The notes under the pieces: generated by a model
The model's input: the letters and a program-made list of their open reading frames with translations, nothing else
What the model was told of the DNA's origin: nothing
Databases searched by the model: none
Shown here: positions 1 to 64,000 of the stretch, one piece after another
Layout: each line of letters begins with the position of its first letter
Position numbering within the stretch: position 1 is the stretch's first letter
Position numbers and translations under genes: made by a program
Origin: an uncultured Alphaproteobacteria bacterium
GTDB lineage: Bacteria > Pseudomonadota > Alphaproteobacteria > HIMB59 > GCA-002718135
NCBI GenBank assembly: GCA_902594815.1
Contig: CACJNL010000001.1
Location: 6,188-70,187 of the forward strand
Length of the DNA stretch: 64,000 nt
Reading direction: 5' to 3'

Positions 1-537
1 TACGAGTACAGATGGTGTTTTGTAAGTGGGATTACCCGTCCTTGAGTTTCTCTCAATCTCCCAATTTTTTTCTAAAAACTTATTAATTTCTCTTAACTGT
101 TTTGCAAAATCAATAGATGTGTTACCCTTAAGCTTAATATTTTTCCAATTTATTTTTTTTTGTTTCATTGGATTTTTGGATTGTAGATTTGCAGCCTCTG
201 AATAATGCATGTTTGAAATTACAAATACTGTGTTTTTATGCTCAACAAATCTATCTGGTAATTTTTCAAGCCCAAGTCTTACATCTTCCATACTGATTTC
301 TTTGGTGGATATTAAATGGGGTATGTGCGGGTGTTCTTGGTGAGCTTGACGCATAATATTCATTAATAACGAGCCATCACCCATCCCTGCATCAAAAATT
401 TTTAAACCAGGTTTAGTTGGTTTAATTTTTTTTATATATGGGTGAATATTATCAGCAATAATATTTTTTTCATTTGTTGTAGTAACAAATAATAAATATT
501 TTTGTCTATTGTCAAAAAATCTAAAATTTTTTTTCAT
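1..537 (-). CDS. hypothetical protein, N-terminal 179 codons only (3' end lies beyond the left edge); possible Rossmann/SAM-methyltransferase-like fold
   Basis: Not in the supplied track. The reverse frame is open from ATG (537-535) to base 1 with no stop: MKKNFRFFDNRQKYLLFVTTTNEKNIIADNIHPYIKKIKPTKPGLKIFDAGMGDGSLLMNIMRQAHQEH... The IFDAGMGDGSLL segment resembles the glycine-rich motif I of class I methyltransferases. It lies on the same strand, 52 nt downstream of the phnY-like gene. Confidence 0.5.
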   Translation of the reverse strand, partial: MKKNFRFFDNRQKYLLFVTTTNEKNIIADNIHPYIKKIKPTKPGLKIFDAGMGDGSLLMNIMRQAHQEHPHIPHLISTKEISMEDVRLGLEKLPDRFVEHKNTVFVISNMHYSEAANLQSKNPMKQKKINWKNIKLKGNTSIDFAKQLREINKFLEKNWEIERNSRTGNPTYKTPSVLV

Positions 538-589
538 TCAAAAAACTCAATTTATTATAAGTTTTATAAGAAATTTTTTCTTCATATAA

Positions 590-2029
590 TTACCAAGGAA
601 GGGAGAATGTTTTAACATTAGTAAAACTTTTCATCGCTTCAATAACTCCTTCTTTATATCCTAAACCAGAGTCTTTAATTCCACCAAATGGGGACATTTC
701 TATTCGATAACCTGGCACTTCCCAAATATTTACGGTACCAACATTTAATTCCTGTATGTAATGTTTCGCTCTATTAAAATTGTTAGTACAAACACCAGAG
801 GATAATCCAAAAGCAGTAGAATTAGAAATTTTAATCACTTCTTCATCAGTATCTGGGACTCTGATAATTGGAATTACAGGTCCAAAAGTCTCTTCCTTTA
901 CAAGTTCGCTTTTGTAATCAACATGATCTACAACTATAGGAGGGAGCAATGCTCCATTTCTACCAGGGTGATATAAAACTTTAGCGCCTTGTTCCTCTGC
1001 CATTGATACCCTTTTATCAAAAAGCTCTGCAGCTTCTGCATTAACAACAGTTCCTAAATCTGTTTGCATATCCATGGGGTCTCCAAACTTTATTTTTTTT
1101 GCTCTCTCCAAGGCCATTTCAACAAATTTATCAGCGACTTTATCTTGGCACAAAATTCTCTTTACGGCTGTACAACGCTGTCCTGAATTTTTAGTTGCAC
1201 CAGTTACAGCGAGCTCAACTGCTTTTTTTAGATCATCATCATTTAGGTCATTTAAAACAATTAAAGGATCATTTCCGCCTAACTCTAAAACAGTTCGTTT
1301 ATAACCAGCTTGTTCTGCAATATATTTACCAACACCAACACTACCGGTAAAAGTAATAAGATCTATGTTAGAATTTTTGATCATTTCTAACCCAATATCT
1401 TCAGGCCAACCTGTAACAACAGAAAACATTTCTGGGGGAAGACCAGCTTCGTATAAAACATCTGCTAAAATCATCGCTGTCATAGGTGTTAGCTCAGTTT
1501 GTTTACAAACGGTACAATTATTCGTTGCAATTGATGGGGCGATTTTGTGCGCAACCATATTAAGAGGATGATTGAACGGAGTAATTGCTGAAATTGCAGT
1601 TAAGGGTTCTCTTATTGTAAATATTTTTCTTGCCTTTCCGTGAGGTGTTAAATCACAAGAAAAAATTTCACCGTCATCTAAAATACAAAGTTGAGCGGTA
1701 AGGGAAAAAACATCAAAGGCTCTTCCCACTTCATAAAGTGAGTCTTGTTTGGAAATACCAAGCTCATAAGTAATAACATCCGATATTTCATCTTTTCTTT
1801 TTACTAATTCCTCAGCAGTCTTTTGAAGTATTTGTTGGCGTTCGTATCTGGTAAGTTTTGGTTTAAAATTAGCCGCTATGTCAAGAGCTTGCTTAGCATG
1901 CTCTGTAGTTCCTGCAGGAACAGTTCCAATTACTTCATTGGTATAAGGGTAATGAACATCAATATTTTTTTCAGCATCAACTTTTTTTCCAGCAATACGC
2001 ATTGATTGATGGTTAATTTTTTTTGTCAT
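590..2029 (-). CDS. phnY: NAD(P)-dependent aldehyde dehydrogenase, probable phosphonoacetaldehyde dehydrogenase
   Basis: 479-aa ORF with ALDH hallmarks (VLELGGNDP, catalytic-Cys motif GQRCTA). It shares a 1-nt junction (2029) with the phosphonoacetate hydrolase gene, the pairing known from the 2-aminoethylphosphonate PhnW/PhnY/PhnA route. The substrate call is by context only. Confidence 0.7.
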
Positions 2030-3270
2030 TACATCGCTCCTGATATGGCATGATAAAAGGCATCATAATTATTTAGCTTAATGTTAGCATCATTTAAATT
2101 AATTTTTTTATTAGAAATAAATGGAACCTCTCTCTCGTGAAGACCTCCATGGGAGCGAAGAGGTTCTTTTAATTTACTCAGATCGTGGGCTTTTTCTGCA
2201 GATCCTATTGTAGAGTTTTGTGAAGACATACAAATGATATCCCCCATTCTGTCTGTGGGTAAATCATACTGCGCGCATCCCTCTTTATTAGTAAGCACTA
2301 CCTCAATATCTTCTATTTTATTTATTTCTTCAATCGCATCATTGATTTTAGATTTATCACTTAAATAAACTGTCGCGAAAGAACCAAGAGCACCGTGATG
2401 AACTACGTATGGATCAGTTATAGGAAGAATAACTTTAGAAATATTCTTACCTAATGTTTCATCGAGTATATCCTGAAGAAAGATTGCATTTGGCGATCCA
2501 TCAGATCTAGATTTTGCTTGCATGCCATGATCAGCTGTTACAATAATTGAATTATTATTAACATTTAATTGTCCTATGTACCGATCAAACATAGCGTAAA
2601 AGGCATTTGCTACTTCATCGCCAGGGGCATATTTATGTTGGATAAAATCTGTTGTCGATAAATACATAATGTTAGGATTAAACTCGTTTAATATTTTTAC
2701 GCCAGCTGCCATTACAAATTCTGATAAACCTTGTGAATAAACATTTGGTACTTCCATGCCCAACCATTTATTTACATTCTCTATTCCGTTTTCACTTAAA
2801 TTAGCTTGATCCGACTTTTCAGAAGAAAAACAAATAGCTTTAGACTCATTAAATTTTAATCCATGGGATAAAAGTTTTCTCAGCTTATCTTTTGCGGTTA
2901 CAATAGCAATTTTAGCACCTTGCTCATAATATTTTTGAAAAATTGTAGGGGCTCTTAAAAATTGAGGATCGTTCATCATAACTTCTTCACCTGTTGAAGG
3001 AGTGTAAAAAAAATTTCCACAGATGCCGTGAACAGAGCTGGGTCTTCCAGTGACGATAGATATATTATTAGGGTTCGTAAAACTAGGGATGGCACTGTTT
3101 ACCAATAAGTCTTCTCCACTTTTTTTAAATGAATCAATATTGGGAGTAAGATTTAACTTTGATGCTTCTTCAAAATATTCTTTTTGGCTTCCATCTAAAC
3201 AAATAACGATTGCAGTTGATGACGGGATGCCTGGGTATTGTCGCTCATTAATTTCTATGGGTGATGACAT
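2029..3270 (-). CDS. phnA: phosphonoacetate hydrolase (alkaline-phosphatase superfamily)
   Basis: 413-aa ORF. It has the metal-site motifs of the nucleotide pyrophosphatase/AP superfamily (VICLDGS near the N-terminus, TADHGM). The [27 protein letters not shown] block is as I remember it from PhnA sequences. Adjacent to an ALDH. Confidence 0.7.
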
Positions 3271-3336
3271 AATACAAATTTTTTAATAATCTTAGAAGTG
3301 GTATCTATAATGAATTAGATGTAAAACCAACAAGAT

Positions 3337-4179
3337 TTGTCTTTAAACATTGTATTTTTTATTATTTTATTAGCGGCACTATGTCATGCAAGTTGGAGTG
3401 CCATTGTAAAGAATAGTAATAATGGTCTTGCGATGATGGCTATTACTTCGCTGATAGAAATAGTAGTTTTTCTCCCTTTGATTTTTACAGTACCTCTTCC
3501 GTCCCTAAATATTTGGTACTTTATTATTGCAACTACTATATTGCATGGTTTTTATCGATATAGTGTTGTTGTATCTTATCAATATGGTGATCTTTCTTTT
3601 GTCTATCCCATAGCAAGAGGAGGATCATGTCTTATTATTGGACTGGTTACTCTATTATTTATTCAGAACAATATTAACTTTGCTGGAATTATTGGAATTG
3701 TTGTCATCTGTGCGGGTTTATTTATGATTTCTTTTTTATCAGCAAAAAAATTTAACATGGTTGCTTTTACTATCGCCGTGATTACAGCAAGTTTAATTGC
3801 GAGCTATACACTACTAGATGGAATTGCTGTGCGCTCCAGTGAAAATCCATTTACTTTCATTTATTGGATGTTGTTATTAAATGGTATCCCCATGCTCATT
3901 TACGCCTCATTTGCAAAAAATGGGTTACGTAAAAAAAATAGTTACAATATTAAAGATGGTGTTGTAGCTGGAGTTCTCGCAATTCTTGGTTATGGGCTCG
4001 TAGTATGGTCAATGCAGTTTATTGAGATTGCTTACGTGTCTAGCATAAGGGAAGTAAGTATCGTCTTAGCCACAATAATAAGCCTTTATATTCTTAAGGA
4101 AAAAGATGCATTACAAAGGATAATCCCATCCATCATAATAGTTAGTGGTGTCAGTATTTTATATTTTCAAATAACCTAA
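3337..4179 (+). CDS. DMT/EamA-family membrane transporter
   Basis: 280-aa polytopic hydrophobic ORF of about 10 TM helices with two EamA-like halves. The start is TTG at 3337. Divergent from the phn genes. Confidence 0.7.
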   Translation: MSLNIVFFIILLAALCHASWSAIVKNSNNGLAMMAITSLIEIVVFLPLIFTVPLPSLNIWYFIIATTILHGFYRYSVVVSYQYGDLSFVYPIARGGSCLIIGLVTLLFIQNNINFAGIIGIVVICAGLFMISFLSAKKFNMVAFTIAVITASLIASYTLLDGIAVRSSENPFTFIYWMLLLNGIPMLIYASFAKNGLRKKNSYNIKDGVVAGVLAILGYGLVVWSMQFIEIAYVSSIREVSIVLATIISLYILKEKDALQRIIPSIIIVSGVSILYFQIT

Positions 4180-4231
4180 AAATCTCGAAAAAACCTAGAC
4201 TATTGAGCTGAAATTTTTTATAGCGGGGATA

Positions 4232-4393
4232 ATGGAACAAATTACTATAAAAGTATCAGCAGAAACAGAAACTATATGTTGCGATGGTGGTCAAGATGGT
4301 TTAGGACACCCCGCAGTTTATTATAGCTTTGATAATCAAGATAAAGTTGTCTGCGGCTATTGTGGTAAAATTTATATTAAAGAAAAAGAGTAA
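4232..4393 (+). CDS. small zinc-finger (CHCC/NDUFS6-like) protein, 53 aa
   Basis: Not in the track because it is under 60 aa. Sequence: MEQITIKVSAETETICCDGGQDGLGHPAVYYSFDNQDKVVCGYCGKIYIKEKE. The C..GG....HP...(L) ... C.YCG pattern is typical of the zf-CHCC domain conserved in alphaproteobacteria. The stop is 5 nt before the next gene. Confidence 0.55.
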   Translation: MEQITIKVSAETETICCDGGQDGLGHPAVYYSFDNQDKVVCGYCGKIYIKEKE

Positions 4394-4398
4394 CTAAT

Positions 4399-4755
4399 AT
4401 GTACAAAGAATCATGGGGAGAGAAAAGAATTTGTCCAATGTGTAGTAAACAATACTACGACCTTGGTAGATCAGAGTTGGAATGTCCAGAATGTGGTAAA
4501 GAAATAGAAGTTACCACAATGTCACGACCAAGACGTGGGAGAAAACCAGGTAGTACAAATGCTGCTCCACTTACGAACCCTATACCGCCAAAGCCTAAAG
4601 AAAAAGATGATGATCTTGATATCGAAAATTTAGATTTAGATAATAATGATGATAATCTTGAAGATGATACAGTGCTTCTTGAAGATGAAACAGAAATCGA
4701 TCCAGCTACTGATGCAGGCATTAGACCTCCTGAAGACGGCGAAGAACAATATTAA
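4399..4755 (+). CDS. TIGR02300 (FYDLN_acid) family zinc-ribbon protein with acidic tail
   Basis: 118 aa. N-terminal CPMC...YYDLG...CPECG zinc ribbon followed by a basic stretch and a D/E-rich C-terminus, the defining architecture of the FYDLN_acid family. Confidence 0.7.
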   Translation: MYKESWGEKRICPMCSKQYYDLGRSELECPECGKEIEVTTMSRPRRGRKPGSTNAAPLTNPIPPKPKEKDDDLDIENLDLDNNDDNLEDDTVLLEDETEIDPATDAGIRPPEDGEEQY

Positions 4756-4777
4756 TTTTTATTAAAATAATTTTCAC

Positions 4778-6016
4778 ATGTTGACTGTTCTACGCAACAC
4801 TTGGGCCCTTTTTTTCGGTTTTGGTATTATTTGTTTAGCTCATGGTCTGCAAGGAACGTTAATTGGTGTACGATCCGTTCTCGAAGGATTTAGTTTTTTT
4901 TTAACAGGATTGATTGTTGCGGGTTACTATGTAGGATATTTAACTGGATCCGTTGTTATTCCAATTTTTTTAAAACGGGTGGGACATATACGTGTGTTCG
5001 CTGCACTCGCTTCACTAGCATCGATAGCTATTCTCTTACATACCGTATTTCTGGATCCCTATTCTTGGTTTTTTATACGAATTTTAACAGGGACAAGCTT
5101 ATCTGGGATTTATATTATAATGGAGAGTTGGTTAAATGATAAATCAACAAACGAAACGCGTGGAAAGCTCTTATCAATCTATATGATCATCACTTTTGTT
5201 TTTGTTGGTCTTGGTCAACTCCTTCTTAATATCAGTGATCCTGCCAAAGTTGACTTATTTATTTTAGTTTCAATTCTTTTATCTTTTGCATTACTCCCTA
5301 TACTTCTTTCTAACACTGAACAACCTAACACAACTGATACAAAAAGTTTTTCTCTTGCTGAATTTTATGCAATCTCTCCTTTAGGATTTGTTGGTGCTCT
5401 ATTTACTGGTTTAGCACACAGTGCAGTATTTGGATACGGCGCAGTATATGCTACTGCTAAAGGATTGAGCGTCTTAGAAGTATCTATCTTTATGATTATC
5501 ATCACTTCCTTTGGTGCGTTATCTCAATGGCCTATTGGGTATCTATCAGATCGGATGGATAGAAGATTAATCTTAATTGGCGTTACTTTTATTGCTTCTG
5601 GATTATGTGTTTTGATTGTTGGATCCTCTTATATTTCACTAACTTTGTTTTTTATTCTTACTGCGATTTACTCCTGCATGTCTTTGCCAATGTATTCATT
5701 AGCAATTGCACACACAAATGACTTTCTTCAACAAAATGAGATTGTTGCTGCAAGTTCTGCATTTGCAAAACTCATGGGAATTGGTTCAATTCTAGGACCT
5801 TTGATGGTTTCGGCGATGATGAGCGTAACTGGCCCAAACGGCTATCATATTTATCTTCTTTTGATACATGGGTTACTTGGTTTATTTGGTCTATATCGTA
5901 TGACAAAAAGAGCAATTCCTGCTGATAGTGAGTCCCAATACGTTCCTCTGCCTCGCAACATAACACCTGCAGGTATGGAGCTCAACCCGGTCACTGAGCC
6001 AATCGAGGAACAATAA
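4778..6016 (+). CDS. MFS transporter
   Basis: 412 aa, about 12 TM segments, with an MFS-like loop motif (LSDRMDRRLIL). Confidence 0.8.
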   Translation: MLTVLRNTWALFFGFGIICLAHGLQGTLIGVRSVLEGFSFFLTGLIVAGYYVGYLTGSVVIPIFLKRVGHIRVFAALASLASIAILLHTVFLDPYSWFFIRILTGTSLSGIYIIMESWLNDKSTNETRGKLLSIYMIITFVFVGLGQLLLNISDPAKVDLFILVSILLSFALLPILLSNTEQPNTTDTKSFSLAEFYAISPLGFVGALFTGLAHSAVFGYGAVYATAKGLSVLEVSIFMIIITSFGALSQWPIGYLSDRMDRRLILIGVTFIASGLCVLIVGSSYISLTLFFILTAIYSCMSLPMYSLAIAHTNDFLQQNEIVAASSAFAKLMGIGSILGPLMVSAMMSVTGPNGYHIYLLLIHGLLGLFGLYRMTKRAIPADSESQYVPLPRNITPAGMELNPVTEPIEEQ

Positions 6017-6597
6017 CTTTGTAATAAAATCTGTATAGCAGCAATGCTAAAATGATAAAAATATATATCGCAGGCTCAATCTTATTTGCTCTTACAAGCA
6101 TGAAAAAATGAACGCTGGATAATAGGGCTGCAGGATAAATCAAGTAGTGAATTTTTTTCCAAACTTTATAACCTAATTTTTTTAGCATTTTTTTTGGAGA
6201 AGTAACGACCAGTGGAATGAGTAAAACAAAGCTTAAAAAAACCAAAGGTAATGAAAGGTCGTTTGATTATATCTTTTATAATAAAACTAATATCAAAAAA
6301 ATGATCTAAAGCGATATATGTTAAAAAATGACAAGCAACATAAAAGAAAGCAAACAAACCAATCATTCGCCGAATATCAACTAGAAATCGTAATTTTTTA
6401 AATTCACTTAATGAAGAAATGATTAGCGTTGCAATAATAAGCCGCAAACCCATCTCCCCTAAATTATCCATTAATTTTTCAATAGGGTTAACGCCTAATG
6501 AACCATTAATAAGTTGCAATGACCACACAAAGCTAGGTGCTATTATTGCTAAAAAAATGATGGGCTTAAATTTTCGAAAAGAGTTAGTTGATATCAT
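5991..6597 (-). pseudogene. msrQ: msrQ (heme-binding membrane subunit of periplasmic Met-sulfoxide reductase), interrupted by a +1 frame change at an A7/T7 run
   Basis: Two overlapping track ORFs (6166..6597 and 5991..6245) together give a complete YedZ/MsrQ: ...IIKRPFITFGF | LSFVLLIPLVVTSPKKMLKKLGYKVWKKIHYLIYPAALLSSVHFFM... The join falls in the run at 6235-6241. Deleting one base restores one roughly 198-aa ORF. It could be a sequencing artefact. Confidence 0.7.
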
Positions 6598-6600
6598 TAA

Positions 6601-7522
6601 TTAATAATATTTTTTTAAATCCATTCCCTGATACATATGACTAACTTCTTCTTCATATCCATTAAACATTAGAGTTTTACGTCGTTTTAAATTCTCCAAT
6701 ACGTCTTTCTGTAGCCTGACTCCATCTAGGGTGATCAACACTATTATTGACGTTTGAATAAAAACCATATTCATTTGGAGCTAACATCGACCATGTTGCA
6801 TCAGGCTGTTTATCAACAAATTTAATTGTTGTGATGGACTTAATAGATTTAAAACCATATTTCCACGGAACAACTAATCGTATTGGGGCACCACTTTGAT
6901 TAAGTAAGTCATGACCATATAATCCAGTTGATAAAATAGTTAGTGGGTGCATCGCTTCATCCATGCGTAAACCTTCAACATATGGCCATGGTAGTAATCT
7001 TCTTTTTTGACCTGGCATTTCTTCAGGACGAAAAACAGTAACAATCTGAATAAACTTTGCTGAAGATAAAGGGTCTGCTATTTTAATAATTTCAGATAAG
7101 GGAAATCCTTGCCAGGGAATAACCATAGACCAAGCTTCGACGCATCTGAGTCTGTACACTCTGTCTTCAATAGTAACTGTATTTAAAATTTTTTCCAAAT
7201 CTAGGACTTGAGGATTGTTTATGAGACCTTCTAGTGAGATAGACCATGGTTTTGCTTTAAAGTTACCAGAGTTTTCAGATGGGTCAGTCTTTCCCATACC
7301 AAATTCATAAAAATTATTATACGTCGTTATATCCTCATACGTATTGAGACTATCGTTCTCATCTAATTGATTTTCGAAGAGATTGTCTTTGCCTAAATGA
7401 CTAGCTTGCAAGCCAGTTGACGCCCCTATAAAAACACCGGCAGCAACAGATGATTTAATAAATTTTCTCCTATTTAAGTAGGTTCTATAGGGTGTAATCT
7501 CTGAAGATAAAATTTTCATCAC
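6601..7522 (-). pseudogene. msrP: msrP (molybdopterin periplasmic Met-sulfoxide reductase, YedY), C-terminus displaced by a +1 frame change
   Basis: The track ORF 6677..7522 has a Tat signal (NRRKFIKSS) and a YedY-like body ending ...HPRWSQATERRIGEFKTT*. The next frame continues (R)RKTLMFNGYEEEVSHMYQGMDLKKYY*, stop at 6601-6603. This is the conserved MsrP C-terminus, placed 3 nt before the msrQ ATG. The shift lies around 6680-6695 (TTT AAAA CG). Confidence 0.7.
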
Positions 7523-7607
7523 ATTATATATATAGGGTAATTATAAAAAAAGTAGCGTCATTAAACTTACCCTTCAAAATACCTTATTTAGTTGATAGAA
7601 AGATACT

Positions 7608-9410
7608 ATGTTACGCAATCCACTTTTTTTAATAAGTATTTTTTTAATATTTTTTAGCACTTCTTCCTTTGCTGAAAAAACTCACGGAATTGCGATGCAC
7701 GGAAAACCAAAATATGAAGAGGGATTTACCCATCTAGACTATGTTAATCCTGATGCGCCTAAAGGTGGAACTGTTCGCTTTGGAGCATACGGCGCCTTCG
7801 ATAACTTAAACAGGGTTGCTTTTAAGGGATCAAAAGCAGCAGGTCTTGGTTACATAAATGATACATTAATGAGAAGAGTTTGGGATGAAGCATTCACCTT
7901 GTATGGTTTAATTGCAGAATATGCAGATATGCCTGATGATAGATCATCAATTACTTTTTATATTAATCCTAATGCAAAATTTCATGACGGTTCTCCAATT
8001 ACGAGAGAAGATGTCTTGTTTAGCTTAGAGACTTTTCAAACAAAAGGGACGCCAAATCAAAAAAAGACGTACGGTAAAGTTACATCGACTGAAATGATTG
8101 GTGAAAACGGCATTAAAATGAATTTTATAAATAATGAAGATAAAGAGCTTCCTCTTATTGTTGCAGGCTTCCTGCCGATTATCCCAAAAAAATATTATTC
8201 AACAATTGATGTTACAAAAACGTTTCTAGATATTCCCCTTGGAAGTGGCCCTTACAAAATTGAAAGCTTAGAGCCTGGACGTCAAATTAAATATCAACGT
8301 GTAAAAGATTATTGGGCAAAAGATTTGCCCGTTCATAAGGGTCAGTATAACTTTGATGAAATAGTATATGATTACTACAAGGACTCAAATGTACTTGTAG
8401 AAGCTTTCAAGGTAGGTGAGTATGATTATCGCCGTGAATATAATGCCAAAAGATGGTTTGCTGAATATGAGTTTGATGCAGTAGCAGAAGGTGATGTAAT
8501 TTTAAATGAGATGAAAAATGATAGACCTTCTGGAATGAATGCACTTGTCTTTAATTCACGAAAAGATATTTTCAGCAATCCACGAGTTCGCTACGCACTA
8601 TCGTATGCATATGATCATGAATGGATAAATAAAGTTTTATATAATAATGCGTATGTGAGAACAGATAGTTATTTTGATAATTCTCCTCTCGCATCAACTG
8701 GTTTACCTTCAAAAGAAGAATTAGTCTTATTAGAGCCTTTTAAGAACCAATTACCTCCAGAGATCTTTACTTCTTCATATGCACCTCCTGAAACAGACGG
8801 GAGTGGCAATCCAAGAGAGAATTTAAGAATTGCAAAAAAAATATTAGAGGAAGAAGGATGGGCTATTAACGATGGAAAATTAATGAAAGATGGAAAACAT
8901 TTTGAGTTTGAATTTTTAATCGTTAGTCCCTCCGTTGAAAAAATAGCTCTAGCTTTTCAAAAAACTTTAGAGGTACTAGGTATTACAATGAATGTGCGAA
9001 CGGTGGACTCATCACAATACCAAGGAAGATTATTAAATTATGATTTTGATATGATTAAAGCCTCTTGGAATGTCAGTCTAAGCCCAGGAAATGAACAACA
9101 ATTTTATTATGGGTCAGAGGTTGGTAAAAAAGAAGGTAGTAGAAATTATGCTGGTGTCGATAGTGAAGTTGTAGACTTTTTAATTGAACAATTAGTTGGC
9201 GCAAAAACGAGGGAAGAGTTAACGACCGCAATCCACGCTTTAGATAGAGTGCTTTTGTGGGGTCATTATGTGATACCTTTATATCATAGTAATACCGACC
9301 GCATTGCTTATTGGAATATGTTTGATTTTCCTGACACCATCCCTCTGTATGGAATTGTCATTGAGTCTTGGTGGATAGATCAAGAAAAAGAAAAAAAACT
9401 TAATCGTTAA
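7608..9410 (+). CDS. ABC transporter substrate-binding protein, family 5 (peptide/opine/YejA-like)
   Basis: 600 aa with a signal peptide. Size and sequence blocks are typical of SBP_bac_5 YejA-type proteins. No cognate permease or ATPase genes are nearby. Confidence 0.8.
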   Translation: MLRNPLFLISIFLIFFSTSSFAEKTHGIAMHGKPKYEEGFTHLDYVNPDAPKGGTVRFGAYGAFDNLNRVAFKGSKAAGLGYINDTLMRRVWDEAFTLYGLIAEYADMPDDRSSITFYINPNAKFHDGSPITREDVLFSLETFQTKGTPNQKKTYGKVTSTEMIGENGIKMNFINNEDKELPLIVAGFLPIIPKKYYSTIDVTKTFLDIPLGSGPYKIESLEPGRQIKYQRVKDYWAKDLPVHKGQYNFDEIVYDYYKDSNVLVEAFKVGEYDYRREYNAKRWFAEYEFDAVAEGDVILNEMKNDRPSGMNALVFNSRKDIFSNPRVRYALSYAYDHEWINKVLYNNAYVRTDSYFDNSPLASTGLPSKEELVLLEPFKNQLPPEIFTSSYAPPETDGSGNPRENLRIAKKILEEEGWAINDGKLMKDGKHFEFEFLIVSPSVEKIALAFQKTLEVLGITMNVRTVDSSQYQGRLLNYDFDMIKASWNVSLSPGNEQQFYYGSEVGKKEGSRNYAGVDSEVVDFLIEQLVGAKTREELTTAIHALDRVLLWGHYVIPLYHSNTDRIAYWNMFDFPDTIPLYGIVIESWWIDQEKEKKLNR

Positions 9411-9418
9411 TTTTTACA

Positions 9419-10303
9419 ATGTCTCAAACGCGTGCAAATTTTTTGATGCTTATTGCTAGTTTGATTTGGGGAACAGCCTTTGTATCTCAAACAACAGGAA
9501 TGGGAACTATTGGACCTTTTACATTTAGTTTTTCAAGATTTTTTTTTGCAACTATCGCAGTATTACCTGTAGCACTATATTTTGAGGCAAATAATTTTTC
9601 AAAAATTTTTTCTAATACAAAACTCTTTACACTATCGATTGCTACTGGTTTTTTTCTTTTTTTGGGAATGGGTTTACAGCAATACGCTCTACAAGTTTCA
9701 CAGGTATCAAACGTAGCTTTCATTACTACTCTGTATGTTCCCATTGTAGGGATAATTTCTCGTTTTGTGTTTAAATCTCAGTTACACTGGATAATCTGGA
9801 TAGCCATCCTATTATGTATGTATGGGTCTTATTTGCTTTCTTCCAATCAAAGTGTTGAAATACAAAAATCTGATGCGCTAATTTTTATTTCCGCATTTTG
9901 TTTTGCTTTTCACATTATATTGATTGATATTTTTATGAAGCAATTCAATTCACCGTTTACTTATGGGAGTATTCAATATTTTGTTGTATTTATTTTATCC
10001 CTCATTTTGGCCTTAACCTTCGAAGAGCCAACTTTAAAAAATATCAGTTTTGAATGGTTTGAGATTTTATATACAGGGATTTTATCTGCTGGGCTAGGAT
10101 ACACGCTACAAATTATTGCCCAACATAAAGCTAGTCCCGCTCCTGCTGCTATCATATTGTCAATGGAGGGTGTCTTTGCGACAATAGCTGCATGGCTTCT
10201 AATAAATCAAACATTAGACTTAAATAAAATTATTGGATGTGTTGCAATTTTTTTTGGTGTCATTATAGTGCAACTTCTACCTATAATAAAAAAAGACATA
10301 TGA
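9419..10303 (+). CDS. DMT/EamA-family transporter
   Basis: 294 aa, 10 TM helices, duplicated EamA organisation. Confidence 0.8.
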   Translation: MSQTRANFLMLIASLIWGTAFVSQTTGMGTIGPFTFSFSRFFFATIAVLPVALYFEANNFSKIFSNTKLFTLSIATGFFLFLGMGLQQYALQVSQVSNVAFITTLYVPIVGIISRFVFKSQLHWIIWIAILLCMYGSYLLSSNQSVEIQKSDALIFISAFCFAFHIILIDIFMKQFNSPFTYGSIQYFVVFILSLILALTFEEPTLKNISFEWFEILYTGILSAGLGYTLQIIAQHKASPAPAAIILSMEGVFATIAAWLLINQTLDLNKIIGCVAIFFGVIIVQLLPIIKKDI

Positions 10304-11274
10304 CAAATAAACTTGATGTTGTTGGCATAGGTAATGCCATGGTTGATGCAATGATCCCTTCTAATAAAGAAGAGGTTGAAAAAAATAATTTAAATCGAGA
10401 CTCCATGAATTTAATTGATGAAGACTTAAAAAACTCCCTTCACAAAAATTATTCCATAAAAGAAATGATCGGGGGAGGCTCTCTTGGAAACTCAATGTTT
10501 GGGATTACTTCGTTTGGTGGAAATGGGAGTTTTATTGGTAAAATTAAAAATGACGACATCGGAATTTTTCTTCAAAAAGATATGGTGAGAGAAGGGTTGC
10601 AATTCCCACTTGGTTTTACTTCCCCTGATATTTCAACTGGTTGTTGTACTATTTTTGTAGAAGATGATGGAACAAGAACAATGTGCACTTTTTTAGGAGC
10701 TGGAACATTAATTAGCCCAGAAGATATTCATCCTGAGCACATCACTAGTCACAAAATTGCTTATTTAGAGGGATACCTTTGGGATAATCAAAATGCCAAG
10801 ATGGCAATGAAAAAAATGGTTGATATATGTAAATCAGATAATCAACAAATAGCATTTACTTTATCTGATTTATTTTGTGTCGATAGACATCGTGATTCAT
10901 TTAAAGAATTAATTGAAAATGATATTGATATTTTGTTTGCGAACGAAGATGAAATTAAAGCACAATGCCAAACTGATAGTTTTGATAAAGCTGTTGATTA
11001 TGCAAAATCTCTTAACATGATTGTTGCAATAACTAGATCAGAAAATGGTTCAGTTGTGATAAATAAAAATGAAGTAATAGAAATTAATCCCGTACAAGTC
11101 GATAGAGTTGTAGATACAACAGGTGCGGGGGATCTATATGCAGCTGGTTTTTTATTTGGTGTTGCAAAAAATAAAGATCTATCAACCTGTGGTCACTATG
11201 CATCAATTGCAGCTGCTGAAATAATTTCTCATTATGGAGCAAGGCCTTTAGTAAAATTATCTAATTTAGTTTAG
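10300..11274 (+). CDS. PfkB-family kinase, probable adenosine kinase
   Basis: The start is moved to ATG 10300, an ATGA overlap with the upstream stop; the track ORF starts at 10237 inside the upstream gene. It has the PfkB motifs VVGIGNAMVD and VVDTTGAGDLYAAGFLFG. It converges on adenosine deaminase. Confidence 0.75.
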   Translation: MTNKLDVVGIGNAMVDAMIPSNKEEVEKNNLNRDSMNLIDEDLKNSLHKNYSIKEMIGGGSLGNSMFGITSFGGNGSFIGKIKNDDIGIFLQKDMVREGLQFPLGFTSPDISTGCCTIFVEDDGTRTMCTFLGAGTLISPEDIHPEHITSHKIAYLEGYLWDNQNAKMAMKKMVDICKSDNQQIAFTLSDLFCVDRHRDSFKELIENDIDILFANEDEIKAQCQTDSFDKAVDYAKSLNMIVAITRSENGSVVINKNEVIEINPVQVDRVVDTTGAGDLYAAGFLFGVAKNKDLSTCGHYASIAAAEIISHYGARPLVKLSNLV

Positions 11275-12241
11275 CTAAAACTTCTCTTTTCTTTTGTTCG
11301 TCTAGAAATGAATATTCGATAGCATTTCTTGTCATCGATATAAGAGCATCATCAGTAAAACCTATATTACTCATTGCTTCATACTCTCCTTGTATTGTAG
11401 CATTGAAGAAGGGAGGGTCATCAGAGTTGACTGTCACTTTAGCACCCAACTCGTGTAATTTTTTTACTGGATGATTTTCATAATTTTCATAAATTTTGGT
11501 GGCAATATTACTGGTAGGACATGTTTCTAAGACAATATCTTTCTCAATAATTTCTTTTACCAATTCTAAGTCTTCAATTGACCTTACACCGTGACCCAAT
11601 CGTGTAGGATGCAATAAATTAATAGCTTTACGAATATTCTCTGGACCATCCCATTCACCTGCATGAACGGTAATGGGAAAATTTTCTTCTTTTAGCATAT
11701 CAAAGGTTTTTGAAAATAAGTGTGGGGGGAAATGCAATTCATCTCCTGCCAATCCAAAACCCACAAGTGTGGGGTGGGGATTTTTTAGAACTTCTTCAGC
11801 TGTGCCCTGAACCGATGCAGGTCCTAAATGTCTAATGCCATTCATTAAGTAACGTGACACAATTCCAAAGTCCCTCTCTGCGTTTAGTGAAGCTTCTTGA
11901 ATACTATCCAGAAAAGATTGGTAGGTCATTCCCTTAGCTTTTGCATGCGTTGAAGAAACCATTGCTTCTACATAAAGCACTTTATGAGAAGCGCATTCTT
12001 TTAAATATTCATATGTTAATTCATAATAATCTTCTGGTGTATGAATGACAGAAGTTACGATGTCATATTTTTTTAAAAAATCATAAAAATCTTCCCACTG
12101 ATACGCATACTCAGAGCCAAAAAAATCATCTGAGAGGATCACTTTATTGCGCTTGGCAAATTTTCTACATAAAGATGGTGTTATTGTTGCCTCAAGATGG
12201 ACATGAATTTCTGCTTTTGGTATATGAGATATTGAGTTCAT
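11261..12241 (-). CDS. add: adenosine deaminase
   Basis: Motifs KAEIHVHLEATI, HAGE and SDDPPFF. The preferred start is ATG 12241 (MNSISHIPKAE...). The longer track start at 12274 would overlap the divergent gene. Confidence 0.85.
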   Translation of the reverse strand: MNSISHIPKAEIHVHLEATITPSLCRKFAKRNKVILSDDFFGSEYAYQWEDFYDFLKKYDIVTSVIHTPEDYYELTYEYLKECASHKVLYVEAMVSSTHAKAKGMTYQSFLDSIQEASLNAERDFGIVSRYLMNGIRHLGPASVQGTAEEVLKNPHPTLVGFGLAGDELHFPPHLFSKTFDMLKEENFPITVHAGEWDGPENIRKAINLLHPTRLGHGVRSIEDLELVKEIIEKDIVLETCPTSNIATKIYENYENHPVKKLHELGAKVTVNSDDPPFFNATIQGEYEAMSNIGFTDDALISMTRNAIEYSFLDEQKKREVLAKLN

Positions 12242-12267
12242 GAAATTTATTTTATATTTATAGATTA

Positions 12268-13089
12268 ATGTCAATTTTTAATAACATATCAAGGAGAAAG
12301 TTTATTTATGGATCGACTTGTTTTTGTGCATCAAGCTTAATTTTACCATCCTGTACTGAGGTTGCGTTATCAGAACGACAACAGTTTAATATTTTATCAG
12401 ATGATTTTTTGTATTCAAAAACTTTTCCTGCATACAATAATTTCAAATCGCAGTCTAAACTGATCACTGGGACATCAGAATATAATGAAATAGTTGATAT
12501 TGGTTTTAGAATCCGCGATGCCATTAATGTGTATTACAATACAAAGGGACAAGAAGATCCAACATCTAATTTTCAGTGGGAATTTATTCTTGTTGATGAT
12601 GATCAAACCAAAAATGCTTGGTGTATGCCAGGTGGCAAAATTGCATTTTATTCTGGAATTCTTCCCATAGCTAAAAATGAAGATGGTATTGCATCCATCA
12701 TGGGACATGAAATAGCCCACGCAGTAGCAAGACACTCCGCAGAAAGAGCTAGTACGGCAATGCTAACTGATTTTGGAATAATGGCTTTAGAAAAATTTGT
12801 TTTAGGGCAACGACTGCCGCAGGCATCTGGATATGTTCGACAATTTGGTCTTGATTTGCCTTTTAATAGAAAACAAGAATCCGAAGCAGATTATTTAGGA
12901 ATAATTTTTTCAAGCTTAGCAGGTTATAATATTGAAGAGTCTTATAAAGTTTGGGAGCGAATGAAAGAAGAGACAGGTTCTGGTCCCACAGAATTTTGGA
13001 GTACCCATCCATCACCAGATAATAGAATTAAAAAATTAAAGGAATGGATACCGATTGTATCAAGACAGTATCCTGCTATAAGTGTTTAA
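12268..13089 (+). CDS. M48-family zinc metallopeptidase, lipoprotein
   Basis: Lipobox (LILPSC), HEIAHAVARH zinc motif and a downstream E(S)EADY motif. Confidence 0.8.
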   Translation: MSIFNNISRRKFIYGSTCFCASSLILPSCTEVALSERQQFNILSDDFLYSKTFPAYNNFKSQSKLITGTSEYNEIVDIGFRIRDAINVYYNTKGQEDPTSNFQWEFILVDDDQTKNAWCMPGGKIAFYSGILPIAKNEDGIASIMGHEIAHAVARHSAERASTAMLTDFGIMALEKFVLGQRLPQASGYVRQFGLDLPFNRKQESEADYLGIIFSSLAGYNIEESYKVWERMKEETGSGPTEFWSTHPSPDNRIKKLKEWIPIVSRQYPAISV

Positions 13090-14135
13090 TGCTAGCTGTT
13101 AGTATAAAAAACCTTAGTCACAAAATTAATAATAAACCTATTTTAAATAATGTTAATTTTGAATTAAAAAAAGATTCTATTGCGTGCATTCTTGGACCTT
13201 CCGGTAGTGGTAAAACAACATTATTAAAATTAATAGCAGGTTTAGATAAAGTCCAAAGTGGTAAAATCTTTATAAATGAACAAGAAGTAAGTTCTGCTAA
13301 TAAACATCTCGCAACTGAGAAAAGAAAAATTGGTTATCTGTTTCAGGACTACGCGCTCTTTCCTCACTTAACAGTCAAAGAAAATCTTAAATATCCTATT
13401 AATTTTAAAAACTCTATTTATACGATTAATGATATTATTGATGTTATTAAATTACCAAATTCTCTTGATAAGTATCCACATGAATTAAGTGGTGGAGAAC
13501 AACAACGAGTTGCTTTAGCAAGATCTATAATTTCTCATCCAGATTTATTATTATTAGACGAACCATTTTCTAGTCTTGATTTGAATTTAAGAGAGGAAAT
13601 ACGTGATGATACACTTCACTTACTCCAAAAATCTAATGTATCAACAATAATAGTTACGCATGATCCTTTTGAAGCAATGTTTATTTCAAATCAAATAAAT
13701 ATCATGGATGATAATGGTAGTATTATTCAATCTGGTTCTCCAGCAGATTTATACAATACTCCTAAGAATGAATATGTTACAAGATTTTTTGGAGAGACAA
13801 ATGTTTTTCATGGTAACGCAATTGACTCTATAGTTGCTACTCCTGTTGGCAACGTAAGAGTAGATCCTAAGTATAAGAACAAAAATGTTACAGTTCACAT
13901 AAGACCTCAAGGAATAAAATTAAGTGAACAACCAACGCCTGTTAACGGAATCAAGGGCACAGTTATGGCTTCAAAATTAATGGGTTCATTTAGTTTTATT
14001 CATTTATCAGTTTTAAATAATAAAAATGAAGTGGTGCATGTTCATAGCCACATGCCTCCTGAATTTAACCCTAAACAATCTTCTGCTGTAGAAATTGCAG
14101 TGGATGAAAAACATACTTTCGTTTTTGAAAGTTAA
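13089..14135 (+). CDS. fbpC: ABC transporter ATP-binding protein, Fe(3+)/polyamine (FbpC/PotA) type
   Basis: Start taken at ATG 13089, a TAATG overlap with the M48 stop. Walker A GPSGSGKTT, signature LSGGEQQRV, Walker B LLLLDEP, and a C-terminal TOBE-like domain. The 3' end overlaps the fbpB 3' end by 4 nt on the opposite strand. Confidence 0.75.
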   Translation: MLAVSIKNLSHKINNKPILNNVNFELKKDSIACILGPSGSGKTTLLKLIAGLDKVQSGKIFINEQEVSSANKHLATEKRKIGYLFQDYALFPHLTVKENLKYPINFKNSIYTINDIIDVIKLPNSLDKYPHELSGGEQQRVALARSIISHPDLLLLDEPFSSLDLNLREEIRDDTLHLLQKSNVSTIIVTHDPFEAMFISNQINIMDDNGSIIQSGSPADLYNTPKNEYVTRFFGETNVFHGNAIDSIVATPVGNVRVDPKYKNKNVTVHIRPQGIKLSEQPTPVNGIKGTVMASKLMGSFSFIHLSVLNNKNEVVHVHSHMPPEFNPKQSSAVEIAVDEKHTFVFES

Positions 14136-15739
14136 ATACTTTCTTTTCTCTGTGATACTCTTTGCAATGCAGAGTTTAAAAATATAATTGGACCTAACCC
14201 AACTACAACAATAATAAGAGCAGCAAAAGAAGACTCTTGTAAAAGTTCATCTGAAGCATACTGATAGACATAAGTTGCCAAAGTTTCAAAGTTGAAAGGA
14301 CGCAATAAAAGTGTGATGGGAAGTTCTTTTAATATATCAACAAAAACCAATATTCCCCCAATTAATATATTAGAAAATATCAAGGGCATAATTACAACTT
14401 TAACTCCTTTATAAAAACCAGCTCCCATAGTCAAAGAAGCATCCATAGCATTTGGATGAATTTTTAAAATTCCTGATCTAATAGATGCATTTCCTACAGC
14501 CAAAAATCTTACTATGTAAGCAAATATCAAAACAATAAAACCTCCTGCAACATAACTTAGATGAAGATGAAGGTATTTATTAATCCATCCTAGGAAAATC
14601 ACCATTCCTACTGCTAATATTGTTCCTGGCAGGGCATATCCACAAGACGCAAGAAAAATTAGGGATTTTTGAAAATTATTTGATTTATATTGAGAGATTA
14701 TAATTAAAAATATTGAAGCCAGCATAACAAAAAAAGCACCTGTAAGAGCCAAAGTAATACTAAAAAAAGAAGTGTAGAATATTTGTGTGAAATCAATAAT
14801 CGAAAAACCACTAAAAATAAAATTTAATAACACAGATACAGGAATAACAAATCCTATAACTATAGGTATTATACAAACAAAAAAACAAATTATTTTCTTA
14901 ACATTCGATGTAGTTTTAGCCTCTATCATATTTTGACCACTACTTTTTTCATGAAATCTTTGATTTCTTCTAGCAAGATATTCTATAGTTATTAAGACAA
15001 CTACAAATATAAATAAAACAGATGAAATTTGTGAAGCTCCTGACAAACTATTCATGCCAAGCCACACGTTAAAAACACCTAAAGTTAATGTTTCAAGCGC
15101 AAAATATTCAACAGTACCAAAATCAGATACAGTTTCCATTAACACAAGAGCCAAACCAGCTATGATACCAGGTCGGGCAAGTGGTAAAGCAACACTAAAA
15201 AAACTACTTCTTCCATATATTAAGCTTGTTTGAAAAAAAGATATAGGCACGGTTAGAAATGATGCTCTGGTAGTCATATAAATATATGGATATAAAACAA
15301 ATGACATTACAAATATTGCTCCTTCCATAGATCTTATTTCAGGAAACCAATATTCTTCTGCATTTTTAAAATTAAAAAACTCTCTTATAATTTTTTGAAC
15401 CGGTCCTGCATACTCTAAAAAATCTGTATAGGTGTATGCAATTATGTAGGCTGGAACTGCTGCTGGTAATAATAAAGCCCATTCAAAAAAATTCTTCCCA
15501 AAAAAATTATACCTGGTAACAACCCATGCGGTAGATATACCTAAAAAAGAGCTTAACAAACCAACACCTATCATTAATATAATTGTATTTGAAATATATC
15601 TTGGCAATACAGTCGAGAATAAATGAGGCCACAATGAAGTGTCACCTAAAAAAGCAGAATAAAAAATTGCAAATACTGGCGCAATAATAATTAATGCAAC
15701 TAAAGTAGCAAATAAAGATGAATTATTCCAATTTAACAA
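14132..15739 (-). CDS. fbpB: iron(III) ABC transporter permease (two fused permease domains)
   Basis: 535 aa, about 12 TM helices, duplicated binding-protein-dependent permease domain. Follows fbpA. Confidence 0.8.
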   Translation of the reverse strand: MLNWNNSSLFATLVALIIIAPVFAIFYSAFLGDTSLWPHLFSTVLPRYISNTIILMIGVGLLSSFLGISTAWVVTRYNFFGKNFFEWALLLPAAVPAYIIAYTYTDFLEYAGPVQKIIREFFNFKNAEEYWFPEIRSMEGAIFVMSFVLYPYIYMTTRASFLTVPISFFQTSLIYGRSSFFSVALPLARPGIIAGLALVLMETVSDFGTVEYFALETLTLGVFNVWLGMNSLSGASQISSVLFIFVVVLITIEYLARRNQRFHEKSSGQNMIEAKTTSNVKKIICFFVCIIPIVIGFVIPVSVLLNFIFSGFSIIDFTQIFYTSFFSITLALTGAFFVMLASIFLIIISQYKSNNFQKSLIFLASCGYALPGTILAVGMVIFLGWINKYLHLHLSYVAGGFIVLIFAYIVRFLAVGNASIRSGILKIHPNAMDASLTMGAGFYKGVKVVIMPLIFSNILIGGILVFVDILKELPITLLLRPFNFETLATYVYQYASDELLQESSFAALIIVVVGLGPIIFLNSALQRVSQRKESI

Positions 15740-15757
15740 AACAGTTGATGTTATAGA

Positions 15758-16777
15758 TTACCATCCAACTCTATCAATTATTTTTTGAGCTTCAGGAGCA
15801 AGTTCAGCAATTTTTATAATTGGTAATTTATCTTCCCTGAAGTTTCCCCAGGAACTAAGCTCTTTACTTGGATTTACGATGGGATTAACAGGATACTCAA
15901 AATTTATTTCACCATATAATTGTTGAGATTCTTTTGTAGTTAAAAATTCTAACAACATTATTGCTTCTTTTTTGTTTTTTGAGTGTAGGGCAACACCTCC
16001 ACCCGATATGTTAATATGTGCCCCGCGGTCACCTTCTTTTTGATTTGGAAAAATCAGCTTTACTTTTTCAGCCCATTTTCTTTGCTCAGGATCTTCAGAA
16101 AATTTTAATTTTCCATAATAATAATTATTAATAATTGCTATATTGCATTCACCTTCATAAATTGACTTAATTTGCGCTCTGTCATTTCCTTGAGGTCTTC
16201 GCGCAAAATTATTTACAAGACCTTTTGCCCAAGCTTCCGCGTTTGCTTCTCCGTATTCCGCTAAAACAGATGCCATGATCCCTCTATTATAAACATGACT
16301 TCCAGGCCTTGAACAAATTTGGCCTTTCCATTTCGAGTCGGCTAAGTCTTCTAATCTAGTTATTTCACCATCCTTAATTTTTTCTTTATTTACCGCAATA
16401 ACCCTTGCTCTTTTAGAGAGAGCAAACCAATTGTTTTCAGGGCTTCTTAAATGTGATGGGACATTTTCTATTAATTTTTTTGACTCTATAGAGGCTAAAA
16501 GATTCAAATCTGAGTAAATATATAATCTTCCTATATCGACAGTTAAAATAACGTCAGCTGGACTGTTTTCTCCTTCTGATTGTAATCTTTGTGCAAGACC
16601 TTTTTTTGAATAGATAACGTTTGTTTTAATTCCAGTTTCATTCGTAAACAATTCTAAAAAAGGGTTAATTAAGAAAGGTTGTCTATGCGAATATATATTA
16701 ATTTCTTTAGCAAAAAGATTTAGTGAAAAACATGTAATAAAGATTATTGATAAAATATTAATAGTATTTTTTTTCAT
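15758..16777 (-). CDS. fbpA: Fe(3+) ABC transporter periplasmic binding protein
   Basis: 339 aa with a signal peptide. FbpA/SfuA-like sequence and size. Confidence 0.8.
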   Translation of the reverse strand: MKKNTINILSIIFITCFSLNLFAKEINIYSHRQPFLINPFLELFTNETGIKTNVIYSKKGLAQRLQSEGENSPADVILTVDIGRLYIYSDLNLLASIESKKLIENVPSHLRSPENNWFALSKRARVIAVNKEKIKDGEITRLEDLADSKWKGQICSRPGSHVYNRGIMASVLAEYGEANAEAWAKGLVNNFARRPQGNDRAQIKSIYEGECNIAIINNYYYGKLKFSEDPEQRKWAEKVKLIFPNQKEGDRGAHINISGGGVALHSKNKKEAIMLLEFLTTKESQQLYGEINFEYPVNPIVNPSKELSSWGNFREDKLPIIKIAELAPEAQKIIDRVGW

Positions 16778-17777
16778 TAGAATAACTCCTCTTAAAAAGA
16801 TTAAAATAAAATTTTTTTCGTAGCAAATTTAAATTTTTAATAAAATAATTCTTTATTTCAAAAAAAGGATTTAAATATAGTGTTTTTAAATCATGACTTT
16901 CGTCTTTTTGATTTTTTTCAATTCCAAGATTGAGTGTTTCAAAATCAACAGAATGATGTAATGAACCAAAAAGCCAATCCCAAATTGCTAATGCAGCGCC
17001 AAAATTTTTATCATGATGTTCCTTAGCTATAGAGTGATGCAGTTGATGTTGGGCTGGTGAAATAAAAATATATTCTACCCACTTCCAATATTGAATACCT
17101 ATATGAGAATGCCGTAAGTTTGAACCCAATACATTAAATATAAATACAAAAATATTTACTCCCAATATTGTAAACAAGCTAACTGTATTTCCAAATAAAA
17201 AAATAAATGTTGAAATACTAATAGCTTGTGTAACTGAACTTCTTAAAGAAAAAATAATTCCTTCTAACGGATGTGTTCTAAACACTGTCATTGGGGTAAG
17301 AACGGTTGCTGAATGATGGACTTTATGCAGTGACCAAAGAATTGGCCAACGATGCATAAATCTATGAATGAAATACTTACTAAAATCATCAATGGTAAAT
17401 TGAAAAGTCGTAAAAGAAATTACCACAATAATAGGTAAAGTATTTGAAAACATTCCAACACTAAGCCAATCTATTGAGTGAAAATAAAAGTATAAGGCTG
17501 TGGCTATTGTTAAGTGTGTTATCAATATTGGTGAAACTATCATCATTATTAATTGATTGATGAAAAAAACTTTATAATCTGATTTTGCTGATTTAGAAAA
17601 AAATATATTCCAATTAAAAATTTTTTTTAAAGCGGTTTTTAAGGTAAATTTTTTATTTAAGATAAACCAACCTAAGGCAATGAATATTGATATAACAATA
17701 TATGCAATAAAAACTCTTTTTTTTGGATCAATAAATTGACTACCAATTTTAAAAAAATAGTCTGACAGAATATCCAT
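16758..17777 (-). CDS. fatty-acid hydroxylase / sterol desaturase superfamily membrane di-iron oxygenase
   Basis: 339 aa, polytopic, with three His boxes (HRFMHR, HKVHHS, HQLHHS plus HHDKNFG). The 3' end overlaps the fbpA start by 20 nt. Confidence 0.8.
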   Translation of the reverse strand: MDILSDYFFKIGSQFIDPKKRVFIAYIVISIFIALGWFILNKKFTLKTALKKIFNWNIFFSKSAKSDYKVFFINQLIMMIVSPILITHLTIATALYFYFHSIDWLSVGMFSNTLPIIVVISFTTFQFTIDDFSKYFIHRFMHRWPILWSLHKVHHSATVLTPMTVFRTHPLEGIIFSLRSSVTQAISISTFIFLFGNTVSLFTILGVNIFVFIFNVLGSNLRHSHIGIQYWKWVEYIFISPAQHQLHHSIAKEHHDKNFGAALAIWDWLFGSLHHSVDFETLNLGIEKNQKDESHDLKTLYLNPFFEIKNYFIKNLNLLRKKFYFNLFKRSYSNEKKYY

Positions 17778-17788
17778 ATAACTTCATA

Positions 17789-17813
17789 GTGTGGCTTTTT
17801 TAAAAAGCCACAC
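17789..17813 (-). other. intercistronic perfect palindrome/hairpin GTGTGGCTTTTT(T)AAAAAGCCACAC
   Basis: Read directly. 12-bp arms (7 GC-rich plus 5 A/T) in the 47-nt gap between the 458-aa gene and the hydroxylase gene. No U-tract follows on the minus strand. Confidence 0.4.
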
Positions 17814-17824
17814 AAAATTTAATA

Positions 17825-19201
17825 TTAGTCATTTTCTGCAGAGTCTGAACTGCCTAGTGAGCTAGCAAGATCTTCCATCGCAGATAGTTGATCATTAGCT
17901 TTAGCAGTGACGCCAAATTCATCGATCATAAGTTTTTGAATTTTAAGCATATGTAACTTAAACTCACCCCATTCCTGAGCTTGATCTTTGATGAAATTAC
18001 CATTTGAATCAACTCCAACAACTTGTGAAGCATTTAGTAGAACTGGTCCAAAGCCCATCATTCTATTCATTTTAACAGCTGCTTCTCCTAGATTTTCTGG
18101 TCCACACTGAAGTGCTAAAGCAAAGCCTTTAAGCTCTCCCCAATGTTTTGCATATTTTCTAAACGTATCAGTCGTATCACCATTTGCTTCGACGATTGTT
18201 TCAAGCGCTACTATATCTTTGTAGGTTGAACCTGCATACTTAAATACAGACTCAGCAATTACTTTTTGCCAATTATCTCTAATAGTATCTCTTGCTGCTA
18301 ACATAGCAGTTCTTTCATCAAAGTTAAGGTTACGACCACCAGCATCTCTAATAACTTCTCTTCCATCTATAAATGCTTGATTAACTGTAGCAAGGTAGTT
18401 TGTCTTTCCACCTTTGTCATAACTTGATGCGTAGTAAGCATGAGCATATAACATCTCAGAATACAAATCTACAACACCATCTCCATTATAATCTGCTGAA
18501 GATAAATCTTTCATCTTGGCAACGTTATAGTTTTCTTCAGCTGATAATGTTAAAGAATGTGCTGGCGCACCCCAATATCCAAAAGCTTCATCCCAACTAT
18601 GTTCTTTACCAGTATAATAAGATCCTTCTTTGTAAGGTTTATTATTTGGTTTTTCCCCAACTTTCATTTTTTTTCCAAGATAGTTATTTACTGCTTGGTT
18701 GTAGAACACAGCACCCATTGCAAATTTAGAAATCAATTGTGTGTAATCAAATCCAGTATTTGGATCAAAACCACCCTCAACTTCACTAGCTTTTTGCATC
18801 ATGTGTTCAATAGCTTCAGGACCGGTTAGTCCTCCCCAGCCAGGAATTGCGCCTTTATACATTTTGCCAGACAAGTTACCACTACCTATTTCAGCAACCA
18901 TGGTTTGCATAACAGGGAAACCATCCTTAGATTTTGGGGCAATGATTTCTAGACCATCTTCACCATTGTAATAAGCCATCATTTTATCGAGATCACCTGT
19001 TTTAACAAGTTTTTTCAAACTATCATGCAGAACTTGTCTCGCCATTTGACCAGTATATTTTACAGAATTTGTCTTATCGCCATCATAACCTTTAAGTGTA
19101 ATTGGATAAGGTCCATATATTTGATGACCATCAGCCAATAATGATTTTGAAAAACTAATTGCTATTATTATTGAAGCAACAATTGTAATTATTTTTTTCA
19201 T
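17825..19201 (-). CDS. secreted protein of unknown function (first gene of the iron operon)
   Basis: 458 aa with a clean signal peptide (…FSKSLLA/DGHQ) and SD GAGGAG 6 nt upstream. The EHSWDEAFGYWGAP segment only faintly recalls the imelysin/EfeO-type H..E..LWG motif (also considered: DUF4856). No confident family call. Confidence 0.8.
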   Translation of the reverse strand: MKKIITIVASIIIAISFSKSLLADGHQIYGPYPITLKGYDGDKTNSVKYTGQMARQVLHDSLKKLVKTGDLDKMMAYYNGEDGLEIIAPKSKDGFPVMQTMVAEIGSGNLSGKMYKGAIPGWGGLTGPEAIEHMMQKASEVEGGFDPNTGFDYTQLISKFAMGAVFYNQAVNNYLGKKMKVGEKPNNKPYKEGSYYTGKEHSWDEAFGYWGAPAHSLTLSAEENYNVAKMKDLSSADYNGDGVVDLYSEMLYAHAYYASSYDKGGKTNYLATVNQAFIDGREVIRDAGGRNLNFDERTAMLAARDTIRDNWQKVIAESVFKYAGSTYKDIVALETIVEANGDTTDTFRKYAKHWGELKGFALALQCGPENLGEAAVKMNRMMGFGPVLLNASQVVGVDSNGNFIKDQAQEWGEFKLHMLKIQKLMIDEFGVTAKANDQLSAMEDLASSLGSSDSAEND

Positions 19202-19227
19202 AAACTCCTCGTAATAAATTTTTAATT

Positions 19228-19273
19228 GCGGGAGCAGAATAACGGAATTGCTGATCTTGTTTATTGCTCCCGC
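19228..19273 (-). promoter_or_regulatory. GC-rich stem-loop in the 5' leader of the iron operon
   Basis: Perfect 9-bp stem GCGGGAGCA/TGCTCCCGC enclosing 28 nt. It ends 17 nt upstream of the SD, in an otherwise AT-rich leader. Confidence 0.4.
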
Positions 19274-19370
19274 GTCCTCTTATTGAGAATCTAACAACTT
19301 TTTTATTTATAAAATTTCAAAGTTTAATTATAAAAAAATTCCCTAGGTATTTTCTAAAGAATTTAATATT

Positions 19371-19388
19371 TTTAGAATTATTCTAATT
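19371..19388. promoter_or_regulatory. ICE (Irr) / Fur-family type operator, copy 1: TTTAGAATTATTCTAATT
   Basis: 7-1-7 palindrome TTAGAAT-T-ATTCTAA. It fits the Irr iron control element TTTAGAA-N3-TTCTAAA at 13/14 positions. An extra half-site (TTCTAAA, 19352-19358) overlaps a possible -35 for TATAAT (minus strand, 19332-19327). Identical to copy 2. Confidence 0.6.
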
Positions 19389-19393
19389 AAATA

Positions 19394-19762
19394 TTAATTA
19401 GAAAAATACTTCTTTTGATCTAAATACCATTTAGTCAGCATCAATGAATAGTTTTCAGACAAGCAATAAGACTTTGATCTTCTATCTTTTTTTGATGATT
19501 TTTTAATGAAAAAACCTTTGCTAACAGCATAATTAAGTGTCGAGTAAATTGTAGATCTACAGCCGAGCTTTGACGGTATTTTTTTACATAACATCTCATA
19601 TGACATACATTGATTATTGAAAGTTGAAGAAGCAATTTCAAGACTAATCAAACGTGTAAGTGCGGATGAATAAAAAAAGTTATAACAGGGATCTATATCT
19701 TTTTTAGTATAAAAATCTTTTTTTACTAAGTCTACAACGTTTTCTAAACCTAACATAGTCAA
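19394..19762 (-). CDS. small winged-helix (MarR-like) transcriptional regulator, Cys-rich
   Basis: 122 aa from TTG 19762, or 120 aa from ATG 19756. wHTH pattern ...MSYEMLCKKIPSKLGCRSTIYSTLNYAVSKGFFIKKSSKKDRRSKSYCLSE... Five cysteines. Flanked on both sides by the 18-nt box. Confidence 0.6.
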   Translation of the reverse strand: MTMLGLENVVDLVKKDFYTKKDIDPCYNFFYSSALTRLISLEIASSTFNNQCMSYEMLCKKIPSKLGCRSTIYSTLNYAVSKGFFIKKSSKKDRRSKSYCLSENYSLMLTKWYLDQKKYFSN

Positions 19763-19771
19763 ATATTTTTA

Positions 19772-19815
19772 GGAGTGAAAGATTGCGCTGGTACCTGCAA
19801 CAACCTTTCAACCCC
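19772..19815 (-). promoter_or_regulatory. long imperfect hairpin in the 5' leader of the regulator gene (candidate cis-regulatory RNA)
   Basis: Minus-strand RNA GGGGUUGAAAGGUUG-(15 nt loop containing GGUACC)-CAAUCUUUCACUCC. It forms 14 pairs with one bulge. The two non-Watson-Crick positions are G-U on the minus strand but A-C on the plus strand. A 22-codon uORF (19827..19759) spans it. Confidence 0.45.
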
Positions 19816-19912
19816 AAGTAGAAACATACGGTTTTTTTTTATGGATTTTAATTTAAGAGTACAGTTTAATTTTTATATTAGGGATATATATTGAAAACTC
19901 ATCATTATTAAA

Positions 19913-19930
19913 TTTAGAATTATTCTAATT
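19913..19930. promoter_or_regulatory. ICE (Irr) / Fur-family type operator, copy 2: TTTAGAATTATTCTAATT
   Basis: Exact 18-nt repeat of 19371-19388. About 150 nt upstream of the regulator start and abutting the hupE stop codon. Followed by another TTTAGAA half-site (19929-19935). Confidence 0.6.
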
Positions 19931-20532
19931 TAGAATAAAAAAGATATACCAAATAGAGCGCATCCAGCTCCAGCAACTTTTAAAACAATTGATGAAAATT
20001 TAGTCTTAATAGCTAAACTCCCTATTCCCACACCAAAAAGATGTAATATTGCTGTTCCTGATGCAAAGCCAAGTGCAAATAAAATTGGGTTAACTGCCCA
20101 TGGCATCTCCATGCCGTGCGCTAATCCATGACACATCCCAAAAATACAAATGAAAATCATTATAATATTAGTGGCAATTTTTTTTTCTATCGCAATTGCT
20201 AAGCCTAATAATATGACAGAAAAGACTATACCGTATTCAACAACTATAAAGGCAGATTCTTCTAAATCAAAAAAGAAAACCTCAATCAACATGCCAATGG
20301 TACCGCCGATAATCATCATTAAGACAAAGGTTGCAGGAATGGTCCAAATTGCTCTTCCTCCAATTTGGGCACTTACAATACCAACACTAACCATTGCTAA
20401 AAAATGATCTATCCCTAATACTGGATGAGAAAGACCATCATAAAAACCTACCATCCCTGTAAAAGTATGTGCATGGGCTCCAGAGGTATAAAAAACTAGA
20501 GATAAAAACAGTAAAATTAAATTAGCTTTCAT
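19930..20532 (-). CDS. hupE: HupE/UreJ-family metal (Ni/Co-type) transporter
   Basis: 200 aa. Signal peptide ending GAHA/HTFTG, then the GFYDGLSHPVLGIDHFLAMV signature and about 6 TM helices. Confidence 0.85.
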   Translation of the reverse strand: MKANLILLFLSLVFYTSGAHAHTFTGMVGFYDGLSHPVLGIDHFLAMVSVGIVSAQIGGRAIWTIPATFVLMMIIGGTIGMLIEVFFFDLEESAFIVVEYGIVFSVILLGLAIAIEKKIATNIIMIFICIFGMCHGLAHGMEMPWAVNPILFALGFASGTAILHLFGVGIGSLAIKTKFSSIVLKVAGAGCALFGISFLF

Positions 20533-21230
20533 GCAAATCCTTTCTGTTTTCTTGAAAATAATTTTTTAATAATAAAATAAATTAGAAATATTATAACTAC
20601 TAAAGCTATATGCGGAATATAAGCACGAATATCAAATTTTTGCCAATGCAATATATCCATAGCAGGCCCAATATATAAAAGGATAGGAGCCCATGTTAAA
20701 GTTTGCTCCCACAAATTAGATCCAAAAAATTCAGCTTCTCCTACTGCAAGAGAATAATGTCCTGAATTATTTTCATTAAAAATTTGAATTAAATAAGAAC
20801 CTGCATTCAAATTAAAACTTCTCTTAAAACCAGTATCTTCATTAACTTCGGCTCCTATTTCCGGTCCTTTCCAATACCAATCTCTAGCATACGGTTCATA
20901 CCAGGCTTCCCATTCAAAATTTTGGCCATCTGCAAAAAATTTTAAAATTTTATTATTTTTTTCATTAATTGAATATACAGCAATCGATAACCATAAATGG
21001 TCATCATCAACTTTAGGACTTAAAATTCCAGTATAAAATAAAAATTCTTCTTCACTATTAATTAAATAATAGTGTGGTTCACCGTTAAGCTTGCCATAAT
21101 ATGCTTTAGATATCTCTGGGTCTATAACTTCATGAGGATTATCAACAGAAGGTGAGTAATTAATTAACTTTGGCTGATGGGCAAATAAATTAGAACTAAA
21201 TAATAAGAAAATAATTACAATTAATTTCAT
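20529..21230 (-). CDS. secreted, C-terminally membrane-anchored protein of unknown function (predicted mature N-terminal His)
   Basis: 233 aa. Signal peptide …SSNLFA/HQPKL, a soluble domain of about 165 aa, then two C-terminal hydrophobic helices. 4-nt overlap with hupE. Confidence 0.75.
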   Translation of the reverse strand: MKLIVIIFLLFSSNLFAHQPKLINYSPSVDNPHEVIDPEISKAYYGKLNGEPHYYLINSEEEFLFYTGILSPKVDDDHLWLSIAVYSINEKNNKILKFFADGQNFEWEAWYEPYARDWYWKGPEIGAEVNEDTGFKRSFNLNAGSYLIQIFNENNSGHYSLAVGEAEFFGSNLWEQTLTWAPILLYIGPAMDILHWQKFDIRAYIPHIALVVIIFLIYFIIKKLFSRKQKGFA

Positions 21231-21236
21231 TAATTA

Positions 21237-21265
21237 ATTATAGTTTAGCTTTTATCATTTTCCAA
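21237..21265 (-). promoter_or_regulatory. candidate sigma-70 promoter TTGGAA-N17-TATAAT for the 233-aa/hupE operon (possibly leaderless)
   Basis: Read on the minus strand: -35 at 21265-21260 and -10 at 21242-21237. The -10 ends 6 nt before the ATG at 21230, so the transcript would start at or next to the start codon. Confidence 0.35.
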
Positions 21266-21269
21266 TAAA

Positions 21270-21296
21270 ATAAAAATGGGGCCACATTGGGCCCCT
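21270..21296 (-). terminator. rho-independent terminator of hsp20
   Basis: Minus strand: GGGGCC-CAATGT-GGCCCC followed by ATTTTTATTTTATT, about 35 nt after the hsp20 stop. Confidence 0.75.
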
Positions 21297-21329
21297 ATCC
21301 TTATTAAATATATTTATAATACTTATAAA

Positions 21330-21767
21330 TTATTTAATATCTATTAACCGAGCCTTTTTCTCCTCGGGGATTATGCGCTCTAAATCAATATTTAAAAGAC
21401 CATTCAACAATTCAGCATTCTTCACTTTAATGTCCTCAGATATAGTAAAAGATCTCTCAAACTGTCTGGTTGAAATTCCTTTGTGAATAACACCATTACC
21501 TTCTTCATTCACTACTTTTTCTTTTTGTTTATTGCGAACTGTAAGTGTGTTTTCTTTAAGCTCTAATTCTATATCATCTCTAGAATATCCAGCTAAAGCA
21601 ACTTCAATTTTATAATCATTCTCATTTACTCTTCGAATGTTATAAGGTGGATAGTTTGAATTATAGCGCTCTGTAGACTCCAACATTCTATCAAATTCTT
21701 CGAAGATTGAGTCAAACCCAACTGAAAAGGGTCTAAGCGAATTCCATACGGATAGGTTTCTTGTCAT
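21330..21767 (-). CDS. small heat-shock protein, Hsp20/alpha-crystallin family (IbpA-like)
   Basis: 145 aa with an alpha-crystallin domain (YKIEVALAGYSRDDIELELKENTLTV…GISTRQFERSF). Confidence 0.9.
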   Translation of the reverse strand: MTRNLSVWNSLRPFSVGFDSIFEEFDRMLESTERYNSNYPPYNIRRVNENDYKIEVALAGYSRDDIELELKENTLTVRNKQKEKVVNEEGNGVIHKGISTRQFERSFTISEDIKVKNAELLNGLLNIDLERIIPEEKKARLIDIK

Positions 21768-21825
21768 AAAAACTCCTTATTAAGCAAGTTATGTATTGGC
21801 ACCCACAATGGCATACCAACTATAC
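21768..21825 (-). ncRNA. ROSE-like RNA thermometer candidate (two-hairpin 5' UTR of hsp20)
   Basis: The leader is UAGUUGGUAUGCCAUUGUGGGUGCCAAUACAUAACUUGCUUAAUAAGGAGUUUUUAUG. Hairpin I is UUGGUAU..GUGCCAA. Hairpin II pairs CUU-G-CUU with AAGGAG. That gives the UUGCU anti-SD, a bulged G and a G-U pair opposite the SD, the ROSE hallmarks. Confidence 0.45.
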
Positions 21826-21860
21826 TAACATGGGAATGCTTAAAAAATATTCAAGTGGGA
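21826..21860 (-). promoter_or_regulatory. sigma-32 (RpoH) type heat-shock promoter of hsp20
   Basis: Minus strand: TCCCACTTGAA-N15-CCCATGTTA, against the consensus CCCTTGAA-N13-17-CCCCATNT. Confidence 0.55.
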
Positions 21861-21862
21861 AT

Positions 21863-22519
21863 TTATTTTTTTCGAATAAATGACAGACCATCAGATAGCG
21901 GAATTAAGGAAAATTCTACTCTTTTATCCTCTTTAATTTTTTGATTAAGGTCACGTATAGCTTGGGTGCGTGAGTCTAATATAGAAATATCTGCTACATC
22001 ACCGTGCCAAAGCATATTATCAATAATAATTATTCCATTAGAAGAAAGTAAACTTAAAGCTAACTCATAATAGTTTGGATAATTGTTTTTATCAGCATCA
22101 ATAAAGATAATATCAAAAACATATTGTCGGTCTATAAAGCTTTGCATCACCTCAGTGCCATCACCTATAATTGATTTTATTTTTGATGCTTGATCATCTT
22201 GATCCCAGTATTTTTCCGCAATAGGTAAAAATTCATCTGACGTATCGACAGTTACTATTTTACCGTCTTTGGGGAGTCCTCGAGCCATATATAAAGTGCT
22301 TAATCCTGTAAACCGTCCAATCTCTAAGCAAGATTTTGCATTTGAAATCTTTACAATAATTTCTAAAAATTGACCTTGTTCTTTCGCAATTTGCATGCGT
22401 GCAACTTTTCCAAGTTTCTTTGTCTCACTTGCAAGTTCATCAACAAGAGTATCTTTTCTATAACCAAGTTCTTGTAGATACTTTTTTAAATCTTGATTAA
22501 TTTCTACTTGTTCACTCAT
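21863..22519 (-). CDS. class I SAM-dependent O-methyltransferase (caffeoyl-CoA OMT/YrrM-like)
   Basis: 218 aa with CLEIGRFTGLSTL (motif I) and FIDADKNNY, typical of Methyltransf_3. Last gene of the operon. Confidence 0.8.
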   Translation of the reverse strand: MSEQVEINQDLKKYLQELGYRKDTLVDELASETKKLGKVARMQIAKEQGQFLEIIVKISNAKSCLEIGRFTGLSTLYMARGLPKDGKIVTVDTSDEFLPIAEKYWDQDDQASKIKSIIGDGTEVMQSFIDRQYVFDIIFIDADKNNYPNYYELALSLLSSNGIIIIDNMLWHGDVADISILDSRTQAIRDLNQKIKEDKRVEFSLIPLSDGLSFIRKK

Positions 22520-23832
22520 TATGAAATTACTTCATAAATATCTGAATGATTTGCAACCTCATCATCACCAATTAAAAAATACTCTTCTATTTTTTTTTCA
22601 ACATTTTCAAAATCTTTATCCGAATGACAGTACAATGTTAGTAAGGGGGTAGAGCCATCAACCTTATCTCCAACGCTTAACACATTATCGTAACCCACAT
22701 TAAAATTAATTTTATCTGTAACCTGTTTTCTGCCGCCACCAAGTTCAATAAGTACCAAACCTAGATCTCTTGTTTTTATTTTTTGGACATATCCCGACTG
22801 CTGAATATAAATATCTTTTTTGAATGCATCTATTTGCAACTCAGTATTATATGAAGACAAGATATTTGATGTGCCCCCTAAGGCTGCCACCATTTTTTCA
22901 AATTTTTCAGCAGCTTCTCCATTTGATATGACAGTATCTATTTTTTTTAGAGCCTCTTCCTTTGAGATATTTTGTGCCATCATTAAAATTGAAGCGACTA
23001 ATTCATAGGTGATGTTATGGAGTCTCGGGTCTTTCTCTTGATTTGTCAAAAAGTTAATGCATTCTAAAATTTCTAACCTATGACCTGCCGTCTTACCTAA
23101 TACTTGATTCATATCTGTGATAATGGCCTCACATTTTAATCCTGCACCCTTTGCAACACGAACAAGAGAATTCGATAAGTCTCTTGCAATTTCTATAGTG
23201 CTATTAAAAGAACCATTACCAACTTTCACATCTAGGACTAATGTTTTTAATCCTGATGCTATTTTTTTTGATAGGATGGATGAAGTAATGAGAGGTAAAG
23301 ATTCAACTGTTCCAACAATATCTCTAATTGAGTAAAGTTTTTTATCCGCTGGCGCCAGGTTATCTGTTTGTCCAATAATCGCACACCCAACTTCTTTCAA
23401 AACTTTCTTAAATGTTTCTAGATCCGGTTGCGTATTATAACCAGGGATAGAGTCGAATTTATCTAGAGTGCCACCTGTGTGACCAAGTCCCCTTCCAGAA
23501 ATCATTGGAACATACAAACCACAGGCTGCTAAAATAGGCGCTAAGATTATACTTGTTTTATCTCCCACACCACCTGTTGAGTGTTTATCACAAACTAATT
23601 CCTCATCTAAAATACTTGACCAATCAATAGTGTCTCCAGAAACTGTCATAGCTTCAGTTAAATTGACAGTCTCCTCAGGTGTCATGCCATTTGAAAAAAT
23701 GGCCATACTCATTGCAGCAATTTGAGGATCCGAAAATGAACCGTCCGTTAACCCTTTTGCAAAAAGGAATATTTCTTCTTTTGTAAGAGCTTTTTTATCT
23801 CTTTTTTTTCTAATTATTTCCTGAGGAATCAT
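22519..23832 (-). CDS. deoA: thymidine/pyrimidine-nucleoside phosphorylase
   Basis: 437 aa with KHSTGGVGDKTS, SGRGLGHTGGTLDK and a C-terminal PYNP domain. Confidence 0.9.
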   Translation of the reverse strand: MIPQEIIRKKRDKKALTKEEIFLFAKGLTDGSFSDPQIAAMSMAIFSNGMTPEETVNLTEAMTVSGDTIDWSSILDEELVCDKHSTGGVGDKTSIILAPILAACGLYVPMISGRGLGHTGGTLDKFDSIPGYNTQPDLETFKKVLKEVGCAIIGQTDNLAPADKKLYSIRDIVGTVESLPLITSSILSKKIASGLKTLVLDVKVGNGSFNSTIEIARDLSNSLVRVAKGAGLKCEAIITDMNQVLGKTAGHRLEILECINFLTNQEKDPRLHNITYELVASILMMAQNISKEEALKKIDTVISNGEAAEKFEKMVAALGGTSNILSSYNTELQIDAFKKDIYIQQSGYVQKIKTRDLGLVLIELGGGRKQVTDKINFNVGYDNVLSVGDKVDGSTPLLTLYCHSDKDFENVEKKIEEYFLIGDDEVANHSDIYEVIS

Positions 23833-24637
23833 TTAATTCAACTTCGTTGATATAATTTTTTATCAGTTGGAGAATATTTTTTTCGGCAAGACTGGCATTT
23901 TCTAAAGTTTCTTGATGGCTCAATTTTGTTTTATTCATCCCAGCAGCTAAGTTTGTAATTACACTAATAGCAACAACTGGAAGATCACAATGATTAGCAA
24001 CTATTACTTCTGGCACAGTTGACATACCTACTGCATTACCTCCAATAACTCTTAAAGCATTAATTTCTGCAGGTGTTTCAAAATTAGGACCAGAATACAT
24101 GCAGTAAATTCCCTCGTATATTTTTTGATTTAATTTTTTTGCAGTGTTTAGAAGTTGATAGCGATAAAATTTATGATAGGCATCGCTCATATCATGAAAT
24201 CTTGGTCCATATTCTTCATCATTTTTTCCAATGAGTGGATTAAATCCACTCCAATTTATATGATCGGAAATTGCCATCAAGCTACCTGCTGGCATAGTTT
24301 CATCTAAACTCCCAGCAGCATTTGTGACGATTAAAAGTTTACACCCAATATCTTTTAAAACCCTAATTGGTTTAGCAAGACTATGGGGTTCATGTCCTTC
24401 ATAAATATGAGAGCGACCATACATACAAACTACTTTTCTTTGACCTATCTCTCCTAATACTAATTTTCCCGCATGACCCTTAACAGTAGGTTGAGGAAAG
24501 TCAGGAAGGTCTGTATATGAAATTTCTTTGATAATATTTTGAAGTTCAAAAAAATTTGTCAAACCACTTCCTAATATAACGGCAACATCTGGATTAGTAT
24601 TTGTTTGTTCTAAAAAAATTTCTGATGAAGTATGCAT
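23810..24637 (-). CDS. purine nucleoside phosphorylase (trimeric PNP/PunA type)
   Basis: 275 aa with VILGSGL, GRSHIYEGH and VGMSTVPEV motifs. Confidence 0.9.
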   Translation of the reverse strand: MHTSSEIFLEQTNTNPDVAVILGSGLTNFFELQNIIKEISYTDLPDFPQPTVKGHAGKLVLGEIGQRKVVCMYGRSHIYEGHEPHSLAKPIRVLKDIGCKLLIVTNAAGSLDETMPAGSLMAISDHINWSGFNPLIGKNDEEYGPRFHDMSDAYHKFYRYQLLNTAKKLNQKIYEGIYCMYSGPNFETPAEINALRVIGGNAVGMSTVPEVIVANHCDLPVVAISVITNLAAGMNKTKLSHQETLENASLAEKNILQLIKNYINEVELNDSSGNN

Positions 24638-25053
24638 TATAAATTTTCTGGACCAAAAGAATCAGGAAGCAACTCTTTAAGTGTTGATGTTTTCAAATGT
24701 CCACTTGTGTTGCACATATGTATTTTTACATCTAATGTGGCAAACTCTCTTAATCGTTGACGACAACCACCACACGGAGAACATAATAAGTCGCCAGAGC
24801 CAATAACAACAACTTCTTTAATTTTAGTAAAACCATTGGCAATAAGATTACCAATCGCACTTGCTTCTGCGCATTGTGATTGAGGATACGCAGCATTTTC
24901 AACATTACATCCAGCAATTATGGAGTTATTTTCAGTTAAAAAAGCTGCACCTACTTTAAATTTTGAATAAGGCACGTGGGCATTGTTTCTAACTTCTTTT
25001 GCAGCATTAAAAAGTTTTTCAAAATTTTCTGAAATCATATATTCGTTTAACAT
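24637..25053 (-). CDS. cdd: cytidine deaminase
   Basis: 138 aa with the CAEASAI and PCGGCRQ zinc motifs. Confidence 0.9.
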   Translation of the reverse strand: MLNEYMISENFEKLFNAAKEVRNNAHVPYSKFKVGAAFLTENNSIIAGCNVENAAYPQSQCAEASAIGNLIANGFTKIKEVVVIGSGDLLCSPCGGCRQRLREFATLDVKIHMCNTSGHLKTSTLKELLPDSFGPENL

Positions 25054-25079
25054 GAAATTTAAAAAAAAATTATTTATTT

Positions 25080-26231
25080 CTAAATCTTGAACAAATCTTC
25101 CGTTAAATTGGGTAGGTCATCACCCCAAAAAACTTCTCGACGCAAAAACTCGGGATCTTTGTTAAAACAAATAGACATCGCAGAATTGTAAACTGCTCTT
25201 GAGTCGATTGTAGAATTTAGATCTCTTCCTTCAAACAACTCTTTCTTTTTAAGGCCTGGCCAATCTGTATACACTTGTGATTTTTTAAGTAAGCCGCCAG
25301 CCATTAATATTGCACTACCATAACCATGCTCTGTGCCATAACCCCCATTTTGTTTAATTGTTCTACCAAATTCTGTTAAGGTTAAAATAAGTGTATTATC
25401 AAAAGCACTACCAAGATTTTCGTATAGAATTTTTACAATTTCATTTACCTCCTCCAGTTCATCAGCATGAGCTCCATCTACCCCTCCCTGAGCTGCATGG
25501 GTATCAAAACCATCTAATTCAAAAACAGCTACTCTTGGACCACTTTGATCTTTTAATTGTTTTGCTGCTTCAAGGGCGAGTTTTTTTCTATCTTCTGAGT
25601 CAGTGGCAATTTGCATGGATAATGGTCTTTGCCTGATTGTATCAAGTGTTGACTTAATGAGCTCATTATGATCACCTTTAAATTCATCATAAATTTGATC
25701 GATCAATTTTGTTTCCACAAAATCTGGAGATGGGAAAAAATTATTATTTTGAGGAACGCCTCTTAATAAAAGTGGCATAGGTAGAGATATTGCTAGACCT
25801 TTTCCAACAATATCTGATGCCAACAACCCTCTCCCCAACCATCCAGTCTTTTCTTTGTAAGGAATATGAGCCCCTGTTTCCATTAAGTTTTGTCCATCAA
25901 AATGTGATCTTCCTGTGTAAGGAATATTAGTTGCATGAACAAACGCTGCCTTATTATCTTTCCAAAGTTGGTGAAAAATTTCTAACTTAGGGTGAAGACC
26001 AAAATCGCTATTTAATTTTAGAACATCCTCAAGTATTAGTTTTTTTCTTAACTTCTTTAAACGCTTATCCCCAATAACAGGTACTGCTGTAAGACCATCC
26101 ATTCCACCACGAAGTGAAATGATGATCAGGTTTTTTTTCTGCATGGAAGCAAAGCTTATTTTTGGGAAAAATCCTGATAGAAATAATGTTGTTGATCCTC
26201 CAATTAGAAAATTTCTTCTTGTACAGTTCAT
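25080..26231 (-). CDS. DUF1501 family protein (Tat-exported, sulfatase/alkaline-phosphatase-like fold)
   Basis: 383 aa. Twin-arginine signal (TRRNFLIGG), LRGGMDGL and LTLTEFGRT blocks typical of DUF1501. Confidence 0.8.
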   Translation of the reverse strand: MNCTRRNFLIGGSTTLFLSGFFPKISFASMQKKNLIIISLRGGMDGLTAVPVIGDKRLKKLRKKLILEDVLKLNSDFGLHPKLEIFHQLWKDNKAAFVHATNIPYTGRSHFDGQNLMETGAHIPYKEKTGWLGRGLLASDIVGKGLAISLPMPLLLRGVPQNNNFFPSPDFVETKLIDQIYDEFKGDHNELIKSTLDTIRQRPLSMQIATDSEDRKKLALEAAKQLKDQSGPRVAVFELDGFDTHAAQGGVDGAHADELEEVNEIVKILYENLGSAFDNTLILTLTEFGRTIKQNGGYGTEHGYGSAILMAGGLLKKSQVYTDWPGLKKKELFEGRDLNSTIDSRAVYNSAMSICFNKDPEFLRREVFWGDDLPNLTEDLFKI

Positions 26232-27664
26232 ACTTTTAATACTCCTGGTAAATTACATATAATTCCATATTTTCGTCCTAAATCTTTATCTGTTGTACCA
26301 AACCTAAATTGATAAATATGAGCAGCCATTTTTTCATGATCTTCAAAATTATTTTTCAAACAACGTAAAATAAAATCATGTGATTTATTTTGAGAGTTTA
26401 CTAAATAAGGTAGCTCAACTGAAGCAAACCAAAAGCGTCTTAATAATAATTCTGGTGATACCCAATCTACTTCAAAATCACTCCAGCCATTTGGTTGTTT
26501 AGCTCTATAGGGTGAATTGCCTATTTCACGGAGAATCCAGGATAGTTGTTTTTGTCTATTTGTTGGCTTAAGTTTAAAAGTATAGCTCATCTTTTCAGCT
26601 GAAAGAGGAATATTTAAATCAAACATTCTTGAAAGTTGCATTAACCATATTTCAGGTGGATGAAATTTATGAGTACTGCTATTGTATTTGAAAGCTTGCG
26701 TAACAACAGCTTTATGAATTTCGATTAAATTACCATTAGATCTATTCCATGCCTCAATTACTGGATCTATCATTTCTTTAGTTGGTTCATCGGTAATAAA
26801 GTGTCTACATAATTTAGTTGAAACAAATTTTATACACATCGGATGTGTTGCTAAATCATGAATTACTTTTGCAAGTTCCCTTTTTGCATCATTTTTATAT
26901 TTTTTTCCTAAAACTACCTTGTCTCCTTTTTGATGCATTTCTTGATCAAACCAGATATCAGCTGTTTCAAGATCTTTATTATTCCACTTATGACACCAAC
27001 CAGTCATTATATATGCTAACTGGATGACATCCTCTTGCGTATATCCCGCCCTTGGGGATACAGTATGAAGCTCTAGCAATTCTCTTGCATGATTTTCATT
27101 AATTGTTTCCCTCCACTCCATTCCTTTTTTAGAATTAGGGCCAAAAGATTCGGAATTATCGAGATGATGGATCATGCACCATGACGTTGTTACTGCCTGT
27201 ACCATTTCTTCAAAAGTTTTTACCATATTAGGTCTTATTATTTCGCGTTGGTAAGGACCGGTACTAAACTCTGCTAAAAAATCTTTTTCACTTATGGCAA
27301 AATGATTTCCCCAAAAAAGCCAGAAGCGTTCGAATACAGGTTGTGTTCCATACTTTGTTTGATAATGGCGAATAGCATGTTCATTTAATTCAAAATATCT
27401 TTCACCAGTTTCAATTCTCAACTCATCTTTTGCTTTTCTGTATGCATTTTTGTCACTTTTGAATTTTTTTCTTAATACTTCTCTGTCTCCGTATACCCAT
27501 TCCCCATATTTTTTTCGTAATTCTTTTTCTGTTGGTATAGAGCCTTTCCATAAAAAGTCAGGAACTGTGTTTAATTGGTTTAATGCCCAACTGAGAGGCT
27601 CTTGCGGAATCTCCTCTTGTGGTGATAATCCAAATGCAACTCTTCTATAAAAATTTAATGACAT
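26228..27664 (-). CDS. DUF1800 family protein
   Basis: 478 aa with the NHFA... and ARELLELHTV... blocks typical of DUF1800. 4-nt overlap with DUF1501, its usual partner. Confidence 0.75.
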   Translation of the reverse strand: MSLNFYRRVAFGLSPQEEIPQEPLSWALNQLNTVPDFLWKGSIPTEKELRKKYGEWVYGDREVLRKKFKSDKNAYRKAKDELRIETGERYFELNEHAIRHYQTKYGTQPVFERFWLFWGNHFAISEKDFLAEFSTGPYQREIIRPNMVKTFEEMVQAVTTSWCMIHHLDNSESFGPNSKKGMEWRETINENHARELLELHTVSPRAGYTQEDVIQLAYIMTGWCHKWNNKDLETADIWFDQEMHQKGDKVVLGKKYKNDAKRELAKVIHDLATHPMCIKFVSTKLCRHFITDEPTKEMIDPVIEAWNRSNGNLIEIHKAVVTQAFKYNSSTHKFHPPEIWLMQLSRMFDLNIPLSAEKMSYTFKLKPTNRQKQLSWILREIGNSPYRAKQPNGWSDFEVDWVSPELLLRRFWFASVELPYLVNSQNKSHDFILRCLKNNFEDHEKMAAHIYQFRFGTTDKDLGRKYGIICNLPGVLKV

Positions 27665-27716
27665 AAAACAAAAAACTAGTTTACATATATTTTGAATTTA
27701 GAAAATAATAATATTA

Positions 27717-28368
27717 ATGAATAAAGTATCACTAAAAATTTGTGGAATAACGAATACATTGTCGGTTAAAACCGCACACAAAAATAAAATAAAATCCCTT
27801 GGTTTTGCCAGTAATAATTTAAATGGACCCAATACTGCATCAGATAAAAAAATACAGTCACTAATTAAAGAGTGTAAAAATTACAAAATTGAATCAGTTT
27901 TACTTAGTCGTTACGTTTCACTTGATAAATTAATTCAACAAATCGATTTTACTAAACCAAAAACTATTTCATGTTCTTACCATTTTAGTAAATATGAATT
28001 ACAAACATTGCGCAAAACTTTTAAACGGCTAAAGATTGGAATTTCAATTAATCCGGAGAATTTTAATCTGCGGTATATTAAAAATATCAAAAAACTTAAT
28101 CAATGTTATTTATTTCGATATGAACGTATACAAAAAAAGGAGCATAAAAACATATTCACTCAATAAGTGCATTAAACAAATTAAATCTATTAAAAACTTA
28201 TCGATCCCTGTTTTTATAGGTGGAGGGATCAATGGAGTTAAAGCAAAGCAAATAATTAATATAGTGAAACCTGATGGTATCGATGTTTCACGCAGTCTCA
28301 AAAATACAAAAAATATTATCTCATCAAAGAAACTAAAAAATTTTTTGAAAGAGATTGCAGTAGCTTAA
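27717..28368 (+). pseudogene. TrpF-like (phosphoribosylanthranilate isomerase fold) gene with a +1 frame change near an A5/A6 run
   Basis: Track ORFs 27717..28166 and 28036..28368 join as MNKVSLKICGIT...LKIGISINPENFNLRYIKNIK | LINVIYFDMN...IPVFIGGGINGVKAKQIINIVKPDGIDVSRSL... This gives a (beta/alpha)8 protein of about 217 aa with TrpF-like KICGIT, (L)D and GGG(I)N...DVS blocks. The shift lies within about 28080-28100. The GGSG phosphate loop is not evident. Confidence 0.55.
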
Positions 28369-28845
28369 TTTTTTAATCACATACTGATCTTTCAAATCTT
28401 TTAGTAAATCTTTTATTGTTAATTGAGTTTCTGGATCTCTAAAAAATGGATCTAAATCAATAAGGGGAAGTAAAACAAAATCTCTTTCTTTTGCTCGGGG
28501 GTGCGGGATAAACAAATTTTGATTTCTAAATTTTTTTTTACCCCAAAAAATTATATCTAAATCAATCTTTCTTGGTCCATTAACTATTCTTTTATTTTTT
28601 TGTAATTTTTTTTCAATAAGTTGAATATTTTTCATTAATTGTAATGGCATCATCTTTGATTGAAGCTCAAGCACACTGTTATAAAAATAGTTTTGATGTA
28701 GGTAGCCGTATGGTTTTGATTTATAAATATTAGCTATTTTGGAAATTTCACCTAATTTATTTAACTCATTAATTGCGGCAGAAAAATTATTTTTATAGTT
28801 TCCAACATTAGTTCCAAGGGCTATGTAATATTTAGTTGGATACAC
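28333..28845 (-). CDS. folK: 2-amino-4-hydroxy-6-hydroxymethyldihydropteridine diphosphokinase
   Basis: 170 aa, HPPK pattern (YIALGTNVGN..., GPRKIDLDIIFW, IPHPRAKERDFVLLPL). Confidence 0.9.
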   Translation of the reverse strand: MYPTKYYIALGTNVGNYKNNFSAAINELNKLGEISKIANIYKSKPYGYLHQNYFYNSVLELQSKMMPLQLMKNIQLIEKKLQKNKRIVNGPRKIDLDIIFWGKKKFRNQNLFIPHPRAKERDFVLLPLIDLDPFFRDPETQLTIKDLLKDLKDQYVIKKLSYCNLFQKIF

Positions 28846-29176
28846 TTACTGACTCTGCACCGTATCTTTTTGCAACTTCTGTTTTATTGACCTTAATTGT
28901 AACTTTTTTTAATTTAAATCTTTTTTCTAACATATCAGAGGAAGAGATAATCAATCTCTCTAGGGTATGGTGCTTTGATTGACTTATATGTTGCTTTAGC
29001 GACTTAGTGATGCCAGAGTAGTCTTTAAGATTTGACATTGACTCTAAATCTTTGCCTTTAGGCACAGCATAACTAAAATTTAATGTAACTTTAAGTAATT
29101 GTTTGTTTTTTCTTTCCTGTGGGGTTATTCCTATATTGGCAAAAACTTTTAGATTTTTTATTTCTACATTAAACAT
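28832..29176 (-). CDS. folB: dihydroneopterin aldolase
   Basis: 114 aa. FolB-like N-terminus (IKNLKVFANIGITPQERKNKQ). Position between folP and folK. Confidence 0.75.
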   Translation of the reverse strand: MFNVEIKNLKVFANIGITPQERKNKQLLKVTLNFSYAVPKGKDLESMSNLKDYSGITKSLKQHISQSKHHTLERLIISSSDMLEKRFKLKKVTIKVNKTEVAKRYGAESVSVSN

Positions 29177-29982
29177 AAATTTTTATACACTTTCAGTGCT
29201 TGATAGGTTTCTTTTACATCGTGGACTCTAAACATTTTTACTCCTTTTTTATAGCAGTAAAGAGCAGATGCTAATGACCCACCAAGACGATTGCTAACAT
29301 CGCTTTTATCTATTCCATTTATCCAACTTTTTCTTGATGAGCCCAACAAGATGCCACAATTATAAATTTTGAATTTCTCGATATTCTGCATAATTTCTAA
29401 ATTTTGTGCTAGATTTTTGCCAAAGCCAATTCCTGGATCGAACCAAATTTTAGATTGAGGTATTTTGTATTTATCTAATTTTTTTAGAGTTAATTGAAAA
29501 ATTTTTCTAATATCATTAACAACATTTTTATAAGAATTAACCTTTGATTGCATTATTTTAGGTGGAGCGGGGGTATGCATCAGGACCAGCCCATTTTTGA
29601 ATTTTTTAGTAAGTTGAAAAAGATCGTCAGACCCTCCAAAAATGTCGTTGATAATATGTGCGCCATTTTCTAAAGCAAATTCTTGGGTTTCAATTTTTGA
29701 AGAATCAATGGAGATGATAAATTGGTCTTTTGGTAATTTTTTTAGAATGGGTGAGAGTTTTTTTATTTCATCTTTGTAAGAAATTGGGTCGCTACCCGGT
29801 TTAGTGCTTTCTGCACCAATATCAATTATTTGAGCGCCATCATTCAGCATTTGTTTAATAGATTTTAATGCATCAGATGTTTTGAAATTTTTTCCACCAT
29901 CACTAAATGAGTCTTTGGTAACATTACAAATGCCCATTATTGTTGGGGACAGAATAGAAAATTCAGAATTGTTTAATTTCAT
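29164..29982 (-). CDS. folP: dihydropteroate synthase
   Basis: 272 aa with MGICNVTKDSFSDGG, IIDIGAESTKPG and DPGIGFGK. Confidence 0.9.
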   Translation of the reverse strand: MKLNNSEFSILSPTIMGICNVTKDSFSDGGKNFKTSDALKSIKQMLNDGAQIIDIGAESTKPGSDPISYKDEIKKLSPILKKLPKDQFIISIDSSKIETQEFALENGAHIINDIFGGSDDLFQLTKKFKNGLVLMHTPAPPKIMQSKVNSYKNVVNDIRKIFQLTLKKLDKYKIPQSKIWFDPGIGFGKNLAQNLEIMQNIEKFKIYNCGILLGSSRKSWINGIDKSDVSNRLGGSLASALYCYKKGVKMFRVHDVKETYQALKVYKNLCLM

Positions 29983-30737
29983 TATTTTAATTGCTCTTTG
30001 TATATCTCCAACAACCTATTAAACATTTTTGAAGAGGAGCTAAACCATTTTATTGAAGGAATAGATGATACATTGATAACTCCTTTTCCTGAACCAACTA
30101 AAATTATTTCATCTGCACTTTCTAAATCTGCAAATTTAATAAATTTATTACGATAATCTTTACTTATTTTAGAAAGAAGAAACTCTAAAGTTATTCCTCG
30201 ATAAAAATTACCTTTAGGTAGAAAGATGTTGTTGTTTTTTATTACTATTAAGTTTGTTGTAGAGCCTTCTAGCAAATTTTTATTATGGAAAAATAATATC
30301 TCTTCTTTTTGCATATCAATTCCTTTTTGCAGGGATAGTATTTTTTTATATTGTAAATTTTTAATTGAAGGATTAGATCTTTGATAGTTGATTAACGTAC
30401 ATTGAAAATTTTTTTTTGGACGCAGTCGCGGTCGAAGAGATAGCGATAGAATATTTTTTTTAATCGCCACCCTTAATAGATGATCATATTTTTTTATTTT
30501 TAAGTTATGTGGCATCAAATCAAAAAGCTTATCAGGAGTTAATGAAAAAGGGATATTCAATTTTTTTAAACTCTTATTAAGTTTAAAAATGTGTTCATCT
30601 AATAAAACAAATTTTGGTTCCTTTCCAAATAATCGAATAGTAGTAAAAACACCTGTTGAGCCCCACAAGTTATCGTAGGTGGTTTTTTTAAAATTACTTA
30701 GCCTGTAAGATTTTTTGAATAAGAAATTTGCCATCAA
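29982..30737 (-). CDS. pabC: aminodeoxychorismate lyase (class IV aminotransferase fold)
   Basis: 251 aa. Divergent class-IV fold sequence placed between pabA and folP. The start is uncertain because of a 44-nt overlap with pabA. Confidence 0.6.
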   Translation of the reverse strand: MMANFLFKKSYRLSNFKKTTYDNLWGSTGVFTTIRLFGKEPKFVLLDEHIFKLNKSLKKLNIPFSLTPDKLFDLMPHNLKIKKYDHLLRVAIKKNILSLSLRPRLRPKKNFQCTLINYQRSNPSIKNLQYKKILSLQKGIDMQKEEILFFHNKNLLEGSTTNLIVIKNNNIFLPKGNFYRGITLEFLLSKISKDYRNKFIKFADLESADEIILVGSGKGVINVSSIPSIKWFSSSSKMFNRLLEIYKEQLK

Positions 30738-31254
30738 CTGTCAAAAAAGAGTCAGGGTGAAATTGAAATCCATAAACATTATTAATAGTATCTTCTATCG
30801 CCATAGCAACATTAGTTTCAACACAGCGCATTGTTATTTTAAGATTTTGATGAGAAAAAGGCTCTTTTAGTTTCAAAGAATGGTAGCGACCTCCTAATAA
30901 TATTTTATTAGGCTTAAATAAGGAGCTTCCCTTTAAGACTTTAATTTTTGATTGATATCCATGATATATTTTTTTTTGGGGGATTATTAGCCCTTTTTCA
31001 GCATACAAAATTTGTTGAAACCCTAAACATATACCAACTATTTTTTTTAAACCTTTGTATTGATGATAAATTTTTTGCGTTTCCGAGTAGTGAGAAGGAT
31101 CACCAGGTCCAGGGGAGAAAACTATAATCTTGCAGGAATCTAATTTTTTTTTATCAATATTAAAATAGTTTGACACATAAGTTGGGGCAAAGTTATCAAG
31201 CAAATGCACCAAGTTGTAAGTAAAAGAGTCCTCGTGATCAATGACGTAAATCAT
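30694..31254 (-). CDS. pabA: aminodeoxychorismate/anthranilate synthase glutamine amidotransferase component
   Basis: 186 aa with GPGDP, GICLGFQ (nucleophile Cys) and FQFHPDS. Confidence 0.85.
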   Translation of the reverse strand: MIYVIDHEDSFTYNLVHLLDNFAPTYVSNYFNIDKKKLDSCKIIVFSPGPGDPSHYSETQKIYHQYKGLKKIVGICLGFQQILYAEKGLIIPQKKIYHGYQSKIKVLKGSSLFKPNKILLGGRYHSLKLKEPFSHQNLKITMRCVETNVAMAIEDTINNVYGFQFHPDSFLTVDGKFLIQKILQAK

Positions 31255-32462
31255 ATTTTAAATAAATCTAAAAGTGATTTTGCTTTGATATAATTTTCTT
31301 TGTATTCTTTTTTGGCTTTACTATCAATGACGACACCACTTGCAACTGAAATTTCTGCGCGTTTTTTAAAATTCAAAAGGGTACGAATAATAATATTAAA
31401 GCGCATATCGCCGTTCGCGTTAATATAACCAAAGCTACCGGTATAAATATTTCGATTTAGTCTTTCCCGACTATTTAAAAGTTTTAATGTATTAATTTTT
31501 GGACAACCAATGACTGATCCACCAGGCATCATTGCTGAAATTATATCATGATTGCTCGTCTTCTTTTTAAGTGTTCCTTTTATCTCCGTTACATAATGAT
31601 AAAGGTCTCTATATTGTTCAACACTTTTTAATTTTGAAATTTTAACACTACCAGATTTGCATATACGAGATAAGTCATTTCTCTCCATATCGACAATCAT
31701 ATTGTGCTCCTTACTTTCCTTTTCATTTTTTTTAAAATAACTCATTGCATATTTAATTGTCATTTTTTTAGTACGGTTTAGGGTTCCCGCTATAGGTTTT
31801 GTGATAATTGTGTTTTTCTTTTTTGTAATAAGTGTCTCTGGGGAACAACTAATAATACTGTAATCTCTATCACGTATTAAAAAGCTCTCGGGTGATTCAT
31901 TCATGCTCATCAGTTTCCAGAAAAAATCAACAGCATCAATATGGGATTTATTTGAATAAGTTTGACAAATCTTAATTTGATACGTCTCTCCCAATTTAAT
32001 TTTTTTAGAAAAATACTTAAAAAGATTTGAATATTGTGATTCATTTAAATTTAAATTAAATTTTTTTTCATGAAAATGGTTATTATTTTTTTGTGAAGGT
32101 ATTTTTTTTCTAAAGTTTTTTAATAAACTTTTTATAGTGATGTTTTTTCTTATTTTTATTAAGGTCTGAGGTTTGTAAACTAAACCTGGATAAAAATTTG
32201 ATGTTTCTTGTTTAGGTAACTTAATATCAATATTCTTGCATAAAAGTTCGTAACCAAAAAAACCAACATAGCAGTTAAGTTCTTTGATTTTTGAATTTGG
32301 TTTGTTGCATTTGATGTTCAAAAAACTTTTAAAATTCTTTGAGTTAAGGACAATTCTTTCATTAAAGTCAGTATAAACATCAAATCCACCAATAGTTTTA
32401 TAAATTATTAGTGGTTTATTGGATTGAAAAATCTTATTAAGGTATTCTTTATTGTTCAGCAC
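31251..32462 (-). CDS. pabB: aminodeoxychorismate synthase component I (chorismate-binding)
   Basis: 403 aa with a C-terminal chorismate-binding domain (PGGSVIGCPK, GSFGYIN, IRT). Confidence 0.8.
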   Translation of the reverse strand: MLNNKEYLNKIFQSNKPLIIYKTIGGFDVYTDFNERIVLNSKNFKSFLNIKCNKPNSKIKELNCYVGFFGYELLCKNIDIKLPKQETSNFYPGLVYKPQTLIKIRKNITIKSLLKNFRKKIPSQKNNNHFHEKKFNLNLNESQYSNLFKYFSKKIKLGETYQIKICQTYSNKSHIDAVDFFWKLMSMNESPESFLIRDRDYSIISCSPETLITKKKNTIITKPIAGTLNRTKKMTIKYAMSYFKKNEKESKEHNMIVDMERNDLSRICKSGSVKISKLKSVEQYRDLYHYVTEIKGTLKKKTSNHDIISAMMPGGSVIGCPKINTLKLLNSRERLNRNIYTGSFGYINANGDMRFNIIIRTLLNFKKRAEISVASGVVIDSKAKKEYKENYIKAKSLLDLFKI

Positions 32463-32490
32463 AGAAATCTATTATAATTAGGTAAGAAAT

Positions 32491-32913
32491 ATGGAAAATA
32501 CTTTTATTCAAAAAATTGTTTTTTTGCTTGTATTATTTTTCTCTAGCGTGGTTTTATCGCACGGAACTGTTATTATCACCAATGTAGAGCATGATGATGG
32601 CTACATAGATGTTAAAATTTATGACTCTAAAGATAGTTTTTTGAAAGAAGATGAGGCGGTTGAGGCAGTTAGAAAAAAAGTTAAGAAGGGCAGAGTTGAA
32701 GTTCCACTATCAAAAATACATGAGGGTGAAATAGCAATTGTTGTGTATCATGATGAAGATGGTAATGGTGAGTTAAAGACAGGTATGTTTTGGAGACCCA
32801 AAGAAGGTTTTGCTTTCAGTAATAATTATTCACCAAAAGGACCACCAAAATTTAAAAAGGCAGCAATCATGTTAGAGCACGGTGTGCCTGTAGAGATCGA
32901 GCTAAACTATTAA
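32491..32913 (+). CDS. DUF2141 family secreted protein
   Basis: 140 aa with a signal peptide and a DUF2141-like pattern (…VYHDEDGNGELKTGMFWRPKEGFAFSNN…GPPKFKKA). Confidence 0.7.
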   Translation: MENTFIQKIVFLLVLFFSSVVLSHGTVIITNVEHDDGYIDVKIYDSKDSFLKEDEAVEAVRKKVKKGRVEVPLSKIHEGEIAIVVYHDEDGNGELKTGMFWRPKEGFAFSNNYSPKGPPKFKKAAIMLEHGVPVEIELNY

Positions 32914-32930
32914 CAATAATTAAAAAATTA

Positions 32931-34313
32931 ATGGTCTTAAAGATTCACAACACATTATCAGGAACAAAAGAAACTTTTGAACCTGTCGACAACAATCACG
33001 TTCGAATTTATGCATGTGGCCCAACAGTCTATAATTTTGCACATATTGGAAATGCAAGAATGGCTGTTGTGAATGATCTCTTAGTAAATGTCCTAAGAAC
33101 ACAGTTCGAGAAAGTAACCTATGTATCCAACATAACAGATATTGATGATAAAATTATAGATGCTGCTCATGAGCTAAACGAACCAATAAAAAACTTAACA
33201 ACAAAATATACCAAAATTTATAACGACGATATGGGTTATTTAAATGTTAAGCTTCCCGATATACAGCCACATGCGACTGATCATATCAGTGAAATGATAG
33301 ATCTGATAAAAAAACTAATTGAAAATAATTACGCTTACGAAAAAGATGGGCATGTTCTTTTTCATGTGCCAAGCTTTTCAAAGTACGGGGTTTTGTCAAA
33401 AAGAAATCGTGATGAGCAAATTGCAGGAAGTAGAGTAGAGGTAGCGCCTTTCAAAAAAGATCCTGCAGATTTTATTTTGTGGAAACCATCGCCAGATCCA
33501 TTGCCAGGTTGGGGGTCTCCTTGGGGTTTTGGTCGTCCAGGCTGGCACCTTGAGTGTTCTGCAATGTCTGAAAAGACATTAGGGTTGCCATTTGATATTC
33601 ATAGTGGAGGGATGGATTTGGTTTTTCCACATCACGAAAATGAAATTGCACAGACTTGCTCCTTAGATGATAATCATGAACCAGCAAGTTTTGCAAAGTT
33701 TTGGTTTCATAATGGGTTTGTAAACGTTGAAGGTGAAAAAATGTCCAAATCTATTGGAAATATTAAGTTAGTTCATGACCTTAAAAACCAATACAAAGGA
33801 GAAGTGTTGAGATTAACGCTGTTGTCCGCTCATTATAGGCAGCCTTTGAATTGGACAAAAGAAATTATAGATCAAAACAGCAAAATGCTTGATCGTTTTT
33901 ATCGGTCTTTAAAAGAACTACAAGATGTAGAAATTTCTTCCGATCTTGTTTCAGAAGACATTATGGAAAGTTTATTGGATGACCTTAACACCCCTAAAGT
34001 TTTAGCTAAACTTAACACGTTATCGAACACATTATCGTCAGCTGATACTGATGAAAAAAGAAATATTAAAAACAATTTAATCGCTGCAGGAAAAATTCTT
34101 GGTGTAATGCAAGAAGACCCAAATGTATGGCTAGGCTACAACCAGACATCAAATCCTGAAAAAGAAGAGATAGAAGGGTTGATAAATCAACGCAATGAAG
34201 CTAGACGCAATAAAGATTTTAAATTAGCCGATCAAATAAGGGATAAACTTAAATCTAAGGGTATAGAAATAGAAGACACAAAAAACGGGACTATTTGGCG
34301 AAAAGACTCATGA
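32931..34313 (+). CDS. cysS: cysteine--tRNA ligase
   Basis: 460 aa with HIGNAR (HIGH) and KMSKS motifs. Confidence 0.95.
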
Positions 34314-36235
34314 GCAACAACATTATAATCACCTTTCCTGATGGAAGCACAAAATCATTAAAAAAAGGAGTTTCAGGATTTGAACTAGCAAATCAAATTT
34401 CTAAATCACTTGCTAAGGAAGCAGTTGCAATAAAAATAGATGGTAAGATTTGTGATCTATCTCTTCCACTTAATAATGACTGTAAAGTAGTAATCATAAA
34501 AAAAGAAAACGATGAAGCTCTTGATATAATAAGACATGACTGTGCACATGTAATGGCAGAAGCTGTGCAATCTTTGTATCCAGGTACACAAGTTACAATC
34601 GGCCCTTCAATTGAAAATGGTTTTTATTATGATTTTGCTCGAAAGGAACCTTTTACAATTGCAGACTTACCAAAAATAGAAAAGAAAATGCATGAAATCA
34701 TCAATAAGGGTGAGCAATTTACAAGGGAAGTCTGGTCAAGAGATGAAGCTATAAAATTTTTCAAAGATAAAGGCGAAGAATATAAAGTTGAACTAATTGA
34801 AGATTTAAATGCCGATGAGGAAATAACTATTTACAAACAAGGGGAATGGTTAGATCTTTGCCGTGGCCCTCATATGATGAGCACAAAACAAATTGGTAAA
34901 GGTTTTAAGTTAATGAAAGTTGCTGGAGCATATTGGAGAGGTGACTCAAATAATGCAATGCTAACACGCATATATGGAACAGCATGGAGAAATGAGAAAG
35001 AATTAGAAAGTCATTTATTACAAATTGAAGAAGCGGAAAAAAGAGATCACCGTAAACTTGGAAAAGAAATGGATTTATTTCACTTTCAAGAAGAAGCTCC
35101 CGGTGCAGTTTTTTGGCATCCAAAAGGCTGGCGCTTATTTCAATCATTAATAAGTTATATGAGAGAAAGACAAGATAAAGCAGGTTATGTGGAAACAAAC
35201 ACGCCTGACATGATGGATAAATCTCTTTGGGAAACATCTGGTCACTGGGATAAGTTTAGTGAGATGATGTTTAGAACAGAGGCCAAAGATGAAAAAATAT
35301 ATGCTATCAAACCAATGAACTGCCCAGGGGCTGTAGAAATATTCAAACAAGGTTTAAAGAGTTATCGTGATCTTCCTTTTCTTTTATCTGAGTTTGGAAA
35401 AGTGCACCGTTATGAGCCGTCAGGTGCGTTACACGGCTTAATGCGAGTGCGAGCCTTTACGCAAGATGATGCCCATATCTTTTGTACAGAAGATCAAATA
35501 ACTGAAGAGAGTAAAACAGTTTGTGACTTAATTCTTAGTATCTATAAAGATTTTGGATTTGATAATGTAAGAATTAAATTTTCTGATCGACCTGAAAAGC
35601 GGGTAGGAGATGATGCAGTATGGGATAAGGCAGAAGCAGCATTGAAGCAAGCTATGGAAACGACTGGGCTTGAGTACACACTCAATCCAGGTGAAGGTGC
35701 GTTTTATGGCCCTAAACTAGAGTTTGTTTTGCGCGACGCTATTGGGCGAGATTGGCAGTGCGGTACACTTCAAGTTGACTTGAATTTACCTGGAAGATTA
35801 GGTGCAACATACATCGCTGAAGACGGTCAAAAAAAGACGCCGGTGATGCTTCATAGAGCTCTATTTGGCTCTTTAGAGAGATTTACTGGTATATTAATTG
35901 AGCATTATGCGGGACATTTGCCGTTTTGGTTATCACCATTACAAATCGTAGTTGCTACAATAACATCTGATTCAGATAACTATGCTTTTGAAGTTAAAGA
36001 TCAATTAACTAAAAATGGTTTAGTAGTAGAGGCTGACATACGAAACGAAAAAATAGGTTATAAAATTCGTGAACATAGTAATGCTAAGGTACCTGTAATT
36101 CTTGCAGTTGGAAAAAAAGAAGCTGATGAGCAAACTGTTTCTGTTCGAAGACTTGGTAGCCAACAAACATCAACAATTAAGCTAGATGAATTGATAAAGG
36201 ATCTTAAAAAAGAATCTCTTTCTCCAATAAACTAA
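34310..36235 (+). CDS. thrS: threonine--tRNA ligase
   Basis: Start at ATG 34310, an ATGA overlap with the cysS stop. TGS domain, editing domain (HDCAHV), class II core and anticodon-binding domain. Confidence 0.95.
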
Positions 36236-36236
36236 T

Positions 36237-37241
36237 ATGACAAATATTAAAGTAGGACAGTTTCCCTCAACACGATTAAGAAGGCTTCGCATGAAAGATT
36301 TTTCAAGAAGAATGGTCAGTGAAAATACTTTATCAGTAAATGATCTGATATGGCCCATCTTTGTTTGTGAAGGAAATAACATTGCTGATGCAATAAAATC
36401 AATGCCTGGTGTTTTTAGATATTCAATTGATAATATCTTAAAAGAATTAGAAAATGTTGTTAACCTAAAAATACCTGCAGTTGCCTTATTTCCTCAAATT
36501 GATCATGCACTAAAAGATGAAAATGGATCACAAGCAATTGATGAAAATAATTTAATTTGCAGAACTATAAAAGCTATTAAACAAAATTTTCCAGATCTTG
36601 GGGTGATATGTGATGTTGCGCTTGATCCATATACAAATCATGGACATGATGGAATTATTATTGATGATATTATCCATAATGATGCAACGTTAGATATACT
36701 GGAGAAGCAGGCACTTGTTCAAGCAATAGCTGGTTGTGATATTATTGCTCCATCAGATATGATGGATGGAAGAATTGGAAGAATAAGAAATTTTTTAGAT
36801 CAACACAAACATGAAGACACTTTGATCCTCTCATATGCAGCAAAATATGCATCCAAGTTTTATGGTCCTTTTAGAGATGCTATTAGTTCCTCTGGTAATT
36901 TAAAAGGGGGGAGTAAATCGTCCTACCAGATGGATGTTGCAAATAGTAACGAAGCATTAAGAGAGGTTGCGATGGATATTAATGAGGGTGCAGATATGGT
37001 TATGATTAAACCAGGCATGCCTTATCTTGACATCATTCAGCGTATTAAATCAGAATTTCAAATACCAACATTTGCCTATCAGGTGTCAGGAGAATATTCG
37101 ATGATTAAAGGAGCTGTTAATAATGGTTGGCTCGACTCTAAAGTTGTTAAAGAGTCTCTTTTATCATTTAAAAGAGCTGGTGCAGATGGTATTTTAACTT
37201 ATTTTGCTAGAGAAATTGCAGAGGAATTACAAAATGACTGA
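36237..37241 (+). CDS. hemB: porphobilinogen synthase (Mg/Asp-rich active-site type)
   Basis: 334 aa. An [16 protein letters not shown] site replaces the Cys-rich Zn site. Schiff-base Lys regions are present. Confidence 0.95.
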
Positions 37242-37707
37242 AATAAAGTTTGAAGAAAGAAAAACAATCGAACAAGTTGAGGAATCAACTGAGTTAGCCC
37301 CTAAGTTTGATAAAGATGGCTTAATACCAGTGGTAACTACTGATTTTAGTTCTGGAGAAGTTTTGATGCAGGGGTACATGAATGAAGAGGCACTAAAAAA
37401 AACAATCCATTTGGGTGAGGCTGTCTATTATTCTCGAAGCAGACAAACATTGTGGCACAAAGGTAAGACTAGTGGTCTTGTTCAAACAATTAAAGAAATA
37501 AGAATTGATGACGATCAAGATTGTGTCTGGTTAAGAGTTGATGTTCAAGGTGGGGCTAGTTGCCATGTAGGGTACAGATCTTGTTTTTACAGAAGTGTTC
37601 CCTTTGGAGAAAATAACTCTACAACAATTTTAAAATTTGAAGAAAAAGAAAAGGTTTTTGATCCAAAAAAAGTCTATGGTGACGCCCCTAATCCAACAAA
37701 ACTATAA
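37234..37707 (+). CDS. hisI: phosphoribosyl-AMP cyclohydrolase (monofunctional)
   Basis: Start at ATG 37234, overlapping the hemB stop. [15 protein letters not shown]...DCDQD..W..V...G.SCH pattern. Confidence 0.9.
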
Positions 37708-37752
37708 TCTTATTTACAATTAAATATAAAGGCATAAAGCAATACTCTATTT

Positions 37753-38343
37753 ATGACATCTACATTAAAATTTATTGAAACAAGTAAATTACCAACTGAT
37801 GTTGGAGAATTTACAGTTCATGCTTTTACTGATGAAAAAGACTCTAAGGATCATCTAGCAATAGGTATGGGTGATTTATTAACCAATGAACCTGTTTTAT
37901 GTAGAATTCATTCACAGTGCATAACAGGTGAATCGTTTTTCAGTATGCGTTGCGATTGTCGATTTCAATTAACAGAGTCATTAAATCAAATTGCAGCAAA
38001 AGGTCGTGGAGTTGTCTTTTATCTTCAACAAGAAGGTAGGGGGATTGGTCTATCGAATAAGATTAGAGCATATAACCTTCAAGACAAAGGTCTAGATACA
38101 GTAGAAGCAAACCATCAATTAGGATTTAGAGAAGATGAAAGAGGATATGAAATTGTATCTGATATGGCTAATTTTCTTGGAATAAAAGAAGTTGATTTAA
38201 TGACGAATAATCCAAAAAAATTAAAAGCACTTGAGGCAATGGGTGTAAAAATTAATCAACGTGTTCCACTTTCATCGAACACAAATAAGTATAACGAGAA
38301 ATATATTTCAACAAAAATAAAAAAACTTGGTCATTTAATTTAA
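37753..38343 (+). CDS. ribA: GTP cyclohydrolase II
   Basis: 196 aa with RIHSQCITGE, CDC and EGRGIGL motifs. Confidence 0.9.
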   Translation: MTSTLKFIETSKLPTDVGEFTVHAFTDEKDSKDHLAIGMGDLLTNEPVLCRIHSQCITGESFFSMRCDCRFQLTESLNQIAAKGRGVVFYLQQEGRGIGLSNKIRAYNLQDKGLDTVEANHQLGFREDERGYEIVSDMANFLGIKEVDLMTNNPKKLKALEAMGVKINQRVPLSSNTNKYNEKYISTKIKKLGHLI

Positions 38344-38352
38344 GTTCTTTTA

Positions 38353-38763
38353 ATGACTAAGCCTGAAGATTTAATAAAAAAACTAAACATGATAGCTCAC
38401 CCAGAAGGGGGGTATTTTTCAGAGTCATTTCGTGATGACAATAATAATGTTAGTTTAATTTATTACCTGCTTCAAAAAAACGAATGGTCTCATTGGCACC
38501 GCTTAACTAAAAATGAAACTCTTCATTTTTATAAAGGGGACCCTCTGATAATTTATATTTCTAAAGATGGTATTGACTACTCTTCAGTAACCATAGGTGA
38601 AGATGATAATTTTCATTATACCGTTGGGTCTCAGAACTGGTTTGCTATGCAGTCAAGTGGGGCGTACAGCTTAATCGGGTGCACTGTTGCGCCGGGGTTT
38701 GATTACAATGATTTCGAACTTGCGCCAGCTGATTGGAAACCCACAAATTTTAATATTTCCTAG
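38353..38763 (+). CDS. cupin (DUF985/Cupin_5) protein
   Basis: 136 aa with HPEGGYF... and W..L...E..H.Y, typical of DUF985. Confidence 0.7.
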   Translation: MTKPEDLIKKLNMIAHPEGGYFSESFRDDNNNVSLIYYLLQKNEWSHWHRLTKNETLHFYKGDPLIIYISKDGIDYSSVTIGEDDNFHYTVGSQNWFAMQSSGAYSLIGCTVAPGFDYNDFELAPADWKPTNFNIS

Positions 38764-38799
38764 GGGTAAGTGCGTCCAATTTTTCTTTGCTTTCATTAG

Positions 38800-40971
<2,172 letters not shown>

Positions 40972-40995
40972 AAGTAAAAGCTAAGATTAATTATT

Positions 40996-41025
40996 AAAGC
41001 GGAAATTATATTTCCGCTTTTTTTT
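40996..41025 (+). terminator. rho-independent terminator after katG (shared with the convergent gene)
   Basis: AAAGCGGAAAT-TAT-ATTTCCGCTTT followed by a T8 run. Located between convergent stops at 40971 and 41028. Confidence 0.8.
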
Positions 41026-41027
41026 AT

Positions 41028-41354
41028 TTATTTAGGCATATTCGTAGCGCCAGTTTCCAAAGATATTATTTTTTCATCTTTAAATTTGTACACTGCCATC
41101 ACCGCTTGCGTATTACCATCTTTAAAAGTAACAAAAGAATGGTGAACACCTATTTCATCGTTTTCATAAACAATTCTAGAACGATCTCTGTCTTCAGAAA
41201 TGTCATCGCTCATAGCCCAACCAATTACATCTGATTTGGAAAGCTGCTTACCAGATGAATGCATGGTAAATTTAAAATCATCATGCAGCACGTCATTCAT
41301 TGCCGCTTCATCTTTTGTGCTAAACGCTTTTTCGTATTTTTCTAATATAGACAT
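41028..41354 (-). CDS. NTF2/SnoaL-like small protein
   Basis: 108 aa. The N-terminus …YEKAFSTKDEAAMNDVLHDDFKF… is typical of SnoaL_2-like proteins. Weak call. Confidence 0.45.
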   Translation of the reverse strand: MSILEKYEKAFSTKDEAAMNDVLHDDFKFTMHSSGKQLSKSDVIGWAMSDDISEDRDRSRIVYENDEIGVHHSFVTFKDGNTQAVMAVYKFKDEKIISLETGATNMPK

Positions 41355-41422
41355 ACTGTCTCCTGTTTTAGTTAATTTATATATTTAAAATTTTTTTATT
41401 AATTAATAATAATTAACAATAA

Positions 41423-42394
41423 TTATCTTTCTTTAACATATGGTTGGCCAATTGCATTTGGGGCAATAGCTTTGCCAACAAAACCTGCAAGCAATACAAC
41501 TGTTAAGACATATGGAATAGCTTGAATTAATTGAACAGGTATTTCACCAACAACAGGAAGCTCGACCCCTTGCAATCTTATTTGAAGCGCGTCAGTAAAG
41601 CCAAAAAGTAAACATGCAATGAGTGCGGTTTTGGGGTGCCATTTTCCAAAGATCATTGCTGCTAAAGCAAGATAACCTCTACCAGCTGACATCTCTCTAA
41701 AGAAATTTGCATTAACTGCAGTAGAAAGGTGTGCTCCTGCAAAAGCAATTAAAACACCATTAATAGCAAGAGCTTTATATCTCATTGCAAAAACATTAAT
41801 GCCAGCAGTATCAACTGCACTTGGGTTTTCCCCTACAGCTCTGAGACGTAATCCAAAACTAGTTTTGAATACTACCCAATAAACAATTGGAACTGAGATA
41901 TAACCTAAATAAACAAAAACATAATGACCACTTAATATTTCGCTATAGATTAAACCAATAATCGGCACCTCTCTTAAAGAGTCAGCAAATGGTAAAGTAA
42001 TTTCTAAAAAACGTTGCTCGTCTGTAAGGGTTGGTGTTAAGCCCGCTTGTCCAAACCAAGCAGCAGCTAATGCAGTTGTTAAACCAATTATTAATATATT
42101 TATTGCAACACAGGATACAACTTGATCACCTTTGTGTGTTACTGATGCAAAACCATGTAACATTGATAAACTCACACACATTACAATAGCCATCAATAAT
42201 CCAATCCATGGATTGCCAAAGTAATAAGAGCCTACTGCAGCGACGAACGCAGCCATCAACATTTTTCCCTCTAAACTAAAATCTATAACACCTGATCGTT
42301 CAGCAAATATACCAGCCATTGCAGCAAAAACTAATGGAGTTGAAATTCTTAATGTTGAATTTACAAGAGAGGCTAGATCTAATAAAAATTCCAT
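41423..42394 (-). CDS. BMP-family (nucleoside/sugar) ABC transporter permease
   Basis: 323 aa, about 9 TM helices. Part of the SBP-ATPase-permease-permease operon. Confidence 0.85.
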   Translation of the reverse strand: MEFLLDLASLVNSTLRISTPLVFAAMAGIFAERSGVIDFSLEGKMLMAAFVAAVGSYYFGNPWIGLLMAIVMCVSLSMLHGFASVTHKGDQVVSCVAINILIIGLTTALAAAWFGQAGLTPTLTDEQRFLEITLPFADSLREVPIIGLIYSEILSGHYVFVYLGYISVPIVYWVVFKTSFGLRLRAVGENPSAVDTAGINVFAMRYKALAINGVLIAFAGAHLSTAVNANFFREMSAGRGYLALAAMIFGKWHPKTALIACLLFGFTDALQIRLQGVELPVVGEIPVQLIQAIPYVLTVVLLAGFVGKAIAPNAIGQPYVKER

Positions 42395-43512
42395 TAAACA
42401 CTGACCTTTCTGTTTAGTCTGTTCACAAAAAAACTTTCAATTTGTGGTCTGAATAAATTCTCCAAAGCACCGCTAAATAAAATTATCACTCCTTGAACAG
42501 CAACAAACATATAGCGTGTTATATTTGGCATATCAAAAGTAACTTCTGATCCTCCTTGATACAAAATACCAAATAAGAACGCTGCAGGAAAAATACCTAT
42601 CGGGTGGTTTCGTCCCATTAAGGCAACCGCAATACCTGTAAATCCATAGCCAGCTGGAAATCCTGCTACTATTTTGTGATGAACGCCTAAAATTTCATTA
42701 ATCCCTAATAAACCTGCTAATCCGCCAGAGATACACATCGCAATAATTATATTTTTATAAGGAGAGATTCCTGCATAAATAGCTGCTTGAGTATTGTGAC
42801 CAACCGCTCTCATTTCATACCCCCATTTAGTTTTCCAAACCAAAAACCAAACGAAAAAAGAAGCGGCAATAGCCAGCAGAAAAGAAATATTTAAAGGTGA
42901 GTATCGTATCTTTATACCAAACAGTGCAGCAAATTCTTTGAAGGTTGGGAACCAAATTTCTTTTGGAAGAGCAACGGTGTGGGGTCCCATTTGCTTCATG
43001 TCCCTAATGACATCTACCAAAAGAAAAACCATTAAAGAAGAGGCGATAAAATTGAACATGATTGTTGTAATTACAACATGGCTTCCTCTTTTAGCTTGTA
43101 GATAAGCCGGTATAAAAGCCCAGGCCGCACCAAAAACAACTGCTCCTGCAATTGCTAAAAGCCATACAATTGGTACTGGTAAAAAACTAACATTTATAGC
43201 AACAAGAAATACACCAAGACCACCTATATATGCCTGTCCTTCACCACCAATATTAAATAAGCGACAATGAAAAGCGACAGCAAAGGCTAAGCCGGTAAAA
43301 ACAAAGTTCGTAGTGTAATAAAGAGTGTAGGCAAAACCATCAAGATAACCAAATGAACCATAAATAATTAATTTAACAGCTTGAAATGGATTTTCACCAG
43401 CAATAAAAATAAACAAGGCAGAAACTAATAAAGCTAAAGTTAAATTAACAAGGGGAACAATTAAATTAGATACCCACCAAGGTACTTTTGATTTATCTAC
43501 TGCAGTAACCAT
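42394..43512 (-). CDS. BMP-family ABC transporter permease
   Basis: 372 aa polytopic protein. 1-nt junctions with both neighbours. Confidence 0.85.
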   Translation of the reverse strand: MVTAVDKSKVPWWVSNLIVPLVNLTLALLVSALFIFIAGENPFQAVKLIIYGSFGYLDGFAYTLYYTTNFVFTGLAFAVAFHCRLFNIGGEGQAYIGGLGVFLVAINVSFLPVPIVWLLAIAGAVVFGAAWAFIPAYLQAKRGSHVVITTIMFNFIASSLMVFLLVDVIRDMKQMGPHTVALPKEIWFPTFKEFAALFGIKIRYSPLNISFLLAIAASFFVWFLVWKTKWGYEMRAVGHNTQAAIYAGISPYKNIIIAMCISGGLAGLLGINEILGVHHKIVAGFPAGYGFTGIAVALMGRNHPIGIFPAAFLFGILYQGGSEVTFDMPNITRYMFVAVQGVIILFSGALENLFRPQIESFFVNRLNRKVSV

Positions 43513-45032
43513 TACGCAACCCCCGCCATCAAAAGTCCAAGCTCTCTATCCGTAACATCTTTATTAATTCTCTCTCCCACTATATTTCCATCAAACATAA
43601 CAAGTATTCTGTCAGAAAGAGAGAGGACTTCATCTAGCTCAACAGATACTAGCAATATAGCAGCTCCTTTGTCACGCATATCAATAAGTCTTTGATGAAT
43701 AAATTCGATTGCACCAATATCAACACCTCTTGTTGGTTGCCCAACTAATAGTATTTTTGGACTCTCATTTAACTCTCTACTTAAAATAATTTTTTGTTGA
43801 TTACCTCCTGAAAAATTAGATGTGATAAGTTGAGGAGATCTTGGTCTTACATCATATTCTTCCATCACTTTTTTTGAATAAGTTATTATATCGCTGTCTC
43901 TAAGGATTGAAGATTTTGAATAAGGCTCTTGATCATGATAACCAAAAATTAAATTTTCATATGCCTTAAAATCCGTAACTAACCCCATTCGCTGACGATC
44001 TTCAGGTACATGCGCAAGGCCTTTTTCTTTTAATTTTCTTGGATCCAAAAGATTTTCTTTATCAGAAACTTTTTCATCATTTAAATATATGTTACCTGAC
44101 TCGACTTTTCGGATACCAGAGAGAGCCTCTAATAATTCTGTTTGGCCATTGCCTGTTACACCAGCTAAGCCTAAAATTTCTCCAGAGCGAATTTCAAAAC
44201 TAACATTTTTTACTCTAGTTACATCAAGATCATCTTTAACAGTTAGGTTTTCAACCTTGAATACAACATCGCCAAGCTTGGCATCTTCTTTATTTAGTCT
44301 AAGAAGAACGCTTCGTCCTACCATCATTTCTGCTAACTTTTCTTTATTGGTGTCACTTGTTTTTGTATGACCTACAACTTCACCTTGGCGCATCACCGAT
44401 ACTTCACTAGTTAAATCCATAATTTCATTAAGTTTATGTGTAATTAGAACAATTGTTTTACCTTCCTCTTTTAACGAACGTAGTATTTTAAACAATTCGT
44501 CAACTTCTTGTGGAGTTAACACCCCAGTTGGCTCATCAAGAATAAATATTTCAGCCCCTCGGTACAATGATTTTAAAATTTCAACACGTTGACGAAATCC
44601 AACTGATAAATCAGAAATAACAGAGTCTAAATCAATATTTAATTTATAAGTATCACATAAATTTTTTAAATCTTCTTTTGCTTTTTTAAGTTTATGGCCA
44701 AAGACTAATTCTCCTTCAAATCCCAAAATAATATTTTCAAGAACAGTAAAATTTTCCACTAACATGAAGTGTTGATGCACCATGCCAATACCGCTTTCAA
44801 TAGAGTCCCTTGGGGATTTAAGTTTTACCTCTTTTCCACTGACTCTTATTGAGCCAGAGTCAGCTTGATACAATCCGTATACAATGCTCATTAAGGTGGA
44901 TTTACCGGCACCATTTTCACCAATAATACCGTGGATAGTGCCTTGATTAATTATTAAGTTAATATTTTTATTAGCCTGAACGTGGCCAAATGATTTATTA
45001 ATGTTTTTTAGTTCAAGAATAGGTGAGACCAT
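43512..45032 (-). CDS. ABC transporter ATP-binding protein (duplicated ATPase, sugar/nucleoside type)
   Basis: 506 aa with two ABC cassettes (GENGAGKST; signature-like LSVGFRQRV and FSGGNQQK). Confidence 0.9.
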   Translation of the reverse strand: MVSPILELKNINKSFGHVQANKNINLIINQGTIHGIIGENGAGKSTLMSIVYGLYQADSGSIRVSGKEVKLKSPRDSIESGIGMVHQHFMLVENFTVLENIILGFEGELVFGHKLKKAKEDLKNLCDTYKLNIDLDSVISDLSVGFRQRVEILKSLYRGAEIFILDEPTGVLTPQEVDELFKILRSLKEEGKTIVLITHKLNEIMDLTSEVSVMRQGEVVGHTKTSDTNKEKLAEMMVGRSVLLRLNKEDAKLGDVVFKVENLTVKDDLDVTRVKNVSFEIRSGEILGLAGVTGNGQTELLEALSGIRKVESGNIYLNDEKVSDKENLLDPRKLKEKGLAHVPEDRQRMGLVTDFKAYENLIFGYHDQEPYSKSSILRDSDIITYSKKVMEEYDVRPRSPQLITSNFSGGNQQKIILSRELNESPKILLVGQPTRGVDIGAIEFIHQRLIDMRDKGAAILLVSVELDEVLSLSDRILVMFDGNIVGERINKDVTDRELGLLMAGVA

Positions 45033-45077
45033 AAATTTAAATTTTTATTTTTGGTCTCACCTTAAAAGTTTTATTAC

Positions 45078-46055
45078 TTACTCTTGTGACCAGTCAGCGA
45101 CTGTTATAGAACCGTCTATAATGCCTGCAGCAGCAGCATCTGCGGCAGCAGCCATCTCATCAGTTACCATACCATCTTCAGTAGCATAGCCTACCATACC
45201 TTGAGCAAGTCCAAGAATATTAATACCTGGCTCAAAAGTTCCAGCAGCAGTTTTTTCAGCTTGTTCAAAGATCGTTAAATCCAAACGCTTTAACATAGAA
45301 GTTAACATGCTGCCTGGATGCATCCAGTTTTGGTTTGTATCAACACCAATCCCCATAATGCCAGCATCCGCCGCAGCTTGAAGAACCCCAATACCAGTAC
45401 CACCAGCTGCTTGGTAAACAACATCTGCACCACCATCAATTTGTGCTTTGGTTAGTTCTGCACCTTTAGTAGGGTTGTTCCAAGCTTCTGGAGTTGTGCC
45501 TGTCATATTTGCTAATATTTTAATATCAGGATTAGCATATAAAGCGCCCTGCTCGTAACCGCCTTGGAATTTTCGAATTAATGGAATATCCATTCCACCA
45601 ACGAAACCTATTGTTCCGGTTTTTGATGCCATAGCAGCAATTACGCCTACCAGAAATGAACCTTCATGCTCTAAGTAACAAGCTTGATAAATATTTCCTG
45701 CAGGATCATCTACCCAACATACATCAACCGCAACAAAGTTTACATCAGGATATTGCGGTGCGATAGCAGCAACTGCATCAGCTTGAGCAAAACCCATTGC
45801 TACAACTAGAGTAGCCCCTCTATCAGCAACTTTTCTCATACCTTGTTCAATTTGAGTATTGTTTGCAGCTTCAAACTCAACCATATCCCAGCCGAGTTCA
45901 TTTTTTACTCTTTCAGCAGTTCTAAATGCTAATTCATTAAATGATTTGTCGAATTTTCCGCCTGAGTCATAAATTACACCAATTTTATTTGCAAAAAGAT
46001 TTGATGAAAATACGAGTGCGAAAGATACAACAAAAATGCTTAATATTTTTTTCAT
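45078..46055 (-). CDS. BMP-family substrate-binding protein (PnrA/Med-like, probable nucleoside binding)
   Basis: 325 aa with a signal peptide and Bmp-family blocks (DKSFNE, GFVGGMDIPLI, …). Confidence 0.85.
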   Translation of the reverse strand: MKKILSIFVVSFALVFSSNLFANKIGVIYDSGGKFDKSFNELAFRTAERVKNELGWDMVEFEAANNTQIEQGMRKVADRGATLVVAMGFAQADAVAAIAPQYPDVNFVAVDVCWVDDPAGNIYQACYLEHEGSFLVGVIAAMASKTGTIGFVGGMDIPLIRKFQGGYEQGALYANPDIKILANMTGTTPEAWNNPTKGAELTKAQIDGGADVVYQAAGGTGIGVLQAAADAGIMGIGVDTNQNWMHPGSMLTSMLKRLDLTIFEQAEKTAAGTFEPGINILGLAQGMVGYATEDGMVTDEMAAAADAAAAGIIDGSITVADWSQE

Positions 46056-46165
46056 AGTTAATATCTCCTCATTATTTCCGAAAATAGATAATTAATTGAT
46101 ATCATTATTATCCTAAAAAAAAAATTAATAAAATTGATTATAATTTTATATCGTGGATAAATGAT

Positions 46166-46786
46166 CTAGGTTCCCATATATCTATCACCTGCGTCACCAA
46201 GACCAGGGACAATGAACTTATTTTTGTTCAATTTAGCATCAATTTTACAGGTAAATATATGTAGGGAGCGATGATTTTTTTGTAAGTTTTTAATACCCTC
46301 AGGTGCTGCAAGTAAAGACACTAAAAAAATATCTTTAACCTTTACTCCCTTGTTTTTAATTAAATTAATTGCCGCTATAGATGAGTTGCCGGTTGCCAAC
46401 ATTGGGTCGAGAACTAATACCTTTTTATTCTTTGTTTTTGGAAGTTTGAACAAATATTCTACAGGTTCATAAGTTTGTTCATCACGATATAATCCAATGT
46501 GCCCTTTTTCTGCATCGGGTAAAAATTTTACAAAACCCTCTAACAGACCTAATCCTGCTCTTAAGATTGGAACCAATATAACCTGTTGGGCCAAATCTAC
46601 CCCTGAGGTTTTGATCAACGGAGTTTGAACAGCAATTTTTTTATATTGCAAGTGTTTGAGAACTTCCGCAGCTATTAAATAACTAGCTTCATTCATAGTT
46701 TGTCTAAATAAAGAGTTGGAAGTTTTTTTATTTCTTAAAATAGTCATTTTGTATTCCAAGAAAGATGATTTAATAGATGTAATCAT
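46166..46786 (-). CDS. upp: uracil phosphoribosyltransferase
   Basis: 206 aa with ILRAGLG, a PRPP loop (VLVLDPMLATGNS) and C-terminal PGLGDAGDR. Confidence 0.9.
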   Translation of the reverse strand: MITSIKSSFLEYKMTILRNKKTSNSLFRQTMNEASYLIAAEVLKHLQYKKIAVQTPLIKTSGVDLAQQVILVPILRAGLGLLEGFVKFLPDAEKGHIGLYRDEQTYEPVEYLFKLPKTKNKKVLVLDPMLATGNSSIAAINLIKNKGVKVKDIFLVSLLAAPEGIKNLQKNHRSLHIFTCKIDAKLNKNKFIVPGLGDAGDRYMGT

Positions 46787-46822
46787 AAATATATTACATA
46801 TATATATTTAATCATAAGAGCA

Positions 46823-47338
46823 ATGCGGATATTTTTATTTCTTTTATTATCACTATCCATTTGGAGCTGTACTACAGTGGAAGTTACAAAAGAAGTAATC
46901 AAAGTAACCAACACAATTACTGATCAAGTAAAAGAAAGAATTCCAAAAAAAGAGATTGAAAAAGAAGATGCCTTAGATGAAATTTTAGAAGAGTTAGAAG
47001 AAAAGGAAATAGAAGAAGAGATTGAAATCATTGAAGAGACGCAGGAAGAGGAAAAAAATATTGTGGCAAGTCAGCAAAAATTAGCAGAGATAAATTTCAT
47101 TGGTAAAACTGAAAATCAAATTCAAAATCTACTCGGAGAGCCTGAACTATCGAGAATTGATGGGGCTGTTTATACAACGAGGTATAACAGTGATAATTGC
47201 CGACTCTTCCTTTTTTTCAATCAAAATATTGAAAATAAAAGAGTCGAGTACTTTGAGTTAAGAAATGTTAAGGCTGAACTGTTGAATTCGAAACAATCTT
47301 TAGAACAATGTTACCGCGAATTTAATTTAATAAATTAA
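46823..47338 (+). CDS. lipoprotein of unknown function with Glu-rich linker
   Basis: 171 aa with a lipobox (LSIWSC), an E-rich low-complexity segment and a small C-terminal domain. Confidence 0.6.
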   Translation: MRIFLFLLLSLSIWSCTTVEVTKEVIKVTNTITDQVKERIPKKEIEKEDALDEILEELEEKEIEEEIEIIEETQEEEKNIVASQQKLAEINFIGKTENQIQNLLGEPELSRIDGAVYTTRYNSDNCRLFLFFNQNIENKRVEYFELRNVKAELLNSKQSLEQCYREFNLIN

Positions 47339-47340
47339 GC

Positions 47341-50300
47341 CTATTCAATTTCAATTAATAAATCTTTAGTCTCTACGTTATCACCAGAACTTACATGCAG
47401 TTTTTTTATTGTTCCACTTTTCTCTGCTGAAATAATTGTTTCCATTTTCATTGCTTCAATAACTAACACTCTATCACCTTTAATAATTTTATCGCCAGCA
47501 CTTACAAATATTTTCGCAACTTGTCCTGGCAAGGGAGAACCCATATGATTTAGATTTCCATCTTCTGCTTTTGTCTTTGCTGAAATATTTTTAGAGAATT
47601 CTGTATTTTGAATTTCAATAGTTCTTGGCTGACCGTTTAATTCAAAAAATACTGAGCTGGACCCACTTGCATTTGGTTCACCTTTTGCCAAATAACGAAC
47701 GATGAGATTTTTTCCTTTATCGATAGGCAGTGAATATTCTTTATCTTGTACCGGGCCATAAAAAAATAATTCAGTTGATAAAATTGAAGTATCGCTATAT
47801 GTTTGACGATGTGTCATAAATTCTTCAAATACTTTTGGGTACATCAAGTGCGAAGCCAGTTGTTGATTAGATATTTTTTCTTCATATTTTTTTTCTAGAT
47901 TTATCTTTTCTTCATCTAAATTGATACTTGCTAAAACTGATCCCGCTCTTTTAGTAAGCGGCTTATCATTACCAAGAATTTTTTTCTGGAGTTTTTCTGG
48001 AAAGCCACCAAGCGGTAAACCTATCTCCCCTTTAAAAAACTCCACTACGGAAGATGGAAAAGATATCTCTTTATTGGGATCCAAAACATCTGCTGGGCTA
48101 AGATCGTTGGTAATCATATATAAGGCCATATCTCCAACAACCTTTGATGAAGGGGTTACCTTGATGATATCACCAAACATTGTGTTAACCTCAGCATACA
48201 TATTTGCAACTAGTCCCCATTTATCAGTTGTAATCCCAAGAGAACGTGCCTGCTCTTTGAGATTTGTAAATTGTCCCCCAGGCATTTGATGTAAATATAC
48301 GTCTGAACTGCCGCCTTTGAAATCGGTTTCAAAAGCCTTGTAATTACTACGCACCTGCTCCCAGTACAAAGAGGCTTCACGAATATGTTCTTCATCCAAC
48401 TTAGGATCGGCATGATTTTGTTTCATAATAGAAACAACAGAACCAAGGGCAGGTTGAGAAGTTAATCCACTCATTGAATCCATAGCCAAGTCTACAATGT
48501 CTATTTTCTCTTCAATAGCTGCTAGTACTGTTGCCGAAGATGTTCCTGAAGTATCGTGTGTGTGGTAATGAATTGGTAAAGAAATTTCATTTCTTAGTTC
48601 TTTAATTAACAGTTTAATAGCGACTGGTTTACACAAGCCCGCCATGTCTTTAATCGCGATGATATGTGAGCCTGCTTTTTCAAGTTCTTTAGCAAGATCA
48701 ATATAGTATTTTAGGGTATACTTTTCTTCTTTAGGATTAGTTACATCATTCGTATAACAAATAGCGCCTTCACAAATTTTATTTTGATTCCTTACTTCTT
48801 CAATTGAAACTTTCATATTCTCAATGAGGTTTAATGAGTCAAAAACCCTAAAGACATCAATCCCAGCCTGGGCCGCTTCCTTAACAAAAAACTTTACGAC
48901 GTTATCTGGATAGTTTTTATAACCAACAGCATTAGAACCTCTTAAAAGCATTTGCTTCAAAATATTGGGGGCTTGATGATTTATCTTTGCTAGTCTGTCC
49001 CATGGATCTTCTTTTAAAAATCTCATGCTAGTATCAAATGTTGCACCGCCCCAACACTCAATTGAAAACAGTTCTGATAAGTTATTACTATAAAACTCAG
49101 CAATGTTAATGAGATCATCAGTTCTCATTCTCGTAGCCAGTAGTGACTGATGAGCATCACGCATCGTCGTATCAGTAATTAATGTGTGTTTTTTATTTTT
49201 AATATCTTGAGTAAACTTATCTGGACCTAATCGTTGTAACTCCTCAACATAATTATTGGTTTGCTGATTTTTTTCAAACAAAGGAACAACCGGATCTACT
49301 AAATCAAAATCATTTGTTCTTCCTTTTGTATCTTGGTGACCATTAACAATAATATTGCCAAGATAAGATATAATTTTAGATGCACGGTCTTTTTTGGGCT
49401 TATAATTATAGAGCTCTTTTTTCGTATCAACAAAGTTAGTATTATAGTTGCCTAATTTAAAATCATCATTATTAATTAATGACTCTAAAAAGACAAGGTT
49501 AGTTTTAACACCACGAATTCTGAATTCACGCAGCGCTCTATCCATTCTTCTAATACAATCTTCAGTAGTTTGTGCCCAAGTGGTTACTTTAACTAATAAG
49601 GAGTCATAATAAGGCGTAATAATTGATCCCGCAGCTGCTGTAGCGCCATCTAACCTTACCCCAAAACCAGAGGCTGATCTATAGGTCATAATTTTCCCGT
49701 AGTCAGGCATAAAATTATTTAAGGGGTCTTCAGTTGTAACTCTGCATTGAATTGCATACCCATCCAGCTTGATATTATCTTGATCAGGCAGCGCTGGATC
49801 GTCTCCTATTTTTGTTCCCTCAGCAATTTTTATTTGCGCCTTCACAATGTCAATCCCTGTTACCTCTTCAGTGACAGTATGCTCAACCTGAATTCTTGGA
49901 TTAACTTCAATAAAGTAATGTTGATTATTTTTTTTATCATATAAAAACTCAACTGTGCCAGCGCCACAATAGTGTACATGTTTAGCAATCTTAACAGCAG
50001 AAGCACAAATACTCTCCCGAGAACTTGATTCTAAAAAATGCGCAGGTGCTCTTTCAATTATTTTTTGATGTCTTCTTTGAAGTGAGCAATCTCTCTCATA
50101 TAAGTGGACGATATTGCCATGCTTATCTCCTAATATTTGAACCTCTATATGGGCAGCATCTTCTAAAAATTTCTCAATAAATACTTCATCTTTGCCAAAA
50201 GCTTTTTTGGACTCACTTTGAGCAAGCTCTATTTGTTCAGATAGTTCTTCAGCTGAACGCACAACTCGCATACCTCTTCCACCACCGCCCCAGCTTGCCT

Positions 50301-50781
50301 TGACAATAACAGGATAACCAATCTTATTAACTTGGTCGTGAATGTTTTTTTTATTTGTCTCACTAACCTTTACTGAAGGAATAGTGCTCACACCAGCTTC
50401 ATCAGCAACCTCTTTTGCTGCTGTCTTGTTACCTAATCTGCTCAGTATTTCAGGAGTGGGTCCGATAAAAGTAATATTATTTTTTTCACACAAGTCTGCA
50501 AACTCTGGATTTTCCGATAAAAAACCATAGCCAGGATGAATGGCATCAACGCCTGCTTTCTTTGCGATGTCGATAATTGAATTGATATCGAGATATGCCT
50601 GAATTGGACCTTTTCCCTCTCCAACAAGATAGCTTTCGTCCGTCTTAAAACGATGTAATGCAAATCTATCTTCTTTAGAATAAATAGCGGCAGTGCGTAT
50701 GCTAGACTCTTCAGCAGCCCTAAAAATTCTAATAGCTATTTCGCTTCTGTTAGCAGCTAAGATTTTTTTAATTTTTTTCAT
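47341..50781 (-). CDS. pyc: pyruvate carboxylase
   Basis: Start taken at ATG 50781 (MKKIKKILAANRSEIAIR). Biotin carboxylase, carboxyltransferase (HTHDTSG) and biotinyl (EAMKME) domains. Confidence 0.95.
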   Translation of the reverse strand: MKKIKKILAANRSEIAIRIFRAAEESSIRTAAIYSKEDRFALHRFKTDESYLVGEGKGPIQAYLDINSIIDIAKKAGVDAIHPGYGFLSENPEFADLCEKNNITFIGPTPEILSRLGNKTAAKEVADEAGVSTIPSVKVSETNKKNIHDQVNKIGYPVIVKASWGGGGRGMRVVRSAEELSEQIELAQSESKKAFGKDEVFIEKFLEDAAHIEVQILGDKHGNIVHLYERDCSLQRRHQKIIERAPAHFLESSSRESICASAVKIAKHVHYCGAGTVEFLYDKKNNQHYFIEVNPRIQVEHTVTEEVTGIDIVKAQIKIAEGTKIGDDPALPDQDNIKLDGYAIQCRVTTEDPLNNFMPDYGKIMTYRSASGFGVRLDGATAAAGSIITPYYDSLLVKVTTWAQTTEDCIRRMDRALREFRIRGVKTNLVFLESLINNDDFKLGNYNTNFVDTKKELYNYKPKKDRASKIISYLGNIIVNGHQDTKGRTNDFDLVDPVVPLFEKNQQTNNYVEELQRLGPDKFTQDIKNKKHTLITDTTMRDAHQSLLATRMRTDDLINIAEFYSNNLSELFSIECWGGATFDTSMRFLKEDPWDRLAKINHQAPNILKQMLLRGSNAVGYKNYPDNVVKFFVKEAAQAGIDVFRVFDSLNLIENMKVSIEEVRNQNKICEGAICYTNDVTNPKEEKYTLKYYIDLAKELEKAGSHIIAIKDMAGLCKPVAIKLLIKELRNEISLPIHYHTHDTSGTSSATVLAAIEEKIDIVDLAMDSMSGLTSQPALGSVVSIMKQNHADPKLDEEHIREASLYWEQVRSNYKAFETDFKGGSSDVYLHQMPGGQFTNLKEQARSLGITTDKWGLVANMYAEVNTMFGDIIKVTPSSKVVGDMALYMITNDLSPADVLDPNKEISFPSSVVEFFKGEIGLPLGGFPEKLQKKILGNDKPLTKRAGSVLASINLDEEKINLEKKYEEKISNQQLASHLMYPKVFEEFMTHRQTYSDTSILSTELFFYGPVQDKEYSLPIDKGKNLIVRYLAKGEPNASGSSSVFFELNGQPRTIEIQNTEFSKNISAKTKAEDGNLNHMGSPLPGQVAKIFVSAGDKIIKGDRVLVIEAMKMETIISAEKSGTIKKLHVSSGDNVETKDLLIEIE

Positions 50782-51403
50782 TTTTTGAATACAAGCAGTG
50801 TTTTGCAATCACACACTGATCACAAATCGGTTTTTGCGATTTGCATGTATATCTTCCGTGCAAAATAAGCAAGTGGTGGGCAGTTTTTAGCCATTTTTTC
50901 GGTGTTATCTGCTCCAAAACCTCCTGCGTTTGATCTGCAGTGTTTGTTTTTGCCAACCCAACTCTGTTGGAAACACGGTAAACGTGGGTATCAACTGCAA
51001 TCCTAGGAATATTGAGAATTTCATTTTGATAAACACTTGCTGTTTTATTTCCAACTCCAGGCAAAGAAGTAAGCTCTTCAAAGTCTGTAGGTACTTTGCC
51101 CTTATAATCTTTAACTAAAATTTTAGAGAGATTAATGACGTTCTTAGCCTTAGAGTTATAAAGTCCTATCGTCTTAATATAACCTTTTAATTTTCGCTCA
51201 CCCAAAGTAATCATATCTTTTGGAGATTTTACGATCTTAAACAAATCTTTTGTTGCTGCATTTACCGACTTGTCAGTTGCCTGAGCTGATAAAACAACAG
51301 ATACTAGAAAGGTATAGGAATTGCGGTACTTAAGCTCTGTCTTCGGCTCTCCAATTTTTTTAGCAAGAGATTTATAAACAGCGTTTATTGTCATTTTATT
51401 CAT
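50768..51403 (-). CDS. nth: endonuclease III
   Basis: HhH-GPD (LPGVGNKTA) and a 4Fe-4S cluster motif C-X6-C-X2-C-X5-C at the C-terminus. The start is chosen at ATG 51403 (MNKMTIN…); the track ORF starts at GTG 51412. Confidence 0.9.
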   Translation of the reverse strand: MNKMTINAVYKSLAKKIGEPKTELKYRNSYTFLVSVVLSAQATDKSVNAATKDLFKIVKSPKDMITLGERKLKGYIKTIGLYNSKAKNVINLSKILVKDYKGKVPTDFEELTSLPGVGNKTASVYQNEILNIPRIAVDTHVYRVSNRVGLAKTNTADQTQEVLEQITPKKWLKTAHHLLILHGRYTCKSQKPICDQCVIAKHCLYSKNEKN

Positions 51404-51455
51404 TGGGACCACTTTAAAATAAAAATTTTTTATATAAATATTAATTTACAACAAT

Positions 51456-51896
51456 ATGATGAAAGAAAAAATTATACCGTATCAAAGTTGCTCGAAATCA
51501 CTTTTTATTTTTCTAGGAATACTTCTCGTTTTGTGGAGTGTATTGTTTTCTTTAATATTGATTTCATATGGTGCTTGGCCAATTACTATATTTTTAGGGG
51601 CAGAGTATTTTCTTCTAGTTTATTTGGTTAAAATGTATTTTAAAAATAAAAATATTGCTGAAAACATTACAATAGATGCAGACATAATTAAAATAGAAAA
51701 ACTTGAACAAGGTAAAATTTCAAAGACTTCAATCTTTAAAACTTATTGGTCAAAAATAAATTTCTACAAATATAAAAATATATCTTCCTTAACAATAAGA
51801 CAATCATCTCAAGAAGAAGAGATTGCTAAATTTTTACATTCAGATTTAAAAGAAAAACTTTATTATAAAATTAAAAAATACTTATATCTTAAGTAA
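51456..51896 (+). CDS. DUF2244 family integral membrane protein
   Basis: 146 aa with two TM helices containing GAWP…F.G…L.VY, then a soluble tail with …LTIRQSSQEEEIAKFLHSDLKEKL, matching my memory of DUF2244. Confidence 0.6.
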   Translation: MMKEKIIPYQSCSKSLFIFLGILLVLWSVLFSLILISYGAWPITIFLGAEYFLLVYLVKMYFKNKNIAENITIDADIIKIEKLEQGKISKTSIFKTYWSKINFYKYKNISSLTIRQSSQEEEIAKFLHSDLKEKLYYKIKKYLYLK

Positions 51897-51900
51897 AAAC

Positions 51901-52710
51901 TTATTTTGTTTTTAAAAGAGAGCTCATATCAAAAAAGCCTGATTTCTTTTTTGATATAAATACTGCGGCTTTTAAGGCTCCATTTACAAAAATAGATCTG
52001 TTATTTGCTTTGTGATATAAATCTATTCTGTCGTCCTTACTAATAAAGCTAACTGTGTGCTCACCAGCTATCTCACCACCTCTGGTAACAGAAAATCCTA
52101 TATCTCCACTTTTTCTTTTCTTTAAACTTTTTGTTCGGTCTAACACTTTAGTTTTATCTAGTTTAGTTTTGCGACCAGCGGCAGCATATTCCCCAAGTGA
52201 AAGAGCGGTGCCAGATGGAGCATCAATTTTGTGTTTATGATGTGTTTCAGCAATTTCAATATCATACTCATCAGCATGAAGGGAGGATGCGGCCTGTCTC
52301 ACTAAATCAAATAAAAGATTTACACCGACGCTCATATTGGATGACATAAGGATTGGAGTCTTTTTTGATAAAGTTTTAATTTTAGTTTTTTGTGTATTTG
52401 AAATGCCTGTTGTTCCTATAACTAATGCTGTCTTAGTGGCACTTGCAAGTTTAACATTTGATAATGTTGATTGAGGTGTGGTAAAATCTATTACAACATT
52501 AGCTTTTTTAAAAATTGATAACGCATTGCTTGTTATTAAGCTGCTTGAGTTAATGTTGGTAACATCGCTAATTTTTTTTCCAATTTTAGGATGGGCCTTA
52601 TGTTCAAAACCGCCTATAAATATTAAATTTTTAGTATTAAGTACATGCTTTATGAGTTCTTGACCCATTCGGCCTAAACAGCCTGCAATACCTACTTTTA
52701 TTTTTGCCAT
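51901..52710 (-). CDS. dapB: 4-hydroxy-tetrahydrodipicolinate reductase
   Basis: 269 aa with N-terminal GCLGRMG, and E.HH..K.DAPSGTA. Confidence 0.9.
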   Translation of the reverse strand: MAKIKVGIAGCLGRMGQELIKHVLNTKNLIFIGGFEHKAHPKIGKKISDVTNINSSSLITSNALSIFKKANVVIDFTTPQSTLSNVKLASATKTALVIGTTGISNTQKTKIKTLSKKTPILMSSNMSVGVNLLFDLVRQAASSLHADEYDIEIAETHHKHKIDAPSGTALSLGEYAAAGRKTKLDKTKVLDRTKSLKKRKSGDIGFSVTRGGEIAGEHTVSFISKDDRIDLYHKANNRSIFVNGALKAAVFISKKKSGFFDMSSLLKTK

Positions 52711-52750
52711 AAAACTTCTTATACTTTGGGTAAACTTGATTGAAAAGGAA

Positions 52751-53881
52751 TTAAGTTAAATCTTCCCAAACTTCTTTTAATTTAGAGAAAAAACTTTGTG
52801 ATTTTGGGCTGTGTTTTTTTGATGTACCGCCCTCTTTTTCAAATTCTTGTAAAATTGCTTTTTGCTTGCTGTTTAAATTTACAGGGATTTCGACGCTTAC
52901 CTCTACATACATGTCGCCACGTCTTGTTTGACGAAGTATACTCATGCCTTTGCTCTTTAATCTAAACTGCGTTTCTGATTGTGTTCCTGCAGGAATGTTT
53001 AATCTTGCTTTCTTTCCTTCGATAGTTGGCACTTCAACATCGCCCCCAAGAATTGCTGTAGTTATTGAAATAGGAATTTGACAAAAAATATTTTCTTCTT
53101 CTCGTTCAAAGAGTTTATCCTTTTGTACTTGGACAAAAATATATAAATCCCCATTACCAGCTCCTCTCTGTCCAGGCTCTCCTTCTCCAGAAATTCGAAT
53201 TCTTGTTCCATTATCAACGCCAGCTGGAATTGATACAGATATAGTCTTTTGTTTTTTTAACTGACCAGTTCCACTACATTTTAAACATGGGTTTTTAATT
53301 GATGATCCCTCACCGCCACATGTTGGGCATGGTCGCTCTATAGAAAAAAATCCTTGAGTGGATCTTACCTTGCCGTGTCCTCCACATGTTGAACATGTGC
53401 TGGGACCTGATTTATCAGCACTACCTGTTGCAGAACATAAATCACAACTTTCATATCCTGGAATTCGTATTTGAGATTTTTTACCAGCAAATGCCTCTTG
53501 AAGAGTAACAGACATGTTATAACGAAGATCACTTCCTCTTTGCGGCCCTCGTTGTCTAGAGGAACCTCCAAAACCGCCACCAAAAAACTCTTCAAATATA
53601 TCTGAAAAACCTCCTGCAAAATCTCCAAAACCTTGCGCACCGCCCATACCTCCTTGACGAAAAGCATCATGACCATATTGATCGTACGCTGCTCTTTTCT
53701 CTGGATCTTTCAAAGCTTCATAAGCGGCAGTTGCTTCTTTGAATTTTTTTTCAGCTTCTTTATCATCCTTGTTTCTATCGGGATGATATTTCATCGCAAG
53801 TTTTCGATAAGACTTTTTTATTTCATCATCACTAGCGTTTTTTTGTACGCCTAGTATATCATAGAAGTCTCTATCTGCCAT
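52751..53881 (-). CDS. dnaJ: chaperone DnaJ
   Basis: J domain (HPD), a G/F region and four CxxCxGxG repeats. Confidence 0.95.
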
Positions 53882-53913
53882 GCACGCCCCTTAAAGGAAA
53901 ATATTAAAGAGTG

Positions 53914-55833
53914 TTAATCTTTTTTATTTTCGTCAACTTCTTCAAATTCCGCGTCCACAACTTTTTCATCCTTTTTATCAGAAGAAGGTTCTTCTCCAGA
54001 TGGGTCAGGTTGTGCTGCACCAGCTTGTGGATTTTGTTTATAAATCGCCTCACCAAGTTTTAACGATGATTGAACCAGAGCTTCAGTTTTAGATTTAATA
54101 GCTTCTATATCATCTCCGTCTTTAACTTTTTTAAGCTCTTCAATGTCTGCGGTAATTTTGTTTTTATCATCTTCAGGAACTTTATCACCGTGCTCCTTCA
54201 GATTTTTCTCAGTTTCATTAATTAAGCTGTCTGCATGATTTTTCGTATCAACAGATTCTCTTTTTTTCTTATCAGCTTCAGCATTTTCTTCTGCTTCTTT
54301 AACCATGCGCTCAATTTCATCATCTGATAACCCGCCAGATGCCTGAATACGAATTTGCTGTTCTTTGCCAGTGGATTTGTCTTTCGCAGAAACGTTTACT
54401 ATGCCGTTTGCATCAATATCAAAAGTAACTTCAATTTGTGGCATTCCTCTTGCTGCGGGTGGTATTCCTACTAAATCGAATTGACCAAGTAACTTGTTAT
54501 CAGCTGCCATTTCCCTTTCACCTTGGAACACCCTAATTGTAACAGCGCTTTGATTATCTTCTGCGGTAGAAAATACTTGGCTTTTTTTAGTTGGTATTGT
54601 TGTGTTTTTATCGATGAGTCTTGTAAATACACCTCCTAGTGTTTCAATTCCAAGAGACAGAGGCGTAACGTCTAATAATAATACATCTTTTACATCGCCC
54701 TGTAATACGCCCCCCTGAATCGCTGCGCCAGAAGCAACAACTTCATCCGGGTTAACACCTTTATTAGGCTCTTTGCCAAAAAAGTTTTTTACTAGTTCAG
54801 TTACTTTAGGCATTCTAGTCATTCCGCCTACAAGAATAACATCATCAATATCCGCTGCTTGCAAACCAGCATCTTTTAGTGCTTGCTCACAAGGCTTCAA
54901 ACTTTTATTTAATAAGTCACCAACAATAGCTTCAAGTTTTGCACGAGAGAGTTTTATCGTCAAGTGCTTTGGCCCTGTTTGATCAGCTGTAATGAATGGA
55001 AGGTTAACCTCTGTTTCAGTAGAGCTTGATAATTCTATTTTTGCTTTCTCTGCAGCTTCCTTTAATCTTTGTAGTGCAAGTTTATCAGACCTTAAATCAA
55101 TTGCATTATCTTTTTTAAATTCATCAGCAAGATAATCGATAATTTGTAAATCAAAGTCCTCTCCACCTAAATGAGTATCACCATTGGTAGACTTAACTTC
55201 AAATACACCATCTCCAATTTCTAAAATTGAAATGTCAAACGTGCCTCCACCTAAATCATAAACAGCAACAGTTCCTGTTTTTTTCTTATCAAGACCGTAT
55301 GCAAGTGCAGCAGCTGTGGGCTCGTTAATAATTCTTAAAACTTCTAAACCTGCTATTTTTCCTGCATCTTTTGTCGCTTGTCTTTGAGCATCATTGAAAT
55401 ATGCGGGAACAGTAATAACTGCTTGAGTGACATTCTCGCCTAAGTAGCTCTCAGCAGTTTCTTTCATTTTCTGTAAAACAAAAGCGCTTATTTGACTTGG
55501 GCTATATTTTTCACCACGGGATTCTACCCAGGCGTCTCCGTTATCACCTTTAACAATTTTGTAGGGAACAAGTCCGCTGTCATCTTTGACAATTTTGTCT
55601 TCAAAGTTTCTTCCAATTAATCTTTTTATGGCAAAAAGTGTATTCTCTGGATTTGTAACAGCTTGCCTCTTTGCAGATTGTCCGACTAACTTTTCTTTTG
55701 ACTCACTGAAGGCAACCATCGAAGGGGTAGTTCTTGCTCCTTCTGCATTCTCTATAACTTTTGCCTCTTTACCATCCATAACGGCAACACATGAATTTGT
55801 GGTACCTAAATCTATTCCAATAACTTTTGCCAT
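53914..55833 (-). CDS. dnaK: chaperone DnaK (Hsp70)
   Basis: 639 aa, canonical Hsp70 sequence ([17 protein letters not shown]…). Confidence 0.98.
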
Positions 55834-55884
55834 AATACTTTTGTCCTATTCTGATTAATTTTTTGCCTAATCTAGTAAGCTATT

Positions 55885-55920
55885 AAGAATATGGTATGAA
55901 ACTTTAAAAATACAAGAAGC
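55885..55920 (-). promoter_or_regulatory. candidate RpoH-type promoter upstream of dnaK
   Basis: Minus strand: CTTGTA (55916-55911)-N16-CCATAT (55894-55889), about 55 nt upstream of the dnaK ATG. It resembles the alphaproteobacterial sigma-32 pattern CTTG-N17-18-CYTATNT and shares a TTTTAAAG spacer element with the hsp20 promoter. Confidence 0.35.
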
Positions 55921-55968
55921 TCTTATATTTATTTGTTTTTATTGTGTTTTCTAAGTTTTTGGCGATTT

Positions 55969-56646
55969 TTAATCCTTATTTTTAGGCTCTTTTTCGTCTT
56001 GACTGTCTGAGGTGTTATTTTGTTTAGGCTTTTTAGATACTCCAACTATCGCTGGTCTTAGCAATCTATCGTGCATCATATAGCCAGTCTGAATTTCTTG
56101 TACCACAATACCCTCATCAAGATCATCTCTTTCTACCTCCATCATTGCTTGATGAAGGTTAGGGTCAAATTTTTCATTCATTGAATTAATTTTAGAAATG
56201 CCATTTTTTTCAAGCGCACTAGAAAGTTCTTTTTGGACCATTTTAAGTCCTTCAATCAAATTTTTAATAGACTGCGGATGATCCTCTTCCTGATTAATTG
56301 CAGATAAAGCCCTCTCAAGATTATCGCCAGGAGATAAAATATCTCTAGCAAAGCTGACACTTCCGTATTTAATTGAGTCAATTTTTTCTCGATCAAATCG
56401 TTTACGTAAATTTTCCATTTCAGCCAAAACTCTTATTTTGTCTTCTTTTAAAGTCCTTACTTCTTCTTGAAGTCTTTCCTCTTCACTCTCTTCATTTTCT
56501 TCTTCAGTGCTATTTGCTTCAACTTTAGGTTCATTGTTTTTTGTTGAATTGCTCTCTTCTAAATTTTCATCTGTATTTTCAATTATGTCCTCTTTTTCAA
56601 TTTTCTGTTTGGTTTCTTGTTGATCGTTTTTTTCTTTATTGTTCAT
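55969..56646 (-). CDS. grpE: nucleotide exchange factor GrpE
   Basis: 225 aa with an acidic N-terminus, a coiled coil and the GrpE C-terminal domain (…GYMMHDRLLRPAIVGV). Confidence 0.9.
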   Translation of the reverse strand: MNNKEKNDQQETKQKIEKEDIIENTDENLEESNSTKNNEPKVEANSTEEENEESEEERLQEEVRTLKEDKIRVLAEMENLRKRFDREKIDSIKYGSVSFARDILSPGDNLERALSAINQEEDHPQSIKNLIEGLKMVQKELSSALEKNGISKINSMNEKFDPNLHQAMMEVERDDLDEGIVVQEIQTGYMMHDRLLRPAIVGVSKKPKQNNTSDSQDEKEPKNKD

Positions 56647-57692
56647 TATTTTAAAACCTTTCCTATAATTTTAGATGTATAGTCAACTAAAGGGACAATC
56701 TTTGAATAATTTAATCTTGTTGGCCCAACAACTCCTATTGCTCCTACAATTTCTTGCTCTTTATTTTTATATGGGGCCATTACCATAGAAAGACCAGAAT
56801 GTTTAAATAAAAAATTTTTAGATCCAATAAATATTTGAACTCCTTTTGCTTTTGCAGCATTTTCTAATATTTCAACGAATGTTGTTTTATTTTCAATTTC
56901 ATCAAATAGTTGTCTGATTTGATCTAAGTCTTTGGATATTATTTCATCTTTCAACAACTTTGATTGACCGTGTAAGAAAATGTAAGGGTTGTTTAGTTTA
57001 GGCTCTATTTCAACTATTCCTTTTTTTACAAGCTTTCTTGAAATTTCCTCAAGGCTTGATTTGGATTTAATAATTTCAGTCTCAACAAGTCTTTTAATCT
57101 CAGCAATGTTTTTGTTTCTGAACTTATCGTCAAGATAGTTTGATACTTGCAATAATTGTGAGTTGGTAAATTTTCCACTATCCTCGATTATTCTGTTTTC
57201 AATCTCTCCATTTTCATAGGCTAAAATTGACATAATTTGTTTTGAGTTTAGTCTTATAAATTCAAGATGTTTTATGTTTTTTTGGTACTTTGGCGCTATT
57301 ACAATCCCTGCATAATTAGAAAGCCCAGAGATTGCTCTGGAGGCCTCATCTAGTACTTGCTGGTAAGACTTGCTTTTTGAAGAACCTAATTGTTCTATAT
57401 TTTCTTTTTCTGATTTAGAAATTCTTCCAAATTCTAACAACCCATCAACAAAAAAACGCATCCCTTTTTCAGTTGGCACTCTCCCTGCCGATGTATGCGG
57501 TGAAAATAATAAGCCCTCTTTTTGTAGATTGGACAATACAGTTCTAACGGATGCTGAGGAGATATCTAAACCAGCTCTTTTTAAAATAGTTTCAGATCCC
57601 GATGGAGATCCTGTTTCTAAATAACTCTCAACAACACTTTTAAAAATTTGTTTTGTTCTTTCGCTGAGCTCTGAATACAAATTATTTTTCAT
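56646..57692 (-). CDS. hrcA: heat-inducible transcription repressor HrcA
   Basis: N-terminal wHTH (SERTKQIFKSVVESYLETGSPSGSE). Size and domain order are those of HrcA. ATG 57692 is preferred over TTG 57698. Confidence 0.9.
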   Translation of the reverse strand: MKNNLYSELSERTKQIFKSVVESYLETGSPSGSETILKRAGLDISSASVRTVLSNLQKEGLLFSPHTSAGRVPTEKGMRFFVDGLLEFGRISKSEKENIEQLGSSKSKSYQQVLDEASRAISGLSNYAGIVIAPKYQKNIKHLEFIRLNSKQIMSILAYENGEIENRIIEDSGKFTNSQLLQVSNYLDDKFRNKNIAEIKRLVETEIIKSKSSLEEISRKLVKKGIVEIEPKLNNPYIFLHGQSKLLKDEIISKDLDQIRQLFDEIENKTTFVEILENAAKAKGVQIFIGSKNFLFKHSGLSMVMAPYKNKEQEIVGAIGVVGPTRLNYSKIVPLVDYTSKIIGKVLK

Positions 57693-57743
57693 AGGCAATA
57701 TATTGGTGCAATATCTTTAAAATTCAATTAATAGATATTTATT

Positions 57744-58460
57744 ATGAGAAAAGAAAGAGCGTTTGACGAATTAAGGGAAATTGCTTTTGAAACAAATACG
57801 AATATCCATGCAGAGGGATCTTGTTTGGTTAAGTTTGGCAATACCCATGTAATATGTACTGCATCTATTGATGAAAAAACCCCCCCTTGGTTGAGGGGAT
57901 CTGGTAAGGGCTGGGTGACTGCTGAGTATGGGATGCTACCTCGGTCAACAAACACCAGAATAGACAGAGAATCTGCAAAAGGCAAACAGAGTGGAAGAAC
58001 TCAAGAAATTCAAAGATTAATAGGAAGAAGCCTTAGATCGGTTGTTGATTTAAATAATCTTGGTGAGAGACAAGTAAAGGTAGATTGTGATGTAATTCAG
58101 GCAGATGGAGGCACTAGAACAGCTTCTATAAGCGGGGGATTTGTTGCATTGTATTTGGCTATTGATAAACTTAAGAAAAGCTACAACATTGAAAAGCCAA
58201 TTATTAAAAACTTTGTTGCGGCTATTTCTGCAGGAATTATAGATAATAAGGCGCGCGTTGACCTGGATTATGATGAGGACTCTGCTGCAGGGGTTGATGC
58301 TAATTTTGTAATTTGTGACAATGGAAAAATCTCTGAAATTCAGGCAACAGGTGAGGAGTATTTCTTTAGTGAAGAACAATATCAAGAAATGTTTTGGCTT
58401 GCAAAGAGTAGTATAGAAAAAATTATATCAAAACAAAAAAACGCACTTAATTTAAATTGA
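57744..58460 (+). CDS. rph: ribonuclease PH
   Basis: 238 aa with the characteristic RPH sequence (GSCLVKFGNTHVICTAS…GRTQEIQRLIGRSLR…DCDVIQADGGTRTASI). Confidence 0.95.
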   Translation: MRKERAFDELREIAFETNTNIHAEGSCLVKFGNTHVICTASIDEKTPPWLRGSGKGWVTAEYGMLPRSTNTRIDRESAKGKQSGRTQEIQRLIGRSLRSVVDLNNLGERQVKVDCDVIQADGGTRTASISGGFVALYLAIDKLKKSYNIEKPIIKNFVAAISAGIIDNKARVDLDYDEDSAAGVDANFVICDNGKISEIQATGEEYFFSEEQYQEMFWLAKSSIEKIISKQKNALNLN

Positions 58461-59038
58461 AAAATTTATTATTTTTTTCTCACAACAATAAAAAAGTCTG
58501 CGAAGTAGAAAAGATCTTGAGAAGAAAAGATGTCAAAATATTAAATTTAAATTTTTATAATAAGGTCAAAGAACCTATTGAAAGCGGCAATAGCTTTGCT
58601 GAAAATGCTAAAATTAAATCATCTTTTGGTCTAAATACATTTGAAGTACCGTGTTTTGCTGATGACTCAGGAATTTGTATTGAGGCACTTAATAATAAAC
58701 CGGGGATAAAATCAAAAAGATTTTTAGAGAATTTTAAAACACATCGTAATGCTTTTGAGTATATCATTTCCAGTGTAGTTAATAAAAAAAATGATAAAGC
58801 TTTTTTTAAAACCGCAATTTGTCTAAGCATAAAAAAAAATCACCACATTGTTTTTGAAGGAACAGTTAATGGCAGAATATCAAAAAAGCCAAAAGGTATA
58901 AATGGTTTTGGGTACGACCCAATTTTCATTCCAGATGGATATAAAAAAACATTTGCGGAAATGAATTCTAAAGAAAAAAATACAATTAGCCACAGGTTGA
59001 TTGCACTCAGAAAAATGGAATCCTTTTTATTTAATTAA
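58457..59038 (+). CDS. rdgB: dITP/XTP pyrophosphatase (RdgB/HAM1 family)
   Basis: 193 aa from a TTG start overlapping the rph stop. FADDSGICIEALNNKPGI and GFGYDPIF motifs. Confidence 0.85.
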   Translation: MKNLLFFSHNNKKVCEVEKILRRKDVKILNLNFYNKVKEPIESGNSFAENAKIKSSFGLNTFEVPCFADDSGICIEALNNKPGIKSKRFLENFKTHRNAFEYIISSVVNKKNDKAFFKTAICLSIKKNHHIVFEGTVNGRISKKPKGINGFGYDPIFIPDGYKKTFAEMNSKEKNTISHRLIALRKMESFLFN

Positions 59039-60197
59039 TTTTAAGCGCCTGACCTTTATTTATTTGAAGAATTCCTAACTCTCTTTCAATAAGATTATTT
59101 CGAAAGTAGAAATTACCATCTACTCCATCAAATTTTAAGTTTTTATTATCAACAAGGCTGTAAAAATCTTTTAGTCTGTATTGATTATTTATTAAATAGG
59201 CTAAAAGACCGACTAAATCATAGGGCAGGGTTGAAACCCTCATTAAATCTTCATCATAAAAAGCCTTATATTCACTAACAAGACTATCTCTTTTATTATA
59301 TTCAACTCCTGGAAAAATTGCATTTTGTAGAGATGGTTCATTGAAGAATGCTGTATCATCCCATGCTCCAGTTCCAACAAATCTAACTATATTAGGATCA
59401 ATGTCATAATATGCTAGTAAGGGCGCAACTTGCAAAAGCCTTATTCCATAATCAGCTATTAAAACATGGGTAAAATCATAATTGTTTGTCGTAGTAAACC
59501 TCTCGAGTCTTTTCAATCTTTGTTTTGATTTTTCATCTTTTTTTAGAGCAAGAAGTTTTTTTTGCCTGTTAAGTTCAAACTTTCTCAACTCATATTTACC
59601 TAACTCTTTTATGGCACTCCTTATGTCTTCTAAGTTTTCTTTATATGAAGCTCTGTTAACAATAACAGAATTACTATTTTGTGAAAGAGCATCTATTGTC
59701 TCGTTAATCTTATACCCATATGTATTTTCAGGATAAATAACAGCAACATTTGAATCATCTGGTAAATATTCAAATATGGTTTTAATTTCATTATAAGGAA
59801 AAAAATTTATTAAAAAAACACAATCATTTGCTAATGACCTTTCTGAAGAAAAAGAAAAGAAAAGAACTCCATCATTACAAAATTGATTTAATCCTTTGGT
59901 GTTTTCAGTACTTATAGGCCCAAAGAAAACTGTACCTGGCTCAAGATTATTTTTTATATACTCATTAAGACTTAAATTATTATCGTATACATGAATATTA
60001 AAACTCATGTCTTTTATTTCTCTCTTATAAATCGCTAATTCAATTACGTTCAAAAATTGGTTAACAATTTTGGGATCATCTTTTTTTGAGACCAAAACTC
60101 TAATTTTGTTAGACATAATATTGTTAAAATTTTTATACAGTTGCACTTCGGCTAATTGAATTTCTTCTTTTTTAAGATCTGAAGTTTTTTCATTCAA
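59031..60197 (-). CDS. LpoA-like periplasmic-binding-fold protein (penicillin-binding protein activator family), N-terminus probably longer
   Basis: 388-aa track ORF from TTG 60197 with a type-1 periplasmic-binding fold. It is divergent from rsmI, as lpoA(yraM)/rsmI(yraL) are in E. coli. An in-frame lipobox (FLFSC, Cys codon 60278-60276) lies upstream with no canonical start codon in frame. See the finding at 60197-60336. Confidence 0.55.
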   Translation of the reverse strand: MNEKTSDLKKEEIQLAEVQLYKNFNNIMSNKIRVLVSKKDDPKIVNQFLNVIELAIYKREIKDMSFNIHVYDNNLSLNEYIKNNLEPGTVFFGPISTENTKGLNQFCNDGVLFFSFSSERSLANDCVFLINFFPYNEIKTIFEYLPDDSNVAVIYPENTYGYKINETIDALSQNSNSVIVNRASYKENLEDIRSAIKELGKYELRKFELNRQKKLLALKKDEKSKQRLKRLERFTTTNNYDFTHVLIADYGIRLLQVAPLLAYYDIDPNIVRFVGTGAWDDTAFFNEPSLQNAIFPGVEYNKRDSLVSEYKAFYDEDLMRVSTLPYDLVGLLAYLINNQYRLKDFYSLVDNKNLKFDGVDGNFYFRNNLIERELGILQINKGQALKIN

Positions 60198-60316
60198 GGT
60201 TTCTGGCTTATCTTCTAAAGGGCTAATTATATTAATTTCTTTACTGCTCAGCTCACTAGAATTATTTACTGGAGCACAAGAAAATAAAAATATAAAAAGA
60301 AAAAAAATGGAAAAAA

Positions 60317-61168
60317 ATGCTTAATGGCCTATACATTGTAGCAACACCTATAGGAAATATGGGGGACATAAGCAACAGAGCAATAAATACACTTAAAAAT
60401 GTAGAATTTATTATTTGCGAAAACCCCAAACATTCAAGAAAACTAATGTCTAAATTAGGCATTAAAAAGAAATTAGTGTCATTGCATGATTACAACGAAG
60501 AAGAAATTACCAAAATTTATATTAGAAAAATACAAAAAAACCCTGTGGCGTTAATTTCAGATGCTGGGTCCCCTTTAATTTCTGACCCAGGCTATAAACT
60601 TTTGCGTCGATGTGTTAGGGAAAATTTTTATGTTACTACAGTTCCTGGTGCTTCATCAATAATTTCAGCACTTCAATTATCAGGACTGCCCATTAATGAT
60701 TTTGTTTTCGTTGGATTTGCACCAAAGAGCCAAAAAAAACTTCATGATTTTTTAAATCCAATAATCTCTGAACAAAAAACAACAGTTTTATTTGTATCTA
60801 GTCATAAAATCATTCAAACTTTAACGGTGATGTCTGATTTGTTTTCAACTAGAAAAGTTTCTGTTTGTAAAGAAATGACAAAACTTAACGAAAAAATATT
60901 TTACGGATTTCCAAAGGAGGTTTTAAAGGCGCTTTTATCTAATAAAAAGTATTCTTTGGGTGAATTTGTTGTTGTTATAGATGGTGAAAAAAAATTCAAC
61001 AATCTTGATAAGAAAAATATAAGCTCTGAGGCTGAGAAAATTATTAAGAGACTTTTAGAAAAATTTTCTTTGACTGAAACCGTCGAAATAGTGCATAAAA
61101 TTAGTTATATTGAAAAAAAACAAATATATAAAAAGGCACTAGAAATAAAAGATGAAAGCAGTAAGTAA
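60317..61168 (+). CDS. rsmI: 16S rRNA (cytidine1402-2'-O)-methyltransferase
   Basis: 283 aa with the tetrapyrrole-methylase fold N-terminus LYIVATPIGNMGDIS and SDAGSPLISDPG. Confidence 0.9.
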   Translation: MLNGLYIVATPIGNMGDISNRAINTLKNVEFIICENPKHSRKLMSKLGIKKKLVSLHDYNEEEITKIYIRKIQKNPVALISDAGSPLISDPGYKLLRRCVRENFYVTTVPGASSIISALQLSGLPINDFVFVGFAPKSQKKLHDFLNPIISEQKTTVLFVSSHKIIQTLTVMSDLFSTRKVSVCKEMTKLNEKIFYGFPKEVLKALLSNKKYSLGEFVVVIDGEKKFNNLDKKNISSEAEKIIKRLLEKFSLTETVEIVHKISYIEKKQIYKKALEIKDESSK

Positions 61169-61736
61169 TTTAATTGGTTGTATAATGGTTCTGTTTTTTA
61201 TTAATGCTTGCACACCTGCAAGTATTTTAGGAACGGGAGCTGGAAGTGCTATGGTAATTGCTGAGGGAGACCGGAGTATGGGCTCAGTAATAGATGATGC
61301 AACGATAAAAGTTAATGTGGCTGCAAAATTTATAAACTCAGAAGATAATTTGTTTGTAGATATTAGCACAACAGTGCTTAATGGAAGAGTTTTGCTAACT
61401 GGTTTAGTGGACAACCAAGAAATAAGAATAGATGCGGTTAGAAGGGTGTGGGAAGTTGAGGGTGTTCAAGAGGTAATAAACGAGATACAAATTGGAAACA
61501 GAGCAACCTTAAAAGAATATGCAAACGATTTATGGATTAACACACAAGCAAAAGGCCTTGCTGCTAAAGCTGTGGGTTTAAGAATTGTTGCTTACAATTT
61601 TGAGACAATTCAAGGAAAAGTATACATTGCAGGAATAACATCTAGGCCTGAACAACTAGAAGATCTTATTAATGCTGTTAAAACTATTAAAGGCGTAAAA
61701 GAAATAGTAAATTACGTTATTATAAAAGAGAACTAA
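61152..61736 (+). CDS. BON-domain lipoprotein (DolP/YraP-like)
   Basis: 194 aa with a lipobox (FINAC) and two BON repeats (…VLNGRVLLTGLV…; …TIQGKVYIAGIT…). Confidence 0.8.
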   Translation: MKAVSNLIGCIMVLFFINACTPASILGTGAGSAMVIAEGDRSMGSVIDDATIKVNVAAKFINSEDNLFVDISTTVLNGRVLLTGLVDNQEIRIDAVRRVWEVEGVQEVINEIQIGNRATLKEYANDLWINTQAKGLAAKAVGLRIVAYNFETIQGKVYIAGITSRPEQLEDLINAVKTIKGVKEIVNYVIIKEN

Positions 61737-62090
61737 TCATTTTATCTTAGAGCCCATTTTTTCACCTCCTAATATGTGGACATGAAAATGTGGTACTTCT
61801 TGCCCTCCATCGCTGCCAGAATTAGAAATAATTCTATAGCCTGAGTCTTTTATGCCAAGTTTTTCAATCACTACATTTATTTTTTTAAAAAAATTATCAA
61901 CTATATCTTTGTTATTGTTGTTAACAAAATCAGAAAAATCAACACACTTGACTTTAGGCACACCTAGGACATGTATTTTTGAGGCAGGATTTATGTCTTC
62001 AAAAAACAAAACATCATCATCCTCATAAACTTTTTTGCATGGAATTTGTCCTTTAATTATTTTGGCAAAAATATTGTCGTTATCGTACAT
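61737..62090 (-). CDS. HIT-family (HinT-like) nucleotide hydrolase
   Basis: 117 aa with the histidine triad HFHVHILGG. Confidence 0.9.
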   Translation of the reverse strand: MYDNDNIFAKIIKGQIPCKKVYEDDDVLFFEDINPASKIHVLGVPKVKCVDFSDFVNNNNKDIVDNFFKKINVVIEKLGIKDSGYRIISNSGSDGGQEVPHFHVHILGGEKMGSKIK

Positions 62091-62367
62091 TTCTTCTTTT
62101 TAATATCTCTTTTTCCAATTCATTAAATTTAATTTTTTTTGCTGAAAGCAATACAAACAGATGGTACAAAACATCAATTGACTCTTCAATTGTTCTTTTT
62201 TTAGATCCTTTTAAAAAATCAATTATTAGTTCTGAGCTTTCCTCACCAAATTTTTGTGCTATTTTTTTTTCCCCTTGTTTGAATAACTTTTTAGTATATG
62301 AATTTTTTTTATTAGATTTTTTTCTAAGCTCAATAGTTTCGTATAATTCTGAAAATAAATTTTTCAT
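62080..62367 (-). CDS. hisE: phosphoribosyl-ATP pyrophosphatase
   Basis: 95 aa, MazG-like helical protein (SYTKKLF…KFGEESSELI…EESIDVLYHLFVLL), directly after hisF. Confidence 0.85.
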   Translation of the reverse strand: MKNLFSELYETIELRKKSNKKNSYTKKLFKQGEKKIAQKFGEESSELIIDFLKGSKKRTIEESIDVLYHLFVLLSAKKIKFNELEKEILKRRNVR

Positions 62368-63123
62368 CTACAATCTCACAGCAATATTTTTTGTTTTTAA
62401 AAATTCTTTCACTTCCATTATACTAATTTCATTAAAATGAAATACTGAGGCAGCGAGAAGAGCATCGGCCTGTCCTTTTTCAGCCCCTTCATAAAAATGA
62501 TGTATTTTTCCAACACCTCCGCTTGCAATAAGTGGAATATCAAGAATTTTACTTGCTTTGCTCAAAAGCTCTGTGTCGAAACCAAGCTTTGTTCCATCTC
62601 TGTCCATTGATGTTAGCAATATTTCCCCAGCACCTAGATTTTGAGTTTTTTCTAACCAGCTAAAAGCCTCAATATTAGTATTAATAGTTCCTCCATGGGA
62701 ATGAACCATCCAAGAAGGGCCAATTTTTTTTACATCAATCGCCACAACTATACACTGATTGCCAAAATGCTCTGAAGCGTTTTTAATTATATCTGGATTT
62801 TTAATTGCAGCAGAGTTTATTGAAACCTTGTCTGCCCCAGCCATGAGAGAGTCTTTTATATTTTCAATTGATTTTATTCCACCACCCACAGTCAGAGGAA
62901 TAAAAACCTCCTCAGCTGTTTTTTTTAAAACATCAAGCATGGTGTCTCTCTCTTCAAGTGAAGCACTAATATCTAAGAAACAAATTTCATCCGCACCATT
63001 CTCTGAATAAAATTTTGCTTGCTCGACTGGGTCACCTGCGTCAACGAGATCAACAAAGTTTATTCCCTTTACAACCCTTCCGTCTTTAACATCAAGACAA
63101 GGAATGATTCTTTTTTTAAGCAT
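62368..63123 (-). CDS. hisF: imidazole glycerol phosphate synthase cyclase subunit
   Basis: 251 aa with [23 protein letters not shown] and ASGG. Confidence 0.95.
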
Positions 63124-63847
63124 ATTCGTTTAATAACTTGTCTGCTTCTTTGAGGTCAATAGACCCAACATATAAAGCCTTACCTGCTATAACCCCTTCC
63201 AATTGTGGTGTATAAATTTTTTTTAAACCCTTGATATCTTCAATATTCTTAAGCCCACCACCAACAATAAATTTTTTTGAAGTAAGTTTTATATTTGATG
63301 AAATCATATTTAAATTTAAACCAGAAAGCATTCCATCATTCTCTATATCAGTTAGAACATATCCTCTTGTGTGTGTTTTTTCATAATGTTCAAAAATTTT
63401 AGCAGATGTAAAAGAACTTTTCTTTTCCCATCCATTAACCATTACTGTTTCGCCTACGAGATCAAGCGCTACATAAATTCTGTCTTTGTAAGACTCTGCA
63501 AGCGCAATAACTTTTTCGATATTTTTGACTGCGTAAGAACCAATTATTAAATAGTTGATACCGATTTCAAAATATTTATAAGCAATCTCGTTGTTTCTTA
63601 TTCCGCCACCTAGCTGAATAGGTATTGAAATACTATTTCTAATTTTTTCAATTATTTTTGTGTTTATGTCGTTTCTTCCAAAAGCCGCGTCAAGATCTAC
63701 TAAGTGCAATTTGGTACACCCTTGATCTTCAAAAAACTTTGCTTGATCTATTGGATTTTCATTAAATACTTCGCTTGTGCCATCCTTGCCTTTTGTTAGT
63801 CTAACACATTTATTGTCTTTTAAGTCAATTGCAGGAAAAATTTTCAC
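63116..63847 (-). CDS. hisA: ProFAR isomerase
   Basis: 243 aa from GTG 63847 with [16 protein letters not shown] and GGGIR. Confidence 0.95.
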
Positions 63848-63999
63848 TATATTTCTTTATAATAGTAATAACCTTTTATGGGATTTCCATTAATATAAGC
63901 ATACTGAGGGTTTTCTCCCCACTTAACAAAGCCCTTGCTCTCAAAAAGTTGTATAGCCGCTGTTTGTGTTTCTCTTATATCAAGTTGAATACTGTTCTT
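63847..63999 (-). CDS. GNAT-family acetyltransferase, C-terminal 50 codons (5' end beyond the right edge)
   Basis: Not in the track. The reverse frame gives KNSIQLDIRETQTAAIQLFESKGFVKWGENPQYAYINGNPIKGYYYYKEI*. The AA..L(F/Y)E..GF tail is typical of GNATs. The stop TAG shares its G with the hisA GTG. Confidence 0.45.
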   Translation of the reverse strand, partial: KNSIQLDIRETQTAAIQLFESKGFVKWGENPQYAYINGNPIKGYYYYKEI

Positions 64000-64000
64000 G

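Follow-up and report, generated by a model that had tools for sequence, protein, structure and literature searches.

To our knowledge, the FbpABC-type systems described so far encode three transporter parts only. In the 64-kb stretch of DNA analysed here (the window), two further genes are found ahead of fbpA and fbpB, which raises the question of whether they belong to the iron uptake system. An earlier note on this DNA had proposed that both take part in the iron-starvation response.

The genes and their products

Four consecutive ORFs were found on the minus strand from 19201 to 14132. ORF analysis confirmed their coordinates to the base, along with the junctions that the earlier note had given: a 47-nt gap containing a hairpin, a 20-nt overlap and an 18-nt gap. 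In order, the four are a DUF4856 protein gene (17825..19201, 458 aa; Pfam PF16148), a gene for a polytopic membrane protein of the FA_hydroxylase superfamily (16758..17777, 339 aa; Pfam PF04116), fbpA (15758..16777, 339 aa), which encodes an FbpA/FutA-class periplasmic Fe3+-binding protein, and fbpB (14132..15739, 535 aa), which encodes a double-domain ABC permease. The 20-nt overlap is between the hydroxylase gene and fbpA. An fbpC-like ABC ATPase gene with a TOBE domain, absent from the earlier note, was identified on the plus strand (13044..14135) by its ORF and its Pfam and NCBIfam matches. This gene is convergent with fbpB, overlapping it by 4 nt, and shares a 46-nt overlap with an M48 peptidase gene upstream of it; a neighbourhood comparison showed that its position is kept in close relatives.

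The calls of an FbpA-type binder and an FbpB permease were upheld. The best solved relatives of the former are 6g7n, 2pt1, 1q35 and 1y9u (E 1e-84 to 1e-76), and the latter contains two BPD_transp_1 stretches by Pfam. With the N-terminal motif YSHRQPFLI (YS[YH]RQP) and the tyrosines of NNYYYG (YYYG), the third protein is, judged from its sequence, a Mannheimia-type FbpA of the FbpA/FutA class.

The 458-aa protein, for which no family could previously be named, was assigned by Pfam to DUF4856 (PF16148; 44.4 bits, cutoff 22.3) and not to imelysin/EfeO, a profile DUF4856 matched by all 49 family members. By inspection it has the Sec signal peptide MKKIITIVASIIIAISFSKSLLA, with the cut placed before DG, and since it carries this signal it is predicted to be periplasmic. 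No motif of the family is more strongly conserved than the segment EHSWDEAFGYWG at residues 200-211 (EHxWDEAFGYxG); E200, H201, W203, D204, E205, G208, Y209 and G211 are invariant across 49 diverse homologues. EF-hand matches also marked an EF-hand-like loop, DYNGDGVVDLYSE, and the AF2 model (pLDDT 92, pTM 0.91) is mostly helical. Some marine protein clusters contain 400-1100 member sequences. Sequence, profile and profile-profile searches detected no homology to proteins of known metal-binding function. The resemblance to imelysin/EfeO proteins suggested in the earlier note found no support: the imelysin profile PF09375 matched none of the 49 members even at E 10, and hhalign gave a probability of <1% against EfeO and three imelysins. 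The fold was not convincing either: the top Foldseek match in the whole PDB, imelysin-like 3n8u, was non-significant (E 0.22, TM 0.16-0.19).

The 339-aa polytopic protein is a member of the FA_hydroxylase family (PF04116, E 7e-22), whose known chemistry is lipid hydroxylation or desaturation. The three His boxes recognised earlier as those of the fatty-acid hydroxylase/sterol desaturase superfamily (HRFMH, HKVHH and HQLHH) are joined by H169, H223 and H254, and all 11 histidines of this set are invariant in 76 sequences. The best NCBIfam match is the ornithine-lipid hydroxylase OlsE, with just 46.8 bits where the cutoff is 475.

Conservation and fusion of the gene set

Synteny was compared in 75 evaluable species-level genomes, and the adjacency was widely conserved. 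The hydroxylase gene lies directly 3' of the DUF4856 gene in 74 of the 75, and the pair spans Alpha- and Gammaproteobacteria, SAR324, Marinimicrobia and one Acidimicrobiaceae-labelled MAG. An FbpA gene directly follows the hydroxylase gene in 59 genomes, the two overlapping by 4-23 nt, and in 12 genomes the two form one in-frame polypeptide of ~670 aa; the pair has no FbpA gene within 7 kb in nine. Such fusions also make up more than 120 clusters of public proteins from independent gene calls, with both PF04116 and SBP domains in 120/120 fusion clusters among the matches listed, and they occur in genomes with two different FbpA types. The DUF4856, hydroxylase and FbpA genes, usually followed by those for FbpB and FbpC, form an evolutionarily fixed module in many marine lineages, in which translation of the hydroxylase gene is coupled to that of fbpA, or one polypeptide comprises both products.

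The fusion linkers retain positive, hydrophobic and AxA-like segments. Since they are signal-anchor-like, the C-terminal region of the hydroxylase, with its His boxes, would be cytoplasmic and FbpA periplasmic. This topology makes direct chemistry on periplasmic iron hard to picture. The linkers also look signal-peptidase-cleavable, and the fusion may therefore enforce co-expression and not a stable complex.

Operators, leader and stem-loop

A 17-bp palindrome, ATTAGAATAATTCTAAA (19371..19387), lies just upstream of a predicted -35 element. It agrees with the ICE consensus used here (TTTAGAA-N3-TTCTAAA) at 13/14 specified positions and doubles as a 7-1-7 inverted repeat. Only one other exact copy occurs in the window, at 19913..19929, directly after the hupE stop and upstream of a 122-aa ORF; it had been missed before. 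The first copy is a candidate operator for a Fur-family (Irr/Fur) regulator. No regulator that would bind it was found in the window, and the convergent fbpC has no box. Most HIMB59-type relatives keep an ICE-like box ahead of the DUF4856 gene, at a distance of 114-220 nt (about 400 nt in L006), and two boxes also flank the 122-aa gene in L004, L008, L009 and L011. This ORF (19394..19762, minus strand) contains a winged-helix-like motif, STIYSTLNYAVSKGFF, with a weak Pfam HTH_36 match (E 0.005); its product is a possible small DNA-binding protein with no solved relative. Homologues of 37-89% identity were found in L002, L004, L005, L008, L009 and L011 and were absent in L001, L006, L007, L010, L012 and L053; the ORF is an optional part of the locus.

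Across the wider set, Fur boxes (<=4 mismatches) were found upstream of the DUF4856 gene in 27/68 genomes compared with 23/225 other intergenic upstream regions (odds ratio 5.8, p 1e-7; random windows 0.5%). In Rhodobacteraceae the gene is preceded by Iron-Rhodo-type boxes (TGA-N9-TCA), and in HIMB59-type genomes by the ICE-like box. A Fur-family gene is located within 7 kb at 17 loci and a bacterioferritin gene nearby at 8. Because of this comparative evidence, namely the adjacency, the overlaps and fusions, three kinds of operator and the Fur and bacterioferritin neighbours, the two extra genes can be treated as a unit with fbpA and fbpB and, as a computational inference, as probable members of the iron-starvation response. 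None of the results contradicted what the earlier note had proposed on this point.

A sigma-70-like promoter is predicted at 19327..19356 on the minus strand (TAGAAA, 18-nt spacer, TATAAT; 10/12 matches by consensus scan only). It is followed by a structured 5' leader (19228..19289, minus strand) with two hairpins, a small one at 19289-19275 (UUCUC-AAUAA-GAGGA) and a long GC hairpin at 19273-19228 with the base stem GCGGGAGCA/UGCUCCCGC. The leader has no Rfam family match. In relatives the base stem shows compensatory changes in 8/11 pairs; 0/500 shuffles equalled the observed score, and slid controls scored far lower. Both the ICE-type box and the GC hairpin reported earlier for this leader were therefore borne out.

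Right after the DUF4856 stop, inside the 47-nt gap, is a perfect 25-nt palindrome, GTGTGGCTTTTTAAAAAAGCCACAC (17789..17813, minus strand). A stem-loop is found at this position in 60/74 genomes (z < -2, median z -3.7) compared with 4/74 control segments; its sequence varies between lineages, and T-runs follow it in some. It probably acts as a partial terminator or stabilises the 3' end of the mRNA. Its conservation suggests graded expression, not uniform co-transcription, and, with T-runs in some taxa, it could separate DUF4856 transcriptionally from the downstream genes. Of the joint transcription of four ORFs that had been supposed, the linkage as a module stands, but uniform co-transcription is made less likely by the conserved stem-loop after the first gene.

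Role of the module and comparison with known systems

A functional coupling of both extra genes to iron uptake through FbpA is very probable. The reading as a whole, which we give about an even chance, is that of a ferric-iron ABC uptake system in extended form, with an iron-responsive operator of the Fur-family type. The division of labour between DUF4856, hydroxylase and FbpA can be put forward only tentatively. Under iron scarcity the operator would be relieved or activated and a leader-bearing mRNA made, with the stem-loop leaving DUF4856 as the most abundant product. Stabilised by its Ca2+ loop, DUF4856 would capture iron or its weak complexes in the periplasm with its invariant Glu/His/Asp/Tyr cluster and hand Fe3+ to FbpA, a parallel to its lipoprotein relatives ahead of TonB-dependent receptors. 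The hydroxylase, made 1:1 with FbpA, may be a membrane oxidoreductase that depends on O2 and electrons and acts on a lipophilic substrate in the membrane, and would support the hand-off by redox or ligand chemistry or by organising FbpA at the permease. FbpBC would then import the iron.

It is unlikely, though conceivable, that the hydroxylase is an enzyme of ordinary membrane-lipid hydroxylation (OlsE- or Scs7-like chemistry), which remodels lipids under iron stress without a direct part in transport and is linked to fbpA by co-regulation only. Its family, complete His-box set and predicted cytoplasmic-side active site fit a lipid substrate, OlsE is its best NCBIfam match, and the pair lacks a nearby FbpA in nine genomes. 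However, the OlsE score reaches only a tenth of the cutoff, in-frame fusions occur with two FbpA types and stop/start overlaps elsewhere, and the near-obligate DUF4856 adjacency across phyla would be unusual for a general lipid enzyme. The same 1:1 coupling or fusion, the iron boxes and a His-rich site placed by linker topology on the iron-release side of FbpBC would also suit a cytoplasm-facing sensor or acceptor, whose di-iron site reports or receives iron and gates FbpA/FbpBC. We consider this improbable, as it is without precedent in the FA_hydroxylase family, an enzyme would retain the same full catalytic His set, and in some genomes the pair is located away from FbpBC.

There is a rather small chance that DUF4856 is a very divergent imelysin/EfeO-type iron binder in an EfeUOB-like machine, with the di-iron membrane enzyme replacing the EfeB peroxidase. 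A conserved His/acid motif lies on a DUF4856 helix, 3n8u is the top structural match, and in the Fur-controlled imelysin systems, too, a helical protein of the periplasm is accompanied by a redox enzyme (PMC3143127). Against this stand the lack of significance of that match, the negative profile comparisons, and a motif that reads EHxWDE and not GxHxxE. Distant DUF4856 lipoproteins lead iron clusters with a TonB receptor, some of which also contain imelysin and HTTM genes; clusters with all four (DUF4856-imelysin-HTTM-TonB receptor) occur in Gammaproteobacteria, Myxococcota and Bradymonadales, and one DUF4856-TonB receptor-TonB cluster adjoins ferritin and BFD genes. Because a separate true imelysin gene co-occurs in these lineages, DUF4856 does not replace imelysin. 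A phosphonate, thiamine or polyamine transporter in a cluster unrelated to iron is very improbable: in NCBIfam the three ABC parts come out best as 2-aminoethylphosphonate components, but with scores far below the cutoffs, and the binding protein has seven Fe-binding proteins among its solved matches (E 1e-72 to 1e-84, compared with 1e-5 for the phosphonate binder), keeps the Mannheimia FbpA motifs, and recurs with iron boxes and Fur and bacterioferritin genes nearby. The strong hairpin between the first two genes might hint at four independent genes adjacent by chance, a lineage-specific accident; the synteny across phyla, the gene overlaps and the fusions refute this and leave it a negligible probability.

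No account of the cluster turned up in full-text literature searches on DUF4856 or on this set of genes, in agreement with the earlier note. The conserved arrangement, iron boxes and fusions point to an undescribed step in iron acquisition, best read as an accessory module of the FbpABC importer that is widespread and regulated by iron. With FbpABC, SfuABC, HitABC and FutABC the locus shares an FbpA/FutA-class Fe3+ binder, a double-domain permease, a TOBE ATPase and iron-responsive operators, whereas here two conserved genes precede fbpA and the hydroxylase overlaps or fuses with FbpA; the Fur/iron-induced sfuABC set of P. ubique lists no DUF4856 or hydroxylase genes (PMC2864753). ATTAGAATAATTCTAAA fits the consensus of alphaproteobacterial Irr/ICE operators, and the regulator binding it is predicted to be of the Fur-family type. 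In P. ubique, the fbp operon has been placed under Fur-alpha, and ICE linked with no more than one or two genes, none of them for transport (PMC1698941), and HIMB59 has been reported without apparent Fur boxes (PMC4771312).

Like the imelysin systems (EfeUOB/EfeM, IrpA/ICMP), the locus combines a secreted, mostly helical accessory protein, a redox enzyme and an iron transporter under Fur control. It differs from them in that DUF4856 is without sequence or profile similarity to imelysin, the enzyme is a membrane di-iron His-box protein and not a DyP or di-haem peroxidase, and the transporter is an ABC importer and not an Ftr1-type permease. In the DUF4856-imelysin-HTTM-TonB clusters, the DUF4856 gene likewise takes first place, ahead of those for a polytopic, enzyme-like membrane protein and the primary iron receptor, and we count the ferritin and BFD genes nearby as a further likeness; there, however, DUF4856 is a lipoprotein at 27-31% identity, the membrane protein is a VKGC-like HTTM and not FA_hydroxylase, an imelysin gene is present, and the transporter is an outer-membrane TonB-dependent receptor. 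FtrABCD, P19-cFtr1 and FetMP are alike in concept, with a periplasmic iron binder and a membrane redox component beside a permease, but their families are unrelated and they use Ftr1-type permeases with cupredoxin or polyferredoxin partners. With the FA_hydroxylase enzymes (Scs7p, sterol desaturases, OlsE, CrtZ), the hydroxylase shares the HX3-4H and HX2-3HH (twice) boxes, a polytopic structure and probably a cytoplasm-facing di-iron site. It has no close characterised relative among them, and is set apart by a unique ~120-aa N-terminal membrane extension, its linkage to DUF4856 and FbpA, and its fusion to a solute-binding protein.

Gene arrangement and its conservation

Four open reading frames follow one another on the minus strand, encoding a DUF4856 protein of 458 aa (19201-17825), a FA_hydroxylase-family protein of 339 aa (17777-16758), FbpA of 339 aa (16777-15758) and the FbpB permease of 535 aa (15739-14132). 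They are placed exactly as an earlier note on this DNA had them, with the same junctions (a 47-nt gap, a 20-nt overlap and an 18-nt gap), and the palindrome claimed for the 47-nt gap is present as the perfect 25-nt palindrome GTGTGGCTTTTTAAAAAAGCCACAC. The ATPase gene fbpC (13044-14135, plus strand), whose product has ABC_tran and TOBE_2 domains, is adjacent to fbpB and convergent with it, the two overlapping by 4 nt. The end of an M48 peptidase gene overlaps fbpC by 46 nt on the plus strand (12268-14135 for the two genes), so the ATPase gene may share a transcript with the peptidase and not with the other importer genes; fbpC has no iron box.

Directly upstream of the iron cluster lie two genes that overlap by 4 nt (19930-21230, minus strand). 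One encodes an exported protein of 233 aa that lacks a Pfam match and has a membrane anchor at its C-terminus, the other a HupE/UreJ-family metal permease. This pair, which may be a second metal-uptake unit, is kept at the same place in HIMB59-type relatives (the compared genome loci L001, L002, L004, L005, L006, L009 and L053). A perfect GC hairpin (GGGGCC-N6-GGCCCC, 21278-21295), called terminator-like on both strands, lies between an HSP20 gene and the 233-aa gene.

A pattern scan with the DUF4856 alignment, using one genome per species, gave at least 574 encoding stretches, of which the best 80 loci were kept and compared with the window proteins by tblastn; the 75 loci with enough unmasked downstream sequence were counted. 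The adjacency of the first two genes proved to be conserved, since the hydroxylase gene is directly 3' of the DUF4856 gene, on the same strand, in 74 of these 75 loci from the best 80 of at least 574, the single exception having a Fur-family gene in the hydroxylase's place. The genomes within the same best 80 loci belong to Alphaproteobacteria (HIMB59-type, Pelagibacter-labelled, Rhodobacteraceae, SAR116, Rhodospirillales, Nisaea and Hyphomicrobiales), Gammaproteobacteria (Pseudothioglobus, Neptuniibacter, Endobugula, Cellvibrionaceae and Pseudomonadales), SAR324, Marinimicrobia and a MAG labelled Acidimicrobiaceae. FbpA directly follows the hydroxylase in 59 genomes of this best-80 set, usually with a stop/start overlap of 4 to 23 nt, and the DUF4856-hydroxylase pair stands by itself in nine. 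From these counts, the DUF4856 and hydroxylase genes appear to be the core pair, with FbpA as the usual third member.

In L003, from a clade at 65% identity, a Flavodoxin_2/FMN_red gene lies between fbpB and fbpC (5371-5943, and at the same site in a 14-kb ENA contig), and it is possible that this NAD(P)H-dependent FMN reductase-like protein serves the module as an electron donor or ferric reductase. In L056 (Neptuniibacter caesariensis MED92) the stretch directly after DUF4856 (8376-8839) is masked with N, so that the hydroxylase gene may be missing in appearance only; FbpABC is divergent, 2.7 kb upstream.

Hydroxylase and FbpA form one ORF of about 670 codons, with no stop codons and no masked bases, in 12 genomes among the best 80 of at least 574 loci. 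The FbpA part of these fusions is of two types, with 62-65% identity to the window FbpA in alphaproteobacteria and 38-44% in gammaproteobacteria. A search with one fusion returned at least 120 fusion proteins; all those listed are full length and have both PF04116 and the solute-binding domain in independent public gene calls. Carriers among the matches listed include Terasakiella sp. A23, Nisaea acidiphila and Defluviicoccus, in which the annotation is only 'extracellular solute-binding protein'. The fusion linker keeps a positive stretch, a hydrophobic segment and an AxA-like site, and the FbpA signal peptide thus seems to be kept as a signal anchor. With such an anchor inside a single ORF, the hydroxylase and FbpA would be needed jointly, in equal quantity and at one site in the membrane, the His-box-bearing C-terminal part of the hydroxylase facing the cytoplasm and FbpA the periplasm.

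The proteins of the cluster

The earlier note could name no family for the 458-aa protein, but it belongs to Pfam DUF4856 (PF16148), with a score of 44.4 bits against a cutoff of 22.3, the aligned part being residues 145-219 only. PF16148 was matched by 49/49 diverse full-length homologues that were aligned, and 820 representative clusters were found at E <= 1e-3. The closest genome match, AG-447-L18, a single-cell genome labelled uncultured Alphaproteobacteria, has 98% identity over the 458-aa protein, and further relatives carry the labels MarineAlpha5 or Pelagibacter-type and are of the HIMB59/AEGEAN-169 kind. A periplasmic location is predicted for the protein from its Sec-type signal peptide and the lack of a lipobox. 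The core motif of the family alignment (49 homologues) is the EHSWDEAFGYWG segment, in which E200, H201, W203, D204, E205, G208, Y209 and G211 are invariant; G51, Q52, R55, Y174, D237, E249, R281 and E356 are also invariant in this alignment. The DYNGDGVVDLYSE segment probably behaves as an EF-hand-like calcium loop: EF-hand loops were the sole PDB matches of the family profile, and weak EF-hand_5 matches were obtained in 9/49 members. The AlphaFold model of the protein is mostly helical (pLDDT 92, pTM 0.91).

A resemblance of the EHSWDEAFGYWG segment to imelysin/EfeO proteins, put forward in the earlier note, was not borne out by sequence or profile comparison. None of the 49 DUF4856 members matched PF09375 at E <= 10, and imelysin was absent from the matches of the PDB sequence and profile searches. 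Using hhalign, DUF4856 was matched to E. coli EfeO with a probability of 0.1%, and to three true imelysins, encoded beside distant DUF4856 genes, with a probability of 0.4%. The GxHxxE motif is not present; DUF4856 has K-E-H-S-W-D-E (HxxDE), where the residue two places ahead of the histidine is not glycine. In a Foldseek search of the PDB with the 458-aa model, the imelysin-like 3n8u ranked first at a non-significant E of 0.22 (TM 0.16-0.19). EfeB/DyP and di-haem peroxidase genes were looked for near the locus in the window and among the genes that recur beside 83 loci, and none was found. Since imelysin similarity is not demonstrable by Pfam, PDB profile, hhalign or motif, membership was rejected and the protein is filed under DUF4856 only, the Foldseek ranking being kept as a weak structural lead.

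The second protein is a polytopic membrane protein that matches FA_hydroxylase (PF04116) with 78.7 bits against a cutoff of 31 (E 7e-22). The His boxes ascribed to it are real: eleven box histidines (H138, H142, H151, H154, H155, H169, H223, H244, H247, H248 and H254) do not vary across 76 orthologues, and with its di-iron boxes intact the protein looks catalytically competent. No close characterised relative was found, the PDB sequence search was without a match, and Foldseek of the hydroxylase model gave nothing significant (Scs7p, 4zr1, at E 5).

The third protein is of the Fe3+-binding FbpA type, as had been claimed, with full-length matches to solved FbpA/FutA proteins at E 8e-84 (6g7n), 8e-83 (2pt1), 2e-80 (1q35) and 2e-76 (1y9u). 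Seven solved Fe-binding proteins match it at E 1e-72 to 1e-84, and a phosphonate binder at 1e-5. Its alignment with 1q35 pairs YSHRQPFLI with YSYRQPYLI, VYN with SYN and NNYYYGK with NSYYYGK, so that the Mannheimia-type motifs YSHRQPFLI and NNYYYG are present. We take the aligned tyrosines and the N-terminal motif of Mannheimia FbpA (1Q35) to be the iron-ligand tyrosines and the anion/iron motif. The assignment of the fourth protein to FbpB also stands, as this 535-aa double-domain permease has two BPD_transp_1 stretches.

Iron-regulator boxes and RNA structures

Read on the minus strand, four features precede the DUF4856 gene: a 17-bp palindrome ATTAGAATAATTCTAAA (19387-19371), a predicted promoter-like site (19356-19327), a small hairpin followed by a long GC-based hairpin (19289-19228), and a GAGGAG ribosome-binding site. 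The ICE-type box and GC hairpin described earlier for the leader are therefore both in place. The G+C content of the window is about 32%. A second identical copy of the palindrome lies at 19929-19913, and no further exact copy occurs in the 64 kb; a near-match with 2 mismatches (2435-2449) is within a coding gene and was put down to chance. The box, just upstream of the predicted -35, agrees with the ICE (Irr operator) consensus TTTAGAA-N3-TTCTAAA at 13/14 specified positions and also forms a 7-1-7 repeat. In HIMB59-type relatives an ICE-like box is kept 114-220 nt upstream of the DUF4856 gene, or about 400 nt in locus L006. In the window, the box was not found upstream of the 233-aa/HupE pair.

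The two boxes bracket a 122-aa winged-helix-like ORF (19394-19762, minus strand; palindromes at 19913-19929 and 19371-19387), and two boxes likewise flank this ORF in L004, L008, L009 and L011. Relatives lacking the 122-aa gene have just one box in the interval from hupE to DUF4856, so the 122-aa gene looks like an insertion that duplicated the operator; as these relatives still carry the box, it does not depend on the ORF. That the ORF encodes a diverged Fur was considered and rejected, the match being a 16-residue recognition-helix-like stretch with no solved relative.

In other lineages the DUF4856 gene is preceded by other candidate iron operators. A classical Fur box (at most 4 mismatches, within 250 nt upstream) was found in 27/68 genomes from the best 80 of at least 574 loci. 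Among the remaining intergenic upstream regions of these loci the figure was 23/225 (odds ratio 5.8, p 1e-7), and among random windows 0.5%. Rhodobacteraceae have TGA-N9-TCA palindromes of the Iron-Rhodo/RirA type before the DUF4856 gene, using the motif definitions of PMC1698941. The occurrence of three types of iron operator before one gene in different lineages argues strongly that the DUF4856 gene is under iron control. A Fur-family regulator gene is within 7 kb in 17 loci, and a bacterioferritin gene nearby in 8, of the best 80 of at least 574. In four Pelagibacteraceae-type loci (L024, L026, L027 and L028) the gene next upstream of DUF4856 is this Fur-family gene; in L028 (3422-6893) it lies beside a divergent ZnuABC-type (ABC-3/ZnuA) metal transporter, and the DUF4856-hydroxylase-solute-binding protein trio there has no permease alongside. 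No Fur-family gene was found within the 64-kb window. Hogle et al. reported no apparent Fur box in HIMB59 (PMC4771312), an absence that the ICE-like box may explain.

In 60/74 genomes of the best-80 set of at least 574 loci, the 70 nt that follow the stop codon of DUF4856 fold with z < -2 (median z -3.7); for control segments within the hydroxylase gene the count is 4/74. The stem sequences vary by lineage and some are followed by T-runs, and this stem-loop appears to be a conserved feature and no local accident. It is what would be expected if the first gene were expressed above the rest by partial termination or 3'-end protection; alternatively, it could mean partly separate transcription. 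The leader hairpin also seems to be maintained across relatives. When the register was fixed by removing loops and pairs were counted explicitly, compensatory changes were seen in 8/11 pairs of the base-stem, in a small sample of eight sequences from about three or four independent lineages. This covariation score was reached by 0/500 shuffles, and slid controls were far lower. RNAalifold on the raw MAFFT leader alignment missed the long hairpin because the loops vary. An Rfam scan of the operon and leader matched no family; a Histone3 match at the intergenic palindrome (17788-17835, plus strand) had 20.3 bits against a gathering score of 34 and was discarded as a chance match to a simple hairpin.

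Proposed function and comparison with known systems

Distant DUF4856 members, with 27-31% identity and lipoprotein signals, occur in Gammaproteobacteria, Myxococcota and Bradymonadales, where the gene order is DUF4856, imelysin (PF09375), HTTM (VKGC-like), sometimes DCC1-like, and a TonB-dependent receptor. Such DUF4856-headed clusters were located in L085 (7001-14052), L086 (7001-13637), L087 (7001-13429) and L088 (6001-10761), the last consisting of DUF4856, a TonB receptor and TonB, with adjoining ferritin and BFD genes. As imelysin-HTTM-TonB, TonB-ferritin and FbpA clusters are all headed by it, DUF4856 is repeatedly the first gene of iron-transport clusters. It shares the compartment of the primary receptor, at the outer membrane with the TonB receptor and in the periplasm with FbpA, a pattern as expected of a substrate-capture or hand-off protein.

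The genome comparisons thus showed a conserved module, preceded by putative operators, of a predicted periplasmic DUF4856 protein, a membrane di-iron protein and FbpA(BC), the last two being coupled or fused, and it is highly probable that the two extra genes are functionally coupled with iron uptake. The opposing readings are effectively excluded. Chance would have had to bring the genes together in nearly every locus counted. For a non-iron transporter, NCBIfam gives the ABC parts phosphonate names with scores far under cutoffs, and a 2-aminoethylphosphonate transporter is ruled out by the FbpA structure matches.

Within this coupling, we tentatively suggest a division of labour in which DUF4856 captures and hands off the metal and the hydroxylase supports FbpA or organises or gates it. 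Iron or weakly complexed iron would be captured by DUF4856 and then passed to FbpA. The hydroxylase, produced in a 1:1 ratio to FbpA and acting at the cytoplasmic face, would carry out O2-dependent chemistry on a membrane substrate that supports capture or transfer; alternatively, it might organise or gate FbpA at FbpBC. That the hydroxylase is instead a co-regulated lipid-remodelling enzyme is unlikely; the OlsE model gives it 46.8 bits against a cutoff of 475, and in some genomes it is fused to FbpA. A very divergent imelysin-type system, to which the Foldseek ranking points and the profile and motif comparisons do not, is quite improbable. We consider it very unlikely that the hydroxylase, with boxes that look catalytic, is an iron sensor or gate. 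Returning to capture and hand-off, a rather doubtful extension is that DUF4856 and the FbpA-coupled membrane di-iron oxygenase form a siderophore- and TonB-independent iron machine that strips periplasmic organic complexes and loads FbpA, the redox or ligand chemistry of the stripping being powered from the membrane. A bolder proposal is that the membrane partners (FA_hydroxylase here, VKGC-like HTTM elsewhere) would modify DUF4856 or a lipid cofactor, creating metal-binding groups.

In large parts of the ocean, heterotrophic and phototrophic production is limited by iron, and more than 99% of the dissolved metal is organically bound. If the iron-machine proposal is true, it would explain how streamlined oligotrophs with only a Fe3+ ABC importer (HIMB59/AEGEAN-169, some SAR11, SAR116 and Pseudothioglobus) gain access to ligand-bound iron. 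The module bears on the iron supply of abundant bacteria that lack siderophore and TonB systems; it is attached to their only high-affinity iron importer and contains two proteins without assigned function, of which one forms, in many organisms, a single polypeptide with FbpA. Some marine metagenome protein clusters of the DUF4856 protein are very large, and the module offers candidate biomarkers for bacterial iron stress. Carriers have been cultured (among them Neptuniibacter caesariensis MED92, Nisaea, Terasakiella, Roseobacter sp. SK209-2-6, Thalassobius and Pseudothioglobus), and so the question can be tested directly. Through the module, Pfam DUF4856 and a bacterial FA_hydroxylase subfamily gain a first functional context.

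The view that this combination had not been described as a system agrees with searches of open-access full texts, which gave nothing relevant on DUF4856 or the gene combination, on sterol desaturase/fatty acid hydroxylase with Fur, FbpA or iron limitation, or on HTTM with imelysin. The module is not mentioned in the iron papers on SAR11, HIMB59 and Roseobacter that were consulted, and no literature was found on the distant DUF4856-imelysin-HTTM-TonB receptor clusters. The iron-induced sfuABC locus of P. ubique (PMC2864753) differs from the present cluster in having no DUF4856 or hydroxylase genes. Within this literature, an FbpABC importer fronted by a conserved pair of uncharacterised proteins thus appears to be new.

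Follow-up and report, generated by a model that had tools for sequence, protein, structure and literature searches.

Two identical palindromes flank a regulator gene next to an iron operon

The locus lies in a 64-kb window, the whole stretch of DNA that was analyzed. An iron uptake operon, a gene for a small MarR-like protein and a hupE/ureJ-family gene lie next to one another on the minus strand, and a palindrome resembling the iron control element (ICE) of alphaproteobacteria is present in identical copies on either side of the MarR-like gene:

14132-19201, minus strand: iron uptake operon downstream of box 1 (Pfam; PDB sequence search)
14132-15739, minus strand: permease
15758-16777, minus strand: FbpA/FutA-type Fe3+-binding protein (6g7n, E = 8e-84; FbpA 1q35, 2e-80)
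16758-17777, minus strand: fatty-acid-hydroxylase-like membrane protein
17825-19201, minus strand: DUF4856 gene, first gene of the operon
19202-19293, minus strand: operon 5' leader with near-invariant AGATTCTCAATAAGAGRAC (hairpin P1, 5 bp), hairpin P2 (8-9 bp) and then the Shine-Dalgarno sequence
19327-19332, minus strand: TATAAT, likely -10 element of the operon (promoter scan; the box 1 centre is then at about -60)
19371-19388, no strand: box 1, ICE-type palindrome, core 19372-19386 (TTAGAAT-T-ATTCTAA), exact match
19394-19756, minus strand: MarR-like winged-helix regulator gene, product 120 aa (the usual length in 68 homologous clusters)
19763-19820, minus strand: leader of the regulator gene, forming a hairpin; near-invariant between the window and related loci L001-L008
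19913-19930, no strand: box 2, identical ICE-type palindrome, core 19914-19928, exact match
19930-20532, minus strand: hupE/ureJ-family gene upstream of box 2 (Pfam HupE_UreJ, 1.8e-43)
21313-21329, no strand: third, weak ICE-like site TTTATAATACTTATAAA (differs from the ICE pattern at 2 positions, from the 15-nt core at 3)

By sequence similarity, the operon is one for ferric-iron uptake, and its gene order is repeated in related loci L009-L013. Box 1 lies 5 nt past the stop codon of the regulator gene, with the DUF4856 start codon 170-187 nt downstream; the length of 192 nt that an earlier note on this DNA had given for the region holding box 1, ahead of the first operon gene (start 19201), was confirmed. 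Box 2 abuts the hupE stop codon, also as described there, and the regulator ATG follows 157-174 nt downstream.

The same note had described the intervening gene as encoding a small Cys-rich winged-helix regulator. The protein is indeed a MarR-like winged-helix protein, and its likeliest start is the second ATG (19756), giving the length of 120 aa seen in the 68 homologous clusters. Two cysteines, C57 and C66, are invariant in close relatives but replaced in more distant family members, so that "Cys-rich" describes only part of the family. An AlphaFold model (pLDDT 85.7) has MarR topology, with PefR, MarR, HpaR and ZitR as the best structural matches in the PDB. The closest of these, weakly, is the haem-sensing MarR protein PefR (E = 4e-4, TM about 0.55-0.63), a match that reflects the MarR fold in general. 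Pfam gives only a sub-threshold HTH_36 match for the family, and NCBIfam gives nothing.

Both copies of the 18-mer TTTAGAATTATTCTAATT were found where the earlier note had located them, each containing the 7-1-7 palindrome TTAGAAT-T-ATTCTAA. The pair is the sole exact repeat of at least 18 nt in the window, but first-order Markov simulations produced a mean of 0.3 such repeats per window, so an exact 18-nt repeat is by itself only mildly unusual. Allowing up to one mismatch, the 15-nt core was observed twice in the window against 0.11 expected, and none of 100 shuffles reached two. Both copies are intergenic, and every weaker match in the window falls inside an ORF. The window does contain the additional half-sites that the note had reported, TTCTAAA (19352-19358) and TTTAGAA (19929-19935), but relatives do not conserve them. 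We considered a larger duplication of both regulatory regions as the origin of the repeat and rejected it: the similarity ends at the box, and the global alignment score of the two regions (92, compared with 69 +/- 9 for shuffles) owes its excess mostly to the box itself.

The boxes match the iron control element and are conserved in place

Irr is a haem- and iron-responsive member of the Fur family in alphaproteobacteria, and the ICE/Irr system of Bradyrhizobium japonicum was reportedly described by Rudolph and colleagues in 2006. The window boxes agree with the published ICE consensus TTTRGAAYNRTTCYAAA (TTTAGAA-N3-TTCTAAA) at 16 of 17 positions, and in two relatives (L007 and L008) box 2 matches it at all 17, the central base being flipped. 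The location of box 1 is also ICE-like, ahead of the DUF4856 gene, the hydroxylase-like gene, the FbpA-type binding protein and the permease. Perfect ICEs in metagenomes flank other iron genes, encoding MbfA-like and Fur-family proteins, a TonB receptor, DUF4856, a SufS-like protein, HemA and an Sdh/Frd flavoprotein.

Relative to the regulator ATG, the two boxes are locked at about -174 and +368 in 8 of 8 related genome loci, and the 15-nt core TTAGAAT-N-ATTCTAA is unchanged at both positions wherever related loci keep this arrangement. The core of box 1 is 100% identical over 11 distinct loci, compared with about 49% identity in the flanking spacers. Box 2 does not require its neighbour: L007 and L008 lack hupE and retain the box. 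Where box 2 does vary, in L009 and L010, the changes map to the degenerate Y8 and R10 positions of the ICE consensus, and the natural variants at degenerate ICE positions are TTAGAACTATTCTAA (L010), TTAGAATTGTTCTAA (L009) and TTAGAATAGTTCTAA (L059). Sequence comparison indicates that the boxes are under strong purifying selection. The 468-aa DUF4856 type in L012 has no box, regulator or leader and carries other, GTAC-rich palindromes instead; it shows that the module is lineage-specific and discriminates none of the hypotheses considered below.

A Fur-family gene was found neither in L001-L016 nor in the window, the latter searched with Pfam on 10 small ORFs and with tblastn queries for Fur of E. 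coli and Irr of B. japonicum. The same core does occur next to irr elsewhere. A 1.44-Mb contig (L059/L137, GC 0.33) carries fabI-fabB-fabA, then a gene for a Fur-family protein without Cys, an SDR gene, three boxes in tandem spaced 32 nt apart, and rubrerythrin, a documented class of Irr target in alphaproteobacteria. The Fur-family protein scores 136 bits against the NCBIfam model for Irr, 62 against PerR and 38 against Fur, and the rubrerythrin gene with its boxes, whose core is that of the window, stands two genes from this fabA-linked irr. From its sequence, the contig appears to be without the MarR-like regulator family, of which no cluster is found on any contig of at least 1 Mb. In another contig, with a GC content of 0.64, irr and rubrerythrin flank an ICE, and no boxes were found at loci with irr but without rubrerythrin. 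The fabA-linked irr occurs in AT-rich marine contigs with a GC content like that of the window. The Irr loci had no genes in common with the window, and the cluster members had no assembly in common; further Irr matches were confined to ENA, JGI and Logan metagenome contigs.

Box 1 lies upstream of the likely operon promoter

Across 12 loci, a hexamer of the type TA..(A/T)T follows a T-run at the same position, 54-60 nt past the core start, despite the divergence of the spacer; no conserved -35 was seen ahead of it in this comparison. This position-conserved -10-like hexamer is 40 nt downstream of the box 1 core, which would put the box near -60, a poor place for repression. The earlier note had placed an extra half-site over a plausible -35, an arrangement that would suit a repressor; the extra half-sites are not conserved, and the position-locked comparison puts box 1 upstream of the promoter and not over it. 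The centre of box 1, some 60 nt ahead of the inferred start of transcription, points to activation by Irr when iron is scarce. On the other hand, TAGAAT inside the box is a good -10 hexamer in its own right and the transcription starts are inferred, which leaves room for a repressor layout, although a promoter scan found no usable -35 upstream of the internal TAGAAT. The distance from box 1 to the operon leader is fixed at 97-98 nt from the core start in 13 loci. Immediately past box 2 there is a position-conserved TTTAAT/TATAAT, which could be the -10 element of the regulator gene.

Irr and alternative readers of the boxes

We propose, with a probability of roughly 0.65, that the boxes are ICEs, predicted Irr sites controlling both the ferric-uptake operon and the MarR-like regulator gene. 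Of the two readings offered by the earlier note, Irr/Fur-family iron control of both units is the one that gains support, from the 16/17 ICE fit, the FbpA/FutA-type operon and the occurrence of the same core at the rubrerythrin-irr locus. Its other reading, that of a self-contained cassette in which the local regulator binds its own operators, fares worse. In that case the adjacent 120-aa MarR-like protein would regulate itself through box 2 and the iron operon through box 1, and chance or convergence would explain the likeness to the ICE. Short palindromes in the promoters of their own genes are common binding sites of MarR dimers, as in the autoregulated operators of PefR, MarR and ZitR, and the arrangement here is similar, with a protein of MarR-like fold next to a palindrome in its own upstream region (box 2, 157-174 nt from the ATG). 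Boxes stand on both sides of the regulator gene in the window, the same holds for 10 of the 13 related DUF4856/regulator loci examined, and a distant family member (P0190, in L014) has a box with one mismatch 114 nt upstream. However, the palindrome outlives the regulator. In L010 and L011, from two separate assemblies, the regulator gene is gone (tblastn E > 0.9) and both boxes and the leader are kept, without a change in box 1 and with one, allowed by the consensus, in box 2, although the gene may have been lost so recently that the boxes have had no time to decay, or these genomes may carry it at another place. In L009 an extra gene has come between box 1 and the regulator, and the box has kept its place ahead of the operon, with 203 nt between it and DUF4856. 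Family members in non-iron, sugar-metabolism contexts have no box nearby, and the core recurs in triplicate at rubrerythrin beside irr, an unrelated locus on a contig apparently without the family. The site is therefore found without the gene in both L010/L011 and L059/L137. The box also stays unchanged while the regulators differ (56-92% identical), but conservation across the family extends to the first residues of the predicted recognition helix (R-S-T/S-I), which makes an unchanged operator compatible with binding by the local protein; covariation of recognition helix and box was tried as a test and is uninformative, the key residues being conserved. A 16-17/17 match to the ICE with variants only at degenerate positions would be an unlikely coincidence. 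The regulator further differs from known members of the MarR family in reaching no Pfam MarR model. Taken together, these observations make control by the local protein improbable, and from the sequence comparisons its gene would be one of the units that the boxes control, via box 2, rather than the source of their reader.

A different reader to consider is Fur itself. On this account the boxes are the Fur boxes of the lineage, to which Fe2+-Fur binds at high iron, repressing both units in the classical iron-uptake layout with the box-internal TAGAAT as -10. The 7-1-7 inverted repeat ahead of a ferric uptake operon is a recognition style of the Fur superfamily, shared with the classical Fur box (TGATAAT-N-ATTATCA) and the Fur-alpha box, and if an uptake operon is switched on when iron is low, relief of repression is the simplest account. 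Candidatus P. ubique encodes both Irr and Fur (PMC2864753), and a Fur-alpha site, not an Irr site, was predicted ahead of its fbp operon by Rodionov et al. (PMC1698941). The same 7-1-7 motif also stands before iron genes (TonB receptor, DUF4856) in Bacteroidota-looking contigs, where Irr is unexpected and Fur would be the expected reader, so the motif by itself cannot tell Irr from Fur. Read directly from the sequence, the half-site of the box has 5 of 7 bases in common with TGATAAT, leaving two differences per half-site, and the ICE consensus fits better. The likely location near -60, not over -10 and -35, would be poor for repression; the TAGAAT of the box has no usable -35; and the core is found also at rubrerythrin beside irr. 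We consider Fur an unlikely reader. Still less probable, in our view, is that Irr and the MarR-like protein both read the box, competing or cooperating, so that the MarR-like protein would modulate the response of Irr. Regulator and boxes do co-occur in most loci, the gene would itself belong to the Irr regulon, and the closest structural match of its product is haem-sensing, but the likeness is one of general MarR fold and the boxes persist where the gene has been deleted.

A model for Irr control and its wider meaning

If the boxes are ICEs read by Irr, active Irr would bind box 1 at low iron, centred about 60 nt upstream of the start at a promoter without a recognizable -35, and would activate transcription of DUF4856, the hydroxylase-like gene, fbpA and fbpB, by analogy with the action of Irr at upstream ICEs of Bradyrhizobium iron-transport genes. 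Box 2 would bring the MarR-like gene into the same regulon, with either direction of control. When iron and haem are replete, Irr would be inactivated and both units would drop to basal expression, and the leaders downstream of both promoters may supply a post-transcriptional layer.

Much of this agrees with the ICE/Irr system of B. japonicum and other alphaproteobacteria: a palindrome matching TTTRGAAYNRTTCYAAA at 16-17 of 17 positions upstream of iron genes, ICEs over the rubrerythrin promoter in related contigs, and an upstream position, which is associated with positive control (PMC1698941). ICEs have already been predicted for the fbp operons of Agrobacterium and Sinorhizobium (PMC1698941). 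Unlike in those systems, the host here belongs to an AT-rich, SAR11-like marine lineage, and in P. ubique the published Irr regulon is minimal, consisting of rubrerythrin only, with fbp under Fur (Rodionov et al., 2006; PMC1698941). The conserved unit is also different, a 15-nt core with variable outer T/A positions of the 17-mer, and the predicted targets include the DUF4856 gene, the hydroxylase-like gene and a MarR-like regulator of an undescribed family.

Iron limits bacterial growth across much of the ocean. To our knowledge, the regulation of iron uptake in SAR11-like bacteria is known mainly from one transcriptome/proteome study and one comparative-genomics prediction. If the proposal is right, a ferric uptake operon with DUF4856 and hydroxylase-like partners is wired to haem-linked Irr in at least one abundant AT-rich marine lineage, and a MarR-like regulator of an undescribed family joins the same regulon. 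DUF4856 would then have a link to iron acquisition that extends beyond a single phylum, and there would be a concrete cis-element for reading iron-stress markers in metatranscriptomes.

Structured leaders and minor sites

Both transcription units have structured leaders. That of the operon has a minimum free energy (MFE) of -21.9 kcal/mol (z = -3.0), with compensatory changes at four pairs of P2; that of the regulator gene has an MFE of -22.3 kcal/mol (z = -3.3). L009 has an analogous regulator-leader hairpin, and its loop motif GTCACAGCYAAATC occurs again in the operon-leader loop of the same locus. An Rfam search of positions 12000-23000 returned no family for either leader. One could imagine a two-layer module in which Irr-ICE promoters drive two transcripts whose leader loops share a lineage-specific motif (GTCACAGCYAAATC in the L009 type, CCAGC..AAT in the window type), as might be expected of a new type of RNA element that responds to iron or haem, or of an RNA-binding factor that acts on both; this factor could be the MarR-like protein, which might otherwise compete with Irr at the box. 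We regard this as a speculative and rather unlikely extension.

Two further sites lie near hsp20. A Fur-box-like sequence at 21609-21626 was set aside, since it is hsp20 coding sequence and conserved because it encodes NENDYK. The weak third ICE-like site at 21313-21329 was likewise rejected as an operator and is probably non-functional: it falls after the stop codon of hsp20 but ahead of that gene's terminator hairpin, and the gene beyond has its own promoter, TTGGAA-17-TATAAT, after the terminator.

Two ICE-type boxes at the iron operon

The window (GC ~33%) has two exact copies of the 18-mer TTTAGAATTATTCTAATT, at 19371-19388 and 19913-19930, on either side of a gene for a 120-aa MarR-like winged-helix protein; both contain the palindrome TTAGAAT-T-ATTCTAA, as the earlier note had described. 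This pair is the sole exact repeat of at least 18 nt in the window; since 0.3 such repeats arise on average in first-order Markov simulations, exactness is weak evidence by itself. The 15-nt core (TTAGAAT-N-ATTCTAA), allowing at most one mismatch, was found twice against 0.11 expected and reached two in 0 of 100 shuffles. Weaker matches in the window to the iron control element (ICE), the site of the alphaproteobacterial Fur-family regulator Irr, all lie within ORFs.

Genes and boxes in transcription order from hsp20 to the permease gene (every gene in this span on the minus strand), followed by the ATPase gene
21330-21767, minus: hsp20
20529-21230, minus: 233-aa protein of no family, secreted or membrane
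19930-20532, minus: hupE/ureJ
19913-19930: box 2
19394-19756, minus: 120-aa regulator
19371-19388: box 1
17825-19201, minus: DUF4856 protein
16758-17777, minus: fatty-acid-hydroxylase-like protein
15758-16777, minus: FbpA/FutA-type ferric-binding protein (E = 8e-84 to 6g7n, 2e-80 to FbpA 1q35)
14132-15739, minus: permease
13044-14135, plus: ABC ATPase, convergent with the permease gene, 4-nt overlap

The gene content downstream of box 1, including the FbpA/FutA-type protein, justifies the name iron operon. Being convergent with the permease gene, the gene for the ferric transporter's ABC ATPase falls outside the operon assigned to the box; in a relative of L009 it is likewise downstream of the operon on the opposite strand, with a flavodoxin-like gene between it and the permease gene. 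Translational coupling links the gene for the 233-aa protein to hupE; the two share a promoter of their own (TTGGAA-17-TATAAT) and are kept together in loci L001-L006 and L009-L011. Directly upstream of hsp20 (21762-21820, minus), the ROSE_3 RNA thermometer is matched weakly (24.4 bits versus a gathering score of 43). A Fur-box-like sequence within hsp20, TTTATAATCATTCTCATT (21609-21626), is probably a chance resemblance because it encodes NENDYK, conserved there as coding sequence.

Both boxes keep identical offsets from the regulator ATG in eight of eight genome loci (L001-L008). When 11 distinct loci are compared with positions locked, identity is 100% over the core of box 1 and 49% over the spacers on either side. 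The extra half-sites proposed in the earlier note are not conserved in related loci. The window boxes match the ICE consensus of Rodionov et al., TTTRGAAYNRTTCYAAA (PMC1698941), at 16 of 17 positions. L007 and L008, where hupE is absent and box 2 comes straight after the hsp20 terminator, have the central base of box 2 flipped, giving a perfect ICE (17/17). Three natural variants, TTAGAACTATTCTAA in L010, TTAGAATTGTTCTAA in L009 and TTAGAATAGTTCTAA in contig L059, all change the degenerate Y8/R10 positions of the consensus; the box 2 variant of L004 lies outside them. Judged from sequence comparison, both boxes are genuine cis-elements under selection and belong to the ICE type, a known regulatory kind. 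Single-cell genomes named 'uncultured Alphaproteobacteria' or 'Pelagibacterales bacterium SAG-MED31' contain relatives of the regulator, and one DUF4856 homologue comes from 'MarineAlpha5_Bin11'; the window is taken here to be from a SAR11-like marine alphaproteobacterium, possibly of the HIMB59/AEGEAN-169 type.

The motif in other genomes

A scan of metagenome contigs for exact TTTAGAAYNRTTCTAAA returned at least 120 stretches. Among the matches listed, 116 of 122 sites lie outside ORFs of at least 100 aa, an intergenic bias that is partly built in because stop codons within the motif close two reading frames out of three on either strand. The flanks, again among the matches listed, include at least three MbfA-like rubrerythrin-VIT1 proteins, at least three Fur-family genes, at least two TonB-receptor genes, at least two DUF4856 genes, a SufS-like enzyme, glutamyl-tRNA reductase and a succinate dehydrogenase/fumarate reductase flavoprotein. 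On a contig of GC 0.64, an ICE is flanked by irr on one side and rubrerythrin on the other. DUF4856 lipoprotein genes in two Bacteroidota-looking contigs (L101, L130; GC 0.32-0.35) have the same 7-1-7 motif upstream, and the pattern suggests that DUF4856 may be iron-regulated in more than one phylum.

An AT-rich marine 1.44-Mb contig (GC 0.33; L059/L137) carries, in order, fabI-fabB-fabA on one strand, a cysteine-free Fur-family gene, an SDR gene, three boxes and rubrerythrin.

L059:1868-1946 and L137:7272-7350: tandem array of three ICE boxes, spaced by 32 nt, over the rubrerythrin promoter; a fabA-linked irr lies two genes upstream

From the end of the last box to the rubrerythrin ATG is 41 nt, and there is overlap between the boxes and a TTGACT -35-like element. 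With NCBIfam models, the Fur-family protein scores 136 bits for Irr (below the curated cut-off of 170), 62 for PerR and 38 for Fur; its gene is linked to fabA, an arrangement typical of irr. Boxes were not found at related irr loci without rubrerythrin. Because no regulator-family cluster was found on contigs of at least 1 Mb, the L137 genome apparently uses the box without the MarR-like protein.

Which protein reads the boxes

The regulator belongs to a narrow family (68 clusters at ≥56% identity; 167 representatives by profile search) that no Pfam or NCBIfam model matched. AlphaFold models it with confidence (pLDDT 85.7) in a MarR-like fold; the best PDB matches, at modest scores, are PefR, MarR, HpaR and ZitR. 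The earlier note called the protein Cys-rich; the cysteines conserved among close relatives are replaced in distant members. In L009, with 57% identity in the regulator, an inserted Cons_hypoth698 gene separates regulator and box 1, and box 1 is still ~200 nt upstream of DUF4856. Two assemblies of one population have lost the regulator:

L010:4122-5000 and L011:3170-3923: naturally occurring deletion that removed the bulk of the regulator gene

By eye, ~18 N-terminal regulator codons are left, fused to the 3' end of the Cons_hypoth698 (YeiH-like) gene, the 5' part of which is gone; tblastn did not find the regulator at either locus (E > 0.9). Box 1 is perfect there, box 2 has one consensus-allowed change and the operon leader is intact. 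L013 has both boxes perfect beside a 56% identical regulator with a changed recognition helix, and L014, with a distant family member, has a box with one mismatch. No box was found in L015/L016, where a family member sits in a sugar-metabolism context; in L012, with a different DUF4856 type (468 aa), ICE, regulator and leader are all absent. GTAC-rich palindromes (e.g. GGTACTTAATTAATTAGTAC) and a 70-aa ORF lie upstream of the L012 gene (L012:4240-4390), and this region suggests a different regulatory design.

Because of these comparisons taken together, we read the box as going with the iron locus, not with the regulator gene. This corrects the idea of a self-contained cassette with local operators: both boxes outlast the regulator in L010/L011, and box 1 stays with the operon in L009. 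That the MarR-like protein, encoded between the boxes at fixed offsets, reads them is accordingly improbable. We predict Irr as the most likely reader (probability about 0.65), given the ICE-type match. Of the Irr/Fur-family control suggested earlier, the Irr part is the better supported; Fur is an unlikely reader, on a par with the MarR-like protein, and these two are the main alternatives.

Promoter geometry

The box 1 core lies 97-98 nt from the leader motif TTCTCAATAAGAG in 13 loci, across a divergent spacer in which a T run precedes a -10-like hexamer (TATAAT, TAAGAT or TATATT) position-fixed 54-60 nt after the core start; no conserved -35 was seen in the compared loci. Because the hexamer keeps this position, the centre of box 1 would fall near -60, as is typical where a promoter depends on an activator. 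According to a published rule, control is positive where the ICE lies upstream of the promoter, and repression results where it lies over the promoter (PMC1698941); the inferred position of box 1 fits the former. The picture at box 2 is ambiguous: the box would fall near -72 with the conserved TACTCT/TACTAT (index 66-72) as -10, and the position-fixed TTTAAT/TATAAT that follows the box directly could serve as -10 element instead.

Structured leaders

A pair of structured leaders is a side-finding at the locus.

19202-19293, minus: iron operon 5' leader with hairpins P1 and P2 (-21.9 kcal/mol, z = -3.0)
19763-19820, minus: long conserved hairpin shortly before the regulator ATG (-22.3 kcal/mol, z = -3.3)

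Neither leader matched Rfam. In the operon leader, near-invariant AGATTCTCAATAAGAGRAC forms a 5-bp hairpin, P2 has four pairs with compensatory changes across 11 loci, and the 3' arm, CUCC, is complementary to the downstream Shine-Dalgarno GGAG. In L009 the loops of both leader hairpins share GTCACAGCYAAATC; the regulator hairpin loop (L009:3243-3283), GTCACAGCCAAATC, nearly equals the operon-leader loop, GTCACAGCTAAATC, which hints at a possible common trans-acting partner.

Follow-up and report, generated by a model that had tools for sequence, protein, structure and literature searches.

The window analysed here, a stretch of 64,000 nucleotides from a SAR11-type marine bacterium, has a run of six minus-strand open reading frames at positions 21863-27664 (table 1). 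In the order of reading, they encode a DUF1800 protein, a DUF1501 protein with a twin-arginine (Tat) signal, a cytidine deaminase (cdd), a punA-type purine-nucleoside phosphorylase (PNP), a pyrimidine-nucleoside phosphorylase (deoA) and a Methyltransf_3 O-methyltransferase (OMT), with the DUF1800-DUF1501 pair located directly upstream of the four genes of a nucleoside-breakdown block. Read from DUF1800 to OMT, the first two genes overlap by 4 nt, 26 nt separate DUF1501 from cdd, and the remaining junctions are overlaps of 1, 23 and 1 nt. The list of open reading frames agrees exactly with the positions, overlaps and gap given in an earlier note on this DNA, and profile matches support all six family assignments made there. 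The matches of cdd, PNP and deoA are equivalog-level, all above curated cutoffs. OMT, the block's constant fourth gene, comes after deoA in nearly all related loci that reach past deoA. Profile matches identify the next gene downstream as hsp20, whose putative promoter resembles the sigma-32 consensus. The nucleoside importer, upp, adenosine kinase and adenosine deaminase reported earlier are also present in the window (the kinase as a pfkB gene), but 10-20 kb away.

Table 1. Features of the six-gene run and other nucleoside genes of the window.
Feature	Position	Strand	Description
Conserved 13-nt element TGTAAACTAGTTT	27673..27685	-	Holds 10-bp palindrome AAACTAGTTT; 8-20 nt upstream of DUF1800 ATG
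DUF1800 protein, 478 aa	26228..27664	-	Predicted all-alpha, without signal peptide; obligate DUF1501 partner
DUF1501 protein, 383 aa	25080..26231	-	Tat motif; predicted alkaline-phosphatase superfamily; putative Ser109 nucleophile
Twin-arginine signal peptide of DUF1501, residues 1-28	26148..26231	-	T4-R-R-N-F-L9, hydrophobic core, S-F-A28
DUF1501/cdd junction AAATAAATAATTTTTTTTTAAATTTC	25054..25079	-	26 nt, A/T-rich; no terminator; conserved among pair-bearing relatives
cdd, homotetrameric-type cytidine deaminase, 138 aa	24637..25053	-	TIGR01354, 152.8 bits (cutoff 113.65)
Purine-nucleoside phosphorylase, punA/PNP-I type, 275 aa	23810..24637	-	NF006054, 346 bits (cutoff 218); PF01048; PRK08202
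deoA, thymidine/pyrimidine-nucleoside phosphorylase, 437 aa	22519..23832	-	NF004490, 555.8 bits (cutoff 269); PRK05820
SAM-dependent O-methyltransferase, 218 aa	21863..22519	-	PF01596 (Methyltransf_3; class I OMT / TrmR-like), E 1e-60
Presumed sigma-32-like promoter CTTGAA-N15-CCCATGTT	21827..21855	-	For downstream hsp20/ibpA; 3' limit of the six-gene run
Bmp ABC importer	41423-46055		
upp	46166-46786		
pfkB kinase	10237-11274		
Adenosine deaminase	11261-12274		

The DUF1800 protein matches PF08811 over residues 5-431 (E 1e-78, 265.7 bits, cutoff 26.1), and the search for DUF1800 alone recovered 7,644 representative clusters with E values of at most 0.001. In an alignment of 71 sequences the polar residues N189, N191, R194, E195, E198, Y208 and D212 are invariant, as is the family motif NENxAREllELH. 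The AlphaFold2 model is of high confidence (pLDDT 94.9, pTM 0.94) and has no significant match among solved folds, the best having an E of 0.19 and a TM of 0.11. None of the 71 family members has an N-terminal hydrophobic stretch or signal peptide, which suggests that DUF1800 may be exported together with DUF1501 or play a chaperone role.

The DUF1501 protein matches PF07394 with an E of 2e-23 and 83.4 bits (cutoff 27), the aligned part covering only residues 228-349, and is homologous over its full length to the partners of DUF1800 in 22 other loci. As the earlier note had claimed, it carries a twin-arginine signal: in its N-terminus, MNCTRRNFLIGGSTTLFLSGFFPKISFA, the motif is followed by a hydrophobic region and an AxA-like site. 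An RRxFL-type motif is found in 75 of the 78 DUF1501 partners of other genomes, and two relatives give weak matches to PF10518 (TAT_signal). Aligning 23 sequences revealed as invariant D45, RSHF108-111, DTH243-245, EFGRT287-291, N295 and T300-(D/E)301-H302. Among these, D45, S109, D243, H245, D/E301 and H302 are putative catalytic residues that fit, by motif logic, the metal-site and nucleophile layout of the alkaline-phosphatase (AP) superfamily. All significant Foldseek matches in the PDB belong to this superfamily (E 2e-5 to 1e-3, probability 0.99-1.0, TM ~0.3-0.4) and include S1 sulfatases (E 2e-5), autotaxin, YejM, LtaS and EptC; they agree with the alkaline-phosphatase-type fold proposed before, with TM values of only ~0.4 because the model is of low confidence (mean pLDDT 62). 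The conserved nucleophile context is Y-x-x-R-S-H-F-D/E-G/A-Q. An S1 sulfatase was ruled out, as neither the nucleophile motif nor the 23-sequence consensus contains the formylglycine motif C/S-x-P-x-R. Taken together, the motifs and the model make it very likely that DUF1501 is an exported enzyme of the AP superfamily. It is also the most conserved protein locally (in the related locus L095, DUF1501 is 97% identical, deoA 80% and folK 65%), which indicates strong constraint where it is kept.

The tight spacing of the six genes is not beyond chance and is the default for this genome. Within the window 66% of same-strand gaps are 26 nt or shorter and the coding share is about 96%; with a median of -1 nt for these gaps, spacing is uninformative here. 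No terminator-like site was found at any junction of the run. For instance, the gap between DUF1501 and cdd has no terminator-like hairpin, in line with the earlier reading, and positions 25030-25130 contain no stable structure, folding no better than shuffles (z = -0.38). This junction is conserved in L094, L095, L098, L102 and L124, and a related TAATTTTTTTT stretch lies ahead of cdd in loci without the pair. Promoter-like matches in such A/T-rich DNA occur at background frequency (39 found, 34.9 expected). Judged from the sequence, co-transcription of the six genes in this clade is plausible, and within the subclade a stable co-transcription of the pair and cdd, hence some shared regulation, may exist. 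Upstream of the pair, in a divergent intergenic region of ~50 nt that otherwise varies, the 13-nt element is the one block unchanged across the nine loci compared. Its palindrome is present once per locus, at the same position, in 12 loci with the pair and has no further occurrence in 170 loci, nor is there a second exact copy within the window; some other pair-bearing loci (L124, L140) have a degenerate palindrome or none. Where the pair is missing, no such element precedes cdd; it may thus be specific to the pair and serve its own promoter as a -10 region or operator.

Comparison with about 160 related loci indicates that the pair and the nucleoside block are independent neighbours. Within the SAR11 subclade of the window, the pair lies in a variable slot. 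The frame of this subclade is constant and consists of pabC-folP-folB-folK, a trpF-like gene, the slot, and the block cdd-PNP-deoA-OMT-hsp20, which is always present. Among 36 loci, 17 have the pair in the slot upstream of cdd, 18 are without it, and one (L136) has a DUF1501 remnant. Of the 18 loci without the pair, nine have cdd directly beside the trpF-like gene, six carry malate synthase and three have other or unexamined sequence. Only the 3' part of DUF1501 remains in L136 and in L129, a locus outside this count, and these remnants therefore point to deletions of the pair that spared cdd. Because malate synthase lies in the slot of some subclade loci in the same orientation as the pair, co-orientation with cdd is no functional signal here. 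The adjacency of the pair and cdd persists over DUF1501 identities from 65% (L130 and L140) to 99%, and by these comparisons the junction is old within the subclade. Overall, the presence of the pair varies without regard to the nucleoside block.

The location upstream of cdd is confined to this subclade, and it was not met in 80 diverse DUF1800 loci used to compare neighbourhoods. DUF1501 directly follows DUF1800 on the same strand in 78 of these 80 genomes. Homologues of cdd, PNP, deoA, OMT, upp, Bmp, add and pfkB were found within 10 kb in none of the 80, using tblastn at E 1e-5, a search that could miss very divergent or non-homologous enzymes such as a DeoD-type PNP or UshA. The 133 immediate neighbours of the pair fall into 122 Pfam families, of which the commonest, Metal_resist, has five members, and no nucleoside or phosphate family is among them. 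In 40 of 74 loci the next downstream gene is encoded on the other strand. The neighbours are thus essentially random, and the recurrent linkage to nucleoside genes that the earlier note had put forward as a test failed. In three lineages of other Pelagibacterales the pair is found beside SOUL, umuDC/GT2 or unknown genes, and a GT2 glycosyltransferase gene immediately precedes it in the Pelagibacter-proper loci; in one related lineage, a nucleoside 2-deoxyribosyltransferase-like gene lies ~600 bp upstream of the pair. Outside SAR11, only two neighbours recur: an ECF sigma factor, found in 10 of 80 loci and mostly ~1 kb upstream in the same orientation, and a periplasmic Metal_resist/LTXXQ protein, directly upstream in 5-6 loci. 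Neither was found at the SAR11 pair loci. A published study noted the pair as a predicted operon with a Tat signal on DUF1501 and, in some Gamma- and Alphaproteobacteria, its linkage to clusters of bacterial chitin synthase (PMC5122149).

We consider it probable that two evolutionarily independent modules follow one another head to tail in the streamlined genome of a SAR11-type bacterium, and that their adjacency is a lineage-specific accident of packing, not a conserved functional coupling. One module would be the DUF1800-DUF1501 pair, apparently a self-contained two-gene unit of Proteobacteria, Acidobacteriota, Gemmatimonadota and others. DUF1501 would be its catalytic subunit, a putative AP-superfamily metalloenzyme with the serine of the RSHF motif as nucleophile, folded in the cytoplasm before Tat export. 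DUF1800, predicted to be all-alpha with a fold unmatched among solved structures, would be translationally coupled to DUF1501; we infer that it most likely binds DUF1501 before export and then either hitch-hikes out or serves as a maturation or proof-reading chaperone. The chemistry may be periplasmic phosphoester hydrolysis or transfer, with a putative role in scavenging dissolved organic phosphorus or in the upkeep of envelope phosphoesters, the substrate being left unspecified by genome context. The other module would be cdd-punA-deoA-OMT, presumed to be the constant cytoplasmic block of nucleoside salvage and catabolism in the subclade. The pair would occupy the variable slot just upstream of cdd, which in sister lineages is empty or holds malate synthase, and would bring its own conserved promoter-proximal element. 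Transcription probably reads through from the pair into cdd, because no terminator intervenes. As the two blocks would be independent neighbours, their adjacency says little about the function of the pair. The locus brings together a known orphan pair and a known salvage block, with nothing unusual in their juxtaposition.

The earlier note had combined an exported enzyme with an alkaline-phosphatase-type fold and a role in nucleoside supply. The first part is very likely right, given the Tat motif, the Foldseek matches and the conserved residues; the nucleoside role derived from linkage is not supported, since the linkage is not recurrent. In a form limited to this clade, the pair would be a periplasmic nucleotidase or phosphodiesterase that frees nucleosides from dissolved nucleotides or nucleic-acid fragments, for import by the Bmp ABC transporter and breakdown by the co-transcribed cdd, PNP and deoA. 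Six co-directional genes with no terminator and a conserved junction are consistent with this, as are an adjacency kept across sub-lineages over that range of DUF1501 identities, a window rich in genes of nucleoside transport and salvage, and, in DUF1501, a Tat signal, predicted AP-superfamily fold and putative serine nucleophile compatible with phosphoesterase chemistry. However, the spacing is that of the whole genome, about half of the subclade loci have the nucleoside block without the pair, some with malate synthase in its slot, and the orthologues of other Pelagibacterales lie in unrelated contexts; with no linkage in the 80 diverse loci and no nucleoside family among the 133 neighbours, we regard this role as quite unlikely. 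A more specific version is very improbable: a Tat-exported, two-subunit periplasmic phosphoesterase, with DUF1800 carried on the signal of DUF1501, captured upstream of cdd in a deep-branching SAR11 subclade and co-expressed with the nucleoside block, to which it would supply importable nucleosides made from dissolved nucleotides or fragments of DNA. The present evidence removes the comparative support for this version; a recruitment specific to the clade may nevertheless have taken place.

Alternatively, the pair could be a module of envelope stress or metal homeostasis that, like EptC, LtaS and YejM, targets some part of the envelope such as a lipid, LPS or glycan phosphoester, and would then be no nutrient scavenger. 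The presence of these three among the Foldseek matches favours it, together with the recurrent ECF sigma and Metal_resist/LTXXQ genes outside SAR11, the GT2 glycosyltransferase of the Pelagibacter-proper loci and the chitin-synthase linkage (PMC5122149). We nevertheless hold it unlikely, as the association covers only ~10% of loci and is absent from SAR11, and the fold matches are weak and come from a low-confidence model. It is likewise doubtful, and about as improbable as the clade-limited nucleotidase role, that DUF1800 is an enzyme or ligand-binding component in its own right that stays in the cytoplasm, with DUF1501 working separately in the periplasm as part of a two-compartment pathway and no complex between them. 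The absence of a signal peptide from all 71 DUF1800 members would suit such a division, and the invariant polar cluster is typical of an active or binding site; yet the 4-nt start/stop overlap and the strict gene order in 78 of 80 loci are typical of subunits of one complex. In Entotheonella, two DUF1800 proteins are abundant in a vesicle fraction that also holds TolC and solute-binding proteins (PMC12981691), which weakly suggests an extracytoplasmic location.

DUF1800/DUF1501 is among the larger orphan pairs, for which a real functional lead would be useful; this window gives none, the nucleoside linkage being limited to one SAR11 subclade and dispensable there. The lesson is that overlap and co-orientation are the default in streamlined genomes, as the malate synthase found in the slot of sister lineages illustrates. 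The Tat signal is family-wide on DUF1501 and no signal is ever found on DUF1800, which makes the idea of hitch-hiking or chaperoning directly testable. A by-product is a high-confidence model of DUF1800. Within SAR11 the pair is flexible and strongly constrained where kept, as expected of a niche-adaptive periplasmic function.

Compared with the DUF1800/DUF1501 family of Proteobacteria and other phyla, the pair of the window is alike in gene order, in the Tat signal on DUF1501 and in the lack of a signal on DUF1800. There is no essential difference; the SAR11 versions are compact, with the 4-nt overlap, and in this subclade are located upstream of cdd. The nucleoside block resembles the catabolic clusters of Escherichia coli (deoCABD, cdd, udp) and Bacillus subtilis (dra-nupC-pdp) in its co-directional cdd, PNP and thymidine phosphorylase, with a Bmp importer and upp nearby. 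In contrast to these, the run is without deoC or deoB, its PNP is of punA and not DeoD type, and it has a Methyltransf_3 OMT as constant fourth gene; no CytR or DeoR regulator was identified. With the periplasmic phosphoesterases UshA, PhoX, PhoD, PhoA and PafA, of which PhoX and PhoD are also Tat substrates, the pair shares predicted periplasmic export and a likely metal-dependent phosphoryl transfer; these enzymes are the model for how it would work if the hypothesis of the earlier note were right. No homology to these five was detected, and no Pho-regulon or nucleotide context was seen around the pair in the 80 loci. DUF1501 is similar to the AP superfamily (S1 sulfatases, NPP/autotaxin, cofactor-independent phosphoglycerate mutase-like enzymes, EptC, LtaS, YejM) in its Foldseek matches and its conserved Asp, Ser, Asp-x-His and Asp/Glu-His; no similarity to any solved member was found at the sequence level. 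Unlike the classical members, it has an obligatory all-alpha partner. This pairing of one twin-arginine protein with a coupled, signal-less partner resembles the Tat hitch-hikers (hydrogenase small/large subunits, DmsA/DmsB) and the chaperones TorD, DmsD and NapD, the complex and its co-export being putative; the pair differs from them in having no evident redox cofactor, and DUF1800, with ~450-500 aa, is much larger than the known Tat chaperones.

The six minus-strand ORFs between 21863 and 27664 were recovered exactly as the earlier note had listed them, and the junctions agree as well: DUF1800 and DUF1501 overlap by 4 nt, a 26-nt gap separates DUF1501 from cdd, and the remaining genes overlap by 1 nt (cdd/PNP), 23 nt (PNP/deoA) and 1 nt (deoA/OMT). 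An NCBIfam search returned no model for the DUF1800 or the DUF1501 protein, and an Rfam scan of the entire window no RNA family. Same-strand neighbours in the window (47 gene pairs) have a median gap of -1 nt, with 66% of the gaps at 26 nt or less, and opposite-strand neighbours lie at a median distance of 32 nt. Because overlaps and short gaps are the default across the window, the spacing of the run is uninformative and unusable as evidence of a functional operon. Judged by the low G+C content (about 33%), the high coding share (about 96%) and the nearest protein matches, which are MAGs and SAGs of Pelagibacteraceae/Pelagibacterales, the genome is of the streamlined SAR11 type. Genes for a Bmp ABC importer, upp, a pfkB kinase and an adenosine deaminase are likewise present in the window, yet 10-20 kb off.

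An exhaustive HMMER search for DUF1800 returned 7,644 representative clusters at E <=0.001, from which an alignment of 71 sequences was used to pull 80 loci of species-representative genomes (Alpha-, Beta- and Gammaproteobacteria, Acidobacteriota, Gemmatimonadota, Binatia and three Pelagibacter lineages). DUF1501 lies directly 3' of DUF1800 in 78 of the 80. Homologues of cdd, PNP, deoA, OMT, upp, Bmp, adenosine deaminase and pfkB were found within 10 kb in none of them (tblastn, E <=1e-5). Clustering of 959 neighbouring ORFs gave weak recurrences: an ECF sigma factor in 10 loci, a GST in nine, and a Metal_resist/LTXXQ periplasmic protein directly upstream of the pair in six. The 133 immediate neighbours represent 122 different Pfam families (Metal_resist being the commonest, n=5), none of them a nucleoside, nucleotide or phosphate-uptake family, and in 40 of 74 loci the gene that follows the pair lies on the other strand. 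DUF1800 and DUF1501 form an autonomous bicistron, and these neighbourhood statistics, a check suggested in the earlier note, give no recurrent linkage to nucleoside or phosphate genes.

Within Pelagibacterales, orthologues with 65% DUF1501 identity (L001-L003 and L009 of the fetched comparison loci) have a SOUL-domain gene after the pair; those with 55-61% identity (L004-L006, L010-L013) have a GT2 glycosyltransferase gene before it and, after it, umuDC on the other strand or unknown genes. The gene order of the window is repeated only in the closest lineage, at 87-88% identity (L007, L008). In L008 (6556-8004) DUF1800 is broken into two ORFs (181 and 280 aa), through pseudogenisation or through an assembly error; gene order is otherwise identical, with DUF1501 and the nucleoside genes intact. 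The sole other nucleoside-related neighbour seen is a nucleoside 2-deoxyribosyltransferase-like gene (PF11071) in L001-L003, a MarineAlpha5-type lineage. It lies about 600 bp upstream of DUF1800 with an ABM monooxygenase-like gene, both on the strand of the pair, and an opposite-strand ORF stands between them and the pair.

Loci anchored on deoA (80 metagenome loci, deoA identity 60-98%) contain the block cdd-PNP-deoA-OMT wherever the sequence extends, with hsp20 next in nearly all. Where at least 1.5 kb of sequence precedes cdd (36 loci), we surveyed the slot between the trpF-like gene and cdd. The frame is conserved (pabC-folP-folB-folK, then the trpF-like gene, then cdd), and the content of the slot varies. 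The DUF pair occupies it in 17 loci (e.g. L094, L095, L098, L113, L124, L140), is absent from 18, and is represented by a DUF1501 remnant only in one (L136). Half of the 18 pair-less loci have the trpF-like gene 50-200 nt from cdd; six from sister SAR11 lineages (L118, L119, L156, L166, L167, L170) carry malate synthase G or A, in the orientation of cdd as the DUF pair is, five of these together with a 135-aa conserved membrane protein; the remaining three (L117, L148, L160) hold other or unexamined sequence. An ATPase-inhibitor zeta subunit gene or an EamA-like gene sometimes accompanies malate synthase. The slot is a small variable hotspot within an otherwise syntenic region. L129, which lies outside the 36-locus count, still has the final 75 DUF1501 codons (637-846) between the trpF-like gene and cdd, and L136 about 40 C-terminal codons directly upstream of cdd (4670-4789). 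Since only these 3' remnants are kept, the pair has been lost by deletions that left the nucleoside block intact.

The nucleoside block can do without the pair, and the pair is widespread without the block. Pair-less blocks in the window's own SAR11 subclade and block-less pairs elsewhere are the non-recurrence that the earlier note itself had held to count against a functional linkage, and that proposal falls with them. Throughout the subclade (deoA loci L091-L170) OMT is the constant fourth gene after cdd, PNP and deoA, and its linkage to the block may be more conserved and more interesting than that of the DUF pair. In seven loci (L095, L096, L099, L102, L104, L105, L124) DUF1501 is far more conserved with respect to the window than its neighbours; in L095 the identities are 97% for DUF1501, 84% for DUF1800, 80% for deoA and 65% for folK. 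Either very strong purifying selection or recent recombination among SAR11 lineages could account for this.

On the upstream side, the divergent trpF-like gene starts 52 nt from DUF1800, and the roughly 50 nt between the two starts are variable except for an invariant TGTAAACTAGTTT. Its perfect 10-bp palindromic core, AAACTAGTTT, occurs once per locus and at the same position in 12 pair-bearing loci (L007, L094-L099, L102, L110, L113, L114, L153) and nowhere else among the 170 loci fetched by then. The element is degenerate or missing in some pair-bearing loci (L124, L140), and absent upstream of cdd in pair-less loci. It gives the pair a promoter-proximal element of its own, which could be a -10-like TAAACT or an operator or site for a regulator; Pho-box, LacI-type and extended -10 readings were all considered. 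No regulon can be inferred, because the window has no second good copy. The trpF/PRAI-like gene itself, with an N-terminal LKICGIT and no Pfam match, forms one ORF of about 218 aa in related loci and two overlapping ORFs (149 and 110 aa) in the window, which indicates a frameshift near 28040-28160, either a pseudogenic change or a sequencing error.

As the earlier note had observed for the DUF1501/cdd gap, no terminator-like hairpin is found there (fold no better than that of shuffled sequence, z = -0.38), nor at any other junction of the run. Since no terminator follows the pair, read-through into cdd is likely, and in this clade the six genes would then share a single transcript. Pair-bearing loci conserve the 26-nt junction, which resembles the A/U-rich cdd leader of pair-less loci. 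Both deletion remnants spare the 3' end of DUF1501, so this end might carry an element needed for cdd expression, such as an internal cdd promoter; a search of it and the junction for a conserved promoter gave weak sigma-70-like hexamers only.

Positions and family assignments of the run and its flanking features in the window
Feature	Position	Strand	Remark
DUF1800		-	PF08811, family call secure
DUF1501		-	PF07394, family call secure
Cytidine deaminase (cdd)		-	TIGR01354, family call secure
Purine-nucleoside phosphorylase (PNP)		-	NF006054, family call secure
Thymidine phosphorylase (deoA)		-	NF004490, family call secure
O-methyltransferase (OMT)	21863-22519	-	PF01596, family call secure
TGTAAACTAGTTT, 13 nt	27673-27685	-	8-20 nt before DUF1800 ATG
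trpF/PRAI-like gene	27717-28368	+
Predicted sigma-32-like promoter of hsp20/ibpA, CTTGAA-N15-CCCATGTT	21827-21855	-
hsp20/ibpA	21330-21767		downstream of run
G+C-rich hairpin	21278-21295		perfect 6-bp stem GGGGCC...GGCCCC
Extra segment, about 4.5 kb	16758-21230	-	between hsp20 and SBP/permease ABC genes

Beyond the run, a hairpin in the hsp20/ibpA leader is not significantly stable (z = -0.84), and the leader gave no Rfam match to a ROSE element. The G+C-rich hairpin after this gene looks like a bidirectional terminator, rare in the A/T-rich window. The extra segment is missing from L007 (88% identity) and encodes a fatty-acid-hydroxylase-family protein, a DUF4856 protein, a 122-aa ORF, HupE/UreJ and a protein of 233 aa that lacks a Pfam match and whose N-terminus is signal-like; the segment may be a metal-uptake islet.

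The twin-arginine signal noted for DUF1501 is canonical (N-terminus MNCTRRNFLIGG...), and an RRxFL Tat motif is present in 75 of 78 DUF1501 partners. Across 23 aligned DUF1800 partners (30-65% identity) the invariant residues are G42, D45, R108-S109-H110-F111, Q114, W131, D243-T244-H245, E287-F-G-R-T291, N295, T300, H302 and R336-D337. The pattern runs from an Asp behind the first strand through a Ser that opens a helix to D-x-H and D/E-H, and we take it to be the layout expected of an alkaline-phosphatase (AP)-superfamily metal site with a serine nucleophile. An S1 sulfatase was ruled out because the C/S-x-P-x-R formylglycine motif is absent from this alignment. The AlphaFold2 model of DUF1501 is weak (pLDDT 62, pTM 0.74), since its shallow alignment held SAR11 sequences only (55-58% identity). 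All significant Foldseek matches of this model are nevertheless in the AP superfamily (E 2e-5 to 6e-3), among them carrageenan and choline sulfatases, autotaxin, an iPGM-like protein, YejM, LtaS and EptC. Sequence searches of DUF1501, DUF1800 and a DUF1501 profile against PDB chains found nothing, and Pfam, scanned permissively with E up to 10, yielded no further match to a sulfatase, phosphodiesterase or metalloenzyme. DUF1501 is very likely an exported AP-superfamily hydrolase.

DUF1800 gave a confident AlphaFold2 model (pLDDT 94.9, pTM 0.94), all-alpha with two small hairpins, to which nothing in the PDB is meaningfully similar (best E 0.19, TM 0.11). In the 71-sequence alignment its invariant residues cluster (N189-E-N191-x-x-R194-E195-x-x-E198, Y208 and D212) in what looks like a binding or active site. 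None of the 71 diverse proteins has a hydrophobic N-terminal segment, and in all of them the conserved R-F-G-L/F-G motif lies no more than a few residues from the start. The missing signal, the Tat motif of DUF1501 and the overlapping stop and start codons together suggest cytoplasmic binding of DUF1800 to DUF1501, after which DUF1800 would either be exported on the DUF1501 signal or serve as a dedicated Tat chaperone. We give such complex formation, co-export or chaperoning slightly less than an even chance. The only outside hint is the vesicle fraction of Entotheonella, in which two DUF1800 proteins are abundant alongside TolC and solute-binding proteins (PMC12981691).

Taken together, the run probably consists of two independent modules that have come together at a variable slot: one would be a Tat-exported phosphoesterase of the AP type whose obligate partner has no signal, the other a separate cytoplasmic salvage unit. 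We hold the independence of pair and block with considerable confidence; a phosphoester substrate for the pair is a tentative proposal, and a nucleotide substrate is improbable. The rival view that the pair serves the nucleoside block as a nucleotide front end in this subclade keeps some life, as the adjacency of pair and cdd is old there (still seen at 65% DUF1501 identity) and the genes are plausibly co-transcribed; the 18 pair-less slots and the 80 diverse loci speak for separate modules. A further rival, an envelope or metal-stress role, is suggested by the neighbouring ECF sigma and Metal_resist genes of about 10% of loci, and by the linkage of the pair to chitin synthase in some plant-associated bacteria (PMC5122149).

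Cytidine deaminase, PNP and thymidine phosphorylase are textbook enzymes. Pyrimidine-usage genes have been described in deep-branching SAR11 (PMC11698098), and that paper on purine and pyrimidine use makes no mention of DUF1800-DUF1501. Earlier publications already record the pair, the operon-like arrangement of its genes and the DUF1501 Tat signal as uncharacterised, the papers found reporting no function for either protein. The arrangement of pair and nucleoside block is lineage-specific and uninformative. The modestly interesting leads are a DUF1800 structure without a solved-fold match and the family-wide signal asymmetry between DUF1501 and DUF1800, both of which differ from what the earlier note had originally claimed.
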